Of a stretch of 64,000 bases of DNA, positions 1 to 64,000 are shown piece after piece. The notes under the pieces are model-generated. The model made no database searches. It saw only the letters and a list, made by a program, of their open reading frames with translations, and was not told the origin of the DNA. This DNA comes from an uncultured bacterium (GTDB lineage: Bacteria > Patescibacteriota > Minisyncoccia > Phycocordibacterales > Phycocordibacteraceae). A program made the translations under genes and the position numbers. Every line of letters starts with the position of its first letter. Position 1 is the first letter of the stretch. The stretch spans positions 12,581 through 76,580 of the forward strand of contig CALFMK010000003.1 of the NCBI GenBank assembly GCA_937879955.1, read 5' to 3'.

Positions 1-149
1 CCTGCGGTCGCGAATACGATCGCCTCGGGGTAGTCGTGCGCGATCGCGGCCGCCTCCTTGCAGACGAGCTCGGTCTCGGGCCCTGCCTCCACGCCGTGGC
101 CGGTGCGCTTGAGATCGGCAGCCACGACCATGATGATCCTTTGGTGCAC
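1..149 (-). CDS. hypothetical protein (3' partial at window edge); GTG start preceded by GGAGG
   Basis: Reverse-strand ORF MHQRIIMVVAADLKRTGHGVEAGPETELVCKEAAAIAHDYPEAIVFATA... runs off the window; SD GGAGG lies 6 nt upstream of GTG. No family recognised. Confidence 0.35.
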   Translation of the reverse strand, partial: MHQRIIMVVAADLKRTGHGVEAGPETELVCKEAAAIAHDYPEAIVFATA

Positions 150-250
150 GAAGCACCTCCTTTCCAGAAACTACGAATGTTCTCCCTGGGAACATTATAC
201 TATTTAAATTAGCAATGGTCAAAGCACCCGCAGCCCTCGCATCGAGAGCG

Positions 251-436
251 ATATGCGGGTAGGGTAGGGATATGAACGAACCCGGGACCCTCTCCGTCGT
301 CGCGACCCCTATCGGCAACCTCGCTGATATCACGCTGCGCGCGCTCGATACCCTCAAGAGCGCGGACGCGATCGCCTGCGAGGACACTCGCGTTACCGCG
401 AAGCTGCTCGCGCGCTATGACATACAGAAGCCGTTT
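251..436. repeat. Direct repeat copy A (~186 bp, near-identical to 1492..1677) containing the rsmI promoter/start and first ~50 codons
   Basis: Read directly: cgatatgcgggtagggtag...gacatacagaagccg occurs at 251 and again at 1492 with only a few mismatches. Confidence 0.9.
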
Positions 437-523
437 CGTTCGACGAGATACGCGAGATGCTCGAGGCCGGGCCGGTTTGCGGGAGATACCTACAGGATCA
501 CCGACCAGCTCGAGAAGGAATAG
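272..523 (+). pseudogene. Truncated duplicate of rsmI 5' end (first ~50 codons, then out-of-context tail)
   Basis: N-terminus [54 protein letters not shown] is identical to the full RsmI at 1514, then diverges into an unrelated 30 aa and stops. Confidence 0.7.
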
Positions 524-526
524 GGA

Positions 527-552
527 AAGGCCGGTCCCTGAGGGCCGGCCTT
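527..552. terminator. GC-rich hairpin (aaggccgg...ccggcctt), bidirectional terminator between the rsmI fragment and the convergent pgeF-like gene
   Basis: Inverted repeat seen in sequence, followed by TTT. Confidence 0.5.
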
Positions 553-556
553 TGAG

Positions 557-1387
557 TTATGCACGTCGCACGACGCCTACGAGGTTGCGTGCTTCGCCCG
601 TGAGCGCAAAGCCGTCTGTAGAGCGAAGTGTGCCTTTTGTGCTCACGTGTCCGAATCCGAGCGCTGCCGCGAAGCCGGTGGCGATGGCCGCGATGTCAAT
701 GGAGCCCATCTTGCGATTCACACACGCACCGCCGACGTTTTCTTCGAGCCAGGAGAATAGCTTCGCGTTGAAGTCTATGTGCTCTGGATGATCGAGTGGG
801 TACCGGAACTCGTCTGGATGGATCGAGAACAGTACGTCGAGCGACACGTCCGCGAGATCGATACCTTTCCTGGTAAAGTCGTACGCGATGGCATGGATGA
901 TGCCTTCGCGCGTGCGCGATGGCCTGCCCGTCCTTATCCGTTTCTGATCGACGAGCGATCCGAGTCCGGCGTGGGCCGCGACCATATGTTCGCAGCCGGA
1001 AGCGACGACCAACGCGCAGCCGCGGGTGCTCATGGCGAAGCCCTGAGTCTCTCCGAGTGCGCAGCCGTCGGCTTGCCCTGCGGACATAACGCGGACCAAG
1101 GTCCGATCTGTAAGCGCCACTTCTACATCGAACGATTCGCGCGGGACGATCAGTCCGCTATGGTGGCCGACGTTTGGTACGAACACTCTCTCTGCGGAAT
1201 ACTCTTCGAACGCGCGTGCGAGGTGGGTCTTGATGTCCGAAGCTGCTTCAGGGTGGCACATAATGTCGGGTGGCCAGAGCGTGAGTGATCTGCTGTTCGG
1301 GGGAAGACAGAAGGCGACATAGCGTCCCCGTTCGTTGCCTCCCTCGAACACAAGCGCCTCATGCGCTTGTGACGGAGTATCGAGCAT
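557..1387 (-). CDS. PgeF/YfiH family (DUF152, laccase-domain / purine nucleoside phosphorylase-like) protein
   Basis: 276 aa; segment ...CALVVASGCEHMVAAHAGLGSL... resembles the YfiH Cys/His motif region (TADCLPV...AAAHAGWRGL). Lies between the two rsmI 5' copies. Confidence 0.5.
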   Translation of the reverse strand: MLDTPSQAHEALVFEGGNERGRYVAFCLPPNSRSLTLWPPDIMCHPEAASDIKTHLARAFEEYSAERVFVPNVGHHSGLIVPRESFDVEVALTDRTLVRVMSAGQADGCALGETQGFAMSTRGCALVVASGCEHMVAAHAGLGSLVDQKRIRTGRPSRTREGIIHAIAYDFTRKGIDLADVSLDVLFSIHPDEFRYPLDHPEHIDFNAKLFSWLEENVGGACVNRKMGSIDIAAIATGFAAALGFGHVSTKGTLRSTDGFALTGEARNLVGVVRRA

Positions 1388-1491
1388 TATCCTTCTCCGT
1401 GATGGTTGGAACAGTCCGGACGAACCTTAGTATAGATACGCACCGCTGTCGATTCTTGGCTCTCTATGGGCCGGATGCTCGCATTAAGGAC

Positions 1492-1677
1492 GATATGCGG
1501 GTAGGGTAGAGCCATGAACGAACCCGGAACCCTCTCCGTCGTCGCGACCCCTATCGGCAACCTCGCTGATATCACGCTGCGCGCGCTCGATACCCTCAAG
1601 AGCGCGGACGCGATCGCCTGCGAGGACACTCGCGTTACCGCGAAGCTGCTCGCGCGCTATGACATACAGAAGCCGCT
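1492..1677. repeat. Direct repeat copy B (the functional rsmI 5' region)
   Basis: Near-identical to 251..436. Confidence 0.9.
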
Positions 1678-2203
1678 CCTCATATTCCATGCGCAGAGCG
1701 GACGCCATGCATCGAGCCGCATCCTGCAGCTTCTTGCGGAAGGGAAGCGCGTCGCGCTCGTGACGGATGCCGGGACGCCCGGGATCTCTGACCCTGGCAG
1801 CGCGCTCGTGCGCGAGGTACGCGACACGCTCAAGGACGAGGTGCGCATCGAGACCATCCCGGGGTCGTCCGCGGTCGCGGCCGCGCTTTCGATTGCCGGC
1901 GTGCCTACCGACGAGTTCACGTTCCTCGGGTTCCTCCCGCACAAGAAGGGACGGCAGACCCTCTTCAAGGAGATCGCAGACTCTGCGCGCACCATGGTCT
2001 TCTACGAGTCCCCGCACCGCATCGAGAAGGCGCTCGCCTCGCTCGCGGAGGTGCTCGAGGGCGAGAGGCGGGTGATCGTCCTGCGCGAGCTCACGAAGCT
2101 CTACGAGGCGTTCCAGGAAGGCACGGCCGCGGAGCTCGCCGCCTATTTCAAGGAGCATCAGGACCAGGTCCGAGGCGAGTTCGTGGTCATCGTGACGCCG
2201 TAA
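1514..2203 (+). CDS. rsmI: 16S rRNA (cytidine1402-2'-O)-methyltransferase RsmI (tetrapyrrole methylase family)
   Basis: 229 aa; [32 protein letters not shown] motifs typical of RsmI. Confidence 0.85.
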   Translation: MNEPGTLSVVATPIGNLADITLRALDTLKSADAIACEDTRVTAKLLARYDIQKPLLIFHAQSGRHASSRILQLLAEGKRVALVTDAGTPGISDPGSALVREVRDTLKDEVRIETIPGSSAVAAALSIAGVPTDEFTFLGFLPHKKGRQTLFKEIADSARTMVFYESPHRIEKALASLAEVLEGERRVIVLRELTKLYEAFQEGTAAELAAYFKEHQDQVRGEFVVIVTP

Positions 2204-2214
2204 TCTAGGACGGG

Positions 2215-2220
2215 TATACT
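2215..2220 (+). promoter_or_regulatory. -10-like TATACT box 6 nt upstream of the ATG at 2227 (leaderless-type promoter)
   Basis: gggTATACTaggcgcATG; no SD. Confidence 0.4.
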
Positions 2221-2226
2221 AGGCGC

Positions 2227-2430
2227 ATGTCCCGAAGCCTCATGCTCATCGTGCTCGGCGTCCTCGTCGCGCTCGCGCCGTTCTCCGGTCTCCCGATGGC
2301 GATCCTCGCCTGGATACTCCCGGTCCTCGGCCTCGGTATCGTCGCCATCGGCGTCTCGTACAAGCGCGAGCGCATGCGACAGGAGCGCCCGACGCCTACT
2401 CATGAAGAATCTCTATCCGCATCTGCGTAA
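2227..2430 (+). CDS. small membrane protein (two predicted TM helices)
   Basis: 67 aa, hydrophobic LMLIVLGVLVALAPF / ILAWILPVLGLGIVAIGV; leaderless-type promoter directly upstream. Confidence 0.45.
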   Translation: MSRSLMLIVLGVLVALAPFSGLPMAILAWILPVLGLGIVAIGVSYKRERMRQERPTPTHEESLSASA

Positions 2431-3487
2431 TCCGCTCTCCATCATCCTCGCCCTCGGCGCGCTCGTGCTCCTGATGGGGCTCCTTGTCATACCGCACGCG
2501 TCCGCCGTGCGCTTCGACCGCAGCAACCCCGGGACCGCCTCCTCGACCATCGAGGCGATCTTCACGAAGGAGCCCGCGAAGCCTGCCTTCGACGAGAAAG
2601 CGTATGACGCCAAGATGCTCTCGATCGCGAACTACGCGTCGACGACCTCGACCACCACGAAGCGCCTCTATCCCGTGAAGGCGCCGTATCCGAAGGCGGG
2701 CGCCATCCTCCCGTTCAACCGCATCATCGCGTACTACGGCAACTTCTACTCGAAGGGCATGGGCGTGCTCGGCGAGTACGACGAGGCGACGATGCTCTCG
2801 ATGCTGAAGCGCGAGCAGCAGAAGTGGGAGGCCGCGGACCCTGAGACGCCGACGGTTCCCGCCATAAACTACATCGCTATCACGGCGCAGGAATCGCCGG
2901 GCAAGGAGGGGAAGTATCTGCTCCGCATGCCGGACTCCCAGATAGACAAGGCCATCGAGATCGCGAACAAGCTCCCGAACGGCATCGTGATCCTGGACAT
3001 CCAGATCGGCTTCTCGTCGCTCGAGCACGAGCTCCCGATGCTCGAGAAGTACCTCGCCATGCCGAACGTGCACCTGGGCCTCGACCCGGAGTTCCATATG
3101 ATTGGGAACGATCCGCCCGGCCATGTCATCGGCTCATACGACGCGAAGGACATCAACTACGCCGCCGAGTACATGGCGAAGCTCGTACGCGAGCACGACC
3201 TGCCGCCGAAGGTGCTCATCGTGCATCGCTTCACGCAGCGCATGGTCACGAACTACCAGAACATAAAGCCGCTTCCTGAGGTCCAGATCGTCATGGACAT
3301 GGACGGCTGGGGCGATCCGGCGAAGAAGATAAATACGTACAAGGGATTCGTCGCGCCGGAGCCCGTCCAGTTCACCGGCTTCAAGCTCTTCTATAAGAAC
3401 GACCTCAAGCCGCCGTCCACGCGCCTCCTCACGCCTGCCGAGCTCCTGAAGCTCACGCCGCAGCCGATGTTCATCCAGTACCAGTAG
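2402..3487 (+). CDS. secreted/membrane-anchored hypothetical protein (N-terminal signal/TM; possible TIM-barrel hydrolase-like, unassigned)
   Basis: 361 aa, N-terminal hydrophobic LSIILALGALVLLMGLLVIPHASA; no confident family match. Confidence 0.5.
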   Translation: MKNLYPHLRNPLSIILALGALVLLMGLLVIPHASAVRFDRSNPGTASSTIEAIFTKEPAKPAFDEKAYDAKMLSIANYASTTSTTTKRLYPVKAPYPKAGAILPFNRIIAYYGNFYSKGMGVLGEYDEATMLSMLKREQQKWEAADPETPTVPAINYIAITAQESPGKEGKYLLRMPDSQIDKAIEIANKLPNGIVILDIQIGFSSLEHELPMLEKYLAMPNVHLGLDPEFHMIGNDPPGHVIGSYDAKDINYAAEYMAKLVREHDLPPKVLIVHRFTQRMVTNYQNIKPLPEVQIVMDMDGWGDPAKKINTYKGFVAPEPVQFTGFKLFYKNDLKPPSTRLLTPAELLKLTPQPMFIQYQ

Positions 3488-3565
3488 ACCCTGTACAAAT
3501 AGTGGAATCAGCGTACTGTTCGTCCCAGAAGGGCCGCTCCGGCCCTATGAACCGGGAGGAATCGC

Positions 3566-3808
3566 GTGAGAGACATCGAAGAGCTGACCACCATTCCTGA
3601 GCTCGAGGACGCGTACGGCGACGCGGTCCGGAACATGGATCGGAATGTGATACGCCGGATCGAGAGCGAGGACTTCCAGGAAGGGGAGTCCGATTCTCCG
3701 CTCGTGAAGGCCGCGCGGACGCTGTGGACGAGGCTCATGGCCGCGAAGCTCGCTTCGAGCGGGGCCGTCGTCGACGAATCGGGCGCGCTCGTCTCGCATC
3801 CTGTCTGA
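3566..3808 (+). CDS. hypothetical small acidic protein (GTG start, strong SD)
   Basis: 80 aa; GGAGG 6 nt upstream of GTG; followed by a strong intrinsic terminator. Confidence 0.5.
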   Translation: MRDIEELTTIPELEDAYGDAVRNMDRNVIRRIESEDFQEGESDSPLVKAARTLWTRLMAAKLASSGAVVDESGALVSHPV

Positions 3809-3834
3809 GTCGCCGCATGGCCGGAATCATCCAA

Positions 3835-3866
3835 GGGCCCGCGTATCGCGCGGGCCCTTTCTTTCT
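3835..3866 (+). terminator. Rho-independent terminator (gggcccgcg-tatc-cgcgggccc + TTTCTTTCT)
   Basis: Perfect 9-bp GC stem and T-rich tail seen in sequence. Confidence 0.75.
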
Positions 3867-3961
3867 GCCTTGCGGCCAATGCTAGGCAAATCCGGAAAAG
3901 GGCGTATCGTTATGTCCGGGAGTCGCGGCACGTCGCCGCACAGCTAGAAGAGGAGTCCGTC

Positions 3962-4285
3962 ATGAGTATCGATCTCGCGTACCCTCCAGGATGTAGCTTC
4001 CTCGTACCGGCCGATTCTGACCGGAAAGACGTCCTGTTCGGGGATTCGACCGAGTCGGGCCTGACGCTGGCCGAGCTGGCCTACGACAGGGCCATCTTCG
4101 GCCTCGATGCCGGCCGCCTGATGGCGATCGGCGATCCGAAGGTTCCTGACGACGCGCTCTCCGGAGCCGAGGCCAACGCTCGCCGCTGCCTCAGGGCCGT
4201 CTCCGCCGATCGGCAGATGCCGTCCGATGCTCTGGTCGGCCTGATCGGTGCGCCGTCGACGCTGCTCGACGTCACGCTGCACTGA
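3962..4285 (+). CDS. hypothetical protein
   Basis: 107 aa; GAGGAG SD 5 nt upstream of ATG; followed by a terminator. Confidence 0.5.
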   Translation: MSIDLAYPPGCSFLVPADSDRKDVLFGDSTESGLTLAELAYDRAIFGLDAGRLMAIGDPKVPDDALSGAEANARRCLRAVSADRQMPSDALVGLIGAPSTLLDVTLH

Positions 4286-4307
4286 TCCTGTCGCGTAAGA
4301 ATCTGAA

Positions 4308-4340
4308 GGGCTCGCGCATCCTGCGCGGGCCCTTTCTGTA
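4308..4340 (+). terminator. Rho-independent terminator (gggctcgcgca-tcc-tgcgcgggccc + TTTCTGT)
   Basis: GC stem with one mismatch, T-rich tail; closely resembles the terminator at 3835. Confidence 0.7.
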
Positions 4341-4365
4341 TTCCCGGTGTCCATACCGCATCCGG

Positions 4366-4371
4366 TATACT
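4366..4371 (+). promoter_or_regulatory. -10-like TATACT 10 nt upstream of the ATG at 4382
   Basis: ccggTATACTgtcgtaacctATG. Confidence 0.4.
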
Positions 4372-4381
4372 GTCGTAACCT

Positions 4382-5770
4382 ATGATCCCGAACAACTCTC
4401 CCTGGCTCGCACAGCTCAACCGCACCCGTCCTGTCGTCCCGCTCTCGAGCGACATAGCCACGGACGTGCTCATCGTGGGCGGCGGCATCGCGGGCGCGTC
4501 GACCGCGTACTTCGCGCTCAAGGACACGCTCGACTCGGTCGTGCTCGTCGAAGCGGACCGCGTGGCGCACGGCGCGACCGGCCACAACGCCGGGCAGGTC
4601 GTGTCGTACTTCGAGCGCCCGTTCGAGACGATCGTGAAGGAGTTCGGCATGGAGATGGCGAACGAGGGGCAGCGCGCCATCGAGTCTGCCTGGGGGCTCA
4701 TCGACGAGATCGTGGCGGACGCGAAGCTGCGCACGCCGCTCTATCGCTTCACCGGCTATGCCGGTTGCTCGACGCTCGAGCAGCTCGTCGAGCATCTCGA
4801 GGAGAACAAGGATCGGGTCGCGGGCGGCCTCATGAACGACACGGTGCTCGTGGCAGAAGAGTCCGGGTGGCAGGAGGAGCTCCCGCTCGAGTACAAGGAC
4901 CTCTACTCCGTCGTGCCGCAGGCGGACATCCTCGGCCTCCTCGAGACGCAGGACACCCGCTATATGGCTTCCATCTCGAGCCAGAAGGGATGCATGAACA
5001 GCGCGCTCTTCACCGAGGAGCTCATCGGCTACCTGCTTGCAGCCTATCCGGGACGGTTCAGCCTCTACGAGGAGAGCCCGGTATCGAAGGTCTCGCTCGC
5101 CGAGGATCGCGCGCGGGCCCTGGTACGCGAGCACGCGATCGAGGCGCGCCGCGTGGTGCTGTGCACCAACGGGTTCGAGCAGTTCCATATCGAGAACGGG
5201 TCGGGGAGCGATATCGACACGAAGTTCCATCATCTGGTCCAGGGACGTATCGGCTACATGGCGGCGTACCTCGAGTCCATGAACGCCTCGCCGACGGCCA
5301 TAAGCTATTTCCCGAAGGACGCTACCGTCTCGGGCGACCCGACCGGTGAGGCCTACTTCTACCTCACGCGCCGGCCGCACGGCGAGGATGTCGGCGAAGC
5401 GAAGAACCTGGTGTGCGCCGGCGGTCCCGAGCAGGTGCTGCCGAACCAGGCGCTCTACACCCGCGAGGAGCACTGCCGCGAGGACATCCGTGAGTCGCTC
5501 GACGACTTCCTCCGGACGACCTATCGCCATTATCCGGACCCGGGAACCGAGTATGCGTTCTCCTGGCACGGCCTCATGGGGTACACGCCCGGCGGGCTCC
5601 GCCGCATCGGCATCGAGCCGTGCAATCCGGTCCTCCTCTACAACCTTGGCTGCAACGGCGTGGGCATCCTGCCGTCGATATACGGCGGGAAGCGCATAGC
5701 CCGCATCCTCGCGGGAGAAGTGCTCGAGCGCTCCATATTCGACCCTGCCGACCAGCGCTGCATGGTCTAG
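4382..5770 (+). CDS. FAD-dependent oxidoreductase (DAO/glycine-oxidase-like family)
   Basis: 462 aa; N-terminal Rossmann DVLIVGGGIAGASTAY (GxGxxG) with a long DAO-like body. Confidence 0.65.
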   Translation: MIPNNSPWLAQLNRTRPVVPLSSDIATDVLIVGGGIAGASTAYFALKDTLDSVVLVEADRVAHGATGHNAGQVVSYFERPFETIVKEFGMEMANEGQRAIESAWGLIDEIVADAKLRTPLYRFTGYAGCSTLEQLVEHLEENKDRVAGGLMNDTVLVAEESGWQEELPLEYKDLYSVVPQADILGLLETQDTRYMASISSQKGCMNSALFTEELIGYLLAAYPGRFSLYEESPVSKVSLAEDRARALVREHAIEARRVVLCTNGFEQFHIENGSGSDIDTKFHHLVQGRIGYMAAYLESMNASPTAISYFPKDATVSGDPTGEAYFYLTRRPHGEDVGEAKNLVCAGGPEQVLPNQALYTREEHCREDIRESLDDFLRTTYRHYPDPGTEYAFSWHGLMGYTPGGLRRIGIEPCNPVLLYNLGCNGVGILPSIYGGKRIARILAGEVLERSIFDPADQRCMV

Positions 5771-5789
5771 GGCGCGCTATACTCTTCGT
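5771..5789 (+). promoter_or_regulatory. Promoter module gggcgcgcTATACTcttcgta, identical to the module at 55046..55066 upstream of a pilin gene
   Basis: 21-nt identical string at both loci, ending 0-1 nt before the start codon. Confidence 0.5.
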
Positions 5790-7574
5790 ATGGAGAATCC
5801 GGACCGCGTGACCTATTTCGGAGCCACCGACGCGCGCGGCAAGCGCGTGCCGTTCGGCATCAAGGCCAAGGACCGCGCCCGCCACATGTACGTGATCGGG
5901 AAGACGGGTATGGGGAAGTCGACCCTGCTCGAGAACATGGCGATACAGGACATCCGGAACGGGGAGGGCATGGCCTTCATCGATCCGCACGGCTCGGCCG
6001 TGGAGAAGCTCCTCGATTTCATACCGGCGGACCGCGTGAAGGACGTGGTGTACTTCGCGCCGTTCGACCTCGAGCACCCGATGGCGTTCAACGTGATGGA
6101 GGACGTGGGCTACGACAAGCGCCACCTCGTGACCTCGGGCCTCATGGCCACCTTCAAGAAGATCTGGGAGGACGCCTGGTCCGCGCGCATGGAGTACATC
6201 CTCACGAACACCATCCTCGCGCTCCTCGAGTACCCGGGTGCGACGCTGCTCGGCGTGAACCGCATGTACACCGACAAGGCCTATCGCACGAAGGTGGTGG
6301 ACAACATCAAGGACCCGGTGGTGCGCTCCTTCTGGGTGGACGAGTTCGCGAAGTACACCGACAAGTTCGCGGCCGAGGCGACGCCGGCGATCCAGAACAA
6401 GATCGGGCAGTTCACGTCGAACCCGCTCATCCGCAATATCATCGGCCAGCCGAACTCTTCTTTTGATATCCGCGACCTCATGGACCGGAAGAAGATCCTC
6501 CTCATCAACCTCTCGAAGGGACTGGTGGGCGACACGAATATGCGCCTCCTCGGTTCCATGCTCACCACCCGCATCTTCCTCGGCGCGATGAGCCGCGCGA
6601 ACCTGCCGAGCGCGGAGCTCGCGAAGGCGCCGAACTTCTACTTCTACGTGGACGAGTTCCAGAACTTCGCGAACGAGAGCTTCGCGGACATCCTGTCGGA
6701 GGCCCGCAAGTACCGCCTCAACCTCCTCATCGCGCACCAGTACGTCGCGCAGATGGAAGAGGAGGTGCAGGCCGCCGTCTTCGGCAACGTGGGCACCACG
6801 GTCTCGTTCCGCGTAGGTCCGCTCGATGCCGAGCTCATGGAGAAGGTATTCACGCCCGAGTTCGTGCAGGAGGACCTCGTGAATCTCGGGTTCGCGCAGA
6901 TCTACCTCTCGCTCATGATCGATGGCATCGGCTCGCGCCCGTTCTCCGCGACCACCATACCGCCGATCGAGGCGCCGGCCCGCTCGTACCGTACCGAAGT
7001 GCTCGAGAGCTCGCGCGCGACGTTCGGCGCGCCGCGCGCGGAGGTGGAAGGGCGTATCTTCTCGGAGCTCGCCGAGGCCGAGACGCAGGCCAAGGAGGCG
7101 GCCGCGCTCGCCAAGTCGCAGCGCGACGCGAAGCGCATCGCGGAGGGAGGGGGACAGCCTCGCCCCGGAGACCGTCCGCCTCTGCGCCGTGACGATCGCC
7201 CGCAGCAGCGCCCTGACGCCCGTCCGCAGGCTCCTCGTACTGATCGTCCCCAGCAGCCTCGTCCTGAGCAGCGCCAGGAGCGTCCGGCGCCCCCTGCCGC
7301 CCACAAGACCGCAGACGACCTGAAGGCGATCCTGCGCGCTACGGTAGCGAACGCGGAACGGGACAAGCAGCGCAAGGACACCCGCAAGGAGTCCTCGCTC
7401 AAGGACGCGCTGCGTACGACGATAGACGCAGCGCCCGCGCCGAAGCCTGAGGAGCGTCCCCGTCCGGTCCAGGAGGAGCAGTCGCGCCCGACGCCTCCGC
7501 CGGATCCTATAACGCCGATGTCCGTGTTCGAGGTCCCGGAGGAGACCCTCCGCTCCTTGTTCAGGGACGTGTAA
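5790..7574 (+). CDS. VirD4/TraD/TraG-like type IV secretion coupling-protein-family ATPase (T4SS DNA-transfer domain) with a Pro/Arg/Gln-rich repetitive C-terminal tail
   Basis: 594 aa; Walker A YVIGKTGMGKST, IDPHG, Walker B FYVDEFQNF, LLIAHQY; C-terminal 150 aa low-complexity DRPQQRP-type degenerate repeats. Confidence 0.65.
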   Translation: MENPDRVTYFGATDARGKRVPFGIKAKDRARHMYVIGKTGMGKSTLLENMAIQDIRNGEGMAFIDPHGSAVEKLLDFIPADRVKDVVYFAPFDLEHPMAFNVMEDVGYDKRHLVTSGLMATFKKIWEDAWSARMEYILTNTILALLEYPGATLLGVNRMYTDKAYRTKVVDNIKDPVVRSFWVDEFAKYTDKFAAEATPAIQNKIGQFTSNPLIRNIIGQPNSSFDIRDLMDRKKILLINLSKGLVGDTNMRLLGSMLTTRIFLGAMSRANLPSAELAKAPNFYFYVDEFQNFANESFADILSEARKYRLNLLIAHQYVAQMEEEVQAAVFGNVGTTVSFRVGPLDAELMEKVFTPEFVQEDLVNLGFAQIYLSLMIDGIGSRPFSATTIPPIEAPARSYRTEVLESSRATFGAPRAEVEGRIFSELAEAETQAKEAAALAKSQRDAKRIAEGGGQPRPGDRPPLRRDDRPQQRPDARPQAPRTDRPQQPRPEQRQERPAPPAAHKTADDLKAILRATVANAERDKQRKDTRKESSLKDALRTTIDAAPAPKPEERPRPVQEEQSRPTPPPDPITPMSVFEVPEETLRSLFRDV

Positions 7575-7621
7575 TGCCTCCTGGTCCCGAGCCTGCGCCT
7601 GGGGTACTGTTTCCTATATAT

Positions 7622-8473
7622 ATGAAAAAGACCGTTCTCGTGACCGGTGGCGCTGGCTTCGTGGGGACGCACCTGTGCAAGCGGCTCCTCGCGGACGGCC
7701 ATAGCGTCATATCGCTCGACAACTATTTCACCGGGAGCCGTGAGAACCATATCGAGGGCGTCGAGTACCGCGAAGGGCACACCAAGGACATCGCAGCGCT
7801 GGTGCCAGAGACGCCCGATATCGTCTACCATCTGGGCGAGTATTCGCGTACCGAGCAGAGCCTCGAGGAGCCTGCTCTCGTATGGGACCTGAACGTGCGC
7901 GGCACGTTCGCGGTGCTCGAGTTCGTGCGAGAGAAGGGATCGAAGCTCGTCTATGCGGGCTCGTCGACGAAGTTCGCGGACGGCGGCATGGGCCGGGACC
8001 AGAGTCCGTACGCGTGGACCAAGGCCGCGAACACGGAGCTCGTGCGCAACTACGGCGACTGGTACGGCGTGCGCTTCGCCATCACCTATTTCTATAACGT
8101 ATACGGTCCGGGCGAGCGCGCCGGCACCTATGGCACGCTCATCGAGATCTTCCGGCAGAAGATGCTTGCGGGGCAGCCGCTCACGGTACGCATGCCGGGA
8201 ACGCAGGAGCGGCTCTTCACGCACGTGGATGACATCATCGACGGGCTCGTGCTCGTCGGCGAGAAGGGAGAAGGCGACGAGTTCGGGCTCGGATCGGACG
8301 AATCCTATTCGATCCTGGACGTTGCCAAGCTGTTCGGAGGCAGCATAGAGATGCTTCCGGACCGGAAGGGGAACCGCATGGGCGCGAAGCTCGATGCCAC
8401 GAAGTCCCATGCGCTCGGCTGGAAGGCGACGCGGCGCCTTGCCGACTACATAGCATCCGTCCGAAGCGCATGA
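7622..8473 (+). CDS. NAD-dependent epimerase/dehydratase (extended SDR; UDP-sugar epimerase/decarboxylase-like)
   Basis: VLVTGGAGFVGTHL Rossmann motif and YxxxK (YAWTK). Start moved to ATG 7622, 3 nt after a TATATAT box, rather than the ORF-track start at 7574. Confidence 0.75.
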   Translation: MKKTVLVTGGAGFVGTHLCKRLLADGHSVISLDNYFTGSRENHIEGVEYREGHTKDIAALVPETPDIVYHLGEYSRTEQSLEEPALVWDLNVRGTFAVLEFVREKGSKLVYAGSSTKFADGGMGRDQSPYAWTKAANTELVRNYGDWYGVRFAITYFYNVYGPGERAGTYGTLIEIFRQKMLAGQPLTVRMPGTQERLFTHVDDIIDGLVLVGEKGEGDEFGLGSDESYSILDVAKLFGGSIEMLPDRKGNRMGAKLDATKSHALGWKATRRLADYIASVRSA

Positions 8474-9693
8474 AGCGGGTACTGATATTCTCCCTCAACT
8501 ATTACCCGCACTTCATCGGCGGGGCCGAGGTCGCGATCAAGGAGATAACCGATCGCATATCGTCTGAGGAGATCGAGTTCCATATGGTGACGCTCCTTAT
8601 GGATTCTGTCCTCCCGAAGGAAGAGCGCGTCGGGAACGTCATCGTGCACCGCATCGGCCCTGCCGTAGAGAATCCGACGATAGCGGATCTCAGGCGATTC
8701 CCGCTCCATTACGCGAAGCACCTGTACCAGTTCCTCGCGGCATGGGAGGCCCTGCGGCTCCATCGGCGGCTGCGCTTCGACGGCATGTGGGCGATGATGG
8801 CGCATGCCTGCGGCATACCTGCAGGACTCTTCAAGCGCCTCGCGCCGGGAGTCAGCTACCTCCTCACGCTCCAGGAAGGGGATCCGCCTGAGCACATCGA
8901 GCGCCTGGCGCGGCCGGTATGGCCGCTCTTCGTCCGCGGCTTCAGGAGCGCGGACCAGGTCCAGGCGATATCGAACTTCCTGCTCTCATGGGCGCGACGG
9001 ATGGGATTCGACGGTCCTGCCGAGGTGATACCGAACGGCGTTGATCTCGCGCGCTTCATGCGCCCCTACCCGGCCGAGCAGATAGACGCCATGAAAGAGT
9101 CGCTCGGAAAGAAGGAAGGCGAGCTATTCCTCGTCACGACCTCGCGCCTGGTCCATAAGAACGCCGTCGACGACGTGATACGGGCCATGCCGGCCATGCC
9201 GGAGAACGTCACCTTCCTCGTCTACGGCATAGGCCCGGACGAGGACATGCTCCGCTCGCTCGCGGCTGACCTCGGCGTCTCAGGGCGGGTCCGGTTCATG
9301 GGCCAGATCGGTCATGCGGAGATGCCGCTCATGCTCGCGAGCTGCGACATGTTCGTGCGCCCTTCGCGCTCGGAGGGCATGGGCAACTCGTTCGTGGAGG
9401 CCATGGCAGCGGGGCTCCCGGTCATCGCGACGCAGGAGGGAGGCATCAGCGATTTCCTCTATGACGAGGTGCGGAATCCCGGCAAGGAGCCGACCGGCTG
9501 GGCGGTGGACGCAGACAGCCCGGCCCAGATCGCCGAGGCCGTACGGGCCATCATCGGGTCGCCCGATGCCGTGGCGCGCGTGCGGGAGACGGCACGGGCC
9601 ATGGTGTCAGCGCGGTACGACTGGGACACGGTTGCGAAGGATATGCGGGCGCTCTTCGCCCGGGTGCTCGGGGCTCCGGATGGAGTAGAATAG
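8470..9693 (+). CDS. glycosyltransferase family 4 (GT-B, group 1)
   Basis: 407 aa; C-terminal FVRPSRSEGMGNSFVEAMAAGLPVIAT EX7E-type motif. Confidence 0.8.
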   Translation: MKRVLIFSLNYYPHFIGGAEVAIKEITDRISSEEIEFHMVTLLMDSVLPKEERVGNVIVHRIGPAVENPTIADLRRFPLHYAKHLYQFLAAWEALRLHRRLRFDGMWAMMAHACGIPAGLFKRLAPGVSYLLTLQEGDPPEHIERLARPVWPLFVRGFRSADQVQAISNFLLSWARRMGFDGPAEVIPNGVDLARFMRPYPAEQIDAMKESLGKKEGELFLVTTSRLVHKNAVDDVIRAMPAMPENVTFLVYGIGPDEDMLRSLAADLGVSGRVRFMGQIGHAEMPLMLASCDMFVRPSRSEGMGNSFVEAMAAGLPVIATQEGGISDFLYDEVRNPGKEPTGWAVDADSPAQIAEAVRAIIGSPDAVARVRETARAMVSARYDWDTVAKDMRALFARVLGAPDGVE

Positions 9694-9698
9694 TCCCT

Positions 9699-10799
9699 AT
9701 GCGGCTCCTCATAGCCACCCCCTTATATCCGCCGGATCCGGGCGGTCCCGCGACCTACGCGAAGATCCTCGAGACCGAGCTCCCGTCCCGCGGCGTCCAG
9801 GTCGCGGTCCTGAAGTTCGGTTCCGTGCGCCGCTATCCGAAGATCGTGCGGCATGTCGCGTATTCCGTGCTCCTCATGCGCGCGCTCAAGGACGCGGATG
9901 CCGTCCTCGCGCTCGACCCGGTGTCTACCGGGCTCTCAGCCATGCTCGCCGCGAAGATCATGCGGAAGCCGTTCTTCGTGAAGGTGGTGGGGGACTATGC
10001 CTGGGAGCAGGGTACGCAGCGATACGGGATACGCGAGACGCTCGACGAGTTCGTGCGGTCGCGACACGTCCCGTTCCAGGTATCGGCGCTCCGCTCCGTC
10101 CAGGCGGCGGTCGCGCGTGCGGCGAGGACGGTGATCGTGCCGAGCGAGTATCTCCGCGGCATCGTAGCCGCATGGGGCATCCCGCCCGAGCACATGACCG
10201 TCGTCTATAACGCGATGCAGGCGGAGCCGGCCGGGACGCTTCCTTCGGCGGCGGCATCCGCCTCGCGCCCGCGCGTGGTGTCGGCAGGAAGGCTCGTGCC
10301 GTGGAAGGGCATGTCCGGCATCATCGACGCGATGGTCGCGGTGCGAGGTGGTATCCCGGACGCGACCCTTCTCATCGCGGGAGGCGGGCCTGACCGGGAT
10401 TCTCTCGAGCAGTATGCTCATGCGCGGCTCGGATCCGCGGCCACGATTCTCGGTCCGCTGTCTCACGCCGATACGCTCGCTCTCGTCGCGGATGCCGACG
10501 TATTCGTCCTCAACTCTACCTATGAAGGGCTGTCGCACCTTCTCATCGAGGCGCTCTCGCTCGGGAAGGCGGTCATCGCGACTGCGGTGGGCGGGAATCC
10601 GGAGCTCGTCGAGGACGGCAAGAACGGGCTGCTCGTGCCGCCGGGAGACCGCGATGCGCTCGCTGACGCGATCACGCACCTTCTCTCGACGCCGGAGCAT
10701 CGGGCGGTCCTCGGCACCGCCGCACGAGATTCGATGGAGCGATTCACGACCGCTGCCATGGCCGATGCGACCGTGAAGATCCTAACCTCACACCTATGA
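9699..10799 (+). CDS. glycosyltransferase family 4
   Basis: 366 aa; NSTYEGLSHLLIEALSLGKAVIATAVGG motif. Confidence 0.8.
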   Translation: MRLLIATPLYPPDPGGPATYAKILETELPSRGVQVAVLKFGSVRRYPKIVRHVAYSVLLMRALKDADAVLALDPVSTGLSAMLAAKIMRKPFFVKVVGDYAWEQGTQRYGIRETLDEFVRSRHVPFQVSALRSVQAAVARAARTVIVPSEYLRGIVAAWGIPPEHMTVVYNAMQAEPAGTLPSAAASASRPRVVSAGRLVPWKGMSGIIDAMVAVRGGIPDATLLIAGGGPDRDSLEQYAHARLGSAATILGPLSHADTLALVADADVFVLNSTYEGLSHLLIEALSLGKAVIATAVGGNPELVEDGKNGLLVPPGDRDALADAITHLLSTPEHRAVLGTAARDSMERFTTAAMADATVKILTSHL

Positions 10800-11935
10800 A
10801 AGTCCTCTTCATAACCAACGACCCAACCATCCTCGACCTCGGGAGCTCAGGGCACGGGCGCATGCGCGAGAACGCACTCGCGATCGGAGAGCTGCACGTG
10901 CTGATCGGCGCGTCGGCAGCGGAGACGAGGGACGAGGGCAGCCTGAGGGTCCATGCGGTTAAGGTGGGCAGGTTCGCACGTGACGCGACCCTTAAGGAAG
11001 CGGCGGCCGGGCTCGTCCGCGCGCATGGCATCCAGGCAGTGTGGGTCGAGGATCCCTTCGAGCTCGGCGTTATCGCGCTCGCCGTCGCGCGCGCGACCTC
11101 GCTGCCGCTCTACGTGAATGTCTATACCGACTTCCTCTCGCCCTGGTACTCGACCATGACGGGCATGTTCCGCTCCTCGAAGGTGAGGGTGCCGGGAGAG
11201 AATCGGAAGCGAATCCTGCTCGCGGATACGGTGCTTCCTGCGGCGCGCGGCATACGGGTGATGTCGGAGCGGGTGAAGGCTTCTCTCGTGAAGAAGTACG
11301 GCACTGCCATACCTGAGCCTGTCGTGATACCGGTCGCCGTCCACCAGGTCCCCGTCGAGCGCGTGATGCTTCCGGAACCCTCGTTCCCGTTCTCCCTCAT
11401 CGCTGCCGGCCGTCTCGATGCCGGGCGGCGCGTGATCGATATCATAGACGCGCTCGCGCTCATAAAGGATCGCTATCCGGGCGTCGGGCTCTACATCGTC
11501 GGCGACGGTCCAGAGCGCAGGCGCCTCGAGCGACAGGTGAGGCGCCGGAAGCTCTCCGGACGCGTCATCTTCCTCGGAGACCGTCGCGATACGCAGGGGC
11601 TCATGCGGAGCGCGAACGTGTTCGTGCAGGCGAGCGCGCACGAAGGATACGGCCGCCGGCTCCTGCAGGCCGCGATCGCGCGCGTGCCTATCATAACGAC
11701 GGACGTCGGCATCGTCGGCGAAGTGTTCAAGGGCTATGACGACGTGCTCGCGATGCCGCCGGGAGACCCGGCCGCGCTTTCCATACACATCGTCGGCCTC
11801 ATCGAGGACGGACAGGCACGGAACCTCCTGGCCATGAGCGCGGAAGCGTCCGCGAAGCGCTTCCTGCAGGCCGCCGGGAACATACCGGAGCGCATAGCCG
11901 CCTGGCTAGCAGGCGGACCGAACCCTGCCGTATGA
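10796..11935 (+). CDS. glycosyltransferase family 4
   Basis: 379 aa; QASAHEGYGRRLLQAAIARVPIITTDVG motif; 4-bp ATGA overlap with upstream gene. Confidence 0.75.
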   Translation: MKVLFITNDPTILDLGSSGHGRMRENALAIGELHVLIGASAAETRDEGSLRVHAVKVGRFARDATLKEAAAGLVRAHGIQAVWVEDPFELGVIALAVARATSLPLYVNVYTDFLSPWYSTMTGMFRSSKVRVPGENRKRILLADTVLPAARGIRVMSERVKASLVKKYGTAIPEPVVIPVAVHQVPVERVMLPEPSFPFSLIAAGRLDAGRRVIDIIDALALIKDRYPGVGLYIVGDGPERRRLERQVRRRKLSGRVIFLGDRRDTQGLMRSANVFVQASAHEGYGRRLLQAAIARVPIITTDVGIVGEVFKGYDDVLAMPPGDPAALSIHIVGLIEDGQARNLLAMSAEASAKRFLQAAGNIPERIAAWLAGGPNPAV

Positions 11936-13053
11936 GGGTCCTGATGGTGTCGCTCGATCGGAAGGCGTTCGTACCGGGAGACCCGGCGCGCGAGCGGCTC
12001 GCGTCGTACGGGAAGGTATTCGAGGAACTGCATATCATCGTCTACGCGAAGCGGGATCTCGGCCTTTCCGAGGAGCGCATCGCGGACAACGTCTGGCTCT
12101 ATCCGACGAACTCGAAGGGCCGGCTCTCGTACGTCCTCGATGCTATCAGGCTCGCGCGCGGCCGTTCCGTTGATATCGTCTCGGGGCAGGACCTCGGAGA
12201 GACAGGCGTGGCCGCCTGGCGCATCGCGCGCATGCTCAGGGTCCCGCTCCAGCTGCAGGATCACGCGGACGTATTCGATCCGTACTTCGCGAGAGAGAGT
12301 ATAGGGAACCGGGTCCGGGTCCTTGTCGCGCGGTTCCTGCTCCCGAAGGCCGACTGCATCCGTACGGTCCTTCCGGCAGGGAAGGACCGGATCAGCGCGC
12401 ACTTCCCGTCGCTCGAAGGACGCATCGAGGTCCTGCCGGTCTATACGCCCACAGACGCTCTCAGGGATGCGCGCCCGTCGTTCTCGCTCCATGACCGGTA
12501 TCCTGCGTTCTCGCGCATCTTCCTGATGGCATCGAGGCTCGTTCCTCAGAAGGACATCGGCTTCGCGTTGCGAGCGTTCGCTGAGGCGGATGTCGAAGGG
12601 AGCGGGCTCGTGCTCGTGGGCGAGGGTCCGCTCAAGGACGCGCTCATGGAGGAAGCCGTGGAGCTCGGCATCGAGGACCGGGTCGTGTTCGTGCCGTGGG
12701 AGCGCGACCTTGTCCCGTACTACAAGACCGCGGACCTGTTCCTGCTCTCGTCCGCGTACGAGAGCTATTGCCGTACGCTCGTCGAGGCCGCGGCCGCAGG
12801 GCTTCCGTTCGTGTCTACGGACGTGGGCGTCGCGAGCGCGCTCGTCGGGTCGGGGGCGGCAGGCACCGTCGTCGCGCACGGGGACCATGTCGCGTTCAGG
12901 AACGCTATCCGTGCCTGGAGCGAGTCAGGGAAGGATGCTGCGGCGGCCGGGAAGGGGCTCGCGGCGGTCGAGCGCCTCGTCGGCAAGGACGAGAACGAGT
13001 ACCGCGCGCGGTACCGCGATACACTCGCGCGATGCGCGCAGAAAGCAGTATGA
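11932..13053 (+). CDS. glycosyltransferase family 4
   Basis: 373 aa; LSSAYESYCRTLVEAAAAGLPFVSTDVG motif. Confidence 0.75.
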   Translation: MRVLMVSLDRKAFVPGDPARERLASYGKVFEELHIIVYAKRDLGLSEERIADNVWLYPTNSKGRLSYVLDAIRLARGRSVDIVSGQDLGETGVAAWRIARMLRVPLQLQDHADVFDPYFARESIGNRVRVLVARFLLPKADCIRTVLPAGKDRISAHFPSLEGRIEVLPVYTPTDALRDARPSFSLHDRYPAFSRIFLMASRLVPQKDIGFALRAFAEADVEGSGLVLVGEGPLKDALMEEAVELGIEDRVVFVPWERDLVPYYKTADLFLLSSAYESYCRTLVEAAAAGLPFVSTDVGVASALVGSGAAGTVVAHGDHVAFRNAIRAWSESGKDAAAAGKGLAAVERLVGKDENEYRARYRDTLARCAQKAV

Positions 13054-14093
13054 GGCTCCTCGTCGTAACCCAGGCGCTCGATCTCGACGACCCGCTCCTT
13101 TCCGCGTATCACGGATGGGTCGAGGCGCTCGCGCATGAGTCCGAGAGCGTCGAGGCGGTCTGTCTCAAGGAAGGGAGGCACGACCTCCCGGCGAACGTCG
13201 CCGTGCACTCCCTCGGCAAGGAGTCGGGGCGACGGTCCCGACTGCGCTACGCGCTGTCGTTCCTTGCGCTCTGCTGGAAGCTGCGGAAGCGGTACGATGC
13301 GGCGTTCGTGCATATGAACCAGGAGTACGTGCTTATCGCCGGACCGCTCTGGAAGCTGCTCGGGAAGGGTATCTATATGTGGCGCAACCACTATGCCGGC
13401 TCCGTCCTCACGGATATCGCGGCGAGCCTCTGCACGAGCGTCTTCTGCACGTCCCGCCATTCCTATACCGCGAAGTACCGCAAGACCGCATTGATGCCGG
13501 TGGGCGTGAATCTCGAGCGCTTCGATCCGGAGGGTCCTGAGGGCCGCGTGCCGCGCTCGATCCTTTTCTTCTCGCGCATCGCGCCATCGAAGCATGCAGA
13601 GCTCTTCGTCGAGGCGTTAGGTCTTTTGAAGGCGAGAGGTTTGCCCTTCTCCGCGTCTATCGTAGGATCCGCGCCGTCCGAGTATGAGGCGTATGCACAG
13701 GGGCTTCGCGCGCAGGCAGGGGACCTCGGCCTTGCGGAAGACGTACGGTTCCTTCCGGGAATCCGCAACGAGGACGCACCGTCGGTGTTCCGTTCCTATG
13801 AGCTCTATGTGAACTGCTCGCCGTCCGGGATGCTCGACAAGGTTATCTTCGAGGCGGCCGCGTCAGGGTGTCTCATCCTCTCCGAGAGCGATGACCTGAG
13901 GAAGGGAGGATTCGAGGACGTTACGTACGAGCCTGGCGATGCCGCGTCGCTCGCGGAGCACATCGAGCGCATGCTCGGATACTCGCCTGAGGAGAAGACT
14001 GCACTCCACGCGCGCTTCGCGTCGCTCGCGAACGAGAACAGCCTTACCGGGCTCGCGAAGGAGCTCGTGGCGCATATGCAGCCCAGCCGGTAG
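13050..14093 (+). CDS. glycosyltransferase family 4
   Basis: Start reassigned to ATG 13050 (ATGA overlap with the stop of the previous gene; MRLLVVTQALDL...). The ORF-track start at 12696 would overlap the preceding gene by 350 bp in an Arg-rich shadow frame. Motif VNCSPSGMLDKVIFEAAASGCLIL. Confidence 0.7.
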   Translation: MRLLVVTQALDLDDPLLSAYHGWVEALAHESESVEAVCLKEGRHDLPANVAVHSLGKESGRRSRLRYALSFLALCWKLRKRYDAAFVHMNQEYVLIAGPLWKLLGKGIYMWRNHYAGSVLTDIAASLCTSVFCTSRHSYTAKYRKTALMPVGVNLERFDPEGPEGRVPRSILFFSRIAPSKHAELFVEALGLLKARGLPFSASIVGSAPSEYEAYAQGLRAQAGDLGLAEDVRFLPGIRNEDAPSVFRSYELYVNCSPSGMLDKVIFEAAASGCLILSESDDLRKGGFEDVTYEPGDAASLAEHIERMLGYSPEEKTALHARFASLANENSLTGLAKELVAHMQPSR

Positions 14094-14103
14094 TATTTCG
14101 GGG

Positions 14104-14553
14104 ATGAGGTACTATCTCGATTTCGAAGGGACTTGCTTTGATACGGAAGCGTTCTTTGCGTATGTCCGGGAGCGCGGGAGCGACGATGCCTTCGAACCGG
14201 GCGAATTGTCACGGTTCCTTTATCCTGACGCCGCGACGTTCCTGCGCGAGAAGGAGAACGCGGTCACGATAATCACGTCCGCCGATCGGGAGACGCAGGA
14301 ACCGAAGACGAAGAGTGCGCTCTACGGTATCCCGCGTATGTCGGTGATGTATACGGGCGGTGCTCGAAAAGGGGAGTTCCTGGCCCCGCATACGCATCTT
14401 CACAAGGATGCGCTGCTCGTCGACGATTCAACGGCGGAGCTCGAAGCGCTTCAGAAAGAATGTCCTGAGCTCGTGCTCTACGAGATGCGACGGTGTGGCG
14501 GGGTGGGGGATGGGCGCTGGCCGGTCGTGCGGTCACTCTTAGAGCTCCCGTAA
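14104..14553 (+). CDS. hypothetical protein, possibly HAD-like (LDFEGT motif)
   Basis: 149 aa from the internal ATG at 14104; the ORF-track N-terminal extension is an Arg/Ser-rich shadow frame. DFEGT / LLVDDS weakly resemble HAD motifs I/IV. Confidence 0.4.
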   Translation: MRYYLDFEGTCFDTEAFFAYVRERGSDDAFEPGELSRFLYPDAATFLREKENAVTIITSADRETQEPKTKSALYGIPRMSVMYTGGARKGEFLAPHTHLHKDALLVDDSTAELEALQKECPELVLYEMRRCGGVGDGRWPVVRSLLELP

Positions 14554-14563
14554 GCGTACCGGG

Positions 14564-14569
14564 TATACT
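14564..14569 (+). promoter_or_regulatory. -10-like TATACT 9 nt upstream of the ATG at 14579
   Basis: gggTATACTtaggttcatATG. Confidence 0.4.
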
Positions 14570-14578
14570 TAGGTTCAT

Positions 14579-15208
14579 ATGCGGTTCAAGACCAAGTCAT
14601 TCCTGCGCCGGGAGCAGTACAAGAGGCTCTCGAAGCTTTCTATCGACGGGAAGATCCTCGATATCGGCGGATCGAAGAAATCCGGCTACCACGAGCTCAT
14701 CGGCGGGGACCACAGCATCCTCGTGGGGAACATAAACGAAGCCTACGGAATCGATCTCGTTTTCGATGCGCAGGAGCCGTGGCCCTTCGAGGACGCGTCG
14801 TTCGACGGTGTCTTGCTCGTGAACGTCCTCGAGCATCTGTACAAGCATCGCGTCACCCTCGACGAGACGAGACGGACGCTTCGGAAGGGAGGTACGGTCG
14901 CCGGTGTGGTGCCGTTCATGATAAACGTGCACGGGTCGCCGAACGACTACTTTCGCTACACGAGGAGCACGCTCGAGCAGATGCTCAACGAAGCGGGGTT
15001 CAGTGACGTACAGGTCGAAGAGCTCGGTACCGGTGCGTTCAGCGTGATCTACCATTGCCTCCTCGGGTTCGTGCGCTTCAACTGGATGGCCGACGTGCTG
15101 ATACCGCTCTTCGGCGGAATCGACCGGCTCATCGGCCGCATCAAGCCGGACAACAAGATGTCGGCGAAGCAGATGCCGCTCGGCTATTACTTCGAGGCGA
15201 GACGGTAG
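14579..15208 (+). CDS. class I SAM-dependent methyltransferase (Methyltransf_11-like)
   Basis: ILDIGGSKKSGY (motif I), FDGVLLVNVLEHL (motif II/III region). Confidence 0.7.
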   Translation: MRFKTKSFLRREQYKRLSKLSIDGKILDIGGSKKSGYHELIGGDHSILVGNINEAYGIDLVFDAQEPWPFEDASFDGVLLVNVLEHLYKHRVTLDETRRTLRKGGTVAGVVPFMINVHGSPNDYFRYTRSTLEQMLNEAGFSDVQVEELGTGAFSVIYHCLLGFVRFNWMADVLIPLFGGIDRLIGRIKPDNKMSAKQMPLGYYFEARR

Positions 15209-15211
15209 TCC

Positions 15212-16327
15212 ATGGAGCTAATCTACCTCACCGCGAAGCATTTTCCGGCCACAACCGCCGATCATGTCTACATACGCTTCCTCGCCCAGGCGTTCTCCCG
15301 GCTGCTCGGGAAGGATTTCACGCTCGTGATAGCGGGCGAGATTCCGGACGAGCTGGGCTGCATGCGTGTTCGCAGCGTCCGTACGCCGAGGTTCCTCAGG
15401 ACACTCTTCTATTTCTTCTGGCTTCCGAGCTTCATACATTCCCGTCTCAAGGGCGGAGTAAAGCCCTTCTTTTTCTGCAACGACTTCAACCTTCTCGCGA
15501 TACTCGCGTTCTGGAAGCCCTTCTTCAGGGACCGGTACGGCATATGTTCCGACTGGCATCTCATGACCGAGTCGTGGAAGGACCAGTACGTCGCGCGAGC
15601 GAGCGACCGCCTAGTCACGACCTCGGCGCGACTGAAGGCATGCATCGTCGAGCGGACGGGGACGCCTGTCGAACGGGTCAGTGTCGTCTACGGAGGTATC
15701 GATCCGGAGCCCTACAGGGAACCTTTTTCTAAGACCCGTGAGGAACTGCAGCTGCCGGAAGGGTACCTGGTCGGATACGTGGGACTCTTCAGGACCATGG
15801 GCAAGGAGAAGGGGCTGAAGACGATGATAGACGCGCTCGCGATGCTCCCGTCCGATGTCCATATGGCGTTCGTCGGCGGCTCGCCGGCAGAAATCGACGA
15901 GTACCGTGCGTACGCTCGGGCACATGATGTCTCGGATCGATGCGTGTTCATCGAGAAGCAGCCATTCGAAGGAGTCGTCACGTATGAACGGAGCATGGAT
16001 GCGCTTGTTATCCCGTATCCGGACGAGCCCCACTTCCGCAATTACGGATTCCCGATGAAGGTCTACGAATACCTCGCGGCAGGGAGGTCTATCATCTATT
16101 CGAACCTCGCGATACTGGACGAGGTCCTTGGTGAGAAGGGCGCCAGTTTCACTGCTGGAGAAGCAGCTGATCTTGCGCGAGCGGTCCTTCTCCTTAAGGA
16201 GGGTGATGCGGCATCAGCAAGTCCATCCGAGTACAGAGACCTGTATTCGTGGGACAGGAAGGCAGCTGAAATCGTCGGAGCTATCTCTGAAGAGCCTTCT
16301 CCACGAGCGGGAGGAATCCTTTCTTAA
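15212..16327 (+). CDS. glycosyltransferase (GT4-like)
   Basis: 371 aa; C-terminal VYEYLAAGRSIIYSNLAILDEV. Its 3' end overlaps the convergent gene 16281..17459 by 47 bp. Confidence 0.6.
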   Translation: MELIYLTAKHFPATTADHVYIRFLAQAFSRLLGKDFTLVIAGEIPDELGCMRVRSVRTPRFLRTLFYFFWLPSFIHSRLKGGVKPFFFCNDFNLLAILAFWKPFFRDRYGICSDWHLMTESWKDQYVARASDRLVTTSARLKACIVERTGTPVERVSVVYGGIDPEPYREPFSKTREELQLPEGYLVGYVGLFRTMGKEKGLKTMIDALAMLPSDVHMAFVGGSPAEIDEYRAYARAHDVSDRCVFIEKQPFEGVVTYERSMDALVIPYPDEPHFRNYGFPMKVYEYLAAGRSIIYSNLAILDEVLGEKGASFTAGEAADLARAVLLLKEGDAASASPSEYRDLYSWDRKAAEIVGAISEEPSPRAGGILS

Positions 16328-17459
16328 TCACTTCGAGTGTGTGGTCCTGCTGGAGGCGGGCGAAACCTTCGGCGAAGTACCCTGGATCCGTTTCCATAGC
16401 GCGCTTCAGTGTATCGGCAAGAGAGACGGCGTCACCTTCCTTGTAGAGGAATCCGATACCATACTTCTCGACGTACCAGGCGAAAGGTTCTATGTTTGGC
16501 GCGACGATAGGGATGTTCCGTTGGAAGCAATCATGCATCACCTGAGATGATATATTTCCGCGTGCGAAGTCATAAGGAAGTAGCGCGTAGCGCGTCTGGA
16601 GCATGAGCTCTGAATATCGCTCTTCGGTTATATATCCGAACTCTCCGCGGACATGGAGCGATTCGTCGTTCTCTAGCTCATGGACCAGTGCCTCTACGGA
16701 ACGACCAACAGAGTCCCGAGGTAACCCTGCTACAAGATATCGATAGTCCAGCCCGTTTTCCTTATATGCGTTGAGTGCGAGCGTGTGGCTCTTGCTCCTG
16801 GAGATCGTGCCGATGGTCAGAAAGTCGAACATCGGAGAAGATTTCCTTTCCTGTTCGCCGAGCGGCTTGAGGTCTAGGTTCGGAAGCCATGGCAGATCCC
16901 TGCGCTTCAAGGCATCCTCGAGCCCAGCTATCATCGGAGGTTCGTTCGTCGTCAGAAGGAAGGATGCTCTATCTACGAGGTCCTTGTAGCACCGTGCATA
17001 AAATCGGTTCGCGAGAGCATGCAACCAGGTAGCTGCCGTCTTCGGTAGATAGATATATAACCTCGGATTCAGTATGAAAAGCCCATACCTGAACTTCGGA
17101 CGGAAGAGGTACATGAGCGGGTCATAGGATTCAGATGTTATGAGTACCAGATCCAGATTCAGTGAGGCGATGGTCCGGAGGCTCCGCTTCCATCTCATGA
17201 CTCGGTTCAGAATGTTCGCAAGACGAGATGGGAGAAGTGGAATTTTGCCAGACGCTGTCTCAGGCAGTAGTGCCTGGAATTCGGGTGTGTTACCGAGGAA
17301 AAGCCTGCCCTCATAGGTCTCACGCATGTACCCGTCAAGATCGAGAAATACGACCTGGTACCTGCTGTCATTGAGTAGTTCGGCGACGTATCGGTCGAAT
17401 GCGACAAAGTGACCTTCCTTCGTAAAGGCTGGGTCGAATATACCTACGCGATATGGCAT
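16281..17459 (-). CDS. putative glycosyltransferase-like protein (GT-B-like), first gene of the lower-GC island
   Basis: 392 aa; lower GC than flanks; weak GT-B-like C-terminal half. Family not confidently assigned. Confidence 0.4.
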   Translation of the reverse strand: MPYRVGIFDPAFTKEGHFVAFDRYVAELLNDSRYQVVFLDLDGYMRETYEGRLFLGNTPEFQALLPETASGKIPLLPSRLANILNRVMRWKRSLRTIASLNLDLVLITSESYDPLMYLFRPKFRYGLFILNPRLYIYLPKTAATWLHALANRFYARCYKDLVDRASFLLTTNEPPMIAGLEDALKRRDLPWLPNLDLKPLGEQERKSSPMFDFLTIGTISRSKSHTLALNAYKENGLDYRYLVAGLPRDSVGRSVEALVHELENDESLHVRGEFGYITEERYSELMLQTRYALLPYDFARGNISSQVMHDCFQRNIPIVAPNIEPFAWYVEKYGIGFLYKEGDAVSLADTLKRAMETDPGYFAEGFARLQQDHTLEVIKKGFLPLVEKALQR

Positions 17460-17466
17460 GACGCGG

Positions 17467-17856
17467 CTACGTGTTCGACTCTACGAGAGGTGAGTCGAGT
17501 CGATAGGTGTCCTTCTCGTAGTCATCGCCGCCACGAGTACCTTCCGTGATAGAAAGGAAGATGCTCTTCTCGAGCGCAATGAGAGAATGTGCCTCTCCGC
17601 GCTCATGCATGACGAGTGTGCCTGGTTCTGCGATGATCGCTTCGACGACGTCGCTATTCTCCGGTCTGGACAGAATCTTCATTTTTCCGCTCAGTATGTA
17701 GTCGTACTGTACGGTCTCCTTATGGTAGTGATTTCCGCGAACAGCCCCTTCGCTGCTGGTGATTACGGTTATGTGCTCGATTGGTGTGTGCGTAAGGATA
17801 TCGCGTATGGTCCCGCGATCGTCCTCGAAATTCACCGGCTTATTCCAGATTTTCAT
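17467..17856 (-). CDS. WxcM/FdtA-like cupin (dTDP-4-keto-6-deoxy-sugar 3,4-ketoisomerase family)
   Basis: Start reassigned to MKIWNKPVNF at 17856, with TATACT 7 nt upstream on the minus strand; cupin motif GAVRGNHYHKET. Confidence 0.6.
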   Translation of the reverse strand: MKIWNKPVNFEDDRGTIRDILTHTPIEHITVITSSEGAVRGNHYHKETVQYDYILSGKMKILSRPENSDVVEAIIAEPGTLVMHERGEAHSLIALEKSIFLSITEGTRGGDDYEKDTYRLDSPLVESNT

Positions 17857-17870
17857 AACGCAAGTATAGG

Positions 17871-19073
17871 CTAAACGTGGGGAATAATGAACTCGACAGG
17901 GAGGTGGCCAAGCTTCTCCTTCAGGTAGTCTCCGAGATTCCAGGGGAGTATGAGCAGATGAGATATGCCTGGATCCATCTCGCGCTCGTCGAGTATCGGG
18001 ATATGGCTTCCGGGCGTATATTTCCCGATCTTGAAGGGCGAACTCTCGAGGACGCATTCGAGCGTATCCGCATCGATGCCGCAATAATTGAGAAGAGTAT
18101 TACCCTTTGTCGCGGCGCCGAGACCGGCTACGCGCTTCCCATCCTTCTTTAAGGAGGAAAGCGTGGCATTGAGCTCTGACTTAAGGTTTCGGGTCCGCTC
18201 CATGAATGCCTCATAGGTTTCGAGGCTTCGGAGGCCGAGGTCCTGCTCCTTCTTCAGGTATTCTTCGACAAGCGGCACGTTCTCGCGCGAAGGGTCACGT
18301 CCAAGTGCTACGAGTATAGAGCCGCCCATATACGCGTTCGTCTCCAGGTGGTAGAAGAACCAGCCGCGCTTCTTTGCATAGGCAAGGAAGGGGGTGACGG
18401 CAAAGTAAGAGACGTGCTCAAGATATATCGTATCGAATGCGGTCTTCTCTACAAGCTCTGGAACGTACGGTACCTCAATGAAGAGTGTCCCGTCTTTGCG
18501 TAAGAGCGAGTCTAGTGCATCGAAGAAGCCATTCACGTCCTCTATGTGATTGAAGACGTTCGTCATGACGACCGTCTTTGCCTCGCCGTGCCTCTTGAGA
18601 ATCTCATCCACTGCATCCTTCCCGAAGAAATCCACGATCGTCTCTATGCCACGCTCGTTTCCGATTTTTCCCAAGGCTGAAGGCTCTATACCGACGGTAC
18701 GTATGTCGACCTCTTTCAGGTTCTGGAGCAGGGTACCCACATTACTCCCTATGTCGACTGCGATGTCTCCAGAGGAAAGCGAAGCTATCTCTCGCATCTT
18801 TACAGCGAGCTCCTCGAAATGGCGTACTGCTACGGGAGAATTAGACGAATCGTAGCTGTATGCGTGCTTCTGATAACGATCAGCGGCAGATACCACGTAC
18901 TCGCTCTGAAGCGCGCCGCATCCGTCGCATAGGGCGACGCGCAGCGGGTATCGTGTCTCGGGTTCTGATAGGTCTGTCTGTGTTAGGAATGTATCGGCGA
19001 GTGGGTGGTACCCGAGATCTATGACCGTGTTGAGGTCTTTCGAGTCACAGAGGTGGCAGTGGTCGATGTTCAT
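17871..19073 (-). CDS. SAM-dependent sugar C-methyltransferase (TylCIII/NovU-like, N-terminal Zn-ribbon)
   Basis: 400 aa; N-terminal CHLC...CDGCG Cys pairs, then methyltransferase DIGSNVGTLL and a C-methyltransferase C-terminal region. Confidence 0.6.
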   Translation of the reverse strand: MNIDHCHLCDSKDLNTVIDLGYHPLADTFLTQTDLSEPETRYPLRVALCDGCGALQSEYVVSAADRYQKHAYSYDSSNSPVAVRHFEELAVKMREIASLSSGDIAVDIGSNVGTLLQNLKEVDIRTVGIEPSALGKIGNERGIETIVDFFGKDAVDEILKRHGEAKTVVMTNVFNHIEDVNGFFDALDSLLRKDGTLFIEVPYVPELVEKTAFDTIYLEHVSYFAVTPFLAYAKKRGWFFYHLETNAYMGGSILVALGRDPSRENVPLVEEYLKKEQDLGLRSLETYEAFMERTRNLKSELNATLSSLKKDGKRVAGLGAATKGNTLLNYCGIDADTLECVLESSPFKIGKYTPGSHIPILDEREMDPGISHLLILPWNLGDYLKEKLGHLPVEFIIPHV

Positions 19074-20026
19074 GCGCGTGTCTTGTAATCAATAAATTGT
19101 GAGAAGCATTCCCGCGTGCCAGTCTTCGGCTTCCAGCCGAGCGTTGTGGCTATCGACGCGAGGCTAGGTATGCGCTTCTCTGAGTCTACTCCGGAAAAGG
19201 TGCCGCCGCTCCGTATGGCCGGAGTGTATCCAGGAGGAAGCACTCCTTTCTCATGGCCAAGCTCGAGCATAAGGTCCGCAAGCTCAAGGAGGTTCACGGG
19301 CTCATCGCCGCCAATATTGAAGGTCTGGTTATCTGTGCGTGTGTCTTCGACGTAGGCCGCGATGGCCTGCGCGACGTCTTCGACCCACGTAAAGCAGCGA
19401 ACTTGGGCGCCGTTTCCGTATATTTCAAGTTCAGGGACGTGTTCAACGAACAGGCGGCGGTAGAAGTCGACGAAGACATGACCGTCACTGTCATGAGGCT
19501 CGAGCGGGGAGACGACGTTGAATGGGCGCCAGATAGTATGGGGTATGCCATGCTGCTTGCTGAAAAGCCGTACTGCTCTCTCGCCGAACATCTTCGCAAG
19601 ACCATAGGATGAGACCGGCGGAGGGATGGACTCCGTCATGTCCTCCGTGAACGGGACAGACGTGGCGGTCTCGTATACGAGAGCGGAGGATAGGTAGATG
19701 AATTTGCGGACTGCCCTCGATTCTCTCAGCACATTCTGGAGTATGCTCACGTCGTTATCGAAGAGGTCAGATGCCGCGTCACGAAAGCCCGACGCAGAAT
19801 ATCGCTGGGCAGCGAGGTGCAGGACGAACTGAGGCCGTGTCTTCTGGAACAAGTCGTGGACAAACCTTGGATCCTTCAAGTCGCCCACGTACAGATCGGC
19901 CTCTGTCGGCCGCTGTGAGTGACTGACACGGATAATGCGGGTGCCGGGAATGGTCTCCCGTAGGCTCCTGCATACGTACGTACCTATATTTCCTTCGCTT
20001 CCAGTGACAAGTATCGTCGGCGCCAT
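19070..20026 (-). CDS. NAD-dependent epimerase/dehydratase (extended SDR)
   Basis: ILVTGSEGNIGTYV Rossmann motif, YGLAK (YxxxK). Confidence 0.7.
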   Translation of the reverse strand: MAPTILVTGSEGNIGTYVCRSLRETIPGTRIIRVSHSQRPTEADLYVGDLKDPRFVHDLFQKTRPQFVLHLAAQRYSASGFRDAASDLFDNDVSILQNVLRESRAVRKFIYLSSALVYETATSVPFTEDMTESIPPPVSSYGLAKMFGERAVRLFSKQHGIPHTIWRPFNVVSPLEPHDSDGHVFVDFYRRLFVEHVPELEIYGNGAQVRCFTWVEDVAQAIAAYVEDTRTDNQTFNIGGDEPVNLLELADLMLELGHEKGVLPPGYTPAIRSGGTFSGVDSEKRIPSLASIATTLGWKPKTGTRECFSQFIDYKTRA

Positions 20027-20043
20027 GGTCAGGATGGTTGCCG

Positions 20044-20847
20044 CTACCGAAGTCGCATGCCGTCAAACACGGTCGTCTTGAAATTCTCATTCTCTGACAC
20101 TATAGTCTCGAACAACTTAAGGTTTCCTAGGCCGAGTTGCTTCGCATAGGTCGCGAACGCCTTCGTGTCCTTCGGGAGACATACGCCGCCAAAACCCCTG
20201 AAGTTCTCGTTGCAGTCGAGATACGCATCAGGAATGTTGTCCCGTTTGACCACGGTGTCTTTCACCTTGGCATAATCTGCGCCCGCTGCCTTGCAGACTT
20301 CGTAGAACTCGTTCGCGAATATCACGCGCATCGCGTTGAAAACGTTCGAGAAGTACTTCACGAACTCTGCTTCAAGCGGCGTGATCCGAGAAAATGACCT
20401 CGGTATTGATCCGTGAGCGGCCTCTATAATCGCGTAGTCTTCGTCTGTGTACGCACCGATGGCGCACACATCCTGGTTCTCGAAGAAATCAGTAAACGCA
20501 GCTCGTTCCCGAAGGAATTCAGGGCAGAATGAGAGGCGCAGATTCGGATGTCTCGCGGCGAGTCTGTCCGTGAGTCCCGGAGTTACTGTCGACTTAATCG
20601 TGGTGACGCCGCGATATCCGAGGTCGGCGAGCTCCTTCACAACACCCTCAACAACGCTCGTATCGCAGATTCCTTCATCGTCTGTCTTCGTTGGCACACA
20701 AATGAAGCAAACTTCCGTATCGAGCACGCGTTCGATCGAGCTTCCCTCGAGCTTCGTATCATGCCCGATAACCTCATGTCCTATGCGAGAGAGGCCGTGG
20801 TGGACCGCTTCTCCGACGACGCCGAGCCCTACGATGCCAATTTTCAT
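20044..20847 (-). CDS. UDP-glucose/GDP-mannose dehydrogenase family protein, apparently lacking the C-terminal UDP-binding domain (possible truncation)
   Basis: 267 aa; MKIGIVGLGVVG NAD-binding motif, FCPEFLRE, catalytic-Cys motif GGVCLPKD; ends ~100-150 aa earlier than typical Ugd. Confidence 0.55.
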   Translation of the reverse strand: MKIGIVGLGVVGEAVHHGLSRIGHEVIGHDTKLEGSSIERVLDTEVCFICVPTKTDDEGICDTSVVEGVVKELADLGYRGVTTIKSTVTPGLTDRLAARHPNLRLSFCPEFLRERAAFTDFFENQDVCAIGAYTDEDYAIIEAAHGSIPRSFSRITPLEAEFVKYFSNVFNAMRVIFANEFYEVCKAAGADYAKVKDTVVKRDNIPDAYLDCNENFRGFGGVCLPKDTKAFATYAKQLGLGNLKLFETIVSENENFKTTVFDGMRLR

Positions 20848-20873
20848 ACGTGAAGCCTAGCAACCTCCTGATG

Positions 20874-22136
20874 CTAGGTCAAAGAGCCGCTTCCGGGCTC
20901 CCTTGCAGAGATGAGTACCGTTGGGATGACGACTATGAGAAAGAGGATACCTGCGAGTATGCGGCCTGCGATTAGGCCCCAGAGCCCCCAAATCATGATG
21001 CCAATGGTCTGGAATACGAGATTTGCCACCGGTGTCACCGTACTTGCTATATAGAGACCCTTGATTCTCCGGTGTGCCAGGAGCACAGCTCCGACGAAGT
21101 TCCCGGCGGCCATGAGAAGCGTGAGAGAGAATACCTGCGTATATGGAATCACGTCGACATACTGGGGGTATATCCACGCGAAGATGTAGGGAACGAACAC
21201 GATGTACGCGAATATCGTTCCTGCGATAGGGAAGAGCATGACGAGCGCCTTTCGCATGATGGTCGAGCGAAGCCGTTCGATCGGTTGCTCTGCGAAGCGG
21301 GGAAGCACGGCGTTCGTAATATTCTTGAATATGCCGCCTATCCGGTCCGGGATGAGCGTGGCCATGCTGTATGCAGCAAGCTGGACCGGGCCGAGGAAAT
21401 GGAATATCAGGAAATTATCAATCTGAAGCGATATGGCGCCGATGAGGTTCATGATGCTGAGGTGCTTCGAGTAGGAGAGAACCTCGGGATCAATTTCCCC
21501 TATCTTGAGTTTGAAGGTACGGATGGTGACTATATATAAGACGAGAGGGCTGAGTGCTGTAATGGCGAGATTCACTGCGACAAGCGGTACGACCGAGGGT
21601 GCGAACATGACCGTCAGCAGCATCAGGGCGTAGTAGGCGATGTTACCTGCGCTTGAGAAGAAGAAGTGGGTCCTGAATGCCTTCTTCCCGATGAGGAACG
21701 AGGCGTAGCTGTTGAATGTCGTGACGATTGGGAGCGCGATCGCTATGCATATGCCGCCAATACCGAGCCTGAGGTCTCCGTTGATCAGGTAGTAGGCACT
21801 CATCGAGAATGCGATCAGGGACGAGAGTGAGCTCCAGGCAAGCTGCGGTCGTATAGAGGCCCGTAGTACGGTTTCGTCACCTTGGGCCACTGCGCGTGTA
21901 ATCGCCGAGTTCATGCCGGTGAGCGTGAAGGCGGTGAGTATGGAGAACACGGAGAGCAGGTACTGATACGTTCCGAAGGTCTCCTTCGGAAGGAGGTTTG
22001 CGAACGCTATAGATATGAGGAAGGATCCCAGTATGGTCACGGCTGATCCGAGATTGAGCCAGAAACCGCTGCTAAGCGCGTACCGTATGTCGAGCCGGAG
22101 TACACGTTCGGCCTTATTGAGAAGGGAATGCTTCAT
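20874..22136 (-). CDS. Wzx-like oligosaccharide flippase / polysaccharide biosynthesis protein (MOP superfamily)
   Basis: 420 aa, ~12 hydrophobic segments, typical Wzx architecture. Confidence 0.65.
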   Translation of the reverse strand: MKHSLLNKAERVLRLDIRYALSSGFWLNLGSAVTILGSFLISIAFANLLPKETFGTYQYLLSVFSILTAFTLTGMNSAITRAVAQGDETVLRASIRPQLAWSSLSSLIAFSMSAYYLINGDLRLGIGGICIAIALPIVTTFNSYASFLIGKKAFRTHFFFSSAGNIAYYALMLLTVMFAPSVVPLVAVNLAITALSPLVLYIVTIRTFKLKIGEIDPEVLSYSKHLSIMNLIGAISLQIDNFLIFHFLGPVQLAAYSMATLIPDRIGGIFKNITNAVLPRFAEQPIERLRSTIMRKALVMLFPIAGTIFAYIVFVPYIFAWIYPQYVDVIPYTQVFSLTLLMAAGNFVGAVLLAHRRIKGLYIASTVTPVANLVFQTIGIMIWGLWGLIAGRILAGILFLIVVIPTVLISAREPGSGSLT

Positions 22137-22253
22137 GGGGTGCCTGCAGGGTTTATCCTAGCAGGTGATACGTCCTATAACTGGCATGCGGCCAGGGAAG
22201 TTCCTATTCGATACGATGACATTCCCTCCGTATTCCAGTACTCTGATGGCACC

Positions 22254-23252
22254 ATGAGCAAGAAAGCACTTATAACGGGAGCGGCGGGTTCGGTTGGTTG
22301 CTACCTGGCGCAGAACCTCCTCGCGCAGGAGTACGAGCTGATGCTCGTCGACAATCTGCAGCGCGGGACGGTCGACGCGGCATTCGCGAAGGTGCTCGAG
22401 GATACACGCGTCACGTGGAAGACACTCGACCTCACTGACCAGCGCGCGTATGCGGAGCTCGGGAGCGGATACGACCACGTCTACCATCTTGCTGCAGTGA
22501 ATGGCACGAAGCTTTTCTATGAGATACCGCACGAGGTTCTGCGGATAAACACGCTGTCACTCATCTACATGCTCGAGTGGTTCAAGGACCATAATAAGGA
22601 AGGGAAGTTCTGCTTCACCTCCTCGAACGAGGCGTATGCGAGCGCGCTCGACGCATTCGGCCAGCTGCCGATACCGACTCCCGAGGATGTGCCGCTCGTG
22701 ATCGACGATCCGTACAACGCGCGCTGGTCGTACGCGGGATCGAAGCTCATCGGCGAGCTCTTCGTAATCCACTATGCGCAACAGTACGGTCTGCGCGCGG
22801 TCGTGGTGCGTCCGCATAATTTCTACGGACCGCGCTCCGGATACGATCATGTCATACCAGAGATGATACGGCGCATCCTCGATCGCGAGGATCCGTTCGT
22901 GATCTATGGTGCGGACCAGACGCGTACCTTCTGCCATCTCGCGGATGCGACCGAAGCCATGCGCCTCCTCATGGAATCGACAAAGACCGATTCGCTCCCG
23001 ATCGAGACCGTCCACATCGGTGCAAGTGACGAGATAACCATGCAGGCGCTTGCCGAGCGGCTCTTCGCAATCGGCGAATGGACGCCGGGGTCCATCGATC
23101 TTAAATCAGCGCCCGAAGGGAGCGTGAAGCGCCGTCTGGCCGATATCAGCAAGATACGTGAGCTCATCGGCTGGGAGCCAAAGATTTCCCTGGACGAAGG
23201 CCTTAGGGAGACATTCCGGTGGTACTCGGATAATCCGAAACGGAAATCCTAA
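22254..23252 (+). CDS. NAD-dependent epimerase/dehydratase (extended SDR)
   Basis: Start reassigned to MSKKALITGAAGSVGCYL at 22254; YAGSK motif. Confidence 0.7.
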   Translation: MSKKALITGAAGSVGCYLAQNLLAQEYELMLVDNLQRGTVDAAFAKVLEDTRVTWKTLDLTDQRAYAELGSGYDHVYHLAAVNGTKLFYEIPHEVLRINTLSLIYMLEWFKDHNKEGKFCFTSSNEAYASALDAFGQLPIPTPEDVPLVIDDPYNARWSYAGSKLIGELFVIHYAQQYGLRAVVVRPHNFYGPRSGYDHVIPEMIRRILDREDPFVIYGADQTRTFCHLADATEAMRLLMESTKTDSLPIETVHIGASDEITMQALAERLFAIGEWTPGSIDLKSAPEGSVKRRLADISKIRELIGWEPKISLDEGLRETFRWYSDNPKRKS

Positions 23253-23270
23253 GAAAGACGGGAAGGGTAG

Positions 23271-23276
23271 TATACT
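23271..23276 (+). promoter_or_regulatory. -10-like TATACT 9 nt upstream of the ATG at 23286
   Basis: gtagTATACTggcggcattATG. Confidence 0.4.
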
Positions 23277-23285
23277 GGCGGCATT

Positions 23286-25466
23286 ATGAAACAAACCGCC
23301 CGCTGGGTCGCCATCGTCGCCCTGTTCGCCATCCCGTTCCTTCCTTTATACGTATCGAACGAGCTCTTCTTCCCGTTCATAACCGGGAAGAACTTCGCGT
23401 TCCGCATCCTCGTGGAAATCGCGCTCGGCGCGTGGGTGCTGCTCGCGCTCATGGACCGCAAGTACCGTCCTCGCTTCTCCTGGACGCTCGTGCTGTTCGG
23501 GATGCTCACGGCATGGATGGCAGTGGCGGACGCGCTCGGGGTGCACCCGCACAAGGCGTTCTGGAGCAACTTCGAGCGCATGGACGGCTGGGTGATGCTC
23601 ATCCATGTGTTCGCGTTCTTCCTGGTCGCCGGTTCCGTGCTTGCGGTCGAGAAGCTCTGGCGGCACTGGTGGATATTCTTCCTGTCGGTAGCGGCGGTCG
23701 TGTGTATGTACGGACTCCTGCAGGTGTCTGGCAGCGCTGACATACACCAGGGAGGCGTTCGCGTGGACGCGTCCTTCGGCAATGCGATCTACATGGCGGT
23801 GTATTTGATGTTCTCGATACTGGTCGCTGGATGGCTCGCGGTGACGTCGAGGAGGGCTTGGGTGCGCTGGCTCCTCGCAGGTTCCGCAGCGCTCTCTCTC
23901 GGTATCCTCCTCTTCACGGCGTCGCGCGGTCCGGTCATCGGGCTCGCTGCAGGTATCGCATCCGCTTCCGTGCTCTGGCTCATGCTCGCGCTCCGTGATC
24001 GCAATGAGAAGAACGTCCTCGGGCTCCGTATAGCGGCCGGAGGCCTCATCGCACTCATCCTGGCCGTAGGAGGATTCTTCCTCATCCGGGATTCCGCGTT
24101 CGTGCAGGGAACGCCGGTGCTCCAGCGCCTCTCGAGCGTCTTCTCGCTGAGCGAGGAGCTCAAGGTCCGCTCCACGATCTGGGGCATGGCGCTCGAAGGC
24201 GTGAAGGAGGATCCGCTCACGGGCTGGGGCCAGGAAGGATTCAATCAGGTGTTCAACAAGTACTACGAGCCGTCGCTTTATGCGCAGGAATCGTGGTTCG
24301 ACCGCGCCCATAACATGTACATCGACTGGATGGTTGCAGGCGGCATACCGGCGTTCCTGCTCTTCGTGGCGATGCTTGCGCTCGGATTCTTCGGCCTCCT
24401 GCGCGCCCCTGGATACACGAGAGCGGAACGCGTCATCCTCGTCGGCGCGCTCGTCGCGTACGCCGTGCAGGCGCTCGTGGTGTTCGACAACCTCTTCAGC
24501 TACGTGCCGTTCGTGCTCCTGCTCGCCATGGCGCATGGCGCAGGCGCCCGTCCGATACAGAAGCTCGAGAGACTGCCCGAGCTCAGGTCCGAGAACAATA
24601 CGATGCTGGCCGCTTCCGGCGTCGCCGTCGTGACGATCGTCACGGTCTGGATGGTGAACGTCCCGAACATGATGGCAGCAAGCCACCTTGTCTATGCCAT
24701 CTCGCCGACGCCGAAGGGCGTGGAGCAGAATCTGAAGCTCTTCGAGAAGGCGCTTTCAGACGGTTCCTTCGGCAGTCAGGAGATCCGCGAGCAGCTCGTA
24801 TCCTTCGCGTCGCGCGTCGTATCGGAAGACAGCATCCCTGACGTGACTAAGCGTATATTCGCGACCTACGCGATCGACGAGATGGGCAAGGAGGTTGCGG
24901 AGTCGCCTAACGACGCGCGGCTCCGCATGCAGTACGCGGGCGCGTTCGATGCGGTGGGGGACAGCGAACGCTCCCTCGAGCAGATAGATGCAGCCCTGGC
25001 CCTCTCACCGAAGAAGCAGGCGATCATCCTGAACCGCGGCTTCAAGCTCTACGAGCTCAAGCGTCCAGAAGAGGCGCGTGCCGCGTTCCGCGAAGCATAC
25101 GATCTTGACCCTTCGTTCGACCAGGTCGCGGCTGCTGCGGCATCCGGCTACATCCTGACAGGCGACGTTGCGGGCGGAAAGGCGCTCCTCATCGAGGCCG
25201 TCGGCACTACGACGCCCGCGAGCGACTCGCTCTTCTACGCGTACTACCAGACGAAGCAGTGGCGCGAGCTCGTCGGCGTCGCACAGGCGCAGGTGCTCGC
25301 CGACAACGGCTCCTCGAAGTCGCGCTTCCGTCTCGCACAGGCGTACGCGGCGTCGCGACGCTTCGACGAGGCGCGCGCGGAGATACTCGCAACAATCAGC
25401 GCGCACCCTGACGCGCGCAAGGAGGGCGAAGCGCTCTTGGCGCAGATCTTCACGCCTGCTCAATGA
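23286..25466 (+). CDS. O-antigen ligase (Wzy_C)-family polytopic membrane protein fused to C-terminal TPR repeats
   Basis: 726 aa; ~11 TM segments incl. LLFTASRGPVIGLAAG (Wzy_C-like); C-terminal ~250 aa with TPR-like A/Y/L periodicity. Confidence 0.6.
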   Translation: MKQTARWVAIVALFAIPFLPLYVSNELFFPFITGKNFAFRILVEIALGAWVLLALMDRKYRPRFSWTLVLFGMLTAWMAVADALGVHPHKAFWSNFERMDGWVMLIHVFAFFLVAGSVLAVEKLWRHWWIFFLSVAAVVCMYGLLQVSGSADIHQGGVRVDASFGNAIYMAVYLMFSILVAGWLAVTSRRAWVRWLLAGSAALSLGILLFTASRGPVIGLAAGIASASVLWLMLALRDRNEKNVLGLRIAAGGLIALILAVGGFFLIRDSAFVQGTPVLQRLSSVFSLSEELKVRSTIWGMALEGVKEDPLTGWGQEGFNQVFNKYYEPSLYAQESWFDRAHNMYIDWMVAGGIPAFLLFVAMLALGFFGLLRAPGYTRAERVILVGALVAYAVQALVVFDNLFSYVPFVLLLAMAHGAGARPIQKLERLPELRSENNTMLAASGVAVVTIVTVWMVNVPNMMAASHLVYAISPTPKGVEQNLKLFEKALSDGSFGSQEIREQLVSFASRVVSEDSIPDVTKRIFATYAIDEMGKEVAESPNDARLRMQYAGAFDAVGDSERSLEQIDAALALSPKKQAIILNRGFKLYELKRPEEARAAFREAYDLDPSFDQVAAAAASGYILTGDVAGGKALLIEAVGTTTPASDSLFYAYYQTKQWRELVGVAQAQVLADNGSSKSRFRLAQAYAASRRFDEARAEILATISAHPDARKEGEALLAQIFTPAQ

Positions 25467-26473
25467 TCCTGATGGAGAACGTGCTGCTATCAGGCCTGAC
25501 GACGCTGCGCGTCGGCGGGCCTGTACGCTATCTCGCTGCATGCGGGAGCGAGAGCGATGTTGTCGAGGCCGTGGCGTTCGCACGAGAGCATGCGCTTGCG
25601 TATCTCGTCCTTGGCGAAGGAAGCAATGTACTCGCTTCGGATGCAGGGTTTGAGGGCGTGGTCATCAGTATGCGCATGCCCGGCATCGAGACGAGCGAGG
25701 AGGGGAATGACGTAATCCTGAAGACAGGTGCAGGTGTGCGCTGGGACGATCTCGTGCGGTACGCGGCAGAGCGCTCTCTCTGGGGCATCGAGAATCTCGC
25801 GGGCATACCGGGCACGGTGGGCGCCGCTCCGGTACAGAACATCGGCGCGTACGGCATGGAGGTGAAGGATACGATTTCCGAAGTCCGGGTGCTCGATACG
25901 AAGACCGGAGAGATCCGCCTGTTCTCGAACCAGGACTGCGCGTTCGGGTACCGCGACAGCCGGTTCAAGCGGGAAGAGGGGCTCATAATCCTTAGTGTTT
26001 CGTTCCGATTAAAGAGAGATGGTACGCCGTCGCTCGGATACAAGGATTTACAGGCGCTCATCGACGCAGGAGAGGACCTCTCTACGCCGACTGCGATCGG
26101 CGAGGCCGTACGCGCCGTACGCGCGCGCAAGTTCCCGGACCTGGCGGTGTACGGGACCGCCGGTTCCTTCTTCAAGAACCCGACGGTATCCGAAGCTGCG
26201 TACGCGGAACTCGTCAAGCGGTACGAAGGAATCCCGGGATTCCCGAACGATGAAGGCGTGAAGGTGCCGCTCGCGTTCGTGCTCGACAAGGTGCTCGGGC
26301 TTCGCGGGCATCGTGTCGGGAACGTATCGCTCTTCGAGGCGCAGCCGCTCGTGCTCGTCGCGTATGACGGCGCGACCGCGGATGAGATCGATGCGTTCGC
26401 GGATGATATCGCGAAGCGCGTCTACGCAGCGACAGGCATTATGATCGAACGGGAAGTGCGAACGTTCGGATAA
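25463..26473 (+). CDS. murB: UDP-N-acetylenolpyruvoylglucosamine reductase MurB
   Basis: 336 aa; FAD-binding LTTLRVGGPVRYL, GEGSNVL, GIPGTVGAAPVQNIGAYG typical of MurB. Confidence 0.85.
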   Translation: MILMENVLLSGLTTLRVGGPVRYLAACGSESDVVEAVAFAREHALAYLVLGEGSNVLASDAGFEGVVISMRMPGIETSEEGNDVILKTGAGVRWDDLVRYAAERSLWGIENLAGIPGTVGAAPVQNIGAYGMEVKDTISEVRVLDTKTGEIRLFSNQDCAFGYRDSRFKREEGLIILSVSFRLKRDGTPSLGYKDLQALIDAGEDLSTPTAIGEAVRAVRARKFPDLAVYGTAGSFFKNPTVSEAAYAELVKRYEGIPGFPNDEGVKVPLAFVLDKVLGLRGHRVGNVSLFEAQPLVLVAYDGATADEIDAFADDIAKRVYAATGIMIEREVRTFG

Positions 26474-26490
26474 ATTATTTTCACGGAGAA

Positions 26491-26525
26491 AAATATTCGC
26501 GAAGAAATTTTCTTCGCGAATATTT
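26491..26525. promoter_or_regulatory. Perfect inverted repeat (17-bp arms, 1-nt spacer) aaatattcgcgaagaaa-t-tttcttcgcgaatattt in a ~200-bp AT-rich intergenic region; candidate operator and/or murB terminator
   Basis: Palindrome verified base by base; sits between the murB stop (26473) and the histone-like gene (26681). Confidence 0.6.
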
Positions 26526-26680
26526 CTTTACACTTATCCACACATGAAATTTTTTTCACGCGTAAATATTTTTTTTAGTCGCATACTAATCGGTAGCACG
26601 CATGACAAAGAAATTTTTCGTAAGAAAAGATTCTTATCGTGCGGGTCGACAATACCAGTCATAGAAATTTTCACAGACCT

Positions 26681-26848
26681 ATGGCAGCAAAGAAGAAGAC
26701 CGTTAAGAAGGCAGCTAAGAAGACGGTAAAGAAGGCAGCACCAAAGAAGAAGGCTGCAAAGAAGACCGTTAAGAAGGCAGCTAAGAAGACGGTAAAGAAG
26801 GCAGCGAAGAAGGCCCCTGCAAAGCGCAAGGCCGCAAAGCGCAAGTAG
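26681..26848 (+). CDS. Lys/Ala-rich histone H1-like / HU-unrelated basic DNA-binding protein
   Basis: 55 aa MAAKKKTVKKAAKKTVKKAAPKKKAAKK... from the ATG at 26681; followed by a terminator. Confidence 0.6.
   Translation: MAAKKKTVKKAAKKTVKKAAPKKKAAKKTVKKAAKKTVKKAAKKAPAKRKAAKRK
26695..26826 (+). repeat. Tandem duplication (2 x ~66 bp) inside the histone-like gene
   Basis: gaagaccgttaagaaggcagctaagaagacggtaaagaaggcagc is present at 26695 and 26761. Confidence 0.8.
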
Positions 26849-26868
26849 TCTTCGGACTCATGCCTTGT

Positions 26869-26894
26869 AAAAGCCTCCCGTACGGGAGGCTTTT
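26869..26894 (+). terminator. Rho-independent terminator (aaaagcctcccg-ta-cgggaggctttt)
   Basis: Perfect stem plus T tail. Confidence 0.8.
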
Positions 26895-26957
26895 ACGTTG
26901 ATGCTGTCAGGGCGAGGCGTTATGCGGTATAGTGCCGATACCTATATATAGATACGT

Positions 26958-29486
26958 ATGGCCAATATCCTCGGAAAACTCTTCTCAAAGAACCAGTCGG
27001 CAAGCTTCATAAAGCTCGCTGCGCCGGTCGTCGCCCGTGCTGCCGAGCTCTCGGAAGGCTTCGAGAAGCTCTCGGCCGAGGAGCTCAAGGAACGCGTTGA
27101 TGCGATCCGGGAGCGCACGAACGGACGTCCGGAGTCGAACAATGACGTCGCGGAGACGTTCGCGCTCGTACGCGAGGCTGCGCGCCGCACGCTGAACGAG
27201 CGCCACTACGACGTGCAACTCATCGGCGGCCTGGTGCTCAGTCGCGGCAAGATCGCCGAGATGCGCACGGGAGAAGGAAAGACGCTCGTCGCGACGCTCG
27301 CGGTGACGCTCTTCGCGCTCGCCGGGAAGGGCGTGCACGTGGTGACGGTGAACGACTATCTCGCGCGACGCGATGCCGCATGGATGGGGCAGGTGTACGC
27401 TGCGCTCGGCCTTACCACCGGAGTCGTGACGTCGAGCGGCGCGTACGTCTATGACGCGTCCCATGTCGAGCCTGCGGAGGACGCGAAGCGCGACGAGGAA
27501 GGATCCTTCCGCGTCTTCTATGATTATCTCCGTCCTGCGACGAAGAAGGAGGCGTACGCGGCGGACATCACCTACGCGACGAACAACGAGCTCGGCTTCG
27601 ATTACCTGCGCGACAACACCGCGTACGACCTCTCGCAGCTCGTGCAGCGCGGCCAGCACTTCGCGATCGTGGACGAGATCGACTCGATCCTCATCGACGA
27701 GGCGCGTACGCCGCTCATCATCTCGGGACCGGCTGCCGATGCCGAAGGGCTCTACGAGCGCTTCGCCGCCATCGTCCGCAATTTCAAGGAGGGTGAGGAC
27801 TATACCGTGGACGAGAAGCAGCGCGCCGTGCAGATAACGGAGGAGGGTATGATGAAGGCCGAGAAGGCCCTCAATATCGAGAACCTCTACGCCGAGGGCG
27901 GCATGAAGTACGCGCATCATCTCGATACCGCCGTCCGCGCGAAGGCGCTCTTCCGCAAGGACAAGGAGTACGTCGTGAAGGACAACGAGATCATGATCGT
28001 CGACGAGTTCACGGGACGCCTGCAGCCGGGCCGCCGCTGGAGCGAAGGCCTCCATCAGGCCATCGAGGCGAAGGAAGGGACGCCAATCCAGAAGGAGACT
28101 CGCACCTACGCGTCCGTTACCTTCCAGAACTACTTCCGCATGTACGAGCGCGTCGCCGGCATGACCGGTACGGGCCTCTCTTCGGAGGAGGAGTTCTACA
28201 CCGTGTACGGCCTCGAGGTCGTACAGGTGCCGACCCATCGTCCTATCAAGCGCAAGGACTTCGACGACCTCATCTTCCAGAACCTCGCCGGCAAGTACAA
28301 GGCGCTGGCAGCGCACGTGAAGGAGATCCACGCGAAGGGTCAGCCGGTGCTCATCGGCACGGTGTCCATCGAGGACAACGAGGTCGTTTCAGAGGCGCTC
28401 AAGGCCGTGGGCATCCCGCACGAGGTGCTCAACGCCAAGAATCACGAGCGCGAGGGCGAGATCATCGCCAACGCGGGCCGCAAGGGCGCCGTCACGGTGG
28501 CGACCAACCTCGCCGGCCGCGGCGTCGACATCAAGCTCGGCGGCGCCGTCGCGACGCCTGAGGAACGCGAGGCGGTACGCGAGCTCGGCGGCCTCGTCGT
28601 CATGGGTACGGAGCGCCACGAGGCGCGCCGCATCGACGACCAGCTGCGCGGCCGTTCGGGCCGCCAGGGAGACCCGGGCGAGACCCGGTTCTACGTGTCG
28701 CTCGACGACAAGCTCATGCGCGTCTTCGCGTCCGACATGGTGAAGAACGTGATGGGCACGTTCAAGATCCCCGAGGACGAGCCGATCCAGAGCTCCCTCA
28801 TCACCAAGTCGCTCGAGACCGCGCAGAAGCGCATCGAGGGCTTCAACTTCGACTCCCGCAAGCAGGTGCTCTCGTACGACGACGTCCTCAACACGCAGCG
28901 TCTCGCGGTCTACCGCGAGCGCATGACGGCGCTCAGCGGCACGGACGAGGAGATCGAGGCGCTCGTGAAGGAGTTCATGGAGGGCGACGCCGATGCCATC
29001 GCCGCGTACGACGCGAAGAAGGAGGAGTTCGGCGCGGCTGCCATGAGCGCGCTCATGCGCCGCCTCGTGCTCCAGGTGACCGACACCTTCTGGCTCGAGC
29101 ACCTCGAGACCATGGACTACCTCAGGCGCTCCGTATCGCTCCGCGCCTACGGCCAGCGCGATCCGCTCATCGAGTACCGCAAGGAAGGCCTCGCCCGCTA
29201 CCAGGCGCTCCAGTCAGGCGTACGCACGGCGGTGCGCGAGGCTATCCCGCGCATTCGCCCGGCAGACGATTCCCGCATGCGCGCCGAGGAGGAGAAGACG
29301 CGCGCGAAGCTCGTGGCGGCTTCCGAGGGAGGAGACGGATCCGCCGAGACACCGGCGCCCATCAAGAACGAGCATGCCTTCGGCCGCAACGACGAGGTAA
29401 CCATCCGTCGCGGCGAGGAGACGCAGACCCTGAAGTACAAGAAGGCGGAAGCTCTCCTCAAGGACGGCTGGACCATCGTCTCGTAG
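26958..29486 (+). CDS. secA: preprotein translocase ATPase SecA
   Basis: 842 aa; Walker A MRTGEGKT, DEVDSILIDEARTPLIISG, RGRSGRQGDPG; a tataGT/TATATA box lies upstream. Confidence 0.9.
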   Translation: MANILGKLFSKNQSASFIKLAAPVVARAAELSEGFEKLSAEELKERVDAIRERTNGRPESNNDVAETFALVREAARRTLNERHYDVQLIGGLVLSRGKIAEMRTGEGKTLVATLAVTLFALAGKGVHVVTVNDYLARRDAAWMGQVYAALGLTTGVVTSSGAYVYDASHVEPAEDAKRDEEGSFRVFYDYLRPATKKEAYAADITYATNNELGFDYLRDNTAYDLSQLVQRGQHFAIVDEIDSILIDEARTPLIISGPAADAEGLYERFAAIVRNFKEGEDYTVDEKQRAVQITEEGMMKAEKALNIENLYAEGGMKYAHHLDTAVRAKALFRKDKEYVVKDNEIMIVDEFTGRLQPGRRWSEGLHQAIEAKEGTPIQKETRTYASVTFQNYFRMYERVAGMTGTGLSSEEEFYTVYGLEVVQVPTHRPIKRKDFDDLIFQNLAGKYKALAAHVKEIHAKGQPVLIGTVSIEDNEVVSEALKAVGIPHEVLNAKNHEREGEIIANAGRKGAVTVATNLAGRGVDIKLGGAVATPEEREAVRELGGLVVMGTERHEARRIDDQLRGRSGRQGDPGETRFYVSLDDKLMRVFASDMVKNVMGTFKIPEDEPIQSSLITKSLETAQKRIEGFNFDSRKQVLSYDDVLNTQRLAVYRERMTALSGTDEEIEALVKEFMEGDADAIAAYDAKKEEFGAAAMSALMRRLVLQVTDTFWLEHLETMDYLRRSVSLRAYGQRDPLIEYRKEGLARYQALQSGVRTAVREAIPRIRPADDSRMRAEEEKTRAKLVAASEGGDGSAETPAPIKNEHAFGRNDEVTIRRGEETQTLKYKKAEALLKDGWTIVS

Positions 29487-29509
29487 AGTCGAGGGCAGGA
29501 CACGTCGAA

Positions 29510-29538
29510 AGAAGAGCCGCTCCTGTGAGCGGCTCTTC
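29510..29538 (+). terminator. Rho-independent terminator (gaagagccgctc-ctgtg-agcggctcttc)
   Basis: Seen in sequence after the secA stop. Confidence 0.7.
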
Positions 29539-29607
29539 TCGTTCGTCCAAAATCATAACGCCTACAATACTAGGTAAAGTCAAATAACCGTGCTATACTC
29601 TCACGCA

Positions 29608-30603
29608 ATGGCATTCGTCGATGAGATGCGCGTACATGCGATAGCCGGACACGGAGGTCCGGGCGTTGTGCGTTGGCTGCACCTGAAGGGCCTCGAGAAG
29701 GGAGGTCCTGCTGGCGGCGACGGCGGTCGCGGCGGCGACATCATCGTCGAGGCCGTGCGCGACCTCGCGGCGCTCGCGGCATATCGCTACACGAAGCGGG
29801 TGAAGGCGGAGAACGGAGGTGCCGGAGGCGGCGTCGACCGTCACGGCGCTGACGGCGCTCCGGTGGTCCTGCGTCTCCCGGTCGGCTCCACGGTCCGGGT
29901 ATCCTCCACGGGCGACACCTTCGACCTCATGAAGGAAGGGGAACGGATCGTCGTCCTGAAGGGCGGGCCTGGCGGCTTCGGCAACGCCCACTACAAGGGA
30001 CCGACCAACCAGAATCCGATGCAGGCCTCGCCGGGCAAGAACGGCCAGGCTGGGGATATCCATATCACCCTCAAGCTCATCGCCGATGCCGGTCTCATCG
30101 GCTTCCCGAACGCCGGGAAGTCCTCCCTCCTGAACGAGCTGACTCGGGCTCGCTCCCGCGTCGGCGCCTATCCGTTCACGACCCTCGACCCGCACCTCGG
30201 AGACTTCTATGGGCGCATCCTGGCCGATATCCCTGGTCTCATCGAGGGCGCCTCGGAAGGAAAAGGTCTCGGTTCTCGTTTCCTCAAGCACATAGAACGT
30301 ACCAAATTCCTTGTGCATCTCGTCTCGGTTGAGCAAGAAGACGTCGTCGCGGCCTATAGGGCCATACGGGACGAGCTCTCGGCCTTCGGTAACGGCCTCG
30401 ACCAGAAGGACGAGCTCATCGTGCTCTCGAAGGTGGATCTCGTAGAGCCAGAAGAGGCTGAGCGCCTCCAGAAGGCCCTCGAGAAGGCGGCAGGGAAGAA
30501 GGTCCTCCAGCTCACCATAGCCGACGAGAACCTCCTCAAGGCGTTCTCGGACACCCTCTCCAAAGAGCTCGCCAAGGGTGACGAGACGGTAGCGGCGGAC
30601 TAG
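29608..30603 (+). CDS. obg: GTPase Obg/CgtA
   Basis: Start reassigned to MAFVDEM at 29608 (TATACT 8 nt upstream); Gly-rich Obg fold GGDGGRGGDI, then G-domain GFPNAGKSSLL and DIPGLIEGA. Confidence 0.85.
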   Translation: MAFVDEMRVHAIAGHGGPGVVRWLHLKGLEKGGPAGGDGGRGGDIIVEAVRDLAALAAYRYTKRVKAENGGAGGGVDRHGADGAPVVLRLPVGSTVRVSSTGDTFDLMKEGERIVVLKGGPGGFGNAHYKGPTNQNPMQASPGKNGQAGDIHITLKLIADAGLIGFPNAGKSSLLNELTRARSRVGAYPFTTLDPHLGDFYGRILADIPGLIEGASEGKGLGSRFLKHIERTKFLVHLVSVEQEDVVAAYRAIRDELSAFGNGLDQKDELIVLSKVDLVEPEEAERLQKALEKAAGKKVLQLTIADENLLKAFSDTLSKELAKGDETVAAD

Positions 30604-30627
30604 CCGCCCCTGTGCTAGCATTTCCCT

Positions 30628-32049
30628 ATGAGCGAATACCGTCCGACCATAGGTCTTGAGATCCACGCCGAGCTGAATACCCGGACGAAGATGTTCTGTG
30701 CCTGCAAGAACGATCCTGAGGCCGAGCTTCCGAACACGAACGTCTGCCCGGTCTGCATGGCGCATCCTGGCACGCTTCCGAACGCGAACCGCGAGGCGGT
30801 CCATCAGGTGCTCCGCGTCGGTGCTGCGCTCGGCGCGAAGCTCGCGGATTTCTCCGAGTGGGATCGCAAGAGCTATTTCTATCCGGACATACCGAAGGGA
30901 TACCAGATCAGCCAGTACGAGCACCCGCTCGTCGAGGGCGGGAGCCTGAACGGCGTCGCCATCACGCGCGTCCACCTCGAGGAGGACACCGCACGCTCCT
31001 CGCACACCACGAGCGATGGCGTGTCCCTCGTCGACTTCAACCGCGCGGGCGTCCCGCTCATGGAGCTCGTTACCGATCCAGTGATCCATGATGCGGAGAC
31101 CGCTGGCGCGTTCGCGCGCGAGCTCCAGCTCCTCCTGCGCACGCTCGGCGCGTCCCATGCGAATCTCGAGAAAGGCGAGATGCGCGTCGAGGCGAACATC
31201 TCCGTCTCGAAGACCGACGCCTTCGGCACGAAGGTCGAGGTCAAGAACCTGAACTCGTTCCGTTCGGTCGAGCGCGCGATCGCGTTCGAGATCGAGCGCC
31301 AGTCGAAGATCCTCGACGAGGGAGGCGTCGTGCTCCAGGAGACCCGTGGCTGGGACGAGGGAGGACAGAAGACCTTCTCGCAGCGTCTCAAGGAGGGGAG
31401 TGCCGACTACCGCTACTTCCCAGAGCCTGACCTCCCGAAGCTGCTTATCTCAGAGATTCCCGAGTTCTCCGCAGAGGCACTCAAGGCATCGCTCCCGGAG
31501 CTTCCCTGGGAGCGTCGCGCGCGGTACGTATCGCTCGGACTGAAAGAGAGCGACGCGGCATTCTTCGCATCGACGAGTACGCGCAGCAATTTCTTCGATG
31601 CGGTCGCTGCTGAAATCGGCGATGACAAATCGCTCCTCACATCCGCGACGAACTATCTCGTTTCAGACGTTGCAGGCTGGTACGCGAAGTCGGGCAAGGA
31701 AGAGTACGAGGGTCTCATGCCTGCGAGCTTCGTCTCGCTCATGCGCCTCGTCGGCGCAGGCGACCTTTCCTCGCGCGGTGCGAAGGACGTCCTCGCCATC
31801 CTGCTCGAGAAGGGCGGCGACCCTGCGACTATCGCCAAGGAAGGCGGCTTCATCCAGGTGAGCGACGAAGGCGCACTCCTTGCTGCCGTCCAGGCCGTAC
31901 TCAAGGAACATGAGGGTGTGGCTGCTGAGTACCGGGCAGGCAAGGAGTCATCGCTCCAGTTCCTGGTTGGCATGAGCATGAAGGCCATGAAGGGGGCAGG
32001 CAATCCAGGAGCCCTCAAGGCGCTGCTTGAGGCAGAGCTCAGAAAGTAG
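30628..32049 (+). CDS. gatB: Asp-tRNA(Asn)/Glu-tRNA(Gln) amidotransferase subunit B
   Basis: 473 aa; MSEYRPTIGLEIHAELNTRTKMFC, PVCMAHPGTLP typical of GatB. Confidence 0.85.
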   Translation: MSEYRPTIGLEIHAELNTRTKMFCACKNDPEAELPNTNVCPVCMAHPGTLPNANREAVHQVLRVGAALGAKLADFSEWDRKSYFYPDIPKGYQISQYEHPLVEGGSLNGVAITRVHLEEDTARSSHTTSDGVSLVDFNRAGVPLMELVTDPVIHDAETAGAFARELQLLLRTLGASHANLEKGEMRVEANISVSKTDAFGTKVEVKNLNSFRSVERAIAFEIERQSKILDEGGVVLQETRGWDEGGQKTFSQRLKEGSADYRYFPEPDLPKLLISEIPEFSAEALKASLPELPWERRARYVSLGLKESDAAFFASTSTRSNFFDAVAAEIGDDKSLLTSATNYLVSDVAGWYAKSGKEEYEGLMPASFVSLMRLVGAGDLSSRGAKDVLAILLEKGGDPATIAKEGGFIQVSDEGALLAAVQAVLKEHEGVAAEYRAGKESSLQFLVGMSMKAMKGAGNPGALKALLEAELRK

Positions 32050-32168
32050 ACACAAAGAGCGGTTTAGTACGAAAGGCGATCCGAGAGGGTCGTCTTTCTC
32101 AATTTCTCTCATGCATCGTGACTGAAAATACTGGAAGAAGAGAGAACAAAAGTGCGTGTTTATAAACT

Positions 32169-33083
32169 ATGGTAGACGAGGCGAGAAACCCATATAATTC
32201 AAGCATGGATGAGATACTAATCGAGGGAAGAGTGTTCATCTCGTCAAAGCAAGCGGCCAAGATTACTGGATATGCCAAGGACTATGTCGGCCAGCTTTGC
32301 CGGGAAGGGAGAGTAGACGCACGTCTTGTCGGCAGGAACTGGTATGTTCTCCAGGACTCCATACGCGAGCACCGCTTCGGAAAACCGGAGGAGGATGCCC
32401 ATAATGCCCCTGAAATCGAAACTTCCGCCGCAGAGGATCGTATTTCGACTTGGCAACGGCCTCAGTATCAGGCAGAGACACCGGCATTCGTAGCTGACTT
32501 GGCACCCAAGACGCCGACCACAGCAGCGAATCCTGCCATACAGGACATGCAGTCCGCCTGGAAGGAGTGGTTTGAGGAGAGGAAGCCAACAGCAGCGACC
32601 TTCTCCGGAGAGCACGGTGCTGATAAAAGTGAGGATTTGTTAGTGATGTCGTCTGAAGACTCTGCAAATGAGACAGAGATGATCGAAGAGGTGGAGGAGG
32701 TGGTCATCTCGCACATAACCCAGGAGCCCGTATATGAGTCTCCAGAGCCAGAAGAAGAGAGCAGGGTGGAGTTGCACCGATCGTACGGCTCTAGAATGGA
32801 GCGTGAGAGTGTAAGGACTGATGCGGTACCAGTGGCCGACATTTCTTCCAAGGCCAGCCAGAAGAGAACCGCACGTTTTGAGGAGGAATTCGATGATGAC
32901 CGTAGTGGCTCAGGAATCATGCGTGCAGTGATCGTAGTGGTCGCACTCGCTGCTGTACTCGTTGCTATTGTTGGAACGGGTAATGCAGAACGACTCCTTG
33001 CTGGCACGAGCTTTGACTTCGGGGCACAGAAGAGCGTAATAGACTTTCTCGGTGGAAAGAGCACGTATGAAAGTAGCTTATAA
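32169..33083 (+). CDS. membrane protein with N-terminal excisionase-like (HTH_17-type) domain; paralogous N-terminus to the giant gene at 33548
   Basis: 304 aa; ISSKQAAKITGYAKDYVGQLCREGRVDARLVGRNWYV aligns (~50% identity) with ISTKDASALSGYNADYLSRLCRAGKIRGEQVGRAWLI of the next gene; acidic middle; C-terminal TM IMRAVIVVVALAAVLVAIVG. Lower-GC gene; leaderless-type TATAAACT box at 32157. Confidence 0.55.
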   Translation: MVDEARNPYNSSMDEILIEGRVFISSKQAAKITGYAKDYVGQLCREGRVDARLVGRNWYVLQDSIREHRFGKPEEDAHNAPEIETSAAEDRISTWQRPQYQAETPAFVADLAPKTPTTAANPAIQDMQSAWKEWFEERKPTAATFSGEHGADKSEDLLVMSSEDSANETEMIEEVEEVVISHITQEPVYESPEPEEESRVELHRSYGSRMERESVRTDAVPVADISSKASQKRTARFEEEFDDDRSGSGIMRAVIVVVALAAVLVAIVGTGNAERLLAGTSFDFGAQKSVIDFLGGKSTYESSL

Positions 33084-33182
33084 ATACTAGCTATCTCGTC
33101 TCGTATAGAAGAGATTAAAGGTAAGAGGGTGAAAATGGCTGGCGAGAGTAAGGATTCCCAAGCCCACTTACTTAAATAGTAG

Positions 33183-33219
33183 AAAAGAGCCCCGGAACAT
33201 CATTCCGGGGCTCTTTTCT
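33183..33219 (+). terminator. Rho-independent terminator (aaaagagccccggaa-catcat-tccggggctcttttct)
   Basis: Perfect 13-bp stem plus T tail. Confidence 0.8.
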
Positions 33220-33547
33220 GCGCTAAGTATCTTACTCAAACGAATCTATCGTGGGATTTCTAGCCTTACGCGTATGCCAGATTCAAATTTGAAGGCCTTA
33301 TGCAGACATACTTATTTCTTTCTACACATGAATGACAGTAAGTCATGCGAAGCTGCTCGTGCCCCTGACCAAATGAGTCCGACTCGGTCGGTAGTAGAAA
33401 TTTCTTAGAGTTCATCCATGGAAACTTATTCCTGGTCTCGAGCGCACGCTCTCAATGATCGAAGAAGACTATCCCCAAACTCTCGGAATAAATAAGCGAC
33501 AACACAAGCTAGAATATAGGTAATTCGGATATCCGACTCATCGAATC

Positions 33548-36500
33548 TTGAACACGCTCCTTAATGGAAATCTGATCTCGACGAAAGACGCCTCGGCGCT
33601 CTCGGGATACAACGCGGACTATCTCTCGCGTCTCTGTCGCGCAGGCAAGATCCGTGGCGAGCAGGTCGGACGCGCGTGGCTCATCGAGCGCTCCTCGCTC
33701 GAAGAATTCATGGCTACGCAGGTGATGCGCAAGATCGAGCTTTCCGAGAATCTTGCCCGAGAGCGCGAAGAGGAATATCGCAGGATCAACCAGGCCGTTC
33801 CTGAGATGACGGTCCGCATGCAGGACAAAACTGACCATGCGGTGAACACGGTCATGTCCGTGCTCTCGAAGATGCACATGCCTCAGGCGTACCCGGCATT
33901 CGGCGGCCGCGCGGCATCCTTCGCTCTCACGGCGCTCGTGATCGGCGGAAGCACCCTCATCGCCGGCAGCGGGATAGTCGAGAAGACCGGAGTCGCGTTC
34001 ACGCATTTCGCGTTCGAGACGCGAGAGCTCGCGCTCGAGTCAGCCGACCGGACACTCGCTTATGCGCATGAGCGGAACGCGCTTCTCGCTTCGCGCGCGA
34101 TGCAAGAAGTGCGCGTGCACGACCTCTTGCTTGCATCTGTGAATGATGCGCGCGTGGAGACGCTCCCGTCGAAGTTCTCCGCAGGCTTCGAGGCGCTCGC
34201 GACACCGAGAGAGATTCCGGCGATAGCGCTATCGGAAGCGACTCCTCTTACAGATGAGGGTGCGCGCAGAGTGGCACAAGCACGTGCGATCGCGATGGAT
34301 CTCGAGACCGATCCGATCGGAAGCCTTACGCGCTCGTACCTGAGCACGGGTGCGTATCTTGTGCACCAGACTGACGCGGTACTCGCGATGCATCTTGATG
34401 CTACGTATGCGGCAGCCGATTCGATCCTTTCGCTCGGCGCCGGCATCCGTGACGCCTCGAGCCTTGCGGTCGGCGCGTACCAGGACGGCGTCTATGCCTA
34501 CGTGCGTAACGTCGAGCTCGTGCCGCGTACCGTGCTTTCGGTTGCATATGGTATCGGTGATGCGATGGCGACAGGCGTCTCAGGAGGCGTGCAGCGTGCG
34601 CCGGAGCGCTACGACGCGGGGATCATGGCATTCGCGATGCTCTCGCAGGATGCGGGCGAACGCATCGCGCGGGATTCATCCGCGTTCGGTGATGCGTCGC
34701 GAACGGTAGTCACCGCCATGCTCGAGATGGAGGATCGCAGCATCGCTCACGCGGTCGGTTCGAGCCGCGTGGCGTTCGGCGAGGGGCTCGATGCTGTTGA
34801 GTCCGTACCGCCCTCTATCGCGTACGCATTCGGCGGAGGCGTAGATCATCTTACTGCCGCAGTAGCGAGCGCACAGGCTCTCACCGCCTCTCCTTTCGCT
34901 GCGTTCGAGCCGTCCGACCTGCTCGAAGGATTCACGCACGGCGTACTCACGTTCTTCTCGGACGCCGTGACGACTATCGCCGGATTCTTCGGGGGCGAAG
35001 AGACCGGGCTGGCCGTCATCCCGTCAGAAGGTCCGGAGGAGACGTACTCGGTCCCGACGGCCGTTCAGCAGGAAGGAGGAGACACTAATATCTACGAGGG
35101 CCCGGTGACGATCGTGAACAATCATAACGAGTATCCGGCGCTCACATACTCGGGCGTAACGAAGGGGTACGTCGATACGCAACTCACGCTCCTTAACGAT
35201 CGCCTGATACGGAGCATCGATAATTCGCGCCGTGCAGCTAGGGGCGGCACCATCTCAATCAACGGACTTTCAGGTACCGGGCTCACGCTCAGCAATTCGG
35301 CCTGGAACGGCGGCTCGATCGTCGGCGCGACGCTCGATGTGCTCGATACGGCCGTCACCGGAGACCTCACTGCGAGCGGCTCGATCGAATCGAGCACGTA
35401 CATCGCCGGACCGTACGTGCTCGCGACCTCTACGACCGCGACCTCCGCGTTCTCCGGAAACATCGCCGCAGGACGCAACGCGACGTTCGGTACCACGGCT
35501 GCTGACCTGCTCACGGTGAATAGTTCGATTGCATCGCATCTCGTTCCGTCCGCCAACAACGCCTATGACCTCGGCTCCGCCGGTAATTACTGGCGTCGCG
35601 GCTACGTGAACGAGCTCATCGTTAATAACCTCTCCGCTGCATCGAGTTCGATAGGAGGAACGGCATCAAATGTCTTTTCCGTGAATTCCGATAACGCGAC
35701 GAACGATATCGAGGACAGTTCGATACTTTTTAACCGTGGCGTCGCGACTCCGAACGCGCTCATGACGTGGAACGCGTCCATGAAACGATTCGAGTTCAAC
35801 ATGCCGGTCTATTCCGCGGACGGCATCTTCGCGAGCGCGACCACGACCAATCTCATCGCGACGAACCTTTCCCTCGGAGGATCGCAGTTCACGTCGCTGC
35901 TCGGGAGCGGGCTCCAGAATGTCGCCGGCGCGCTTACGGTAAGTACCACGACGCTCGCCGGGAGCTTCTTCTCGCAGGACGGGAACTCGTTCGGTTCCAC
36001 GGCGACGCTCGGTACGAACGACGGCCAGACGCTCCAGTTCGAGACCGGGAACGTTCCACGCATATCCGTGCTCGCGAACGGCAATGTCGGTATAGGTACC
36101 ACAACCCCGCCGAACAAGTTCTCGGTCGTGTCCGGAGGGAACGATGACGGCATCTCCTGGTACAACTCGGTGGATGGCCGGCTTCTCGGGAGGTTCGGGC
36201 AGGAGGCAGGGACTCAGGGACGCATGACTCTCTGGAACGGAGCCTCTCCTGCCATAAACCTGCAGGCAGGCTCGAACTCGAATTTCATAAACGGGAACCT
36301 GATGCTGGGCAGTAATAATGTCGCGGCTAGCAGGCTCGCGGTGAACGGTAGCGCGGCGGTAGGCTCGGGCTACCAGCTCCTTGCCGCTCCGACGAACGGA
36401 TTGCTCGTCGAGGGGAACGTGGGTATTGGCACCTCGAGCCCGTCCTACGTATTCGATGTCCAGGGATCAGGATCGAACCAGGCCCGTATCTCGAGCACGG

Positions 36501-39500
36501 GCACGCTCTATAACATCCTCGATCTCAGCGCGTACGGCACCGGAGGCAACGTGCAGAACATGCTCCGCTTCAACAACGGCGCTTCCACGGCCTGGTCGTT
36601 CGGTGTAAATCAGGCGAACGGAAACGCTCTTACGTTCTCATCCGCCTCGCTACTCACATCGGCTCCGCGCATGGTGCTTACGACCGGCGGCAATGTCGGT
36701 ATCGGAACCACGTCTCCCGCGGTTCCTCTCGATGTCGTCGGTGCCATCCGCTCGAACGCGAGCGGAGGAACGACATACGCCCTCATCGGCGCGTCGGGCA
36801 ATGGTCTCGCCGGTCGTATAACCCTCGGACGCCGTTCGGACGGAGTCACGACGTCGGCGTTCTACGGGACGACCGTAGATGGCGCGAATGATGGTGCCAC
36901 CATCCATTACAGCGGCGGGTCTCAGGCCGCTATCGAGCTCTCTTCCGGGACCATATCCTTCAGAACGAATACCATAGGCACTGAGCGTATGCGTCTCGAT
37001 ACGAACGGCAATCTTGGTATCGGCACCAGCTCTCCATCGCAGCCCCTCACCGTAGCAGGGAACGGTTACCTTACAGGCGGCCTCGGCATCGGTGCCGCTA
37101 ATACCACGGCAGGAAGCGTGCTTGCGACCGGAAATTACATAACCACCGGCACGGGCTCCTATTTCGGAGCAACGACGAACTTCAATGCCTTCATACCGTT
37201 CGATAACGGCGGACGCACCGGCATCAATGCAGGAGGGAGCTTCTACGTGAACCTAGACTCCAATAACGACCAGACGGACCGTGCTTTCATAATTGCGAGG
37301 GACAGCAGCGCGCTCTCGAGCGGTACCGAGCTCTTCCGGATTCAGGAGAACGGCAATGTCGGTATCGGCACGACCACTCCTGATCAGAAACTTTCCGTGA
37401 CTGGCACCATCAAGGCGGAGCGCGCAGGCGGCCTTAAGGGTTCGGCGTTCCTCTTCCCGGCAGTCGGTAGCTCGAATAGCTGGTATGAGGGCCTCGGCTT
37501 CAATGCCTACTTCGACGGATCGAACTGGGTTACGGAGGGGGATGGAGCAAATAACGGCGGTTCGCTCCTCACCAGCTCTACGGCCGGCGGGTTCAGCTTC
37601 TTCAGCATGCCGAGCACCGGAGGTGCGGCCCAGACCATCGCCAATGCCAGTCTCGCGAATTACCAACGCATGACTATTACCTCGACGGGGAACGTCGGCA
37701 TAGGTACCAGTTCGCCTGCCACGAATTTTCATGTCAGTGGCATAGGCACCCAGACATTTAGGCTCGAGAATCAAGGCCTGGGCAATCTTTCGATCCAAGC
37801 GACGGGTGGTGATGGTCGTCTGTATACCTCATCAGGACCACTGCTTCTTCAGCCAAGCACAGGTAACGTCGGCATCGGTACCACCTCTCCGGTCTCGCAG
37901 TTCACCATAGACGGAACAAACTCCGCAGCCTTCCTTACCTATGGAGACACGGGCACCGGTTCCGGAACGTTTACCCTGAATTCGCCGAATTTCTCAACGC
38001 TTTCGCTCAATGGTAATACCGATGGCGCCCACGCTACTGCTAACTCTACGATTCGCCTTACTCTCAATAATGCGAACTACAGCGAGATCGGGCTTGATAG
38101 CGCATATGGGAACGGCTTAAAGCTCTTCACTGGCGAGACCTCTGGGTATGGCGGCGGTTCGGGAATCTTGATTACTCAGTCTGGCAACGTAGGGATCGGC
38201 ACTACTAATCCTGGTTCGACGCTTGATGTATCCGCGGGTGCGAGCGGAAGTGTGAACCAGATACGCGCGACGTTCGGAACGGGAAACGGTAACAGCCAAT
38301 TCGTTGCTAATCGACAGGCCACTTCTAACACTGCAGCCATTACATTCCAGACGAACGGCACGACGGATTGGGCTATCGGTCAGCCGTATTCGAGCCTCGG
38401 GGGCACTGGCTCTGATTTTCACATCTATGAGGCGGGCGCCTCGAGTCGTCTCACCATCCTCAAGTCGACTGGTTATGTCGGTATCGGCACGACGACACCA
38501 AACTATCTGCTGAGTTTAGGTATCCAGAGTGCAGCAAACGTGAATCAGGGCATAAGCCTCGCGAGGATTGCGGGCGGCCAGGAGGCGGTACGGTACGGCA
38601 TACGTTCTGACGCGGCAGGAAACTATCGCGGCTCGATAACGATGACAAACGCCGCCGGCACGCAGGTCGAGACGATGACCTTCAGTCCTGTTGGTAACGT
38701 CGGCATCGGCACTTCGTCTCCGTCCTCGATACTGCATATCGAATCGTCGTCGCCGGTCATAACCGTATACGACACGGCAGGATCGTCTGGTGCTCGGTTC
38801 AACGTAAACGGCCTTGTCGCTGCCGGCAGCCTTGCATACCGGTTCCAGACTGATAGCGGCACGAATACCATCATGTCGATGCTCCGTAATGGAAATGTCG
38901 GTATCGGGACGTCATCACCGACAGGAAGGCTCACGGTCTATCAGTCCGCGTTTACGAGCACCGACGGCATCTATCTCGATAATTCGGGGAATAACTCAGG
39001 CCGTATCTATATAGATTCAGGGGGTGCCCTGAATCTGCAGCGCGGAACCAATACGGGTCAGCTCGTACTCAGTGCAGCAGGTAACGTCGGCATCGGCACG
39101 ACATCTCCTGTGGCAAAGCTTGATGTCGGCGGCCAGATCGGCACGGTTGGATCAGGTATCGGCGCAGGCGCGGGCGTGGCCACGTTCTCAACGAACGTAA
39201 ATAACTCGGCCGGCATCGAGATGCGCAACGCGAGCGCTGCCGGAGGCGCCTCGTTCCGATTCGCCATCTCCGACAACAATGCCAACGACTATCTTGCTTT
39301 CGAGCAGTCGAGCACCGGGAACGGCGGCACCTTGTTCGGTATGACGCGTTCAGGAATTTCCACGCTCTTCACGAACGGAACCGGGAACCGCACGCTTGCG
39401 GTAGGAACGGTGAACGCAGGCGCGGTTGTTCTGGGGACGAGTAACGCGGAGCGTCTGCGCATTACATCCACGGGTAATGTGGGTATCGGTACTTCTTCGC

Positions 39501-40936
39501 CGCAAAATACCCTCGAGCTTTATGCTGGCAATCCTGCTCTCCGCACGACGCTCAGCGGTACTTCTGGCGCGGCCGAATGGATAGCGTACGAAAGCGGTAC
39601 GTATAAGGGCGGTTTCTCTGCATTCGGCAGTACCTATCCAACGACCAGCTGGCGCGATGCGGTCATGCTCACTGCCGCAACCGACAACACCGGTTCCCTT
39701 ATCTTCCGTACTCGTACCGCAGGCTCGTACGCTGAGCGCATGAACATTACTAACGCAGGTAATGTCGGCATCGGTACGACGACGCCGACCGCGCAGCTCC
39801 ATACGACGGGCACGGTGCGCTTCTCGAACTTCGGCGCCGGCACGCTCCAGACCGATGCGGACGGCAACCTGAGCGTCTCCTCCGACGAGCGCCTCAAGCA
39901 GATCTCGGGAGGGTTCGGCCGCGGGCTCGCGGACCTGATGGGTATCAATCCTATAACCTTCCATTGGAAGGCCTCCACCGGCTTCGATACCGTGAACAGC
40001 TACGCGGGATTCAGCGCGCAGAATGTCCAGAGCGCCATACCGGAAGCCGTCGATACCGATCCGCGCGGATACCTCACGCTCTCCGACCGTCCGATCCTCG
40101 CGGCTTCCGTGAACGCGATCAAGGAGCTCAATCTCCGCACGCTCTCGCTCGCGCCGGCGGAGACGAATACGGCAGCGAAGAACCTCGAGGTGTCGGCGGA
40201 CGCGTCCATCGCCGGCGCGCTCTCTGTCTTCGGAAGCGGATCCTTCGCGCTCGGCCTCGAGGCGACGGACGTGCGCGCCTCGCGCGTGCTCGTGCCGAAG
40301 ACAGGCGAGCTGCCGGCCGAGGTCCTCACCGGCGGCGATGCCGACCTCTTCAAGATGGCGGCGCGCGGCATGGCGGACGGCGCCGAGGCGCTGCGCCGCA
40401 CGGACCTCGTCATGGAGAAGCTCGCGACCATCGACCAGCGCCTCGCGGAGCTCGAGGCTGCCGCGAGCGCGCCGGCAGGCATCCCGGTTATCGAGAATCT
40501 CTCAGAGATCATGAGTCGGTTCAGCATCCGCGACGGCATACTCTCGGCCGTCGAGATGGCCGTCGAGCGCCTCACGATCGGCTCTCCTGAGAAGCCGACC
40601 GGCGTCACGTTCTATGACGAGGTCACGGGCGAGCCGTACTGCCTCGCGATACGCAATGGCGCGCAGGTCATACGCGAAGGGAAGTGCGAGGTCGCGAGCC
40701 GCACGGCCCCGGAACCGGCGGTCGTCGTGGACGCGCCGGCGCCGCAGGAGACCGTAAGCACCTCGACCCCGCCGAGCCCGGCTGCCGAGATGCCTTCGCC
40801 ATCGGCCGGAGCAGGCGCGGACGACGGTGCTCCAGAGCCTCCCGCTGAGGTGGTCGAGACGCCTGCAGAGCCAGCGCCCGAGCCGATCGTCACGCCGGCC
40901 GCGGAACCTGCCCCTTCGCCGGAACCGGCCGCCTAG
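33548..40936 (+). CDS. giant (2462 aa) membrane-anchored tail-fiber-like surface protein: N-terminal excisionase-like HTH, one TM, Ala-rich helical region, ~14 'GNVGIGT(T/S)SP' fiber repeats, C-terminal peptidase-S74 intramolecular chaperone domain, coiled coil, Pro/Ala-rich tail
   Basis: Repeats (ANGNVGIGTTTP, TGGNVGIGTTSP, ...) seen in the protein and as periodic ggnaaygtcggnatcggnac in DNA; S74 hallmark SSDERLKQISGGFGRGLADLMGINPITFHWK at ~39881; TM FALTALVIGGSTLIAGSGIV after the HTH-like N-terminus. Confidence 0.7.
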   Translation: MNTLLNGNLISTKDASALSGYNADYLSRLCRAGKIRGEQVGRAWLIERSSLEEFMATQVMRKIELSENLAREREEEYRRINQAVPEMTVRMQDKTDHAVNTVMSVLSKMHMPQAYPAFGGRAASFALTALVIGGSTLIAGSGIVEKTGVAFTHFAFETRELALESADRTLAYAHERNALLASRAMQEVRVHDLLLASVNDARVETLPSKFSAGFEALATPREIPAIALSEATPLTDEGARRVAQARAIAMDLETDPIGSLTRSYLSTGAYLVHQTDAVLAMHLDATYAAADSILSLGAGIRDASSLAVGAYQDGVYAYVRNVELVPRTVLSVAYGIGDAMATGVSGGVQRAPERYDAGIMAFAMLSQDAGERIARDSSAFGDASRTVVTAMLEMEDRSIAHAVGSSRVAFGEGLDAVESVPPSIAYAFGGGVDHLTAAVASAQALTASPFAAFEPSDLLEGFTHGVLTFFSDAVTTIAGFFGGEETGLAVIPSEGPEETYSVPTAVQQEGGDTNIYEGPVTIVNNHNEYPALTYSGVTKGYVDTQLTLLNDRLIRSIDNSRRAARGGTISINGLSGTGLTLSNSAWNGGSIVGATLDVLDTAVTGDLTASGSIESSTYIAGPYVLATSTTATSAFSGNIAAGRNATFGTTAADLLTVNSSIASHLVPSANNAYDLGSAGNYWRRGYVNELIVNNLSAASSSIGGTASNVFSVNSDNATNDIEDSSILFNRGVATPNALMTWNASMKRFEFNMPVYSADGIFASATTTNLIATNLSLGGSQFTSLLGSGLQNVAGALTVSTTTLAGSFFSQDGNSFGSTATLGTNDGQTLQFETGNVPRISVLANGNVGIGTTTPPNKFSVVSGGNDDGISWYNSVDGRLLGRFGQEAGTQGRMTLWNGASPAINLQAGSNSNFINGNLMLGSNNVAASRLAVNGSAAVGSGYQLLAAPTNGLLVEGNVGIGTSSPSYVFDVQGSGSNQARISSTGTLYNILDLSAYGTGGNVQNMLRFNNGASTAWSFGVNQANGNALTFSSASLLTSAPRMVLTTGGNVGIGTTSPAVPLDVVGAIRSNASGGTTYALIGASGNGLAGRITLGRRSDGVTTSAFYGTTVDGANDGATIHYSGGSQAAIELSSGTISFRTNTIGTERMRLDTNGNLGIGTSSPSQPLTVAGNGYLTGGLGIGAANTTAGSVLATGNYITTGTGSYFGATTNFNAFIPFDNGGRTGINAGGSFYVNLDSNNDQTDRAFIIARDSSALSSGTELFRIQENGNVGIGTTTPDQKLSVTGTIKAERAGGLKGSAFLFPAVGSSNSWYEGLGFNAYFDGSNWVTEGDGANNGGSLLTSSTAGGFSFFSMPSTGGAAQTIANASLANYQRMTITSTGNVGIGTSSPATNFHVSGIGTQTFRLENQGLGNLSIQATGGDGRLYTSSGPLLLQPSTGNVGIGTTSPVSQFTIDGTNSAAFLTYGDTGTGSGTFTLNSPNFSTLSLNGNTDGAHATANSTIRLTLNNANYSEIGLDSAYGNGLKLFTGETSGYGGGSGILITQSGNVGIGTTNPGSTLDVSAGASGSVNQIRATFGTGNGNSQFVANRQATSNTAAITFQTNGTTDWAIGQPYSSLGGTGSDFHIYEAGASSRLTILKSTGYVGIGTTTPNYLLSLGIQSAANVNQGISLARIAGGQEAVRYGIRSDAAGNYRGSITMTNAAGTQVETMTFSPVGNVGIGTSSPSSILHIESSSPVITVYDTAGSSGARFNVNGLVAAGSLAYRFQTDSGTNTIMSMLRNGNVGIGTSSPTGRLTVYQSAFTSTDGIYLDNSGNNSGRIYIDSGGALNLQRGTNTGQLVLSAAGNVGIGTTSPVAKLDVGGQIGTVGSGIGAGAGVATFSTNVNNSAGIEMRNASAAGGASFRFAISDNNANDYLAFEQSSTGNGGTLFGMTRSGISTLFTNGTGNRTLAVGTVNAGAVVLGTSNAERLRITSTGNVGIGTSSPQNTLELYAGNPALRTTLSGTSGAAEWIAYESGTYKGGFSAFGSTYPTTSWRDAVMLTAATDNTGSLIFRTRTAGSYAERMNITNAGNVGIGTTTPTAQLHTTGTVRFSNFGAGTLQTDADGNLSVSSDERLKQISGGFGRGLADLMGINPITFHWKASTGFDTVNSYAGFSAQNVQSAIPEAVDTDPRGYLTLSDRPILAASVNAIKELNLRTLSLAPAETNTAAKNLEVSADASIAGALSVFGSGSFALGLEATDVRASRVLVPKTGELPAEVLTGGDADLFKMAARGMADGAEALRRTDLVMEKLATIDQRLAELEAAASAPAGIPVIENLSEIMSRFSIRDGILSAVEMAVERLTIGSPEKPTGVTFYDEVTGEPYCLAIRNGAQVIREGKCEVASRTAPEPAVVVDAPAPQETVSTSTPPSPAAEMPSPSAGAGADDGAPEPPAEVVETPAEPAPEPIVTPAAEPAPSPEPAA

Positions 40937-40984
40937 GAGGATGCTAGACTTGGACTACACATAATCAACGTATCGAAATTCACC

Positions 40985-41995
40985 ATGGCACTACGCGTAG
41001 CGATAAACGGGTTCGGAAGGATTGGGCGGACGTTCGTGCGCCAAGCCTATGACCGGCCGGAGATAGAGATAGTGGCGGTGAACGACCTAGGTTCGCTCGA
41101 GAACCTCGCGTACCTCTTGAAGTACGACACGGTCTACAAGCGCGCACCGTTCCCGGTAGAGGCACGCGACGGGAAGCTCGTCATCAACGGGAAGGAGGTC
41201 GCGTTCCTCTCGGAGAAGGACCCGGCCTTGCTGCCATGGAAGGATCTCGCGGTCGACGTCGTGATCGAGTCGACCGGCTTCTTCACGGACTACGAGAAGG
41301 CGAACGCGCACATAACCGCGGGTGCCCGCCGCGTCGTCATCTCGGCGCCGGTGAAGGACGAGAACCCGCTCGGTGCCACCGTGCTCATGGGTCTCGACGA
41401 GTCGAAGCTCGGTACCTGCCCGATAACGAGCAACGCGTCCTGCACCACTAACTCCGCGTCACCGGTCATCGCGATCCTCGACGGCGCGATCGGCATCGAG
41501 AAGGCGATCCTCTCGACCGTGCACGCGTACACCGCGTCGCAGTCCATCGTTGACGGCCCTGCGAAGAAGGATATGAAGGAGGGGCGCGCCGCCGCGCAGA
41601 ACATCGTGCCGACGTCGACGGGCGCTGCGGTCGCGGTCACGAAGGCGTACACGAGCCTCGCAGGGAAGTTCGACGGCATCTCGCTCCGCGTCCCGGTCCC
41701 GGCAGGCTCCATCGCCGACATCACGTTCATCGCGAAGCGTCCGACGACTGCGGAGGAGGTGAACGAGATCCTGCGCGCTGCCGCGAAGGATCCGCGCTGG
41801 GCGGGCATCTTCTCGGCGACCGACGAGGAGCTTGTCTCGAGCGACATCGTGGGCGAGCAGTTCGCCTCCATTGCGGACCTCGGCATGACGCGCGTCGTGG
41901 ACGGGAACCTCGTGAAGGTGCTCGCCTGGTACGACAACGAGGCAGGGTACACGCATACGCTCGTCGAGCACGCTATCAAGGCCGGCAATGCATAA
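40985..41995 (+). CDS. gap: glyceraldehyde-3-phosphate dehydrogenase
   Basis: 336 aa; INGFGRIGR; active-site region SNASCTTN, WYDNEAGY. Confidence 0.9.
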   Translation: MALRVAINGFGRIGRTFVRQAYDRPEIEIVAVNDLGSLENLAYLLKYDTVYKRAPFPVEARDGKLVINGKEVAFLSEKDPALLPWKDLAVDVVIESTGFFTDYEKANAHITAGARRVVISAPVKDENPLGATVLMGLDESKLGTCPITSNASCTTNSASPVIAILDGAIGIEKAILSTVHAYTASQSIVDGPAKKDMKEGRAAAQNIVPTSTGAAVAVTKAYTSLAGKFDGISLRVPVPAGSIADITFIAKRPTTAEEVNEILRAAAKDPRWAGIFSATDEELVSSDIVGEQFASIADLGMTRVVDGNLVKVLAWYDNEAGYTHTLVEHAIKAGNA

Positions 41996-42473
41996 GCTCT
42001 ACATCGCGGCAGACCATACGGGATTCGCGCTCAAGAGCGAGCTCGCGTCCTACGTGCGCATGCTCGGCTACGAGGTTGAGGATATGGGCGCGCACGAGCT
42101 CGTCCCGGATGACGACTATCCGGAGCTCATCACGCCCGTGGCGCAGAAGGTGGTTGAGACACCCGATACGCTCGGCATCGTGATCGGCGGGTCAGGGCAG
42201 GGCGAGGCCATGGCCGCGAACCGCGTGAAGGGCGCGCGCTGCGCGCTCTACTACGGGCAGGCACGGGCGGTCGGCGCGATAGACGCGGACGGCGCGCACG
42301 CGCTCGACGGCTACGATATCGTCCGGCTCGCGCGCGAGCATAACGATGCGAACGTCCTGTCGCTCGCCGCGCGCTTCGTCGAGCTCGAGGACGCGAAAGA
42401 AGCGGTGCGCATATTCATCGAGACGCCGTTCTCAGGCATCGAGCGCCATGCGCGGCGCATCGCGAAGTTCTGA
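41988..42473 (+). CDS. rpiB: ribose-5-phosphate isomerase B (RpiB/LacAB family)
   Basis: 161 aa; LYIAADHTGF, GIVIGGSGQGEAMAANRV. Confidence 0.8.
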   Translation: MHKLYIAADHTGFALKSELASYVRMLGYEVEDMGAHELVPDDDYPELITPVAQKVVETPDTLGIVIGGSGQGEAMAANRVKGARCALYYGQARAVGAIDADGAHALDGYDIVRLAREHNDANVLSLAARFVELEDAKEAVRIFIETPFSGIERHARRIAKF

Positions 42474-42543
42474 TGCGCAAGCACAGGAGAATCACCGCCG
42501 CGTCGCATCTCGACGCGGCGGTGTTCGTATATACTGTTCCTAT

Positions 42544-43269
42544 ATGGGCATCATCGTCCCCGCCGTCATCCCCGCGTCGAGACAGGATCTCGAGGACAAG
42601 CTCGCGCGCCTCTCGGGCCTGTGCGAGGAGGTGCAGATCGATATCGTCGACGGCGTCTACGCGGGTCCTGCGAGCTGGCCGTATACCAAGGACGCGAAGG
42701 ACGAGCCGGCGCGGATGCTCGAAAACGGCGAGATGCTCCCGTATGCGGGATCGTTCCGGTTCGAGATAGACCTCATGAGCCGCGATCCGGAGTCGGTCGC
42801 AGGGACCTGGATCGCGCTCGGTGCCACCCGGCTCACGGTGCATGCGGAGAGCACGCCGTACCTCGGCCAGTTCCTCCGGGATACGCGCGCCAAGTACGGC
42901 CATGAGAAGGACTTCGCCGAAGGATTCCTCTCGCTCGGCATCGCGATAGGCGCGCAGACCGACCTCTCGCTCGTCGAGCCGTATCTCGACCGCATCGACT
43001 ACGTGCAGTTCATGGGCATTGAGACCATCGGTCACCAAGGAGAGCCGTTCTCCGCGAGCGTGCTGCCGCGCATCGCCGCGTTCCGGAAGCAGCATCCCGG
43101 CATGCAGATCACCGTGGACGGGGGCGTCTCAGGCGCGAATGCAGCAGCGCTCCTCGCTGCGGGCGTATCGCGCCTCGTGGTAGGGTCCGCTATCTGGAAG
43201 GCGCCGGACCCTGCCCAGGCGCTCCGCGAGCTCACCAAGCTCACGGAGACGCATGGCATCTACGAATAG
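42544..43269 (+). CDS. rpe: ribulose-phosphate 3-epimerase family protein
   Basis: Start reassigned to MGIIVPAVIPA at 42544 (the ORF-track upstream extension is an Arg/Ser shadow frame); TIM-barrel motifs IDIVDGVY, FMGIETIGHQGEPF, ITVDGGV. Confidence 0.65.
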   Translation: MGIIVPAVIPASRQDLEDKLARLSGLCEEVQIDIVDGVYAGPASWPYTKDAKDEPARMLENGEMLPYAGSFRFEIDLMSRDPESVAGTWIALGATRLTVHAESTPYLGQFLRDTRAKYGHEKDFAEGFLSLGIAIGAQTDLSLVEPYLDRIDYVQFMGIETIGHQGEPFSASVLPRIAAFRKQHPGMQITVDGGVSGANAAALLAAGVSRLVVGSAIWKAPDPAQALRELTKLTETHGIYE

Positions 43270-43270
43270 C

Positions 43271-43783
43271 ATGCGCCGCGGCTTCACCCTCATCGAGCTC
43301 CTCGTCGTGATCGCCATCATCGGCGTGCTGTCTGCGGTCGTGCTCGCATCCCTCAGCACGGCGCGAGCGCGAGCGCGGGACGCGCAGCGATTGAGCCAGC
43401 TGCAGCAGGTGAGAACGTCGCTCGAGAGCCGGTACGCAGAAACCGGAAATTACCCTGGTCATACTGGAACCGCAGGAACCTGTACTGCCGGGAACGTCAC
43501 GAGCTGGAACTCGTCCATGACCACCTTAACTTCAGAGGGCTACCTTTCCGCGATTCCGATCGATCCGGGCGCGCCGGCGGATTACTGCTACCAGTACATG
43601 AACGGAAGACAGACCACATCAAGCAATATCCAATGCGACGGTGTGACCAGGGCGGCGTACGAGTGGTCCATAATCTTCAGGACCGAAGCCGGGCCGCCGA
43701 AAGGGTTCCCGGCTGCCGTCTGGTCGGGAGGAAGCTGGACCACAAGCGATTACTACTGCATGCTCGGGAATCGCAAATCATAA
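43271..43783 (+). CDS. type IV pilin-like protein (prepilin-type N-terminal cleavage/methylation domain)
   Basis: MRRG|FTLIELLVVIAIIGVLSAVVLASL class III signal; start 1 nt after the rpe stop. Confidence 0.75.
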   Translation: MRRGFTLIELLVVIAIIGVLSAVVLASLSTARARARDAQRLSQLQQVRTSLESRYAETGNYPGHTGTAGTCTAGNVTSWNSSMTTLTSEGYLSAIPIDPGAPADYCYQYMNGRQTTSSNIQCDGVTRAAYEWSIIFRTEAGPPKGFPAAVWSGGSWTTSDYYCMLGNRKS

Positions 43784-43825
43784 GGAGTACGTGCTTTCGG
43801 CCGCCGCGGCGTAAAGAGGCGATGC

Positions 43826-43831
43826 TATACT
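43826..43831 (+). promoter_or_regulatory. -10-like TATACT in module agaggcgatgcTATACTttt, 6 nt upstream of the pilin ATG at 43838; the same 19-nt module recurs at the window end (63978..63996)
   Basis: Identical strings at both loci. Confidence 0.45.
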
Positions 43832-43837
43832 TTTGCG

Positions 43838-44347
43838 ATGCGGCGTTCAAGCGGCTTCACCCTCATCGAGCTCCTGGTCGTGATCGCCATCATCGGCGTG
43901 CTGTCTGCGGTCATTCTCGCGTCGCTCAGTCTCGCGCGTCAGCGAAGCCAGTACTCTGCAGCCCGGCAGGAGATGACGAGCTTCGTGAAGGCGGTCGTAA
44001 TCGCGCAAGGGGAGGCCGACAAGCCGCTCCGTCTCATAACCGGAGCAGGCTGCTCGCGCTGCCAGTGCACCGCGGGTACCGACCTGCGCGGCGTGGGCGG
44101 CACCTGCTACTCAGCGTGGGTGAACGCGCTCTCGAAGGTACAGCTCGCGACCAACGGCATCGTGCAGAACCTGAACATGCTCCGTGATCCGTGGGGCAGC
44201 CCGTACCTGCTCGACGAGAACGAAGGCGAGCAGGTGGGTAATCCCTGCGTGGCCGATCAGCTCACCACCTACGGTCCTGACGGCATGTCCGGCGGCGGGG
44301 ATGATATCACGATGAACCTGCCGTTCTATCGCGGCGTGTGCCCGTAG
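43838..44347 (+). CDS. type IV pilin / GspG-like pseudopilin
   Basis: MRRSSG|FTLIELLVVIAIIGVLSAVILASL prepilin signal; Cys-rich C-terminal half. Confidence 0.75.
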   Translation: MRRSSGFTLIELLVVIAIIGVLSAVILASLSLARQRSQYSAARQEMTSFVKAVVIAQGEADKPLRLITGAGCSRCQCTAGTDLRGVGGTCYSAWVNALSKVQLATNGIVQNLNMLRDPWGSPYLLDENEGEQVGNPCVADQLTTYGPDGMSGGGDDITMNLPFYRGVCP

Positions 44348-44367
44348 CGCATGCTATCCTCTTCTTG

Positions 44368-45225
44368 ATGGCCCTTACGGACGAAGACGTACGCATGCTC
44401 GAGACGAAGGCGGAGGAGATCCGCGAGACGATCCTCGACATGCTCGTGCAGGCAGGCAGCGGACACACCGCGGGCCCGCTCGGAATGAGTGACCTCTTCG
44501 CCGCATTCTATTTCCACATACTCAAGCACGATCCGAAGAATCCCGACTGGGAGGAGCGCGATCGGCTCATACTCAGCAACGGGCACACGGTGCCGGTCCG
44601 CTATTCCGCCATGGCGCATGCCGGGTACTTCCCAGTAGAGGAGTGCCTCACGCTCAGGAAGTTCGGCTCGAGACTCCAAGGGCATCCGGAACGCGACCGC
44701 CTCCCAGGGCTCGAGACCACGTCAGGGCCCCTGGGCTCCGGCCTCTCACAGGCGGCGGGCATCGCGCTCGCGCTCAAGATGGACGGGAAGAAGAACCGTA
44801 CGTACGTGATGATGTCGGACGGCGAGCAGCAGGAAGGGAACATATGGGAAGCGGTCCTCTTCGCGGCGAAGTACGGGCTCGGGAACCTCACGGCCGTGAT
44901 GGACCGAAACAACATCCAGATCGACGGCCTCACGGAGGACGTCATGCCGCTCGATTCGCTTAAGGAGAAGTACGAGGCGTTCGGCTGGCACGTGCTCGAG
45001 ATCGACGGGCATAACATCGAGGCGTTCGTCGAGGCGTGCGACGAGGCGAAGGCGGTCGTCGAGAAGCCGACGCTCATCATCGCGCGCACGATTCCCGGGA
45101 AGGGCGTACCCGACATCGAGGGCGATTACACCTGGCACGGCAAGCCGCCCTCGAAGGAGGAGGCCGCACGGTTCGTAAAGGAGCTGCGGTCCGGCGCCGG
45201 GCGCGTACCACACGAATATGCTTAA
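44368..45225 (+). CDS. tktA: transketolase, N-terminal (TPP-binding) subunit
   Basis: GSGHTAGPLGMSDL, LILSNGH, GPLGSGLSQAAGIAL, MSDGEQQEGNIWEA; start set at the ATG 7 nt after a TATCCT box. Confidence 0.8.
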   Translation: MALTDEDVRMLETKAEEIRETILDMLVQAGSGHTAGPLGMSDLFAAFYFHILKHDPKNPDWEERDRLILSNGHTVPVRYSAMAHAGYFPVEECLTLRKFGSRLQGHPERDRLPGLETTSGPLGSGLSQAAGIALALKMDGKKNRTYVMMSDGEQQEGNIWEAVLFAAKYGLGNLTAVMDRNNIQIDGLTEDVMPLDSLKEKYEAFGWHVLEIDGHNIEAFVEACDEAKAVVEKPTLIIARTIPGKGVPDIEGDYTWHGKPPSKEEAARFVKELRSGAGRVPHEYA

Positions 45226-46207
45226 CAAGGACTCGAAGCTCGTAGAAGACATGTTCGCGAAGGACATCGCGCAGAAGCCGACGCGCGACGGCTTCGGTGC
45301 GGGTACGGTAGAGGCAGGGAAGAAGGACGCGAACGTCGTGGTGCTCTGCGCCGACCTCAAGGAGTCGACGCGCGCGGAATGGTTCGAGAAGGAGTTCCCG
45401 GACCGCTTCATCGAGGTGGGGGTCGCGGAGCAGAACATGGCGACGGTGGCGGCCGGCATGGCTGCCGTGGGGAAGCGTCCGTTCATCGCGAGTTACGCGG
45501 CATTCAGCCCGGGCCGCAACTACGAGCAGATCCGCACCACCATCGCGCTCAACCGGCAGCCGGTCGTGATCGCGGGCATGCACGCAGGCGTCTCGGTCGG
45601 TCCTGACGGCGCAACGCATCAGATGCTCGAGGACATCGGCATGATGCGCATGCTCCCGGGCATGAACGTCATCGTCCCGGGGGACGCGGAGGAGGCGAGG
45701 AAGGCGGTCGTCGCTGCTGCCACCTGCGAGAGCCCGACCTACATACGCTTCGGCCGTACGGCGACGCCCGTCTTCACGACCCCGGAGACGCCGTTTTCGT
45801 TCGGGAAGGCGCTTCCGCTCTGGGAGAGCGACGCGCCGAAGGTGGCGATCCTCTCGACCGGCGCGCTCTCGTACGAGGCGCTCGTGGCGGCGCGCGCATT
45901 GGCTGCCGACGGCATCGAGGTCTCGGTGCTGCATAATCCGTCCGTGAAGCCGCTCGACGAGGTGGCGATCATGGCGAGCGCGAAGAAGGCAGGCCGCGTC
46001 ATCACGCTCGAGGAGCATCAGGCGGCAGGCGGGTTCGGGGGCGCGGTCGCGGAGCTCCTTGGCATGAGCTATCCGGTACCCGTGGTTCGTCTCGGCGTGC
46101 AGGATGCCTTCGGGCAGTCGGGAACGCCCGAAGAGCTGCTCGCGCACTACGGACTTTCTGCACAGGGTATAACTGCCGCAGTGCGACGCATGCTGGGAGT
46201 ACACTAG
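45218..46207 (+). CDS. tktB: transketolase, C-terminal (pyrimidine-binding) subunit
   Basis: 329 aa; RDGFG, FIEVGVAEQNM, GPDGATHQMLEDIGMMR; 8-bp overlap with the N-terminal subunit gene (split transketolase). Confidence 0.8.
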   Translation: MLNKDSKLVEDMFAKDIAQKPTRDGFGAGTVEAGKKDANVVVLCADLKESTRAEWFEKEFPDRFIEVGVAEQNMATVAAGMAAVGKRPFIASYAAFSPGRNYEQIRTTIALNRQPVVIAGMHAGVSVGPDGATHQMLEDIGMMRMLPGMNVIVPGDAEEARKAVVAAATCESPTYIRFGRTATPVFTTPETPFSFGKALPLWESDAPKVAILSTGALSYEALVAARALAADGIEVSVLHNPSVKPLDEVAIMASAKKAGRVITLEEHQAAGGFGGAVAELLGMSYPVPVVRLGVQDAFGQSGTPEELLAHYGLSAQGITAAVRRMLGVH

Positions 46208-46382
46208 GAGCATATGCACCGAAAACTATCGATCTATACGGCAGCGTTCATCATCACGCTCATCGGTTCTGGCGCGACGATGCTCATCGTGAACACGGCG
46301 TACTCCACGGCCGAAGCGATGGAGCTCGATGCTATCATCCCGTCAGTGCATGCGGACCTGAACCCATAGCGATATGAAGAGA

Positions 46383-46415
46383 AAGGGCCGGTCCGTGAGG
46401 ACCGGCCCTTTTCTG
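46383..46415. terminator. Bidirectional intrinsic terminator (aagggccggtcc-gtga-ggaccggccctt + TTTCTGTTTCTG)
   Basis: Perfect 12-bp stem between convergent tkt and PfkB-kinase genes. Confidence 0.8.
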
Positions 46416-46426
46416 TTTCTGTATCA

Positions 46427-47425
46427 CTACGCGACTTCGGCGATGTGGTACTCGGAAGGCGCGGTATCGAGATACGCCTGCAGCTTCTCCCGCGAGAGGA
46501 GGCCTGCCTGCGCGCCGATCTCCTGGACCACGCACATGGAATTGATCGGGCCCCAGAGGAGCGCGTCCTTGAGCGGCTGCCCGAGCGTAAGTGCGGCGGT
46601 GATGGTAGAGGCGAACGCGTCGCCCGCTCCGGTGCGCTCGAACGGCGCGCGGGCGTCAGGGTACATCGGTACGGCATAGATATGCGTTCCGTCGAACGCA
46701 TGCGCGTCCTTGCGGCCGTCCGTGATGATCACGGCCTGCGGACCGAGCGCTTTCAGCTTCTCGAGAAGCTCCTTGATCGGGGTCGGCGCGGAAAGGCCGA
46801 GGATACGCTCCGCCTCCTCCTTGTTCACGACGAGGAGATTCGCACGCTCGTAGATGGGACGGAGGGCGTCCACACCGAGCTTCATCTGGAACGTGCCAGG
46901 CTGGAAGGTGAGGAAGACGTCCGGATGCTCCGCGAGGTACGCGGCCATGTCGCGGTAGTAGGCTTCGCCCGCCTCGCCGAGCGAGGACAGGTAGATGGTC
47001 TTCGGAGCAGGGAGATCCTTAGGGAATACGTAGTCGTACGGCTCCGGCTTCACGAGGATGGTCCGCTCGCTCTCGTACCAGAGGACGTAGTGGTGGTTCG
47101 TCTTCTTTCCCGCCATCTTCGCGACATATCTAACGTCCAGGCCCTCCTTCGCGAAGGATTCCAGGATGAGTTCGCCATCCCGGTCGTCGCCGATGGTGGC
47201 CATGAGCGCGGACGAGAGGCCGAGCCGGGAGGCCGCGACCGCCGCGTTCGCGGAGTTGCCGACGCCCGCGAGGAGCGTGGATGACTCGAACGGTATCTTG
47301 TCCCCCCAGCGCATGGTTATGGTGCAGCGCTCGGAGTCTATGTCGCAGGTGACGGTAGCGTCCTTGATGCGGATAAAGTCGTCGACGACGGTATCGCCGA
47401 TGGCGAGGAAATCAATAGGCTTCAT
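46427..47425 (-). CDS. PfkB-family carbohydrate/nucleoside kinase (ribokinase-like)
   Basis: 332 aa; C-terminal FERTGAGDAFASTITAALTLG (DTxGAGD motif), N-terminal GG-type motif region. Confidence 0.75.
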   Translation of the reverse strand: MKPIDFLAIGDTVVDDFIRIKDATVTCDIDSERCTITMRWGDKIPFESSTLLAGVGNSANAAVAASRLGLSSALMATIGDDRDGELILESFAKEGLDVRYVAKMAGKKTNHHYVLWYESERTILVKPEPYDYVFPKDLPAPKTIYLSSLGEAGEAYYRDMAAYLAEHPDVFLTFQPGTFQMKLGVDALRPIYERANLLVVNKEEAERILGLSAPTPIKELLEKLKALGPQAVIITDGRKDAHAFDGTHIYAVPMYPDARAPFERTGAGDAFASTITAALTLGQPLKDALLWGPINSMCVVQEIGAQAGLLSREKLQAYLDTAPSEYHIAEVA

Positions 47426-47494
47426 GACCGGAGTATACCGTACGCCGCTCGGGGTAATCCCAAGGCAGGGGACGGGAGCGAGGCGGACGTCGGC

Positions 47495-47500
47495 TATACT
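47495..47500 (+). promoter_or_regulatory. -10-like TATACT 6 nt upstream of the ATG at 47507
   Basis: cggcTATACTggatgcATG. Confidence 0.4.
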
Positions 47501-47506
47501 GGATGC

Positions 47507-48505
47507 ATGACCGACCTTTCAGATATCGCACGCTCCCTCCTCGCTCCTGGGAAGGGCGTCCTCGCTGCCGACGAATCCGACGCCTCGGCGGACGAGAAGC
47601 GCCTTGCACCCTACGGCATCAAGACCGGGCCTGAGATGCGCCGCAAGTTCCGCGACATGCTCCTGGCCACGCCCGGCATCGAGACGTATCTCACCGGCGT
47701 GATCCTGTACAAGGAGACTCTCACGCAGAAGGCCGACGACGGGACGCCGTTCCCGACGCTCCTCTCGTCCCGCGGCATCATCCCGGGCATCAAGGTGGAC
47801 GAAGGGCTCGAACCCTTAGCTGAGAGTCCGGACGAGTCGATCACGAAGGGGCTCCTCGGATTGCCTGAGCGCCTCGCGGAATACCGCTCTAGCTATGGAA
47901 CCGGCTTCACGAAGTGGCGCGCCGCGATAAAGATCGACGGGGACCGCCTGCCGTCCAGCCGCGCGCTCGTCGAGAACGCGAAGCGGCTCGCCGCCTACGC
48001 ATGCGAGGTGCAGCGCGCAGGCATGGTGCCGATACTCGAGCCGGAGGTACTCCTCCAGGGGAAGCACAGCAGGCTCCGTGCGCGCGCCGTGATGGCAGAG
48101 ACGTTCAAGGCGCTCTTCGATGCGCTCAACGAGCAGTGCGCCGACATCTCAGGCGTGATACTCAAGACCTCGATGGCGCTCTCCGGAAGCGAGAGCGGAC
48201 GCATCGATACGCCTGAGGAGGTCGCCATGGATACGGTAGCCGTGCTCATGGAGACCGTGCCGACGGATCTCGGCGGCGTCATCTTCCTCTCGGGCGGACA
48301 GACGCCGGACCAGGCGACGGATAACCTCGCTGCGATAACGAAGCGTGCGCGGGAAGCGAAGGCACCATGGCCCCTCACGTTCTCGTATGCTCGGGCGCTC
48401 CAGGAGGAGGCGCTCGCTATCTGGAAGGGAGAGGATGCGAACGTACCGGCTGCGCGTGAGGCGTTCCTCGCGCGCCTCGAGAAAGTGGCTCATGCCGTAC
48501 GCTGA
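47507..48505 (+). CDS. fba: fructose-bisphosphate aldolase, class I
   Basis: 332 aa; GKGVLAADES N-terminal motif, Schiff-base Lys region LEPEVLLQG characteristic of class I (glycolytic) aldolases. Confidence 0.75.
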   Translation: MTDLSDIARSLLAPGKGVLAADESDASADEKRLAPYGIKTGPEMRRKFRDMLLATPGIETYLTGVILYKETLTQKADDGTPFPTLLSSRGIIPGIKVDEGLEPLAESPDESITKGLLGLPERLAEYRSSYGTGFTKWRAAIKIDGDRLPSSRALVENAKRLAAYACEVQRAGMVPILEPEVLLQGKHSRLRARAVMAETFKALFDALNEQCADISGVILKTSMALSGSESGRIDTPEEVAMDTVAVLMETVPTDLGGVIFLSGGQTPDQATDNLAAITKRAREAKAPWPLTFSYARALQEEALAIWKGEDANVPAAREAFLARLEKVAHAVR

Positions 48506-49022
48506 TACAGCTCGTCGCGGATTCACCCTCATAGAGCTCCTCGTGGTGATCGCCATCATCGGCATCCTCTCATCCGTCGTACTCGCGAGCTTGAACGCGG
48601 CGCGCGGACGGGCGAACGACGTGCGGCGTGCACAGGACCTGCGTCAGATACAGAGAGCGATAGAACTCTATGCTGATGAGAACGGGCATTATCCGAACTC
48701 TGGCGCTACCTACGCTGCCTTCGATGCGCCGAATTACCGCGGGAACCCGATCATATCTCCGAACGCCGCGAATATCGCGGAGGCGCTCGCACCATATATA
48801 GGTAAGATTGGGGACCCGGGGCCAGTCACGGCCGACGCAGGCTACCTCTACCGGGGAGGCGGGAACGACTACTGTGTGCTCATCTATAAGACGCCGCAGG
48901 ATATGCGGAATTTCAGCGCTGGCATGGTTCCGGCGCGGTGCACTGGTGTGACCGGAAGTCAGTGCAATTCCGGCATCAATGCCATCTATGTGGGCGTAGG
49001 CGCGCACGCTGCCGGCTGCTAG
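48492..49022 (+). CDS. type IV pilin-like protein
   Basis: Start reassigned to MPYADTARRG|FTLIELLVVIAIIGILSSVVLASL at 48492 (overlaps the fba 3' end by 14 bp); prepilin signal. Confidence 0.7.
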   Translation: MPYADTARRGFTLIELLVVIAIIGILSSVVLASLNAARGRANDVRRAQDLRQIQRAIELYADENGHYPNSGATYAAFDAPNYRGNPIISPNAANIAEALAPYIGKIGDPGPVTADAGYLYRGGGNDYCVLIYKTPQDMRNFSAGMVPARCTGVTGSQCNSGINAIYVGVGAHAAGC

Positions 49023-49074
49023 GAGCATCCGCATCCTTGCGTGAGCGGGGTATTTCAGGCATACTCCTTCCACT

Positions 49075-49716
49075 ATGCAGCACCGCCTCACCGTTTCCCC
49101 TCGCACCGTCGTGGGCAAGACCTCTATCAGCCTCAGCAAGGAAGGGAAGCTTCCTGCGGTCGTCTACGGCCCGAAGCAGGACCCTATCTCCGTCAGCGTC
49201 GAGCTCACCGAGTTCCAGGCGCTCCTTCGCCATGGCGGCGAGTCCGCGCTCATCGAGCTCGCAGGCCTCGAGAAGCCGATGCAGGTCCTCATCCATGACC
49301 TCGACCGCGACCCGGTGACCCACGTCCCTCGCCACGCGGACTTCTTCGCGGTTGAGAAGGGCGCGAAGGTCACGGTCTCCGTGCCGCTCGCGTTCGTCGG
49401 CGATTCCGCGGCCGTGAAGGCAGGTGCGAATCTCGTGAAGGTCCTCCATGAGGTCGAGATCGAGTCCGACCCTACGAAGCTCCCTTCGGAGATCGAGGTA
49501 GACATCTCGAAGCTCGAGGCGGTGAACGACCAGATCCACGTCTCTGACCTCAAGGCACCGAACGGCGTCGAGATCCTCACGCCAGCGGAGGAGGTCGTCG
49601 CGCTCGCGCAGGCCGTCGAGGAAGAGACCGACGAGTCGTCGGCAGGTCCTGATATGGATGCCATTCAGGTAGAGAAGAAGGGCAAGGGCGAGGAGGGAGA
49701 CGAGTCCGCTTCCTAA
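49075..49716 (+). CDS. rplY: 50S ribosomal protein L25 / general stress protein Ctc
   Basis: 213 aa; GKLPAVVYG, long L25/Ctc body with acidic C-terminal tail. Confidence 0.8.
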   Translation: MQHRLTVSPRTVVGKTSISLSKEGKLPAVVYGPKQDPISVSVELTEFQALLRHGGESALIELAGLEKPMQVLIHDLDRDPVTHVPRHADFFAVEKGAKVTVSVPLAFVGDSAAVKAGANLVKVLHEVEIESDPTKLPSEIEVDISKLEAVNDQIHVSDLKAPNGVEILTPAEEVVALAQAVEEETDESSAGPDMDAIQVEKKGKGEEGDESAS

Positions 49717-49725
49717 GCAGCTTAT

Positions 49726-49764
49726 AAAGAAGAGCCCGCGGCAAGTGCCGCGGGCTCTTCTTTA
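49726..49764 (+). terminator. Rho-independent terminator (aaagaagagcccgcggca-ag-tgccgcgggctcttcttt)
   Basis: Long perfect stem with T tail. Confidence 0.8.
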
Positions 49765-49848
49765 TAACGATCGTCCATAGCGAACAGGCCACAGGGCAAT
49801 CCCCATAATCCGAAGAGTATATGCTCTATGAGAGGTATACTGGATTTC

Positions 49849-50829
49849 ATGAGCGAGACATCTACCCCGACCTATCGCGTTCCTGGTTCCAAGGAGCCTC
49901 GCAGCTCTCTTTCGAAGCGAACCCTTCTTATCATAGGTGCGATCGTGCTCTTATTCGTCGTAGTGGCCTCCTTGCCTACGGTCACGCGCCCGTTCCGCGA
50001 TGCCAATAGCGCTCGCACGATCGGAGCGATCTTCCCGAACGCGGAGTTCTTCAGCGATTATCCGGACCGGACGGACATATACGCCATCGAGGACGGGAAA
50101 TTCGTGACGCGCGCCTCTGGCCCGCTCGTCATCGCGAGCGTCATGACGGAGGCGGGGACCTTCCGTATCGTGCGCGCCGCGGACGGACTGTTCGAAATCC
50201 GGAAGGGCGATCATCTCCTCCTTACCTCGAAGTTCCCGCTCTCGGGCCTCGACGCGTCTCCTGACGGTACGTACCTGACCTATGCGCAGCAGTCCGAAAG
50301 CGTCCCTCCTCGTATCATCGATGGCAGGCTCATACCGTTCGAACGGTTGAAGACCAGTGAATGGCACACCATCGTGCTCGAGGTGGCGACGAATGCCGGG
50401 TTCGACATGGGGGAGGGCGTCCAGCCGTTCTTCGTGGACGAGACGCATATCGTGCGCACAGCGCCTCTGGGTATCTACGCGTCGGACATAAAGACCGGCG
50501 AAGCTACGCTCCTCCTCGAGAAGCCGTTCGCGTTCGTGTCTCTCGTACCGCTCGTGTCGCCTGACAGGACGCGCATGGGCGCGCAGATAGATGACAGCAA
50601 GAACGTGTCCGTCTTCAAGGTGTCGCTCGATGGCGCCGAAGAGATAGCATCGATCCCGCTCATCGACCGCGTGACGTCCTACGTGCTCGGGAACGCGGAG
50701 CTCTACATGCTGCGCACGGAAGCGTTCGGCACCGAGGTATGGCGGCAGCCGTTCGAATCCGGGGCGAGCGCGACGCTCGAGGGCGACCTTCCGGAGATAT
50801 TGCACATGACGCGCATAAGCAACACATAG
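49849..50829 (+). CDS. membrane-anchored hypothetical protein, possibly TolB-like beta-propeller
   Basis: Start at MSETST (TATACT 7 nt upstream); TM LLIIGAIVLLFVVVASL; SPDGTYLTYA / SPDRTRM repeats resemble TolB-type blades. Confidence 0.4.
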   Translation: MSETSTPTYRVPGSKEPRSSLSKRTLLIIGAIVLLFVVVASLPTVTRPFRDANSARTIGAIFPNAEFFSDYPDRTDIYAIEDGKFVTRASGPLVIASVMTEAGTFRIVRAADGLFEIRKGDHLLLTSKFPLSGLDASPDGTYLTYAQQSESVPPRIIDGRLIPFERLKTSEWHTIVLEVATNAGFDMGEGVQPFFVDETHIVRTAPLGIYASDIKTGEATLLLEKPFAFVSLVPLVSPDRTRMGAQIDDSKNVSVFKVSLDGAEEIASIPLIDRVTSYVLGNAELYMLRTEAFGTEVWRQPFESGASATLEGDLPEILHMTRISNT

Positions 50830-50833
50830 ACCT

Positions 50834-52222
50834 ATGAAGAAGCATCAGACACTCATCGCGCTCAAGCCCGTCTTCGCACCGGCCGGTATCCTTGCTGTAT
50901 CGGCGGCGATCGCCATCGCAATCATCTTCCCGTCGCTGCAGGCGTTCGCAGGGTCGTTGCAGTACACTGGGTCGAGCTCATACGTTAATCCGATCGTGAC
51001 CTGCGGCTATGCGTATAACGGTTGGAGCATAGATGAGATTGATACGAACACGTGCGACGACTTCACATGCGACGCGTCCAATAACGGGCGCGGCTGCCAG
51101 ATCATCACCGAGACCGGTACGGTACCGAGCGGCAGCATCGGTTGCGACAACTCGACCGGCTGCGCAGGCGGCGGCATGTACGACCACGTCTGTCGCGTCG
51201 ATTCCTACACCTGCGTTCATCAGACGTGTACCCCGAACAGTTCCTGTGCCGCGAACACCTGCAATACCGGCACCTGCTCGGATTCCTGCGGCAACGTCTA
51301 TGCAGGCACCAAGGATTGCTCGGTGCCATGTACCGCCTCCAATTCCTGCGGCCAGTCCAACAGCGGAACGATGGTGAACGGCGTCTGCAGCGCGAGCGCG
51401 CCGGCGAACCCTGCCGGCTATGGCAACTCCTGCAGCTCAGGCGCGAACTCCTGCGGCATGGTCAACTACGGCAGCATCCAGTGCAACGGAACCTGCTCGG
51501 CATCGACCCCGTCGAACTCGCTGTGCCCGACCCAGCCGACCTGCGTCTCATACCAAGGCCAGTCCTGCTCGGCATCGAACTCCTGCGGCAACCAGACCAA
51601 TTACGGCACATACCAGTGCAACGGCTCCTGCTCCGCCTCGACCCCGTCCGACAGCTCCTGCCCGGCGGCGCCGAGCCCTAGTGTCTCCTGCACCGCCTCC
51701 GCCACGAGCGTCTCCGTGGGCGGCAGCGTCACGTACTCCGCGAATCCGGCAGACGGCGCCTCGAGCCCGTACACCTGGACCGCCGGCGACGGCGGAAGCT
51801 ACGGGTCCGCGTCTACCGCCACCCGCACCTTCTCAACCGCCGGCACCTACGCCATGAACGTCCGGGGCACCAACACGAGCACCTCGTACTGCCCGAACGT
51901 CACCGTTACGAGCGCCGCCGGCGGCTGGTGCACCAGCGCCACCCCGGCCCTCAGCATCACGGCAGGCGCTACGCGCGTGAAGATGGGGCAGAGCACCACG
52001 ATCTCCTGGAGCGCCTCGGGCGTTAACGGCCAGAACGCCTCCTGCACTGTCACGGGACCAGGCGTGGCCTGGACCTCGGCGGTCTCCGCCTCGCCGTCCT
52101 GCAGCGTGCCGTCGAGCTCCTCCTCCGCCACCATCACGGGCCAGAGCACCTATACGCTCACCTGCGGCAGCCAGAGCAAGAGCGTGACGGTTAACGTTAT
52201 CCCGAACTTTACGGAGTTCTAA
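50834..52222 (+). CDS. Cys-rich repetitive surface protein with C-terminal PKD/Ig-like domains
   Basis: N-terminal signal/TM; three ~40-aa repeats CSASNSCG..NYG..QCNG(T/S)CSASTPS (also visible as DNA repeats); PKD motif YTWTAGDGGS...GTYAMNVRGTN. Confidence 0.55.
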   Translation: MKKHQTLIALKPVFAPAGILAVSAAIAIAIIFPSLQAFAGSLQYTGSSSYVNPIVTCGYAYNGWSIDEIDTNTCDDFTCDASNNGRGCQIITETGTVPSGSIGCDNSTGCAGGGMYDHVCRVDSYTCVHQTCTPNSSCAANTCNTGTCSDSCGNVYAGTKDCSVPCTASNSCGQSNSGTMVNGVCSASAPANPAGYGNSCSSGANSCGMVNYGSIQCNGTCSASTPSNSLCPTQPTCVSYQGQSCSASNSCGNQTNYGTYQCNGSCSASTPSDSSCPAAPSPSVSCTASATSVSVGGSVTYSANPADGASSPYTWTAGDGGSYGSASTATRTFSTAGTYAMNVRGTNTSTSYCPNVTVTSAAGGWCTSATPALSITAGATRVKMGQSTTISWSASGVNGQNASCTVTGPGVAWTSAVSASPSCSVPSSSSSATITGQSTYTLTCGSQSKSVTVNVIPNFTEF

Positions 52223-52239
52223 TCGCGCTCCGTTACATG

Positions 52240-52280
52240 GAAGAGCCTCGTCGCGTAAGTGCGACGAGGCTCTTTCGTCT
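52240..52280 (+). terminator. Rho-independent terminator (gaagagcctcgtcgc-gtaagt-gcgacgaggctctt + TCGTCTTC)
   Basis: Seen in sequence. Confidence 0.75.
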
Positions 52281-52302
52281 TCTGGTATACTGATACCTCA
52301 TC

Positions 52303-53637
52303 ATGAAGCGCGCACTGCTTGTCCTTTCGATACTCGCCCTCGTCGCAAGCGTCGTCCCGGCGGCGATCTACGCGCAGGAGCTCACCGGAGAGGAACGCGC
52401 CAAGCTCGAGCGTCAGCTCGCCGATCTCGAGAAGGAGATGCAGAAGACCCAGGCGACCATCGACGGGCTCGCGAGCGAGGGAGAGTCATTGAAGCGCGAC
52501 ATCGCCATCCTCGACGGGGAGATCAAGAAGGCGAAGCTCCAGGTGCAGACCACGGAGCTCGAGATCAAGGCGCTCTCCGCCGGCATCCAGGTGCACGGAC
52601 GCACCATCGGCACGCTCTCTGAGAAGATGACGCGCGAGCAGCAGTCGCTCGCCCAGATCCTGCGCCGTACCGACCAGATCGACGACGTGTCGCTCGTCGA
52701 GGCCGTGCTCAGTAACGGCGACCTCTCCGACGTGTTCGGCGATCTCGACACCTTCGCATCCATCAAGCAGGCCATGCGCATCTCGTTCGAGGACCTGCGC
52801 GCTACGCGCATCGAAACGGAGAAGGAGAAATCCGGCCTCGAGAGCCAGCGCACCGACCAGGAGATCCTCCGTAGCGCGCTCGTGCAGAACCAGAAGCAGG
52901 TTGAGTCCAAGGAAGCCGAGAAGCAGACCTTGCTCGCGCAGACCAAGGGCCAGGAGAGCATGTACCGCCAGCTGAAGTCGGTGCAGGAGCAGACGGCCGC
53001 GCAGATCCGCGCGAAGCTCTTCCCGCTGCGCGACACGGAGGGCATCCAGTTCGGCCAGGCGGTGGAGTACGCGAAGGTGGCGTCGAAGGTCACGGGCGTC
53101 CGTCCGGCGATGATCCTCGCGATCCTCTCGCAGGAGTCTGACCTCGGCAAGAACGTCGGCCAGTGCCTCATCACGAGCCTCGAGACGGGCGACGGGAAGG
53201 GGAAGAACACGGGCACCCCGTTCCCGGGCACCATGAAGGCGCCGCGCGACACCGTGCCGTTCGAGCAGATCATGAAGGCGGCAGGACGTGACTGGTCCGC
53301 GACACCGGTATCGTGCCCGCTCCCAGGAGGCTACGGCGGCGCGATGGGTCCGACGCAGTTCATTCCGTCCACGTGGGCCATGTACGAGGCACGCATCGAG
53401 TCCGCGCTCGGCGTGAAGGCCGCTGATCCCTGGAACGCGCTGCATGCTATCACCGCCACCGGCCTCTATCTCGCCGACGTTGGCGCTGCCGGAGGGACCT
53501 ATCTTGCCGAGCATACGGCCGCCGCGAAGTACTACGCGGGAGGGAACTGGGCCACGAGCGGACAGGCATATGGGACGAGCGTGATGAACAAGGCTGCCGC
53601 CTTCCAGAAGGACATCGATTTCTTGAGCGCGAACTAG
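52303..53637 (+). CDS. secreted coiled-coil protein with C-terminal lytic transglycosylase (MltB/SLT-like) domain
   Basis: Signal peptide; ~250 aa heptad-rich region; C-terminal AILSQESDLG ... GAMGPTQFIPSTW matches the MltB-family catalytic motif (ES...GxxQ..P.T). Confidence 0.6.
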   Translation: MKRALLVLSILALVASVVPAAIYAQELTGEERAKLERQLADLEKEMQKTQATIDGLASEGESLKRDIAILDGEIKKAKLQVQTTELEIKALSAGIQVHGRTIGTLSEKMTREQQSLAQILRRTDQIDDVSLVEAVLSNGDLSDVFGDLDTFASIKQAMRISFEDLRATRIETEKEKSGLESQRTDQEILRSALVQNQKQVESKEAEKQTLLAQTKGQESMYRQLKSVQEQTAAQIRAKLFPLRDTEGIQFGQAVEYAKVASKVTGVRPAMILAILSQESDLGKNVGQCLITSLETGDGKGKNTGTPFPGTMKAPRDTVPFEQIMKAAGRDWSATPVSCPLPGGYGGAMGPTQFIPSTWAMYEARIESALGVKAADPWNALHAITATGLYLADVGAAGGTYLAEHTAAAKYYAGGNWATSGQAYGTSVMNKAAAFQKDIDFLSAN

Positions 53638-53740
53638 TCCCTACAGAAATCCTTTATAGAGGGTGTCGCCTGTGCCGAGCCGTACGGGGTTCCATGGAGC
53701 AGTTGCCTGGGTTTGTCGCCTCTGGTATAGTTTCCGGGCA

Positions 53741-53995
53741 ATGAAGAAAGACATCCATCCAGCCGACTACCGACAGGTCCTCTTCGAGGACATGTCCTCG
53801 GGCGCCCAGTTCCTCGTGGGATCCACGATCCGTACGAACGAGACCGGGACCTATGAGGGCAAGGAGTACCCGAAGCACGTGATCGAGATTTCGAGCGCGT
53901 CCCACCCGTTCTACACGGGCGAGGACCGTACCCTCGACAAGACCGGCCGCGTCGAGCGCTTCAAGCAGCGCGTCGCAGCCGCGAAGGCTAAGTAA
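53741..53995 (+). CDS. rpmE: 50S ribosomal protein L31
   Basis: MKKDIHPADYRQVLF..., 84 aa; TATAGT 9 nt upstream. Confidence 0.85.
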   Translation: MKKDIHPADYRQVLFEDMSSGAQFLVGSTIRTNETGTYEGKEYPKHVIEISSASHPFYTGEDRTLDKTGRVERFKQRVAAAKAK

Positions 53996-54005
53996 GGTCG
54001 GCCAT

Positions 54006-54044
54006 GAAAGGAGCGGAGACACCCAGTGTCTCCGCTCCTTTCTG
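54006..54044 (+). terminator. Rho-independent terminator (gaaaggagcggagaca-cccag-tgtctccgctcctttc)
   Basis: Perfect stem plus T tail. Confidence 0.8.
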
Positions 54045-54072
54045 TACCCCCGCTCTCTGATACCATACTCCC

Positions 54073-55029
<957 letters not shown>

Positions 55030-55045
55030 GTCCTGCGCCGTCTCT

Positions 55046-55066
55046 GGGCGCGCTATACTCTTCGTA
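55046..55066 (+). promoter_or_regulatory. Promoter module gggcgcgcTATACTcttcgta (identical to 5771..5791) immediately upstream of the pilin ATG at 55067
   Basis: 21-nt identity. Confidence 0.5.
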
Positions 55067-55555
55067 ATGAGACTGCGCGCGAAAGGCTTCACCTTGATCG
55101 AGCTCCTCGTGGTTATCGCCATCATCGGCATCCTCTCGTCGGTCGTGCTCGCGTCCCTGAACAATGCGCGCGCGAAGGCGCGGGATGCGGAGCGTCTTTC
55201 CGATATGCAGCAGGTCGTGAGAGCGCTCGAACTCTATGCCAATGACAACGGAGGAAACTACCCGGTTGCTGGGAGCTGGATGGGCGTCTGCTCGAACTTC
55301 GGTAGCAAGGGAACGTCGGGCGCGAACGGCTGGGTCCCGAACCTCGCGCCGACCTACATGCCCGAGCTTCCCGTAGACCCGAAGCCCGTTGGTACGAACG
55401 GGTGCTATCTCTACAAATCCACCGGCACGGACTACATGCTGCTCGTCTACCTGACCATCGAGTCCTACACCTCGACCACGAACCGGTGGAAGCGGCCGGG
55501 CTACCCGAACGAGCCGGATTTCGCGTTCTATACCCCAGGCGCTTCTACGTGGTAG
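55067..55555 (+). CDS. type IV pilin-like protein
   Basis: MRLRAKG|FTLIELLVVIAIIGILSSVVLASL. Confidence 0.75.
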   Translation: MRLRAKGFTLIELLVVIAIIGILSSVVLASLNNARAKARDAERLSDMQQVVRALELYANDNGGNYPVAGSWMGVCSNFGSKGTSGANGWVPNLAPTYMPELPVDPKPVGTNGCYLYKSTGTDYMLLVYLTIESYTSTTNRWKRPGYPNEPDFAFYTPGASTW

Positions 55556-55574
55556 GGCATTGTACTATTTGCTT

Positions 55575-56057
55575 ATGAGACCCCGCGGCTTCACCCTCAT
55601 CGAGCTCCTCGTCGTCATCGCCATCATCGGCATCCTCTCATCCGTCGTGCTCGCGTCCCTTAATACCGCTCGCGGGAAGGCGAACGACGCCCGCAGGCTC
55701 CAGGACCTCCAGCAGATCGCGAAGGCGCTCACCATCTACCGCATCGACAACGGGAAGTTCCCGGACCCTGCAGGCTGCTACAGCGTCACGAAGAACGCGA
55801 ATGAGGCCTACGGGCTCGACAATACGACCGCGATCATCCCGAATTTCATAGGCACCTACATGTCTTCCGTGCCGGGCGATCCCGTGTACTCCTCTCTCGG
55901 AAGAGGAGGGAATTACATGTACTTCAACCAGAATGGCGGGAATAGCGTGACTCTCTGGGCCATCCTCGAATCTTCGGCCGGGAACGGCACTACGTCCCCG
56001 GGCCTCTGCGGGACTACGAAGATCTATAACTACTACCTGACGGTCCCGGGAGCCTAG
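55575..56057 (+). CDS. type IV pilin-like protein
   Basis: MRPRG|FTLIELLVVIAIIGILSSVVLASL; ATG at 55575 preferred over the TTG at 55560 (TACTAT box 6 nt upstream). Confidence 0.7.
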   Translation: MRPRGFTLIELLVVIAIIGILSSVVLASLNTARGKANDARRLQDLQQIAKALTIYRIDNGKFPDPAGCYSVTKNANEAYGLDNTTAIIPNFIGTYMSSVPGDPVYSSLGRGGNYMYFNQNGGNSVTLWAILESSAGNGTTSPGLCGTTKIYNYYLTVPGA

Positions 56058-56066
56058 CACTTACGT

Positions 56067-56573
56067 ATGAACAGCATGCCGATACTGACGCATTCGAATC
56101 GCTTGAAAATGGGCTTCACCTTGATCGAGCTCCTCGTCGTCATCGCGATTATCGGCATCCTCTCCTCAGTTGTGCTTGCGAGCCTGAACACTGCTCGCGC
56201 CCGTGCTCGCGATAATGCTCGCATCTCGGCGCTCCGAGAGGTCCAGAAGGCGCTCTCGCTCTATTATCTCGACAATGGGGCCTATCCCTCGACCGGCGGA
56301 GGCTGGTACGGATCGAATCCGAGCTGTTACGGAGGGTATGGGGATGCGGCTGCGCCTGGGCTCGTTCCTACCTATATCAGCCAGATGCCCATAGAGCAGA
56401 AGCCGCTATCAGGCTCTTCCTGCTATCTCTATCGCTCGGACGGTACGAATTACAAGTATATGGCGCACATAAGCATGGAAACCTGCGCAGCAGGATCCTG
56501 CCCCCTCCAGGATCCTTCGAGGACCACCCAGGTCACGTCTTCGGTATATAGCGAGGGAGGGGCAGGGTTCTAG
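56067..56573 (+). CDS. type IV pilin-like protein (start uncertain: 56067 with a 16-aa leader, or 56109 MG|FTLIE)
   Basis: ...LKMGFTLIELLVVIAIIGILSSVVLASL. Confidence 0.65.
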   Translation: MNSMPILTHSNRLKMGFTLIELLVVIAIIGILSSVVLASLNTARARARDNARISALREVQKALSLYYLDNGAYPSTGGGWYGSNPSCYGGYGDAAAPGLVPTYISQMPIEQKPLSGSSCYLYRSDGTNYKYMAHISMETCAAGSCPLQDPSRTTQVTSSVYSEGGAGF

Positions 56574-56625
56574 CCCTGCCGGGGCCATTGTACGGCGGAA
56601 ATGCGTGTGATATAGTCGGGAAATC

Positions 56626-57339
56626 ATGACTGAAGCAACCCAGACCGCAGCACAGAGCGGCCCAGGCGTCGAGCGTCTTTTCGGCGCTGGCGCTCATTTC
56701 GCACAGGTAAAGAGCCGTCGTCACCCGACGATGCGCCCGTTCGTACTCGGCGCTAAGAGCAATGTCGAGATCTTCGACCTCAAGAAGACCGACGAGCAGC
56801 TCGCGAAGGCCAAGGAGGTGATGAGCGCGATGGCGCGCGATGGTAAGGTCGTCCTCATCGTCGGCGGGAAGCGCGAGGCACAGGATGCCGTGAAGGCGGC
56901 TGGCAAGCGCCTCGGCGTCGCCTACATCGCTGGCCGCTGGCTCGGCGGAACCCTCTCCAACTTCACGGAGATCAAGAAGCGCATCGACCGCCTCGCGGAC
57001 CTCTCCGCGAAGCGCGATTCCGGCGAGCTCGCGAAGCTCTACACCAAGCTCGAGCGCGTGAAGATTGACCGCGAGATCGACAAGCTCACGCTCCGTCTCT
57101 CGGGCGCGACCAGCCTCACGCGCCGTCCTGACATGATGATCATCGTCGACACCAAGCACGAGGGCCATGCATCCCGCGAGGCTCGCTCGCTCGGCGTACC
57201 GGTCATCGGCATCATGAGCTCCGACTGCGACCTCAAGGACGCGACCTACCCGATCGTCGTCAACGACGCATCCCGCGACGTGCTCTCGCTCGTCCTCGGC
57301 GAGCTCGCTTCCGCCTACGAGGCTGGCCTCAAGGGCTAA
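56626..57339 (+). CDS. rpsB: 30S ribosomal protein S2
   Basis: 237 aa; FGAGAHFAQVKSRRHPTMRPFV, VLIVGGKREAQ, GRWLGGTLSNF. Confidence 0.9.
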   Translation: MTEATQTAAQSGPGVERLFGAGAHFAQVKSRRHPTMRPFVLGAKSNVEIFDLKKTDEQLAKAKEVMSAMARDGKVVLIVGGKREAQDAVKAAGKRLGVAYIAGRWLGGTLSNFTEIKKRIDRLADLSAKRDSGELAKLYTKLERVKIDREIDKLTLRLSGATSLTRRPDMMIIVDTKHEGHASREARSLGVPVIGIMSSDCDLKDATYPIVVNDASRDVLSLVLGELASAYEAGLKG

Positions 57340-57401
57340 CGAAACCGCGCGACAGCGTGTGCAGGGCGCTCTATATACTCTAGAACCTTAACCTGATACC
57401 C

Positions 57402-57983
57402 ATGGAAATCTCTCTCGATACCGTCAAGATCCTCCGCGACAAGACCGGCGTCTCTATCATGCAGTGCCGCAAGGCGCTCGAAGAGGCCGAGGGCGATATG
57501 GACAAGGCCGAGGTCATCCTCAAGAAGCGCTCCGGCGCGGCTGCGGACAAGTCGGCGGATCGCGAGCTCGGTGCGGGCAGCATCGGGACGTATGTCCATG
57601 ACGGCGTCGTAGGCGCGATGGTGCTCCTCTCGTCCGAGACCGACTTCGTGTCGAAGAACGCGGAGTTCGTGGACCTCGCGCGCGCTATCGCGATGCACAT
57701 CGCCGCGACCAACCCTTCCGTCCTCACAAGCGACGAGATCTCGGAGAGCGCGAAGGCCGCCGCCATGTCGATCTTCAAGGAGGAGGTGAAGGACAAGCCT
57801 GCCGAGATGCAGGAGAAGATCCTCGAGGGTAAGATGGCGTCCTACTTCAAGGACCAGGTGCTCCTCGACCAGGCCTACATCCGCGACGAGTCGAAGACCA
57901 TCCGCGACCTCCTCAACGAGGCGACCCACAAGTTCGGCGAGCGCGTCGTGATATCGAAGTTCGCGCGCTTCTCCGCTCGCTAA
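57402..57983 (+). CDS. tsf: elongation factor Ts (short form)
   Basis: 193 aa; N-terminal UBA-like KILRDKTGVSIMQCRKALEEAEGDMDKA, dimerisation core. Confidence 0.85.
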   Translation: MEISLDTVKILRDKTGVSIMQCRKALEEAEGDMDKAEVILKKRSGAAADKSADRELGAGSIGTYVHDGVVGAMVLLSSETDFVSKNAEFVDLARAIAMHIAATNPSVLTSDEISESAKAAAMSIFKEEVKDKPAEMQEKILEGKMASYFKDQVLLDQAYIRDESKTIRDLLNEATHKFGERVVISKFARFSAR

Positions 57984-57987
57984 TCCT

Positions 57988-58011
57988 GAAGGCCGGAACA
58001 GTCCGGCCTTC
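57988..58011 (+). terminator. Rho-independent terminator (gaaggccgga-acag-tccggccttc)
   Basis: Seen in sequence. Confidence 0.7.
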
Positions 58012-58020
58012 TCCCGTATC

Positions 58021-58455
58021 ATGATTTTCATCATCCTCATCGCGCTCTCGCTCATCCTGCTCGGCGGGTTCCTCCTGCTCGTCTCGTTCGAGCGCGGACG
58101 GGGGCTGCGCATCATGGGGAACTGGCGCAACGCGCTCGACCGGAAGGTAGCGCGTGCCGCCTTCATCGCGCGCCATGTGGACTGGGGCGCGTTCGTGAAG
58201 CATCTCGCGTCTACGGCAACCGAGCGCGTCCTGCATGACGTCGCGCACGTGGTGCTGCGCCTCGTGCGGAGCATGGAGCGCCTCCTCACGCGCGCCGTGA
58301 AGAGCCTGCGCGAGCGCCGCGGTCTCGCGGTGTCCGAGGACCCTGCGGAAGGGAAGGCGAACGCGTTTCAGGCTGGCGTGGCGAAGGTGCGCACCGCGCT
58401 CAGGAACGCGCGCCGTGCCGCCCGCAAGCAGCCGCGCAAGGTACGGAGCGACTAA
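58021..58455 (+). CDS. hypothetical membrane protein (N-terminal TM, basic C-terminus)
   Basis: MIFIILIALSLILLGGFLLLVSF...; no family recognised. Confidence 0.45.
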   Translation: MIFIILIALSLILLGGFLLLVSFERGRGLRIMGNWRNALDRKVARAAFIARHVDWGAFVKHLASTATERVLHDVAHVVLRLVRSMERLLTRAVKSLRERRGLAVSEDPAEGKANAFQAGVAKVRTALRNARRAARKQPRKVRSD

Positions 58456-58505
58456 GGTTGCTTGCGGGGTTATCCAGAGCCCGTATACTCGAAGAACACA
58501 TCCCC

Positions 58506-58581
58506 GCCGGGATAGCTCAGTTGGTAGAGCAATTGTTTTGTAAACAATAGGTCGCCGGTTCAAGCCCGGCTCCCGGCTCCA
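58506..58581 (+). tRNA. tRNA-Thr (anticodon UGU), CCA encoded
   Basis: Hand-folded cloverleaf: acceptor gccggga/tcccggc, D-arm gctc-agttggta-gagc, anticodon loop tTTGTAa, T-arm gccgg-ttcaagc-ccggc, 3' tCCA; TATACT box at 58484. Confidence 0.8.
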
Positions 58582-58637
58582 CATAACTTTATAGAAAATT
58601 CAACGCTACCTTATCGGTCATTTCCTAAGATGAGGGA

Positions 58638-59261
58638 ATGGAAGAGTTAGAAGTTAAGGTCATTAGGTACTACGTCGACGAAGAGCTTTCCGAAGCGCAG
58701 ATTTGCGAGAAGATCGGTTTGCCTAGTAAGACGGTACGGAGAATTCTGCAATCGAATCGGATAGTAAAGAGAAGTATAAGCGAAGCGATTCGCTGCTTGA
58801 ACGTAACAAAATTCGGAAAGGGAAGGTTTTCGCTCAAGAAAATACTCGATACGCAGGACGAGCTCCTGAGAGCCTCGGGAGTGATGTTGTATTGGGGTGA
58901 AGGTTCCAAGCAGGGTAGGAAAGTCTGTTTCGCGAATTCCGATCCAGAGATGATCCGAGTATTCCTCGAATTCCTGAGAAGGATATGCGGAGTTAGTGAA
59001 CAGCGTCTCCGTATAGCGGTCCATTACTACGAGGATCATAATATCGAGTCACTTACGCAATTCTGGTCCGATGTATCAGGTATACCTACGACCCAATTCC
59101 ATAAACCACAGCTACACAAGAGACGTCCTACGGGAACGTATAGAAATCCATCTCGGTATGGAACGGTCTCAATTCAATACTCCGATTCTGAGTTGTTATC
59201 CGTGATAATGCTCTGGACGAGAGAATACAAATCCTCATTCTTAAAAGAGAAAAGCGCCTGA
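58638..59261 (+). CDS. AT-rich gene: N-terminal HTH plus LAGLIDADG-like (GEGSK variant) domain protein; possible homing-endonuclease-like selfish element adjacent to the tRNA
   Basis: 207 aa; markedly lower GC than the genome; SD GAGGGA upstream; ELSEAQICEKIGLPSKTVRRIL HTH; MLYWGEGSKQGRKVCFANSDPEMIRVFLEFL resembles LAGLIDADG_3-type motifs. Family call is tentative. Confidence 0.35.
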   Translation: MEELEVKVIRYYVDEELSEAQICEKIGLPSKTVRRILQSNRIVKRSISEAIRCLNVTKFGKGRFSLKKILDTQDELLRASGVMLYWGEGSKQGRKVCFANSDPEMIRVFLEFLRRICGVSEQRLRIAVHYYEDHNIESLTQFWSDVSGIPTTQFHKPQLHKRRPTGTYRNPSRYGTVSIQYSDSELLSVIMLWTREYKSSFLKEKSA

Positions 59262-59283
59262 TCTTGAGATCAGGCGCTTTCCG
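59250..59283. terminator. Bidirectional intrinsic terminator (aaaagcgcctgatc-ttga-gatcaggcgcttt)
   Basis: Perfect 13-bp stem between convergent genes. Confidence 0.8.
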
Positions 59284-59290
59284 TTGAAAC

Positions 59291-59971
59291 CTACTTCTTT
59301 TTCGTGCTGGTCGCGGTGCTCGTGGCGAAGAGCTCTTTCGGGAAGAGCTTCTGGAACGACTCGACGTCGGTGAAGCCGTACGAGTGCTTGCCCTCGATCA
59401 CGAAGGCAGGGAACTTCGGCTCGACCTTCTCCACGGCGATGAGGGTCTTGAGCGCGCCGAGGTCGAGGTTGTAGTCGAAGGAGTAGACGCGGAGCTGCGG
59501 GTACGTCTGGCGGAGGAAGGAGAGGGCGTAGCTCGCGCGGTCGCAGCTCTCGCAGGTGCCGGCCTCGTTCGAGTAGAAGTAGAGCGCGGTGACGGGCTCG
59601 ATGTCGCAGGTCTTCGCGATCCGCTGCGCGAGGATGTAGTCGCGGATCTGGAGGAGCGTGTACTGCTTCTTCAGGCGGAGTACCTCGGGATTGTCGGAGC
59701 CGAGGCGGGATTCCGCGACGCCGAGGCGGTCGCCGAGCGAGGATACCTCGCTCGTGAGGTCGGTGCCGACCGTGAGGTCCGCGCACGGCGCGTTCTCGAG
59801 GAGCGCGAACTGCGTCTCCACCGAGAGGGTGTCGGTGGCGAGCTGGCTCTGGATGGCGTCGAGCTCGGCGATGCGCTGGCGGTCGAGCTGGTGGATGGCC
59901 GCCACGATGGTGCCGATGATGGCGACCGTGATGGCGAGGGCGAGCAGGGCGTTACGGGTTCCGAGTGACAT
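59291..59971 (-). CDS. membrane-anchored thioredoxin/glutaredoxin-fold protein with CxxC (CESC) motif
   Basis: 226 aa; N-terminal TM; LYFYSNEAGTCESCD (beta-strand + CxxC) and later KFPAFVIEGKHSYGF (cis-Pro loop-like). Confidence 0.4.
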   Translation of the reverse strand: MSLGTRNALLALAITVAIIGTIVAAIHQLDRQRIAELDAIQSQLATDTLSVETQFALLENAPCADLTVGTDLTSEVSSLGDRLGVAESRLGSDNPEVLRLKKQYTLLQIRDYILAQRIAKTCDIEPVTALYFYSNEAGTCESCDRASYALSFLRQTYPQLRVYSFDYNLDLGALKTLIAVEKVEPKFPAFVIEGKHSYGFTDVESFQKLFPKELFATSTATSTKKK

Positions 59972-59995
59972 AGATAAGAAGGTTAAGAAAGGCTG

Positions 59996-61234
59996 TTACC
60001 GCCATGCGCGGCGCTTGCCGGTAAGCACATCATACATGGAGCGCATGAGCCAGAACGGAGCGATGAAGGCGTAGATGAACGAGTAGCCGATGATGCCGAG
60101 CACGATCTCCGCCGGCGTGTTCGACACGTGGCGACCGATCAGTACCAGGGAGACCGAGAGGATGCCCACGACGAGGCTCGTGACGAGGAGGAACGTCACC
60201 GGCACGTAGAACCAGTCGGCACTGAAGCGGGGAAGGAGCGTGTAGGAGAGCGGGATGCCTTCGGTGAGCGCGTGGGTCTTGAGGATGTTGAGGATGAGCG
60301 AGACCATCGCCACGATGAAGAGGAAGGCGCCGCCCACGATCGCCACGAAGCCGAGCGGGAGCACCATGAGCCCGAGGATGCCGTACTTCGGGTTCCCGAC
60401 GAGGTCGCGGTAGTCGGTCATCACGTTCCGGAGGAATCCGGTGGTCCAGCGCGTGCGCTGCTTGATGAGCTTGCCGACCTGGCGCGGGACCTTGGTGTAG
60501 ACCCGCGAGCGCGGCGCGTTCTCGATCTCGTAGCCGGCGCGCTGGATGCGGAGCGCCATCTCCATGTCCTCGGCCTGGTGCGCATGACGGAATCCGCCGA
60601 GCTCCTCGATAACGGAGCGGCGATAGAAGGAGAACGGCCCGGGCGTCACGTAGATGCCGTTCACGGCCGAGAGCGCGTGACGCGCCGCGATGCCGATGAT
60701 GTACTCGGCGTTCTGCATCTGCTCGAGGAGGTTCTTCGGCTGGAACACGGACATGGCAGGCGTCGCCGCGGCTACCTCGGGCCTGTCGAAGCACGGGATC
60801 ATCTCGCGCAGCGCGTCAGGCGCCACGAACGAGTCGGCGTCGAGGCAGCCGACGAACTCGGCGTCCTTCGCGATCTCGATGCCCTTGTTGATCGCGGTGT
60901 GCTTCCCCCCGTTCTCCTTGTGCACGACCGTGATCTGCGGGTTGCCGATATAGGAGTCCATCACCTCCTTGGTGTTGTCCGTCGAGCCGTCGTTCACGAG
61001 GATGATCTGGAGGCGGTCCTTCGGATAGTCCATGGCGAGCAGGGAGCGGACGGTCCCGTCGATGGTGTCCTGCTCGTTCCAGCACGGGACGATGATCGCC
61101 ACCTTGGGCGTGCTGCCCCCGGCGATGCGCTTGCGGCGCTCCTTGGCGGGCCCCGAGAGGAAGGTGAGCAGCATGAACACCTCGAAATAGAGGCCGAGGA
61201 AGAGGAACGGATACGCGAGTATCTCGAGTGACAT
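59996..61234 (-). CDS. processive family-2 glycosyltransferase (NodC/PgaC/HasA/cellulose-synthase-like)
   Basis: Start reassigned to MSLEILAY at 61234 (the ORF-track extension to 61996 overlaps pheS on the opposite strand); motifs VNDGSTDNT (D,D), CLDADSFV (DxD), QRTRWTTG (QxxRW); 2 N-terminal + ~4 C-terminal TM helices. Confidence 0.7.
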   Translation of the reverse strand: MSLEILAYPFLFLGLYFEVFMLLTFLSGPAKERRKRIAGGSTPKVAIIVPCWNEQDTIDGTVRSLLAMDYPKDRLQIILVNDGSTDNTKEVMDSYIGNPQITVVHKENGGKHTAINKGIEIAKDAEFVGCLDADSFVAPDALREMIPCFDRPEVAAATPAMSVFQPKNLLEQMQNAEYIIGIAARHALSAVNGIYVTPGPFSFYRRSVIEELGGFRHAHQAEDMEMALRIQRAGYEIENAPRSRVYTKVPRQVGKLIKQRTRWTTGFLRNVMTDYRDLVGNPKYGILGLMVLPLGFVAIVGGAFLFIVAMVSLILNILKTHALTEGIPLSYTLLPRFSADWFYVPVTFLLVTSLVVGILSVSLVLIGRHVSNTPAEIVLGIIGYSFIYAFIAPFWLMRSMYDVLTGKRRAWR

Positions 61235-61295
61235 AGAGGGCCAGGAGTTCTCGTAAGCATAGCAAATACGCCTGTTTTTTCTAGGAAGCGCCGTG

Positions 61296-61301
61296 TATAC
61301 T
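61296..61301 (+). promoter_or_regulatory. -10-like TATACT 8 nt upstream of the pheS ATG
   Basis: ccgtgTATACTccttccatATG. Confidence 0.4.
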
Positions 61302-61309
61302 CCTTCCAT

Positions 61310-62044
61310 ATGGCATCCGGCCGCCTTCATCCGATTTCCGTCGCGGTGCGCGACATCGCGACCATCTTCGGCCGCATGGGATTCGGTATCGCGTACGGCC
61401 CTGAGCTCGAGGACGAGTGGCATAACTTCGACGCGCTGCGCGTGCCCGCGGACCATCCGGCGCGCGACATGCAGGACACGTTCTGGACGAAGGAGGAGCC
61501 GCATCGCGTCCCGCGCACGCACACGACCTCGGTCTCGGTCCGCTACCTCGAGCAGCTCGCCGCCGAAGGGAAGACCGAAGGGCGCATGATCGCGCCGAGC
61601 AAAGTCTTCCGGAACGAGGCCACCGACAGCACGCACGAGGCGCAGTTCTATCAGCTCGACGGGTTCGCGGTCGGGCCTATCGGCACCGTCACGCTCGCGC
61701 ACCTGAAGGGAACCTTCGACCGCTTCTATCAGGAGTACCTCGGCAAGGACGCGAAGGTGCGCTTCCGTCCGAGCTTCTTCCCGTTCGTCGAGCCGGGCGT
61801 CGAGATCGACGTCTGGTACGAGGCGCCGGGGAAGGAAGGCCGCTGGCTCGAGGTCGCGGGCGCGGGCATGCTGCATCCGGAAGTGATCAAGAACGCCGGG
61901 CTCGATCCTGAGAAGGTCGGGGGCTTCGCGTTCGGCGGCGGCATCGAGCGTCTCCTCATGATCAAGCACGGCATCCCGGACGTCCGCGCCTTCCATGGCG
62001 GCGACATCCGCTTCGTATACGGGTTCGATCAGACACTCTCATAG
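61310..62044 (+). CDS. pheS: phenylalanine--tRNA ligase alpha subunit (catalytic core only, no N-terminal extension)
   Basis: 244 aa; class II motifs FRPSFFPFVEPGVEIDV, GAGMLHPEV, FAFGGGIERL. Confidence 0.85.
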   Translation: MASGRLHPISVAVRDIATIFGRMGFGIAYGPELEDEWHNFDALRVPADHPARDMQDTFWTKEEPHRVPRTHTTSVSVRYLEQLAAEGKTEGRMIAPSKVFRNEATDSTHEAQFYQLDGFAVGPIGTVTLAHLKGTFDRFYQEYLGKDAKVRFRPSFFPFVEPGVEIDVWYEAPGKEGRWLEVAGAGMLHPEVIKNAGLDPEKVGGFAFGGGIERLLMIKHGIPDVRAFHGGDIRFVYGFDQTLS

Positions 62045-62046
62045 AT

Positions 62047-63969
62047 ATGGCTATCAGCATGAAGACATCGAGGAAATGGCTGCAGGGCTATTTCGACGCG
62101 CCGCTCCCTGACGCGGAGGCGCTCGCCGACGCGCTCACGTTCCATGTGGCCGAGGTGGAGGAGGCCAAGGACGATCTCATAGACGTGAACATCCTGCCGG
62201 ACCGCGCGAGCTACATGCTCAGCCATCGCGGCGTGGCGAAAGAGCTCGCGAGCGCGCTCGACCTTCCTTTGAAGCGTGATCCGCTCAAGGAGGAGCTTCC
62301 CGAATACCCTTCGAACGGACGTCTCTCCGTCTCGCTCGACGAGGACAGGAAGTGCGTGCGCTACATCGGCGCGCTCGTGACGGGCGTGAAGGTCGGTCCG
62401 TCGCCCGACTGGCTCAAGGAGGCGCTCCTGGGTGTCGGCCAGCGCTCGATCAACAACGTCGTCGACGCGACCAACTACGTGATGCTCGATATCGGACAGC
62501 CGCTCCATGCGTTCGACGCGGGCAAGCTCGTCGCGCGCGAAGGGAAGTACGCTATCAGCGTCCGTCCCGCAACGGCAGGAGAGAAGATCACTACGCTCAC
62601 CGGAGAGGAGTACCTGCTACCGGAAGGGACGCTCCTTATCGCCGACGGGAACGATACCGGCAAGGCCGCGCTCGGCATCGCGGGCGTGAAGGGCGGTACG
62701 CGCGCGAAGGTGGACGAGGGTACGACCGACATCCTCGTCGAGGCGGCCAGCTTCGACGGCGCGCTCGTCCGCAAGACGTCGCAGGCATTGAAGCTCTTCA
62801 CGGACGCGTCGAGCCGGTTCCAGAACAAGCCGTCCGCGGCGCTTGCGAACTACGGCATGCGCGATGTCCTCGCGCTCATCCAGAACGTGGCGGGTGGCGA
62901 GATCGTCGACGTGGTCGACGTGTCCGAGGCCGCGCTCGAGCCGCGTACCGTGTCGGTATCGCTCGCGCGCATCAATGCGCTCCTCGGCTCCTCCTATGCG
63001 GCCGGCGACGTCCGTACGGCGCTCGAGACGCTCGGCTTCTCGTACACCGAGACCGAGGACGCCTTCATCGTGCTCTCTCCCTTCGAGCGCAACGACCTCA
63101 TGATCCCCGAGGACCTCGTCGAGGAGATCGGGCGCACGCTCGGATACGACGGCCTCGCATCCGTGGAGCTCCCGCTGCTGCAGGGTGTACCGGACCAGGC
63201 GAAGTACCGCGGCATCGAGCGCATCCGCGACTTCCTCGTCGAGCGCGGCTTCGCGGAGATCTCCACGCAGTCCTTCGCCGCGGAAGGGGAGATCGAGCTC
63301 GAGAACCCGCTCCAGTCGGACAAGCCGTTCCTGCGCGCGACGCTCGTCCCGAACCTGAAGGATGCGCTCACACGCGCGGCGCTGGTGGCGCCGCGCGTGC
63401 TCGGTCCCGATCCGTTCGTGAAGCTCTTCGAGATCGGGAACGTATTCTCGAAGGGCGGCGAGTCGACCGTGCTCTCGCTCGGCGTGGTCGCGACCGCAGG
63501 GAAGCCTGCGGCGGCGGCGAACGCGCTCAAGGAGTACGTCGCGACGCTGGAGCAGGAGCTCTTCCAGGTGCCTGGGGCTGCATCGCTCACCCTCGACGGT
63601 CAGATGGCGGAGGTGAACCTGAGCAAGCTCAATCTCGAGAAGCTCGGCGAGGACTATGCCCCGATATCGGTATCGCAGGGCGCGTACCGGCCGTTCTCGC
63701 CGTACCCGTTCGCGCTCCGCGACATCGCGGTGTGGACGCCCGACGGCACCGAGGAGAGCGAGGTGACCATGGCGATCATAAAGGAGGCAGGGGAGTTCCT
63801 CGCGCGCATCGATCTCTTCGACCGGTTCGAGAAGGAAGGCCGCGTCTCGTATGCCTTCCGCCTGGTCTTCGAGTCCATGGACCGCACGCTCGCGGACACT
63901 GACCTCGATCCTGCCATGGCACGCATCACGGATGCGCTCAACGCGAAGGAGGGCTGGGAGGTGCGCTGA
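62047..63969 (+). CDS. pheT: phenylalanine--tRNA ligase beta subunit (short, 640 aa)
   Basis: N-terminal tRNA-binding-like domain; B3/4 region VDATNYVMLDIGQPLHAFD; C-terminal FDRFEK...YAFRLVF anticodon-binding-like end. Confidence 0.8.
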   Translation: MAISMKTSRKWLQGYFDAPLPDAEALADALTFHVAEVEEAKDDLIDVNILPDRASYMLSHRGVAKELASALDLPLKRDPLKEELPEYPSNGRLSVSLDEDRKCVRYIGALVTGVKVGPSPDWLKEALLGVGQRSINNVVDATNYVMLDIGQPLHAFDAGKLVAREGKYAISVRPATAGEKITTLTGEEYLLPEGTLLIADGNDTGKAALGIAGVKGGTRAKVDEGTTDILVEAASFDGALVRKTSQALKLFTDASSRFQNKPSAALANYGMRDVLALIQNVAGGEIVDVVDVSEAALEPRTVSVSLARINALLGSSYAAGDVRTALETLGFSYTETEDAFIVLSPFERNDLMIPEDLVEEIGRTLGYDGLASVELPLLQGVPDQAKYRGIERIRDFLVERGFAEISTQSFAAEGEIELENPLQSDKPFLRATLVPNLKDALTRAALVAPRVLGPDPFVKLFEIGNVFSKGGESTVLSLGVVATAGKPAAAANALKEYVATLEQELFQVPGAASLTLDGQMAEVNLSKLNLEKLGEDYAPISVSQGAYRPFSPYPFALRDIAVWTPDGTEESEVTMAIIKEAGEFLARIDLFDRFEKEGRVSYAFRLVFESMDRTLADTDLDPAMARITDALNAKEGWEVR

Positions 63970-64000
63970 AAACCCGCTCGTAGAGGCGATGCTATACTTT

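What the first reader, a model, noticed from the sequence alone, without database searches (positions are those of the whole stretch)
32050..33547. Lower-GC gene upstream encodes a 304-aa membrane protein whose N-terminal domain is paralogous to that of the giant fibre gene; a 464-bp AT-rich non-coding gap separates them
Residues ~19-65 of the 32169 product (ISSKQAAKITGYAKDYVGQLCREGRVDARLVGRNWYV) align at ~50% identity with the N-terminus of the giant protein. Both proteins have the HTH-like domain followed by a single TM. The small gene and the 464-bp intergenic region (33084-33547) are clearly AT-richer than the genome. The gene has its own leaderless-type promoter and a strong terminator (33183-33219). 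Sharing an N-terminal module suggests a common partner (DNA, or a cytoplasmic/membrane docking site) and a functional pair of small and giant protein: a two-gene module.
Basis: seen in the sequence. Interest (0 to 1): 0.6.

Follow-up and report, generated by a model that had tools for sequence, protein, structure and literature searches.

The report
Membrane-anchored DNA-binding heads on surface fibre pair
In a group of ultra-small candidate-phyla-radiation (CPR, Patescibacteria) bacteria, a small membrane protein and the giant surface fibre encoded next to it carry the same excisionase-type DNA-binding-like domain on the inside of the cell, and this undescribed pair, with its own conserved DNA motifs, may link the cell surface to gene control.

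Summary
The small protein and the giant protein share a winged helix-turn-helix (wHTH) N-terminal module: BLASTP 39% over 51 aa, E 6e-11; profile-profile 98.3%, E 1e-14.

The pair is a fixed module. In 67 of 68 species-level Patescibacteria/Paceibacteria loci with enough downstream sequence, the small gene is followed by an HTH-headed ORF, usually giant, within the synteny SecA-Obg-GatB-small-giant.

Both proteins have the module inside the cell and a single membrane anchor. The module models as an excisionase/BldC/TraN/MerR-type wHTH, and its closest solved relatives are DNA binders.

- The small gene starts at 32205 (292 aa), on a leaderless promoter conserved in 80 of 81 loci.
- Identity is about 40%, not 50%.
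- The low GC3 is family-wide (77 of 79 loci), so it does not point to horizontal transfer.
- The gap is not a long 5'UTR. It holds a strong terminator and the giant gene's own promoter.

New findings: a 12-nt palindrome, TCGGATATCCGA, abuts the giant's start codon. A CGAGACGAGATA box flanks the small gene and also sits, with frozen codons, inside obg.

Best model, which is inference: membrane-tethered DNA binding that regulates or tethers this locus. I found no description of it in the literature. Interest is moderately high.

The parts
30316..30327 (-). Copy of the 'S-box' (CGAGACGAGATG on the minus strand) embedded in the obg coding sequence (His-Leu-Val-Ser).
   Evidence: The exact 9-nt core is present at this position in 58 of 73 loci. 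The codons are frozen: CAT 99%, CTC 82%, GTC 100%, TCG 100%. Neighbouring invariant residues show 38-62% for their top codon.
32157..32198 (+). Promoter of the small gene: conserved upstream element TGTTTATAAACTAT (32157-32170), S-box CGAGGCGAGAAA (32177-32188) and -10 box TATAAT (32193-32198).
   Evidence: Consensus over 81 loci: tgtTcATAAcCTaTt..a.cGAGaCgAGAtAgccTTATACT-N6-ATG. A -10 box ends 5-8 nt before the ATG in 80 of 81 loci. The box core, with at most 1 mismatch, is present in 50 of 81.
32205..33083 (+). Residues 1-60 form the winged HTH. Residues 61-235 are an acidic, mostly disordered linker (net charge -25) with conserved short motifs (W..PQY, MQSAWxEWF, LPDGSxDF, VELHRSY). The TM helix is at about residues 236-257, followed by a conserved tail of about 30 aa outside the cell.
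   Evidence: Family alignment with invariant columns. AlphaFold2 gives pLDDT above 90 for residues 1-60 and for the TM helix. Hydropathy and charge. 1171 homologues, full-length at 36-68% identity, all unnamed or 'hypothetical', from Patescibacteria/Paceibacterota.
33092..33116 (.). S-box immediately after the small gene's stop codon: TATCTCGTCTCG (33092-33103) with a partial inverted partner GAGAT (33111-33115).
   Evidence: A minus-strand box copy lies within 60 nt of the stop in 69 of 81 loci. It is often a near-perfect inverted repeat, TATCTCGTCTCG-N3-6-CGAGACGAGATA. In the window the RNA fold is not significant (-8.4 kcal/mol, z -1.3).
33179..33221 (+). Strong intrinsic terminator of the small gene: a 19-bp stem with an A-tract and a T-tract, so probably bidirectional.
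   Evidence: Folds at -37.8 kcal/mol; shuffles average -11.5; z = -9.9.
33469..33536 (+). Promoter and operator-like region of the giant gene: DnaA-box-like CTATCCCCA (33469-33477), -10 box TAGAAT (33510-33515) and the perfect palindrome TCGGATATCCGA (33525-33536).
   Evidence: Consensus over 64 loci. The palindrome is unique in the window and occurs once per locus. It is present with at most 2 mismatches in 56 of 70 loci, and ends 1 nt before the start codon in 42 of them. TTATCC(A/C)CA is a single copy at a fixed distance: 1.84 per kb in the gap against 0.14 per kb elsewhere.
33548..40936 (+). Giant protein, 2462 aa, TTG start. wHTH at residues 9-47; conserved long helix at 48-82; second helix at 86-108; TM at about 120-144; then the extracellular fibre, with a Peptidase_S74 intramolecular-chaperone domain at residues 2112-2168 (nt 39881-40051).
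   Evidence: Pfam HTH_17 28.6 bits (33.7 for the first 150 aa) and Peptidase_S74 33.5 bits. AlphaFold2 of residues 1-150 has mean pLDDT 81.6. Alignment of 44 giant N-termini. The TTG aligns with the ATG of relatives.

Best explanation
**What it is.** This is a conserved, chromosomal two-gene module of Paceibacteria-type Patescibacteria. Both products are single-pass membrane proteins whose N-terminus stays in the cytoplasm. Both carry the same excisionase/BldC/TraN/MerR-type winged helix-turn-helix there.

**The two proteins.**
- The small protein (292 aa) is tail-anchored. It has a nearly invariant wHTH, a long acidic disordered linker with conserved short motifs, a C-terminal TM helix and a short conserved outside tail.
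- The giant protein is a signal-anchored surface fibre. It has a wHTH, a long conserved helix, a TM helix, and then thousands of variable extracellular residues that end in a tail-fibre-type S74 chaperone domain.

**Most likely mechanism (inference).** The module is a sequence-specific double-stranded-DNA-binding head held at the membrane. It acts on its own locus, and two conserved motif sets are the candidate targets:
- The 'S-box' CGAGACGAGATA. It overlaps the -35/spacer region of the leaderless small-gene promoter. It is repeated as an inverted repeat just after that gene, and once more inside obg.
- The palindrome TCGGATATCCGA, lying between the predicted transcription start and the start codon of the giant gene.

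The pair would then work as a membrane-tethered regulator or tether. That would set expression of the giant fibre, could physically hold the locus at the membrane, and could couple the state of the fibre outside the cell to transcription inside.

**Shown here:** paralogy, co-occurrence, predicted topology, fold class and conservation of the motifs.

**Inferred:** DNA binding, which protein binds which motif, and the regulatory outcome.
For: **Paralogy:**

**Co-occurrence and synteny:** (67 of 68 loci).

**Fold and nearest relatives.**
- Both N-domains model with pLDDT above 90.
- Their best solved matches are Pukovnik Xis (TM 0.68-0.74, rmsd 1.6-1.7), TraN, BldC-DNA, RdfS, GlnR-DNA, RacA-DNA and MerR-family-DNA complexes.
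- The giant N-terminal profile hits the dsDNA-binding TraN by sequence, E 3.9e-5.
- It also hits PHROG excisionase and DNA-binding families, TIGR01764 'excise' and Pfam HTH_17 in 43 of 44 members.
- The only viral relative found carries the same signature, SGYxxDYLxRLxRxGKI, and lies directly upstream of a 430-aa ORF that I judged by eye to be a tyrosine integrase.
- The canonical wing motif VGRxW is kept in both families.

**Topology:** no signal peptide, one hydrophobic helix each, and fibre and S74 domains after the giant's TM.

**Cis elements.**
- Palindrome: unique in the window, once per locus, at a fixed position. It is not a significant RNA structure (z 0.17), and its variants are not compensatory.
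- S-box: three conserved sites. Codons are frozen inside obg, which points to a nucleotide-level constraint.

**Genomic context:** housekeeping genes on both sides.
Against: - No binding was tested, and the assignment of motifs to proteins is circumstantial.
- The giant's wHTH varies (33-57% identity) while the palindrome stays the same, and I saw no covariation between them.
- The small protein's wHTH is invariant, so covariation cannot be assessed for it.
- The two motif types differ from each other, so one head cannot obviously read both.
- The small protein scores below Pfam's HTH_17 threshold on its own (20.2 against 27 bits).
- HTH folds can be re-used for protein contacts, as in RodZ.
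- The motifs could be targets of other factors (RNA polymerase sigma, DnaA, an unrelated regulator), or could be RNA-level elements in read-through transcripts.
- One genome (L074) keeps the promoter and the first residues of the downstream gene but has lost the HTH, so the head is dispensable at least there.
Confidence: 0.45

Rival explanations
1. **The wHTH is a protein-docking module, not a DNA binder.** This is the RodZ precedent: a cytoplasmic HTH, a TM helix and an outside domain, where the HTH binds MreB. Here both proteins would use the shared head to dock onto the same cytoplasmic partner, such as a cytoskeletal, divisome or polar scaffold, or onto each other. That would position the giant fibre on the cell, with the small protein acting as adaptor or assembly factor.
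For: - Nearly every surface position of the small protein's head is invariant across about 30 diverse homologues. That is more than DNA contact alone would require.
- The linker carries conserved short linear motifs typical of protein-protein contacts.
- The small protein has a conserved tail outside the cell that could touch the giant protein.
- Co-occurrence is strict.
- There is no covariation between the giant's head and the palindrome.
Against: - Nearly all of the closest structural and sequence relatives are DNA binders, many of them solved on DNA.
- The DNA-contacting wing motif and basic residues are retained.
- There is no Pfam hit to RodZ-type domains.
- This rival leaves the three conserved motif sets at the locus without an explanation.
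Confidence: 0.25
2. **The shared head is mainly a topology or export device.** A fast-folding, positively charged cytoplasmic plug would fix the N-in orientation and aid co-translational targeting of a multi-thousand-residue exported chain, possibly with the nearby SecA. The small protein would be a degenerate duplicate or a chaperone. The conserved DNA motifs would be ordinary promoter and terminator elements read by other factors.
For: - The head lies directly N-terminal to the signal-anchor in the giant protein.
- secA is in conserved synteny three genes upstream.
- L074 shows that the downstream protein can exist without the head.
Against: - A plug would not need about 40% identity, and an invariant signature, shared with a separately conserved partner protein.
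- In the small protein the TM helix is about 175 residues from the head and is C-terminal, so the head cannot be acting as a signal-anchor aid there.
- It does not explain the frozen codons in obg.
Confidence: 0.1
3. **The AT-rich gap is a replication origin or encodes a small RNA or long leader.** On this reading the juxtaposition of the two genes is incidental.
For: - The gap is long (275-1014 nt, median 602) and AT-rich in all relatives.
- It contains a DnaA-box-like TTATCC(A/C)CA.
Against: - There is only one box per gap: 55 of 72 loci have exactly one. The window's copy has two mismatches (my count; one search found no copy there at one mismatch).
- GC skew shows no switch at this position, and genes on both sides run the same way.
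- No Rfam family reaches threshold; the weak hits all sit on the terminator.
- The middle of the gap is not conserved at nucleotide or peptide level.
- The giant gene's -10 box lies about 30 nt upstream of its start codon.
- Co-occurrence in 67 of 68 loci is not incidental.
Confidence: 0.03

Closest known systems
Excisionase / BldC / TraN branch of the MerR-like winged-HTH superfamily (Pfam HTH_17 PF12728, TIGR01764)
   Same: Same fold: strand, helix-turn-helix, beta-hairpin wing, C-terminal helix. Same wing motif, G-R-x-W. Sequence hits to HTH_17, TraN and PHROG excisionases. Some giant relatives carry two heads in tandem, like TraN's internal dimer.
   Different: Known members are small soluble proteins of phages, integrative and conjugative elements, plasmids or Streptomyces. 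Here the domain is fused to a membrane anchor, and in one case to a surface fibre of 2,500-7,000 aa. It is encoded in the core chromosome beside housekeeping genes, with no recombinase nearby.
RacA of Bacillus subtilis (MerR-like wHTH plus coiled coil that fastens the chromosome to the cell pole through DivIVA)
   Same: The giant's head plus long following helix resembles the RacA-DNA structure 5i44 at fold level (TM 0.57-0.58). The idea of a DNA-binding head held at the membrane is the same.
   Different: RacA is soluble and reaches the membrane through a partner; here the anchor is a TM helix in the same chain. No sequence-level relation was found. RacA's sites are spread around the origin region (my own knowledge), whereas the sites seen here cluster at the locus itself.
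ToxR / CadC / TcpP one-component membrane-bound transcription factors
   Same: Cytoplasmic DNA-binding head, one TM helix and an outside part. DNA is brought to the membrane, as shown for ToxR in PMC10629549 and CadC in PMC5430869 (titles and abstracts listed).
   Different: Those proteins use an OmpR-type wHTH and a folded periplasmic sensor. Here the head is excisionase-type. The small protein has only about 30 residues outside, and the giant's outside part is a fibre, not a sensor domain. No Trans_reg_C hit.
RodZ (cytoplasmic HTH, TM helix, extracytoplasmic domain; the HTH binds MreB)
   Same: Same overall layout, and it shows that a membrane-tethered HTH need not bind DNA.
   Different: RodZ has an XRE-type HTH and a DUF4115 domain; neither is detected here.
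Phage tail fibres and endosialidase tailspikes with a C-terminal intramolecular chaperone (Peptidase_S74); giant putative adhesins of Patescibacteria
   Same: The giant protein has an S74 domain at residues 2112-2168. Giant, fast-evolving surface proteins of Patescibacteria are discussed as adhesins in PMC11809585.
   Different: No phage context. The N-terminal cytoplasmic wHTH, the TM anchor and the conserved small partner gene are not mentioned in the papers I could search.

Membership tests
Pfam HTH_17 (PF12728) / TIGR01764 excisionase-family DNA-binding domain | Sequence score at or above the curated threshold | tested here: inconclusive
   - Giant: 28.6 bits full-length and 33.7 bits for the first 150 aa, against a cut-off of 27, so it passes. 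43 of 44 giant N-termini hit the family at E <= 0.01.
- Small: 20.2 bits, so it fails on its own, and only a minority of its homologues carry the precomputed hit.
- TIGR01764: 22.3 against 28.8 for the giant, which fails.
- The small family is linked to the giant family by hhalign at 98.3%.
Pfam HTH_17 (PF12728) / TIGR01764 excisionase-family DNA-binding domain | Winged HTH fold of Xis/BldC type | tested here: met
   AlphaFold2 models have pLDDT above 90 over the domain. The best PDB matches are Xis 4j2n (TM 0.68-0.74, rmsd 1.6-1.7 A), BldC 6ama/6amk (TM 0.70-0.77), RdfS and TraN.
Pfam HTH_17 (PF12728) / TIGR01764 excisionase-family DNA-binding domain | Binds double-stranded DNA | not testable with these tools
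   Only inferred, from relatives and from conserved motifs at the locus.
MerR family transcription regulators | wHTH followed by a long dimerisation helix and a C-terminal effector-binding domain; operator in the promoter spacer | tested here: not met
   The giant protein has a wHTH and a long helix (48-82), and there are fold hits to MtaN, BmrR, CadR and SoxR. However, there is no Pfam MerR hit and no effector domain; a TM helix follows instead. The S-box does overlap the -35/spacer of the small gene's promoter, which resembles MerR operators only in position.
RodZ | XRE-type HTH (HTH_25) plus TM plus DUF4115 | tested here: not met
   No such Pfam hits for either protein at E <= 1. Only the layout is alike.
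ToxR/CadC-like membrane-bound activators | OmpR-type wHTH (Trans_reg_C) plus TM plus periplasmic sensor domain | tested here: not met
   No Trans_reg_C hit. The fold matches are to the excisionase/MerR class.
Tail-fibre / endosialidase intramolecular chaperone (Peptidase_S74) | S74 domain above threshold near the C-terminal end of a fibrous protein | tested here: met
   33.5 bits against a cut-off of 22, residues 2112-2168 of 2462. Also recorded for giants in L001, L003 and L007.
Chromosomal replication origin (oriC) | Cluster of several DnaA boxes with an AT-rich unwinding element and a GC-skew switch | tested here: not met
   One box-like element per gap. No skew switch at this position.
Prophage or mobile element | Recombinase or phage genes nearby, and variable genomic location | tested here: not met
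   Flanked by secA, obg and gatB upstream, and by GAPDH, rpiB, rpe and transketolase downstream. The position is the same in all relatives examined. No recombinase or phage gene appeared among the flanking genes I scanned.

The most novel reading that the evidence does not exclude
The module is a trans-membrane feedback and tethering device specific to these episymbiotic bacteria. The excisionase-type head of the small protein, and of the nascent or assembled giant fibre, would bind the conserved boxes in its own locus. That would hold the gene at the membrane while a chain of 2,500-7,000 residues is made and exported. It would also switch transcription according to the state of the fibre outside the cell, for example on contact with a host cell. 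This would be a one-locus signalling route from the cell surface to DNA, with no kinase or soluble regulator.
Probability: 0.2. Interest if true: 0.85.

Novelty: new variant of a known kind. Interest (0 to 1): 0.64.

Why it matters
Patescibacteria make up a large share of bacterial diversity. Most cannot be grown, and they are thought to live attached to other cells. How they attach and how they regulate their few genes is largely unknown.

Their giant surface proteins are the usual candidates for host attachment. Here, hundreds of such proteins turn out to begin with a DNA-binding-type domain on the cytoplasmic side. The search found 2815 clusters at 50% identity, 502 of them at E <= 1e-10. 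In one large clade these proteins are always partnered with a small, extremely conserved membrane protein that carries the same domain.

If the heads bind the conserved motifs described here, this is a direct physical link between a surface fibre and the chromosome. It would also give a defined set of short DNA sites and 60-residue domains that can be tested in vitro without culturing the organism.

If the heads dock on a protein instead, the module marks an unknown scaffold that positions the fibre. Either way, a large family of 'hypothetical proteins' gains an architecture and testable partners.

Tried and rejected
1. **oriC in the gap.** Rejected: there is a single DnaA-box-like element and no skew switch.
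2. **sRNA, riboswitch or long 5'UTR in the gap.**
   - Rfam gives only sub-threshold hits on the terminator.
   - There is no nucleotide or peptide conservation in the middle of the gap.
   - The giant gene's promoter abuts its start codon.
3. **Palindrome as an RNA hairpin.** It folds at -4.2 kcal/mol with z 0.17. Its variants break the fourth pair without compensation.
4. **3' S-box as an antisense promoter.** The -10-like hexamers sit at scattered offsets (+1, +7, +12 and others), unlike the fixed +7 at the sense promoter.
5. **The short inverted repeat TCTCG...CGAGA as a general terminator motif.** Hits elsewhere are scattered background.
6. **Low GC as a sign of recent transfer.** GC3 of the small gene is below that of gatB in 77 of 79 loci.
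7. **Start of the small gene at 32169.** The apparent conservation of 'MVDEARNPYN' is conserved promoter DNA, and many relatives have in-frame stops there.
8. **Covariation between the giant's head and the palindrome.** None was seen.
9. **Phage origin.**
   - One viral-contig hit only, an actinophage-like excisionase.
   - PADLOC gave only a weak sub-threshold hit, mad1 at E 0.0056.
10. **Searches that gave little or could not be run.**
    - The word-indexed protein search with the giant's first 250 aa returned a single hit. The exhaustive representative search was needed instead.
    - Looking up the window's own small protein in the contig index found nothing.
Full report
**1. Observation**

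The window has 61% G+C. It carries secA (26958-29486), obg (29590-30603), gatB (30628-32049), the small ORF (32169/32205-33083), a 464-nt gap and the 2462-aa ORF (33548-40936), all on the + strand. The gene names come from the Pfam tables of syntenic loci.

- BLASTP of the two products aligns residues 17-67 of the small protein with residues 4-53 of the giant protein at 39% identity, E 6e-11.
- tblastn with either module finds only these two copies in the 64 kb.
- Pfam places both on HTH_17. The giant scores 28.6 bits, above the 27-bit cut-off. The small protein scores 20.2 bits, below it.
- Pfam also finds a Peptidase_S74 domain at residues 2112-2168 of the giant protein.
- The gap has 43.5% G+C. 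The small gene has 53.0% G+C with GC3 0.553-0.555, against GC3 0.78-0.88 for its neighbours.
- The hairpin at 33179-33221 folds at -37.8 kcal/mol, z = -9.9.

**2. The small protein is a conserved family, and it starts at 32205**

The database search returned 1171 homologues. The best 120 are mostly full-length, 275-330 aa and 36-68% identical. All are unnamed or 'hypothetical', and where a source names them they come from Patescibacteria, Paceibacterota or Parcubacteria.

In an alignment of 30 of them the first 60 residues are almost invariant: ...SSKRAAKITGYAKDYVGQLCREGRVEARLVGRNWYVLE..I.EHRFG. Further conserved features are:
- the islands W..PQY, MQSAWxEWF (invariant M, Q, A, W, W, F), LPDGSxDF and VELHRSY;
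- a hydrophobic helix followed by GTG;
- a C-terminal tail ...DFGxQKxIxDFLGG....

Most homologues begin at MDE(I/L), which corresponds to window 32205.

Upstream of that ATG, 81 loci share tgtTcATAAcCTaTt..a.cGAGaCgAGAtAgccTTATACT-N6-ATG. A TAnnnT hexamer ends 5-8 nt before the ATG in 80 of 81 loci, and exactly 6 nt before it in 65. In 46 of 81 loci there is an in-frame stop within the 15 codons upstream.

The gene is therefore read from a leaderless mRNA that starts at 32205, with its -10 box TATAAT at 32193-32198. The 12 extra residues of the 304-aa reading are conserved promoter DNA.

**3. The pair is a fixed module**

Five contigs that carry homologues at 40-66% identity all show SecA-Obg-GatB-small followed by a gene of 2834-4187 aa.

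A scan of one genome per species found 225 genomes with a relative, and 80 loci were fetched. I searched an HMM of the small family's first 60 residues against all six-frame ORFs of these loci. It hits the small gene at 112-143 bits. It also hits, at E 1e-4 to 1e-14, the N-terminus of the next ORF downstream.

- Of the 68 loci with at least 1.5 kb of downstream sequence, 67 have this second hit.
- Sixty of those ORFs run off the end of the fetched sequence or the contig, and 45 of these already exceed 1000 aa.
- The closed ones have 46 (a fragment), 557, 919, 1623, 2589, 2696 and 2929 aa.
- The exception, L074, keeps the promoter and the first residues MDPLLKEN. It then goes straight into the TM helix and has only 370 aa.

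hhalign of the small-family alignment against an alignment of 44 giant N-termini gives 98.3% probability, E 1.2e-14.

A phmmer search with the giant's first 150 residues against 1.84 billion representatives finds 2815 proteins at E <= 1e-3 and 502 at E <= 1e-10. Their lengths reach 7275 aa, and some carry two heads in tandem.

**4. Architecture**

*Small protein*
- AlphaFold2 gives pLDDT above 90 for residues 1-60, with the order strand-strand-helix-helix-strand-strand-helix.
- It also predicts a helix at 110-126, which is the MQSAWxEWF region, and a TM helix at 236-257. The rest has low confidence.
- The linker has a net charge of -25.

*Giant protein, residues 1-150*
- Mean pLDDT is 81.6.
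- The model has a wHTH at 9-47, a long helix at 48-82 (pLDDT 96-98, matching the conserved F..Q..RK.E.A..LS..RE.EY), a helix at 86-108 and a TM helix at 120-140.

Neither protein has a signal peptide. The fibre and the S74 domain lie after the giant's TM helix. So both N-termini should be cytoplasmic. This is an inference from the sequence.

**5. What the head resembles**

- Foldseek against the PDB puts Pukovnik Xis first for both models (TM 0.68-0.74, rmsd 1.6-1.7 A).
- Next come TraN of pIP501, BldC-DNA complexes, RdfS, GlnR-DNA, RacA-DNA and MerR-family-DNA complexes.
- By sequence, the giant profile hits TraN at E 3.9e-5. It also hits PHROG 'excisionase' and 'DNA binding protein' families and, below threshold, TIGR01764.
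- The one relative found in viral contigs is a 172-aa ORF with ...SGYTADYLGRLVREGKI.... It lies directly upstream of a 430-aa ORF that I judged by eye to be a tyrosine integrase; I ran no domain search on it.

The head is thus a bona fide member of the excisionase/MerR-like wHTH class, and its nearest characterised relatives bind DNA. Neither RodZ-type nor OmpR-type domains are detected.

**6. Conserved DNA motifs at the locus (new)**

*(a) Giant gene promoter.* Anchoring 64 loci on the sequence just before the giant's start codon gives this consensus:

ttatcC(a/c)caaa - about 20 nt - (at)CCGAAAta - aG.TA.aAT - .TAgtTAAT - TCGGaTATCCGA - C - ATG

- The 12-nt core is a perfect palindrome. It is unique in the window, at 33525-33536.
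- It occurs exactly once in each of 31 loci.
- It is present with at most 2 mismatches in 56 of 70 loci, and ends 1 nt before the start codon in 42 of them. In the subclade with a TTG start, which includes the window, it ends 9-11 nt before the start.
- A -10 box lies 9 nt upstream, so the palindrome should cover roughly +1 to +15 of the transcript. This is an inference.
- As RNA it is not a significant structure (z 0.17). Its variants, such as TCGCTCATCCGA and TCGTTCATCCGA, are not compensatory.
- The TTATCC(A/C)CA element looks like a DnaA box. However, it is a single, fixed, oriented copy, with a density of 1.84 per kb in the gaps against 0.14 per kb elsewhere.

*(b) The S-box, CGAGACGAGATA.*
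- It lies on the + strand over the -35/spacer of the small gene's promoter. The 9-nt core, with at most 1 mismatch, is there in 50 of 81 loci.
- It lies on the - strand within 60 nt after the small gene's stop in 69 of 81 loci. There it is often an inverted repeat, TATCTCGTCTCG-N3-6-CGAGACGAGATA.
- A third copy lies inside obg, about 1.85 kb upstream. The 9-nt core is exact in 58 of 73 loci.
- There it encodes His-Leu-Val-Ser with frozen codons: CAT 99%, CTC 82%, GTC 100%, TCG 100%. Neighbouring invariant Gly, Leu, Arg and Thr use their commonest codon only 38-62% of the time. That is a constraint on the nucleotides, not on the protein.
- A position histogram shows no other peak of comparable height within +/-10 kb.
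- In L021 an S-box-like inverted repeat also follows the giant gene. It precedes a further paralogue with two heads in tandem.

**7. What the gap is**

In the window, the gap holds the following, in order:
- the 3' S-box (33092-33116);
- the strong terminator (33179-33221);
- about 250 nt with no conservation across relatives;
- the giant gene's promoter (33469-33536).

No Rfam family reaches its threshold. The two genes are therefore separate transcription units, and the gap is neither a long leader nor an origin.

**8. The low GC**

GC3 of the small gene is lower than that of the adjacent gatB in 77 of 79 loci. The mean difference is -0.10, and it is larger in GC-rich genomes. This is a property of the family, not a sign of recent transfer. 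I have no tested explanation for it.

**9. Mechanism**

*Shown here:* the paralogy, the strict co-occurrence, the predicted N-in single-pass topology, the excisionase/MerR-type fold and the conserved motif sets at both promoters.

*Inferred:*
- The heads bind DNA at the membrane.
- The S-box and the palindrome are their targets.
- The S-box would act as an autoregulatory operator over the -35/spacer of P_small, with auxiliary sites that could allow looping or tethering.
- The palindrome would act as an operator at +1 of the giant gene.

The near-invariance of the small protein's head parallels the near-invariance of the motifs. The giant's head varies without matching changes in the palindrome. 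If one of the two reads the palindrome, the small protein is therefore the better candidate.

I put 0.45 on 'membrane-tethered DNA binding acting on this locus', and much less on any specific protein-motif assignment. The main rival is RodZ-like protein docking, at 0.25. An export or topology role gets 0.1, and an incidental gap feature 0.03.

**10. Novelty**

Full-text searches combined Patescibacteria or CPR with HTH, giant proteins, S74, and membrane-anchored excisionase or MerR-like terms. They returned nothing that describes this architecture or the small partner.

The one relevant paper treats giant Patescibacteria proteins as fast-evolving putative adhesins and does not mention the N-terminus (PMC11809585).

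Membrane-tethered DNA binders (ToxR, CadC), a membrane-tethered HTH that docks a protein (RodZ) and a wHTH chromosome anchor (RacA) are all known. I therefore class this as a new variant of a known kind. What is new is the excisionase-type head, its fusion to giant surface fibres, the obligate small paralogue and the locus-specific motif set.

Noticed in passing
window 30316-30327 (inside obg); the same position in 58 of 73 related loci: A 9-12-nt stretch of the obg coding sequence (CAT CTC GTC TCG) is conserved at synonymous sites across species. It is identical to the motif that flanks the small gene. The downstream codons CAA GAA GAC are also nearly frozen.
   Followed up: partly
window 33469-33477; about 85-100 nt upstream of the giant's HTH in 55 of 72 loci: A single, oriented DnaA-box-like element, TTATCC(A/C)CA, lies at a fixed distance upstream of the giant gene's -10 box. 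It is not a cluster, so it is not an origin. It may be a site for DnaA or for another regulator.
   Followed up: partly
window 32205-33083 and the homologous gene in 77 of 79 loci: The small gene has systematically lower third-position G+C than the adjacent gatB (mean difference -0.10; 0.555 against 0.794 in the window). The giant gene is also lower in the window (0.71). The cause is unknown.
   Followed up: partly
L021 19590-20888: After the first giant gene (2696 aa) comes an S-box-like inverted repeat (ATATCTCGGATAAGCGAGATA). It is followed by a further paralogue whose N-terminus has two head-plus-helix units in tandem before the TM helix. Several representatives also have two heads, for example P0139 with 7214 aa.
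   Followed up: partly
L074 2420-3740: This is the one genome in which the gene after the small gene has lost the head. The promoter and the first residues MDPLLKEN are kept, the TM helix follows directly, and the protein has only 370 aa.
   Followed up: yes
window 33548; L008-L019, L022: A subclade that includes the window uses TTG as the giant gene's start codon, with 9-11 extra nucleotides between the palindrome and the start. Most other relatives have ATG 1 nt after the palindrome.
   Followed up: partly
L008-L087: In 60 of 67 loci the giant ORF runs off the end of the fetched sequence or the contig. Repeat-rich giant genes seem to break assemblies often, so database lengths for this family are underestimates.
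   Followed up: no
L088 5737-7550 (IMG/VR contig): A GC-rich, phage-like contig encodes a 172-aa protein with the same head signature (SGYTADYLGRLVREGKI). It lies directly upstream of a 430-aa ORF that looks like a tyrosine integrase by eye. This is the closest non-Patescibacteria relative seen.
   Followed up: partly
window 43253-44347: Two genes with the type IV pilin N-terminal methylation motif (N_methyl) sit between rpe and transketolase, a few kb downstream of the giant gene.
   Followed up: no
window 16001-22000 and 26001-27000: These are other stretches of clearly lower G+C (0.52-0.57) than the window average. The first covers several minus-strand ORFs. I did not examine them.
   Followed up: no

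Follow-up and report, generated by a model that had tools for sequence, protein, structure and literature searches.

Why would a bacterial chromosome carry, among housekeeping genes, a gene whose product begins like an excisionase and continues like a phage tail fibre? This question is raised by the window analysed here, a 64,000-nt stretch from an uncultured bacterium, in which one open frame on the + strand (33548..40936, stop included) encodes a protein of 2462 aa from a TTG start. Translation bore out this single 7.4-kb gene as it had been given in a first-pass annotation, and the TTG lines up with the Met or Leu starts of homologues. In the reading that we favour, and regard as reasonably likely, the giant protein is a type-II membrane-anchored, S74-matured and most likely trimeric adhesion fibre of an episymbiont, which resembles the MAT fibres of Bdellovibrio and has a new anchor.

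A lineage-conserved chromosomal gene and its small partner

Housekeeping genes flank the giant gene on both sides, with SecA, Obg and GatB upstream and GAPDH, RpiB and Rpe downstream. Its earlier placement between gatB and gap holds on the gap side, whereas gatB is not adjacent, a gene for a 304-aa protein (32169..33083, +) lying in between. No phage or integrase genes were found in the neighbourhood, as had been noted for the adjacent genes, and the order SecA, Obg, GatB, small HTH/TM protein, giant gene is retained with identical flanks in about 30 Patescibacteria genomes, where SecA is 57% to 85% identical to that of the window. The N-terminal HTH+TM module was carried by 0 IMG/VR viral contigs; this and the synteny contradict a prophage. 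All of the 35 related genome loci (35/35) belong to Patescibacteria MAGs, in agreement with the suspected CPR/episymbiont origin. The giant gene is a chromosomal, lineage-conserved gene of the ultra-small Patescibacteria (CPR), neither mobile nor phage-borne.

Other genes for surface structures or contact, namely pilin-like genes and a glycan cluster, also lie near. A link to a type IV secretion system was considered and rejected, as the only gene pointing to one, coupling-protein-like, stands alone at a distance of 26 kb and is followed by glycan genes. An Rfam scan of the window returned tRNA-Thr only.

The 304-aa partner protein consists of an HTH paralogous to that of the giant protein (GYAKDYVGQLCREGRV...VGRNWYV; a weak HTH_17 match of 20.2 bits), an acidic linker of about 166 aa with a net charge of -21, a strongly hydrophobic TM helix (aa 250-268, Kyte-Doolittle 2.99) and a 36-aa tail. 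The same architecture was found in 23/23 orthologues, always with the giant gene directly downstream, and the HTH of this paralogous small protein is carried on a linker of 140-210 aa. The partner family comprises 1170 proteins at E<=1e-5, all of about 280-310 aa, and its named members are labelled Patescibacteria.

Between the two genes lies an AT-rich intergenic spacer (33084..33547, +; GC 0.43 vs about 0.62 in the window), which carries the giant gene's upstream elements and, at about 33187-33218, a hairpin resembling a terminator. Equivalent spacers are about 410-1070 bp long at the loci measured and have a GC of 0.32-0.44 at the ten loci computed. A replication origin (oriC) in this spacer was rejected: each locus has only one DnaA-box-like site, and no DnaA box with <=1 mismatch was found in the spacer region of the window. 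A conserved cis element, TAGAATATAGGTAATTCGGATATCCGAC (33510..33537, +), is located 10 nt before the TTG; in it, a -10-like hexamer precedes a perfect 12-bp palindrome, TCGGATATCCGA (33525-33536), which is unique in the window. The element is kept between loci with no more than about 50% protein identity. Of 31 occurrences of the pattern TTCGG-N4-CCGAC in 568 kb of sequence (window plus loci), 29 are directly upstream of the start of an HTH-giant gene; by this count the palindromic element is specific to the giant gene. At five loci (L008, L017, L032, L035 and L036) the motif is degenerate or absent and the signature residues of the HTH are retained. Co-variation of palindrome and HTH was also sought; half-sites and HTH residues are both invariant where the motif is present, which leaves a link between the two unsupported.

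An excisionase-type HTH before a single membrane helix

The N-terminal HTH_17/excisionase-like motif of the first-pass annotation was recovered by Pfam, AF2 and Foldseek as a winged HTH of excisionase/MerR type, predicted to be cytoplasmic (aa 10-58; 33575..33721, +). In the HMM searches that had been suggested as a check, both HTH_17 and Peptidase_S74 pass their Pfam cutoffs, HTH_17 (PF12728) marginally, by 1.6 bits (28.6 bits vs a cutoff of 27). Homologues score 20.8-52.2 bits for this domain, some of them under the cutoff, and the NCBIfam model TIGR01764 gives the window protein 22.3, below its cutoff of 28.8. The AF2 model, likewise proposed as a check, shows a folded beta-alpha-alpha-beta-beta winged HTH with pLDDT >90 over aa 9-80. 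Its best Foldseek match was the excisionase Pukovnik Xis (target-normalised TM 0.71-0.72, rmsd 1.7-3.4), and TraN, RacA, BldC, RdfS and Tn916 Xis were also matched, with excisionases at the top; the E-values of only 0.01-0.3 are due to the small size of the domain. With a median pI of 9.4 over 131 homologues, the core of the HTH is basic, and Y, D, Y, R and R residues in it are invariant. The basic core and the invariant Arg residues point, indirectly, to DNA binding.

A charged E/R/K-rich helix in the AF2 model (aa 48-106; 33689..33865, +), with high confidence only to about aa 80, distances the HTH from the membrane. The single TM helix expected at about aa 120-140 was found at aa 122-144 (AASFALTALVIGGSTLIAGSGIV; 33911..33979, +) as an uncharged, hydrophobic signal-anchor segment (Kyte-Doolittle 1.79), and 135/139 homologues have an equivalent segment. 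The alternative of a signal peptide, raised with the first annotation, does not apply: the HTH fills the first 60 residues, the signal-anchor helix starts about 120 residues in, and no cleavable Sec signal peptide was identified by hydropathy and AF2, the only hydrophobic segment of the N-terminal region starting at residue 122. In 131 homologues the flanks of the TM helix contain on average 2.66 K+R on the N side vs 1.34 on the C side, with an N-side excess in 92/131 and the reverse in 7/131 (p=6e-15), and an N-in/C-out orientation is therefore favoured. This orientation rests on family statistics because the flanking charges of the window protein itself are balanced, 2 vs 2.

A probable stalk, a repetitive shaft and an S74 end

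As had been described, an Ala-rich region follows the TM helix. This juxtamembrane, acidic region (aa 146-560; 33983..35227, +; 16% Ala by composition) has recurring Y-x-x-G-V-x-A-[YFW]-V motifs and is 25-38% identical among orthologues. A profile search returned no PDB relative, and the AF2 model of aa 146-600, calculated with five homologues aligned, is all-helical at an unreliable pLDDT of 37; the region probably forms a helical stalk. The subsequent "neck" or fibre base (aa 561-820; 35228..36007, +), predicted to be extracellular, is the most conserved segment outside the membrane. A broader query containing it (aa 561-1010) is 37-76% identical across loci in tblastn, and the best matches of 100-aa tiles at aa 601-800 reach 70-84% identity.

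The fibre shaft (aa 822-2110; 36011..39877, +) carries the GNVGIGT(T/S)(S/T)P repeats and is both MAT-like and phage-tail-fibre-like. About 14 irregularly spaced repeats had been estimated, and counting G[NY][VL]GIGT gave exactly 14, between aa 845 and 2071, at a spacing of 58-131 aa. The corresponding DNA pattern GGNAAYGTNGGNATYGGNAC, also pointed out at the time, has 14 matches in the window, all within the giant gene, vs 0.02 expected. Recent DNA duplication or an assembly artefact was rejected as the origin of the repeats, since repeats at the DNA level span only 30-44 nt, with identities of 61-83%. The shaft matched PHROG tail fibre families at 1e-49 and 2e-32, with PHROG 9942 and 18345 as the repeat families in common with phage tail fibres, and shares 25-32% identity with tail fibres annotated in phages of Thermus, Synechococcus and Pelagibacter. 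With phmmer it also matched solved Bdellovibrio MAT chains, namely 8ond (E=8.5e-9), 8oml (4.7e-6), 8ojn (3e-4 and 2e-3) and 8ol4 (3e-3). The annotated domain order is real. GNVGIGT repeats plus S74 are not a hallmark of phages only, as cellular MAT fibres have both.

The proposed S74 intramolecular chaperone domain was supported by a Pfam match, the Ser/Lys motif and homology to solved S74 domains. The core of this Peptidase_S74 chaperone/self-cleavage domain (PF13884; aa 2112-2168; 39881..40051, +) scores 33.5 bits vs a cutoff of 22 over profile positions 1-57 of 58, and homologues score 54.7-93.5 bits. Following the SDxxxK and GF(I/S)AQ motif definition of PMC10769870, the window protein has the catalytic motif S2112-D-E-R-L-K2117 (SDERLK), with Ser2112 as predicted scissile residue, and GFSAQ downstream; S, D, K, G..AQ and P are invariant across 14 aligned family members. 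A family S74 profile matched the solved S74 domains 8jov (3.3e-15) and 6f45 (6.4e-13), as well as MYRF (7dc3, 4.8e-11) and GA-1 (3gud, 3.9e-4). By analogy with these domains, trimerisation and self-cleavage at Ser2112 are putative activities of the giant protein. A subset of relatives keeps the ~30 residues that immediately precede the cleavage site, and for this reason specificity would have to lie along the shaft and not at the very tip.

The post-S74 extension (40052..40933, +) is unusually long. It comprises a conserved helical, coiled-coil-compatible segment at about aa 2261-2308, with a weak match to the DUF7310 coiled coil, and the Pro/Ala/Glu-rich tail already noticed in the first pass (aa 2361-2462; 22% Pro, 21% Ala, 13% Glu), which is 74-80% identical to that of the homologue P0007. 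In 20 full-length proteins, 345-592 aa follow the Ser (351 aa in the window protein), and two of the homologues, P0013 and P0043, have a Bact_surface_Ig-like domain in this extension. A MYRF-like second TM helix after S74 was rejected, as no conserved hydrophobic peak was present in 20 proteins (19 homologues and the window protein).

Beyond the syntenic loci, the HTH+TM module was found in 1449 protein clusters (E<1e-10), many of them with proteins of 2000-7275 aa that have repeats and an S74 end. The family emerged from an exhaustive search of representatives, while word-indexed searches with the N-terminus returned only 5 and 11 proteins. The order HTH, TM helix, fibre, for which a search in CPR genomes had been proposed, is present there, with the full architecture in at least 19 other clusters and lengths of up to 7275 aa. 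The architecture had been called undescribed, and we found no description of it in a literature search with little coverage of subscription journals; it is not unique to this locus, as it belongs to a large family, and the layout of HTH, TM helix and outer part has precedents. Judged by its sequences, this is a large, unstudied protein family in which the type of fibre is known and the anchor is new. In close relatives whose SecA, Obg and GatB are 95%, 97% and 92% identical, identity is 81-86% over the proximal 1000 aa and 19-35% over the shaft, a low value to which misalignment of the repeat region, owing to differing repeat numbers, may contribute. Best matches of tiles along the window protein form a mosaic. 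A conserved proximal part with a hypervariable mosaic shaft is typical of receptor-binding proteins; together with the similarity of the repeats to Bdellovibrio MAT fibres (PMC10769870), it lends indirect support to the host-attachment fibre first suggested.

Possible roles and relation to known systems

Taken together, the giant protein is probably a host-recognition fibre. Its surface display and trimeric state would follow from the S74 domain and from homology. In the proposed mechanism, the winged HTH and the long charged helix would be kept in the cytoplasm, the helix at aa 122-144 would serve as an uncleaved signal anchor, and some 2300 residues would be exported. The C-terminal S74 domain would seed a trimer in which the beta-helical GNVGIGT shaft folds up from its C-terminal end, and would then cleave itself off at Ser2112; endosialidases, phage T5 pb1 and Bdellovibrio MAT fibres are established cases of such chaperone-then-cleave action. 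The product would be a fibre of about 60-110 nm rooted directly in the cell membrane, with the conserved proximal third (HTH, TM helix, stalk and neck) as cell-side attachment and the fast-diverging mosaic shaft recognising surface structures of the host or prey, most likely glycans. The HTHs of the giant and the small protein, tethered beneath the membrane, would most likely bind DNA/nucleoid or a shared cytoplasmic partner.

Three other explanations were weighed. A prophage or mobile-element remnant, that is, a domesticated tail-fibre gene fused by chance to an excisionase gene, would account for the presence of HTH_17/excisionase and S74 tail-fibre modules, both typical phage parts, and for third-position GC values of 0.71 in the giant gene and 0.55 in its small neighbour, under the 0.8-0.9 of the flanking genes. 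It is very improbable given the lack of phage or integrase genes nearby, the identical flanks in about 30 genomes across the range of SecA divergence given above, the absence of the module from viral contigs, and the TM helix that always follows the HTH and that an excisionase would not need; ancient phage ancestry of the fibre module is likely, which concerns its origin and not the present nature of the gene. Alternatively, the giant protein could be a constitutive envelope or architectural part (coat, spacer or cell-cell tether) rather than a host-specific adhesin, with the HTH coupled to a nucleoid or cytoskeletal partner in the manner of RacA or RodZ. The fixed position among housekeeping genes, next to secA, in about 30 genomes, the high conservation of proximal third and C-terminal tail, the chromosome anchor RacA among the HTH fold matches and the constant presence of the small partner protein would all fit such a part. 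However, a hypervariable mosaic shaft and a length range of 2000-7275 aa are the signature of proteins that face a changing external ligand and not of a scaffold, and the nearest characterised relatives are receptor-binding fibres, so that we regard this alternative as possible but rather unlikely. The strictly conserved chromosomal position, for its part, is as compatible with a structural function in the envelope as with an adhesin.

The HTH also allows for a contact-sensing, membrane-tethered transcription factor of ToxR/CadC type, in which host engagement alters binding of the HTH to DNA, or releases the HTH by intramembrane proteolysis, and the palindrome is an autoregulatory operator. 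The closest HTH folds are all DNA-binding proteins, the basic core (pI 9.4) has its invariant Y/D/Y/R/R in the recognition helix together with an Arg in the wing, and the gene-specific palindrome overlaps the likely transcription start. Moreover, the HTH of the giant protein is carried by a helix of about 60 residues and that of its paralogue by the 140-210-aa linker, and with such long tethers both could therefore reach the nucleoid. Against this, the five loci with a degenerate or absent motif keep the HTH residues, and a centre-to-centre distance of only 8 bp between the half-sites is tight for an HTH dimer; the usual targets of excisionase-type HTHs are direct repeats, to which they bind as monomers. 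A trimeric fibre would also bring three HTHs, the predicted S74 cut is on the far side of the membrane and, unlike that of MYRF, cannot free the HTH, and there are no known target genes. We consider this explanation quite unlikely. A bolder version of the fibre reading, which we deem unlikely as well, would join fibre and HTH into one device, a trimeric contact fibre wired to three DNA-binding domains that works with the HTH of the partner in contact-to-transcription signalling or in mooring of the nucleoid under the attachment site. The signalling variant may act on the palindromic element before its own gene. If true, the device would represent a new, CPR-restricted class of surface-fibre-coupled DNA-binding membrane proteins.

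Little is known, beyond type IV pili, about how Patescibacteria/CPR find and hold their hosts, and a recent survey of CPR type IV secretion systems reported no PrgB-like adhesins in its CPR dataset. The giant proteins, hypervariable, tail-fibre-like and membrane-rooted, are candidate host-contact fibres, and since their locus is conserved the family is easy to find in MAGs. If host range is set by the shaft, shaft sequences could serve to predict host specificity or to compare it among CPR lineages, as for phage receptor-binding proteins.

Among known systems, trimeric autotransporter and giant "periscope" adhesins are functional analogues, being likewise long, repetitive and length-variable surface stalks. 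No homology to them was detected, and they differ in fold, secretion and anchor (an outer-membrane beta-barrel or LPXTG vs an N-terminal signal anchor). In ToxR/CadC and RodZ, a single TM helix links an N-terminal HTH in the cytoplasm to an extracytoplasmic C-terminal part, and such HTHs act on DNA or on a protein partner, that of RodZ binding MreB. The giant protein is similar in layout; a Pfam search detected no sequence relationship to them, their HTHs are of OmpR-type winged-helix or XRE type in contrast to the excisionase/MerR-type HTH_17, and their outer parts are small sensor domains in contrast to a 2300-aa fibre. To our knowledge, the eukaryotic myelin regulatory factor MYRF is the only characterised chain that combines DNA binding, S74 self-cleaving trimerisation and a TM helix. 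In MYRF the order is DBD-ICA-TM; the membrane does not separate DBD from ICA, so that cleavage frees the transcription factor. In the giant protein, the TM helix at aa 122-144 instead parts the HTH from S74; because it lies between these two domains, some 2000 residues apart, S74 cleavage cannot release the HTH. The DNA-binding domains also differ in type (Ndt80-like in MYRF vs HTH_17). S74 phage fibres and tailspikes, such as K1F endosialidase, T5 pb1, the S16 long tail fibre and the GA-1 neck appendage, have the S74 catalytic motif and repeat families in common with the giant protein, which, unlike phage tail fibres, is not part of a virion, lacks domains for attachment to a baseplate or tail, has its anchor in a cell membrane and is encoded in a housekeeping neighbourhood.

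The closest counterpart is the S74 subgroup of Bdellovibrio MATs (e.g. Bd3182; Caulton et al. 2024, PMC10769870), which are also cellular fibres of a bacterium living on bacteria. MAT fibres are surface-displayed, trimeric, S74-processed and glycan-binding (PMC10769870). Both have similar GxVGIGT beta-helix repeats, a C-terminal S74 domain with SDxxxK, and a mosaic evolution in which the distal parts vary. All 21 MATs start with a signal peptide, after which comes a conserved, beta-rich N-terminal domain of ~130 aa for docking to a surface element (PMC10769870), whereas the giant protein, compared here with that domain by its description, starts with HTH_17, one TM helix and a helical stalk of about 415 aa (a low-confidence prediction). 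It is 2-7 times longer than MATs, has a post-S74 extension (345-592 aa in the family) without counterpart in known S74 fibres, is encoded by one gene at a fixed locus in place of 21 dispersed paralogues, and belongs to a monoderm-type CPR bacterium, unlike the bearer of MATs. The principle seen in MATs, that cells recognise other bacteria with fibre modules borrowed from phages, would extend to a second, very different lineage of bacteria living on other cells, with a cytoplasmic HTH anchor, unprecedented on such a fibre, as its new element.

Architecture of the giant protein and its family

The reading frame at 33548–40936 (+) is uninterrupted, encodes 2462 aa and begins with TTG, the first start codon after the nearest in-frame upstream stop (33521–33523); homologues start (ATG or TTG) at the equivalent residue, and the single ORF proposed in the first-pass annotation is thereby borne out. 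The domains named there were recovered as well. Both Pfam matches exceeded their curated cutoffs, HTH_17 at aa 10–58 (28.6 bits against 27) and Peptidase_S74 at aa 2112–2168 (33.5 bits against 22), and the repeat region matched two "tail fiber protein" PHROGs families (1.3e-49 and 2.1e-32). A regular-expression count gave exactly 14 G[NY][VL]GIGT motifs at aa 845–2071, spaced by 58–131 aa, and the DNA pattern GGNAAYGTNGGNATYGGNAC also had 14 matches, every one within the giant gene (0.02 expected by chance), so that the earlier estimate of about 14 irregularly spaced repeats visible in the DNA proved accurate. At the DNA level the repeats are short (30–44 nt) and diverged (61–83% identity), hence they are ancient and preserved as protein sequence; an assembly artefact as their source was rejected on the same values. 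The other predicted parts were located too: aa 122–144 is the sole strongly hydrophobic uncharged stretch of the N-terminal region (KD 1.79) and corresponds to the annotated TM helix, aa 146–560 contains 16% Ala and is net acidic, and Pro, Ala and Glu abound in the final 100 residues. Third-position GC is 0.71 in the giant gene and 0.55 in the small gene preceding it (the two lying within 32169–40936), against 0.8–0.9 in the flanking housekeeping genes, a difference compatible with rapid evolution of the two genes or with relaxed selection on their codons.

Modelled with AlphaFold2 from a six-sequence alignment, aa 1–160 are predicted to form a winged helix (beta-alpha-alpha-beta-beta), then a long helix (aa 48–106) and a lower-confidence helix at aa 120–140, with pLDDT above 90 for aa 9–80. 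The top Foldseek matches in the PDB were mycobacteriophage Pukovnik Xis (target-normalised TM 0.71–0.72), the T4SS DNA-binding protein TraN, RacA, BldC, RdfS and Tn916 Xis, all of them DNA-binding excisionase/MerR-type domains, with E-values that are modest because the domain is small. Given the model and these matches, the N-terminus is predicted to be a folded HTH rather than a signal peptide, as had been proposed, and the hydrophobic segment about 120 residues in would serve as a signal anchor. Across 131 homologues, Lys+Arg content is higher in the 15 residues preceding the TM helix than in the 15 following it (2.66 versus 1.34), the N side being richer in 92 and poorer in 7 (p=6e-15); in the window protein by itself the counts are equal on either side. 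These family charge statistics support a predicted N-in/C-out topology. The HTH core of the same homologues is basic (median pI 9.4); its second helix has near-invariant Y, D, Y, R and R, and its wing a near-invariant G-R-x-W.

A profile of aa 1–160, run exhaustively as an HMM against 1.84 billion cluster representatives, yielded 6899 matches at E≤1e-3, 1449 at E≤1e-10 and 91 at E≤1e-30. Among the best 151 of the 6899, 62 are at least 1000 aa long, 41 at least 2000 aa and 17 at least 4000 aa, the longest reaching 7275 aa; many short members are probably contig-end fragments. Within these best 151, a hydrophobic segment at about residue 100–190 is present in 135 of the 139 proteins long enough, three or more GNVGIG-type repeats in 45, and an SDxxxK motif 345–592 residues ahead of the C-terminus in 19. 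The HTH_17 and Peptidase_S74 pair was found in all three full-length members run through Pfam, two of which also have a Bact_surface_Ig-like domain at the extreme end. Four other long members carry the HTH without a recognisable outer domain, so that giant outer regions of more than one kind seem to be anchored by the HTH-TM module. In the source records the members are annotated as "tail fiber domain-containing protein", "helix-turn-helix domain-containing protein" or "hypothetical protein", and several lie on contigs of 0.1–0.67 Mb. In the C-terminal regions of the homologues P0013, P0018, P0043, P0094, P0099 and P0122, several family members have both an extra GxIGIGT repeat and a further, degenerate module resembling S74 (...LRLGxIAE...) beyond the point of S74 cleavage, and two of them also a Bact_surface_Ig-like domain; the C-terminal piece set free by cleavage may therefore do something in its own right.

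A conserved locus with a partner gene and an upstream element

The giant gene had been placed between gatB and gap, which holds on the downstream side, where GAPDH is followed by RpiB, Rpe, two pilin-like genes, a split transketolase, PfkB and a class I aldolase; on the GatB side, however, a 304-aa ORF at 32169–33083 (+) intervenes, preceded by Wzy/TPR, MurB, SecA, Obg and GatB. This partner gene, an addition to the earlier account, encodes a paralogous HTH that shares GY..DY...LCR.G......VGR.W with the giant protein, an acidic linker, a C-terminal TM helix and a short tail. In its orthologues the linker spans 140–210 aa and is strongly acidic (net −10 to −31), the TM helix is very hydrophobic (KD 2.1–3.3) and the tail measures about 25–48 aa, mostly 30–37; the architecture is kept in 23 of 23 orthologues, each directly upstream of a giant gene. 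The family comprises 1170 members at E≤1e-5, all of about 280–310 aa and unnamed or hypothetical, and those with an organism name are labelled Patescibacteria. Against NCBIfam the partner gave only a very weak MamR-like match (E=0.011).

One genome per GTDB species was scanned with two peptide patterns taken from the N-terminal module. The resulting 35 loci all belong to MAGs labelled Patescibacteria, Paceibacterota, Parcubacteria or Saccharibacteria (the last probably a loose label), so homologues of the HTH-TM module do occur across CPR genomes, and the window is from a high-GC (~62%) member of the CPR lineage carrying it. The order SecA-Obg-GatB-small protein-giant gene matches that of the window in about 30 of the 35 loci, where SecA is 57–85% identical to its window counterpart. 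In most loci the giant ORF runs past the 10-kb flank and hence exceeds 3400 aa. A prophage remnant is effectively excluded by this shared gene order and by the IMG/VR viral contigs, none of which encodes the N-terminal module; the reported absence of adjacent phage genes stands, the neighbours being housekeeping genes. Tandem giant fibre genes are present in some genomes: in L036 (1–18712) a gene longer than 3752 aa, with S74 and Ig-like domains, is succeeded by an HTH-TM gene of 540 aa and then by one longer than 2137 aa, and L034 (1–1758) carries the C-terminus of one giant gene and the HTH start of the next. In a further locus, L026, the HTH-TM ORF ends at 764 aa and fibre repeats lie further downstream, ahead of GAPDH, an arrangement that may reflect a split gene or a frameshift.

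The spacer between the partner and giant genes is unusually long (about 410–1070 bp in the loci measured) and AT-rich. Directly before the giant start codon, at 33510–33537, it contains a conserved cis element that likewise adds to the earlier account: a −10-like box with two half-sites after it, TA(G/A)AAT-N5-TAATTCGG-N4-CCGAC, which is found at the same position in the related loci L001–L034 and adjoins the ATG in many loci. The window copy holds a perfect 12-bp palindrome, TCGGATATCCGA, and across loci the half-sites are invariant and the four central bases variable. TTCGG-N4-CCGAC occurs 31 times in the 568 kb of window and loci, 29 of them at the pre-start position. Its role may be that of an operator overlapping the promoter, or of an RNA hairpin at the 5′ end of the transcript (5′ UTR). 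A single DnaA-box-like YTATCCMCA precedes the giant gene by a conserved distance, at −68 to −93 (mostly −69 to −81), in most loci; the window site at about 33466–33474 (CTATCCCCA) is two bases off consensus. With one such motif per locus, an origin cluster in the spacer was rejected.

Elsewhere in the window, a large surface-glycan/envelope cluster (about 7574–26473) comprises genes for an epimerase, six GT1/GT4 glycosyltransferases (one weak, sub-threshold), a C-methyltransferase, UDP-glucose dehydrogenase, a flippase, Wzy_C+TPR and MurB; the 16–22 kb part has a GC of 0.53–0.55 against ~0.62 window-wide and may have been acquired horizontally. A lone TrwB/VirD4-like type IV coupling protein gene lies at 5790–7574 (+). 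Cumulative GC skew reaches its minimum at about 6–8 kb, where a replication origin may be nearby, and a preprint reports frequent placement of CPR T4SS genes close to the origin. Three small proteins (43253–43783, 43838–44347 and 55560–56057, all +) have an N-terminal methylation (type IV pilin-like) motif, two of their genes lying 2.3 kb downstream of the giant gene. A PKD-domain protein (50834–52222, +) followed by an SLT_2 lytic-transglycosylase-domain protein (52303–53637, +) are candidates for action on cell surfaces or host walls. The longest ribulose-phosphate 3-epimerase ORF (42346–43269, +) overlaps RpiB by 128 nt and matches Pfam only from residue 135; its true start is probably further downstream.

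Shaft divergence and the proposed fibre

Loci L002 and L004 encode SecA, Obg and GatB proteins that are 95%, 97% and 92% identical; their giant proteins share 81–86% identity over the first 1000 residues and 19–35% over the other 2500, a drop that misalignment of unequal repeat numbers may inflate. The pairs L002/L005, L004/L005 and L002/L006 follow the same conserved-then-diverged pattern. When the window protein was cut into 100-aa tiles and compared with long homologues, the N-terminal 600 aa were closest to P0007 (37–83%), the neck (aa 561–820) to P0008/P0011 (70–84%), the shaft tiles to ten different proteins (32–58%), the S74 core to P0008 (79%) and the C-terminal tail to P0007 again (74–80%). 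These best matches indicate conserved ends, a shuffled middle and a C-terminal part that is itself mosaic. The pattern is that of phage receptor-binding proteins and of "tip swapping" in the mosaic adhesive trimer (MAT) fibres of Bdellovibrio bacteriovorus (PMC10769870).

In the favoured model, the HTH and charged helix would remain cytoplasmic upon membrane insertion and about 2300 residues would be exported, after which the C-terminal S74 domain would nucleate trimer folding and cut at Ser2112, leaving a fibre rooted in the membrane. Scaled from MAT dimensions (~550 Å for Bd3182 and ~150 Å for 370 aa of Bd2133; PMC10769870), the fibre would be very roughly 60–110 nm long, and those of the largest relatives several-fold longer. 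The variable shaft would recognise surface structures of the host cell, and the conserved proximal third and C-terminal fragment would have cell-side roles (anchoring; folding or export). On long tethers under the membrane, the two HTHs, one in the giant and one in the small protein, would bind DNA/nucleoid or a common partner.

Two other readings were weighed. A constitutive envelope component or nucleoid tether is unlikely: the divergence and mosaicism of the shaft sequences favour a fibre that faces outward for recognition over one with structural duties alone. A contact-sensing membrane-bound regulator, for which the conserved cis element would be the HTH's operator, is still less probable; comparison of motif and HTH across loci gave no evidence of HTH binding to the element, because several loci with a degenerate motif still keep the HTH signature.

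Comparison with MAT and phage fibres

Separate PDB searches with aa 2001–2462 and aa 561–1010 matched only B. bacteriovorus "cell wall surface anchor family" crystal structures (8ond/Bd2133 at 8.5e-9; also 8oml, 8ojn, 8ol4 and 8on4), with alignments spanning the ERMxI...GNVGIGT..P motif. These structures are the MAT fibres described in 2024, trimeric beta-helix/prism proteins displayed on the predator surface, of which there are 21 paralogues; 13 of the 21 end in an S74 domain with the SDxxxK motif, self-cleavage has been demonstrated (Bd3182 S782) and one member binds glycan (PMC10769870). A 14-member family alignment has invariant S, D, K, G..AQ and P in the S74 region, and the family S74 profile matched solved S74 domains of a phage tail fibre (8jov, 3e-15), the phage S16 long tail fibre (6f45, 6e-13), MYRF (7dc3, 5e-11) and the GA-1 neck appendage (3gud, 4e-4). 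Searching GenBank phages by tblastn returned 30 records at 25–32% identity, including annotated tail fibres of Thermus phage phiFa and Synechococcus phage S-B28.

No description of the HTH-TM-fibre-S74 architecture in Patescibacteria/CPR was found in the full-text literature searched, in which subscription journals are sparsely covered; it is absent from a giant-gene survey of predatory bacteria, and a perspective on Patescibacteria from 2024 goes no further than putative adhesins left unspecified. The giant fibre family is of considerable interest for CPR biology. [quoted passage not shown] The far end also differs from MAT in its long stretch past the scissile Ser, in which no conserved second TM helix was found across the family. 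This fragment measures 345–592 aa across the family; a bare chaperone domain is ~150 aa. Every single module is already known, and the closest system, MAT, was described recently. The novelty lies in an anchor made of HTH and TM helix, in the length of the extension past S74, in the partner protein, in a fixed locus that has a cis element to itself, and in the presence of such a fibre in CPR bacteria.
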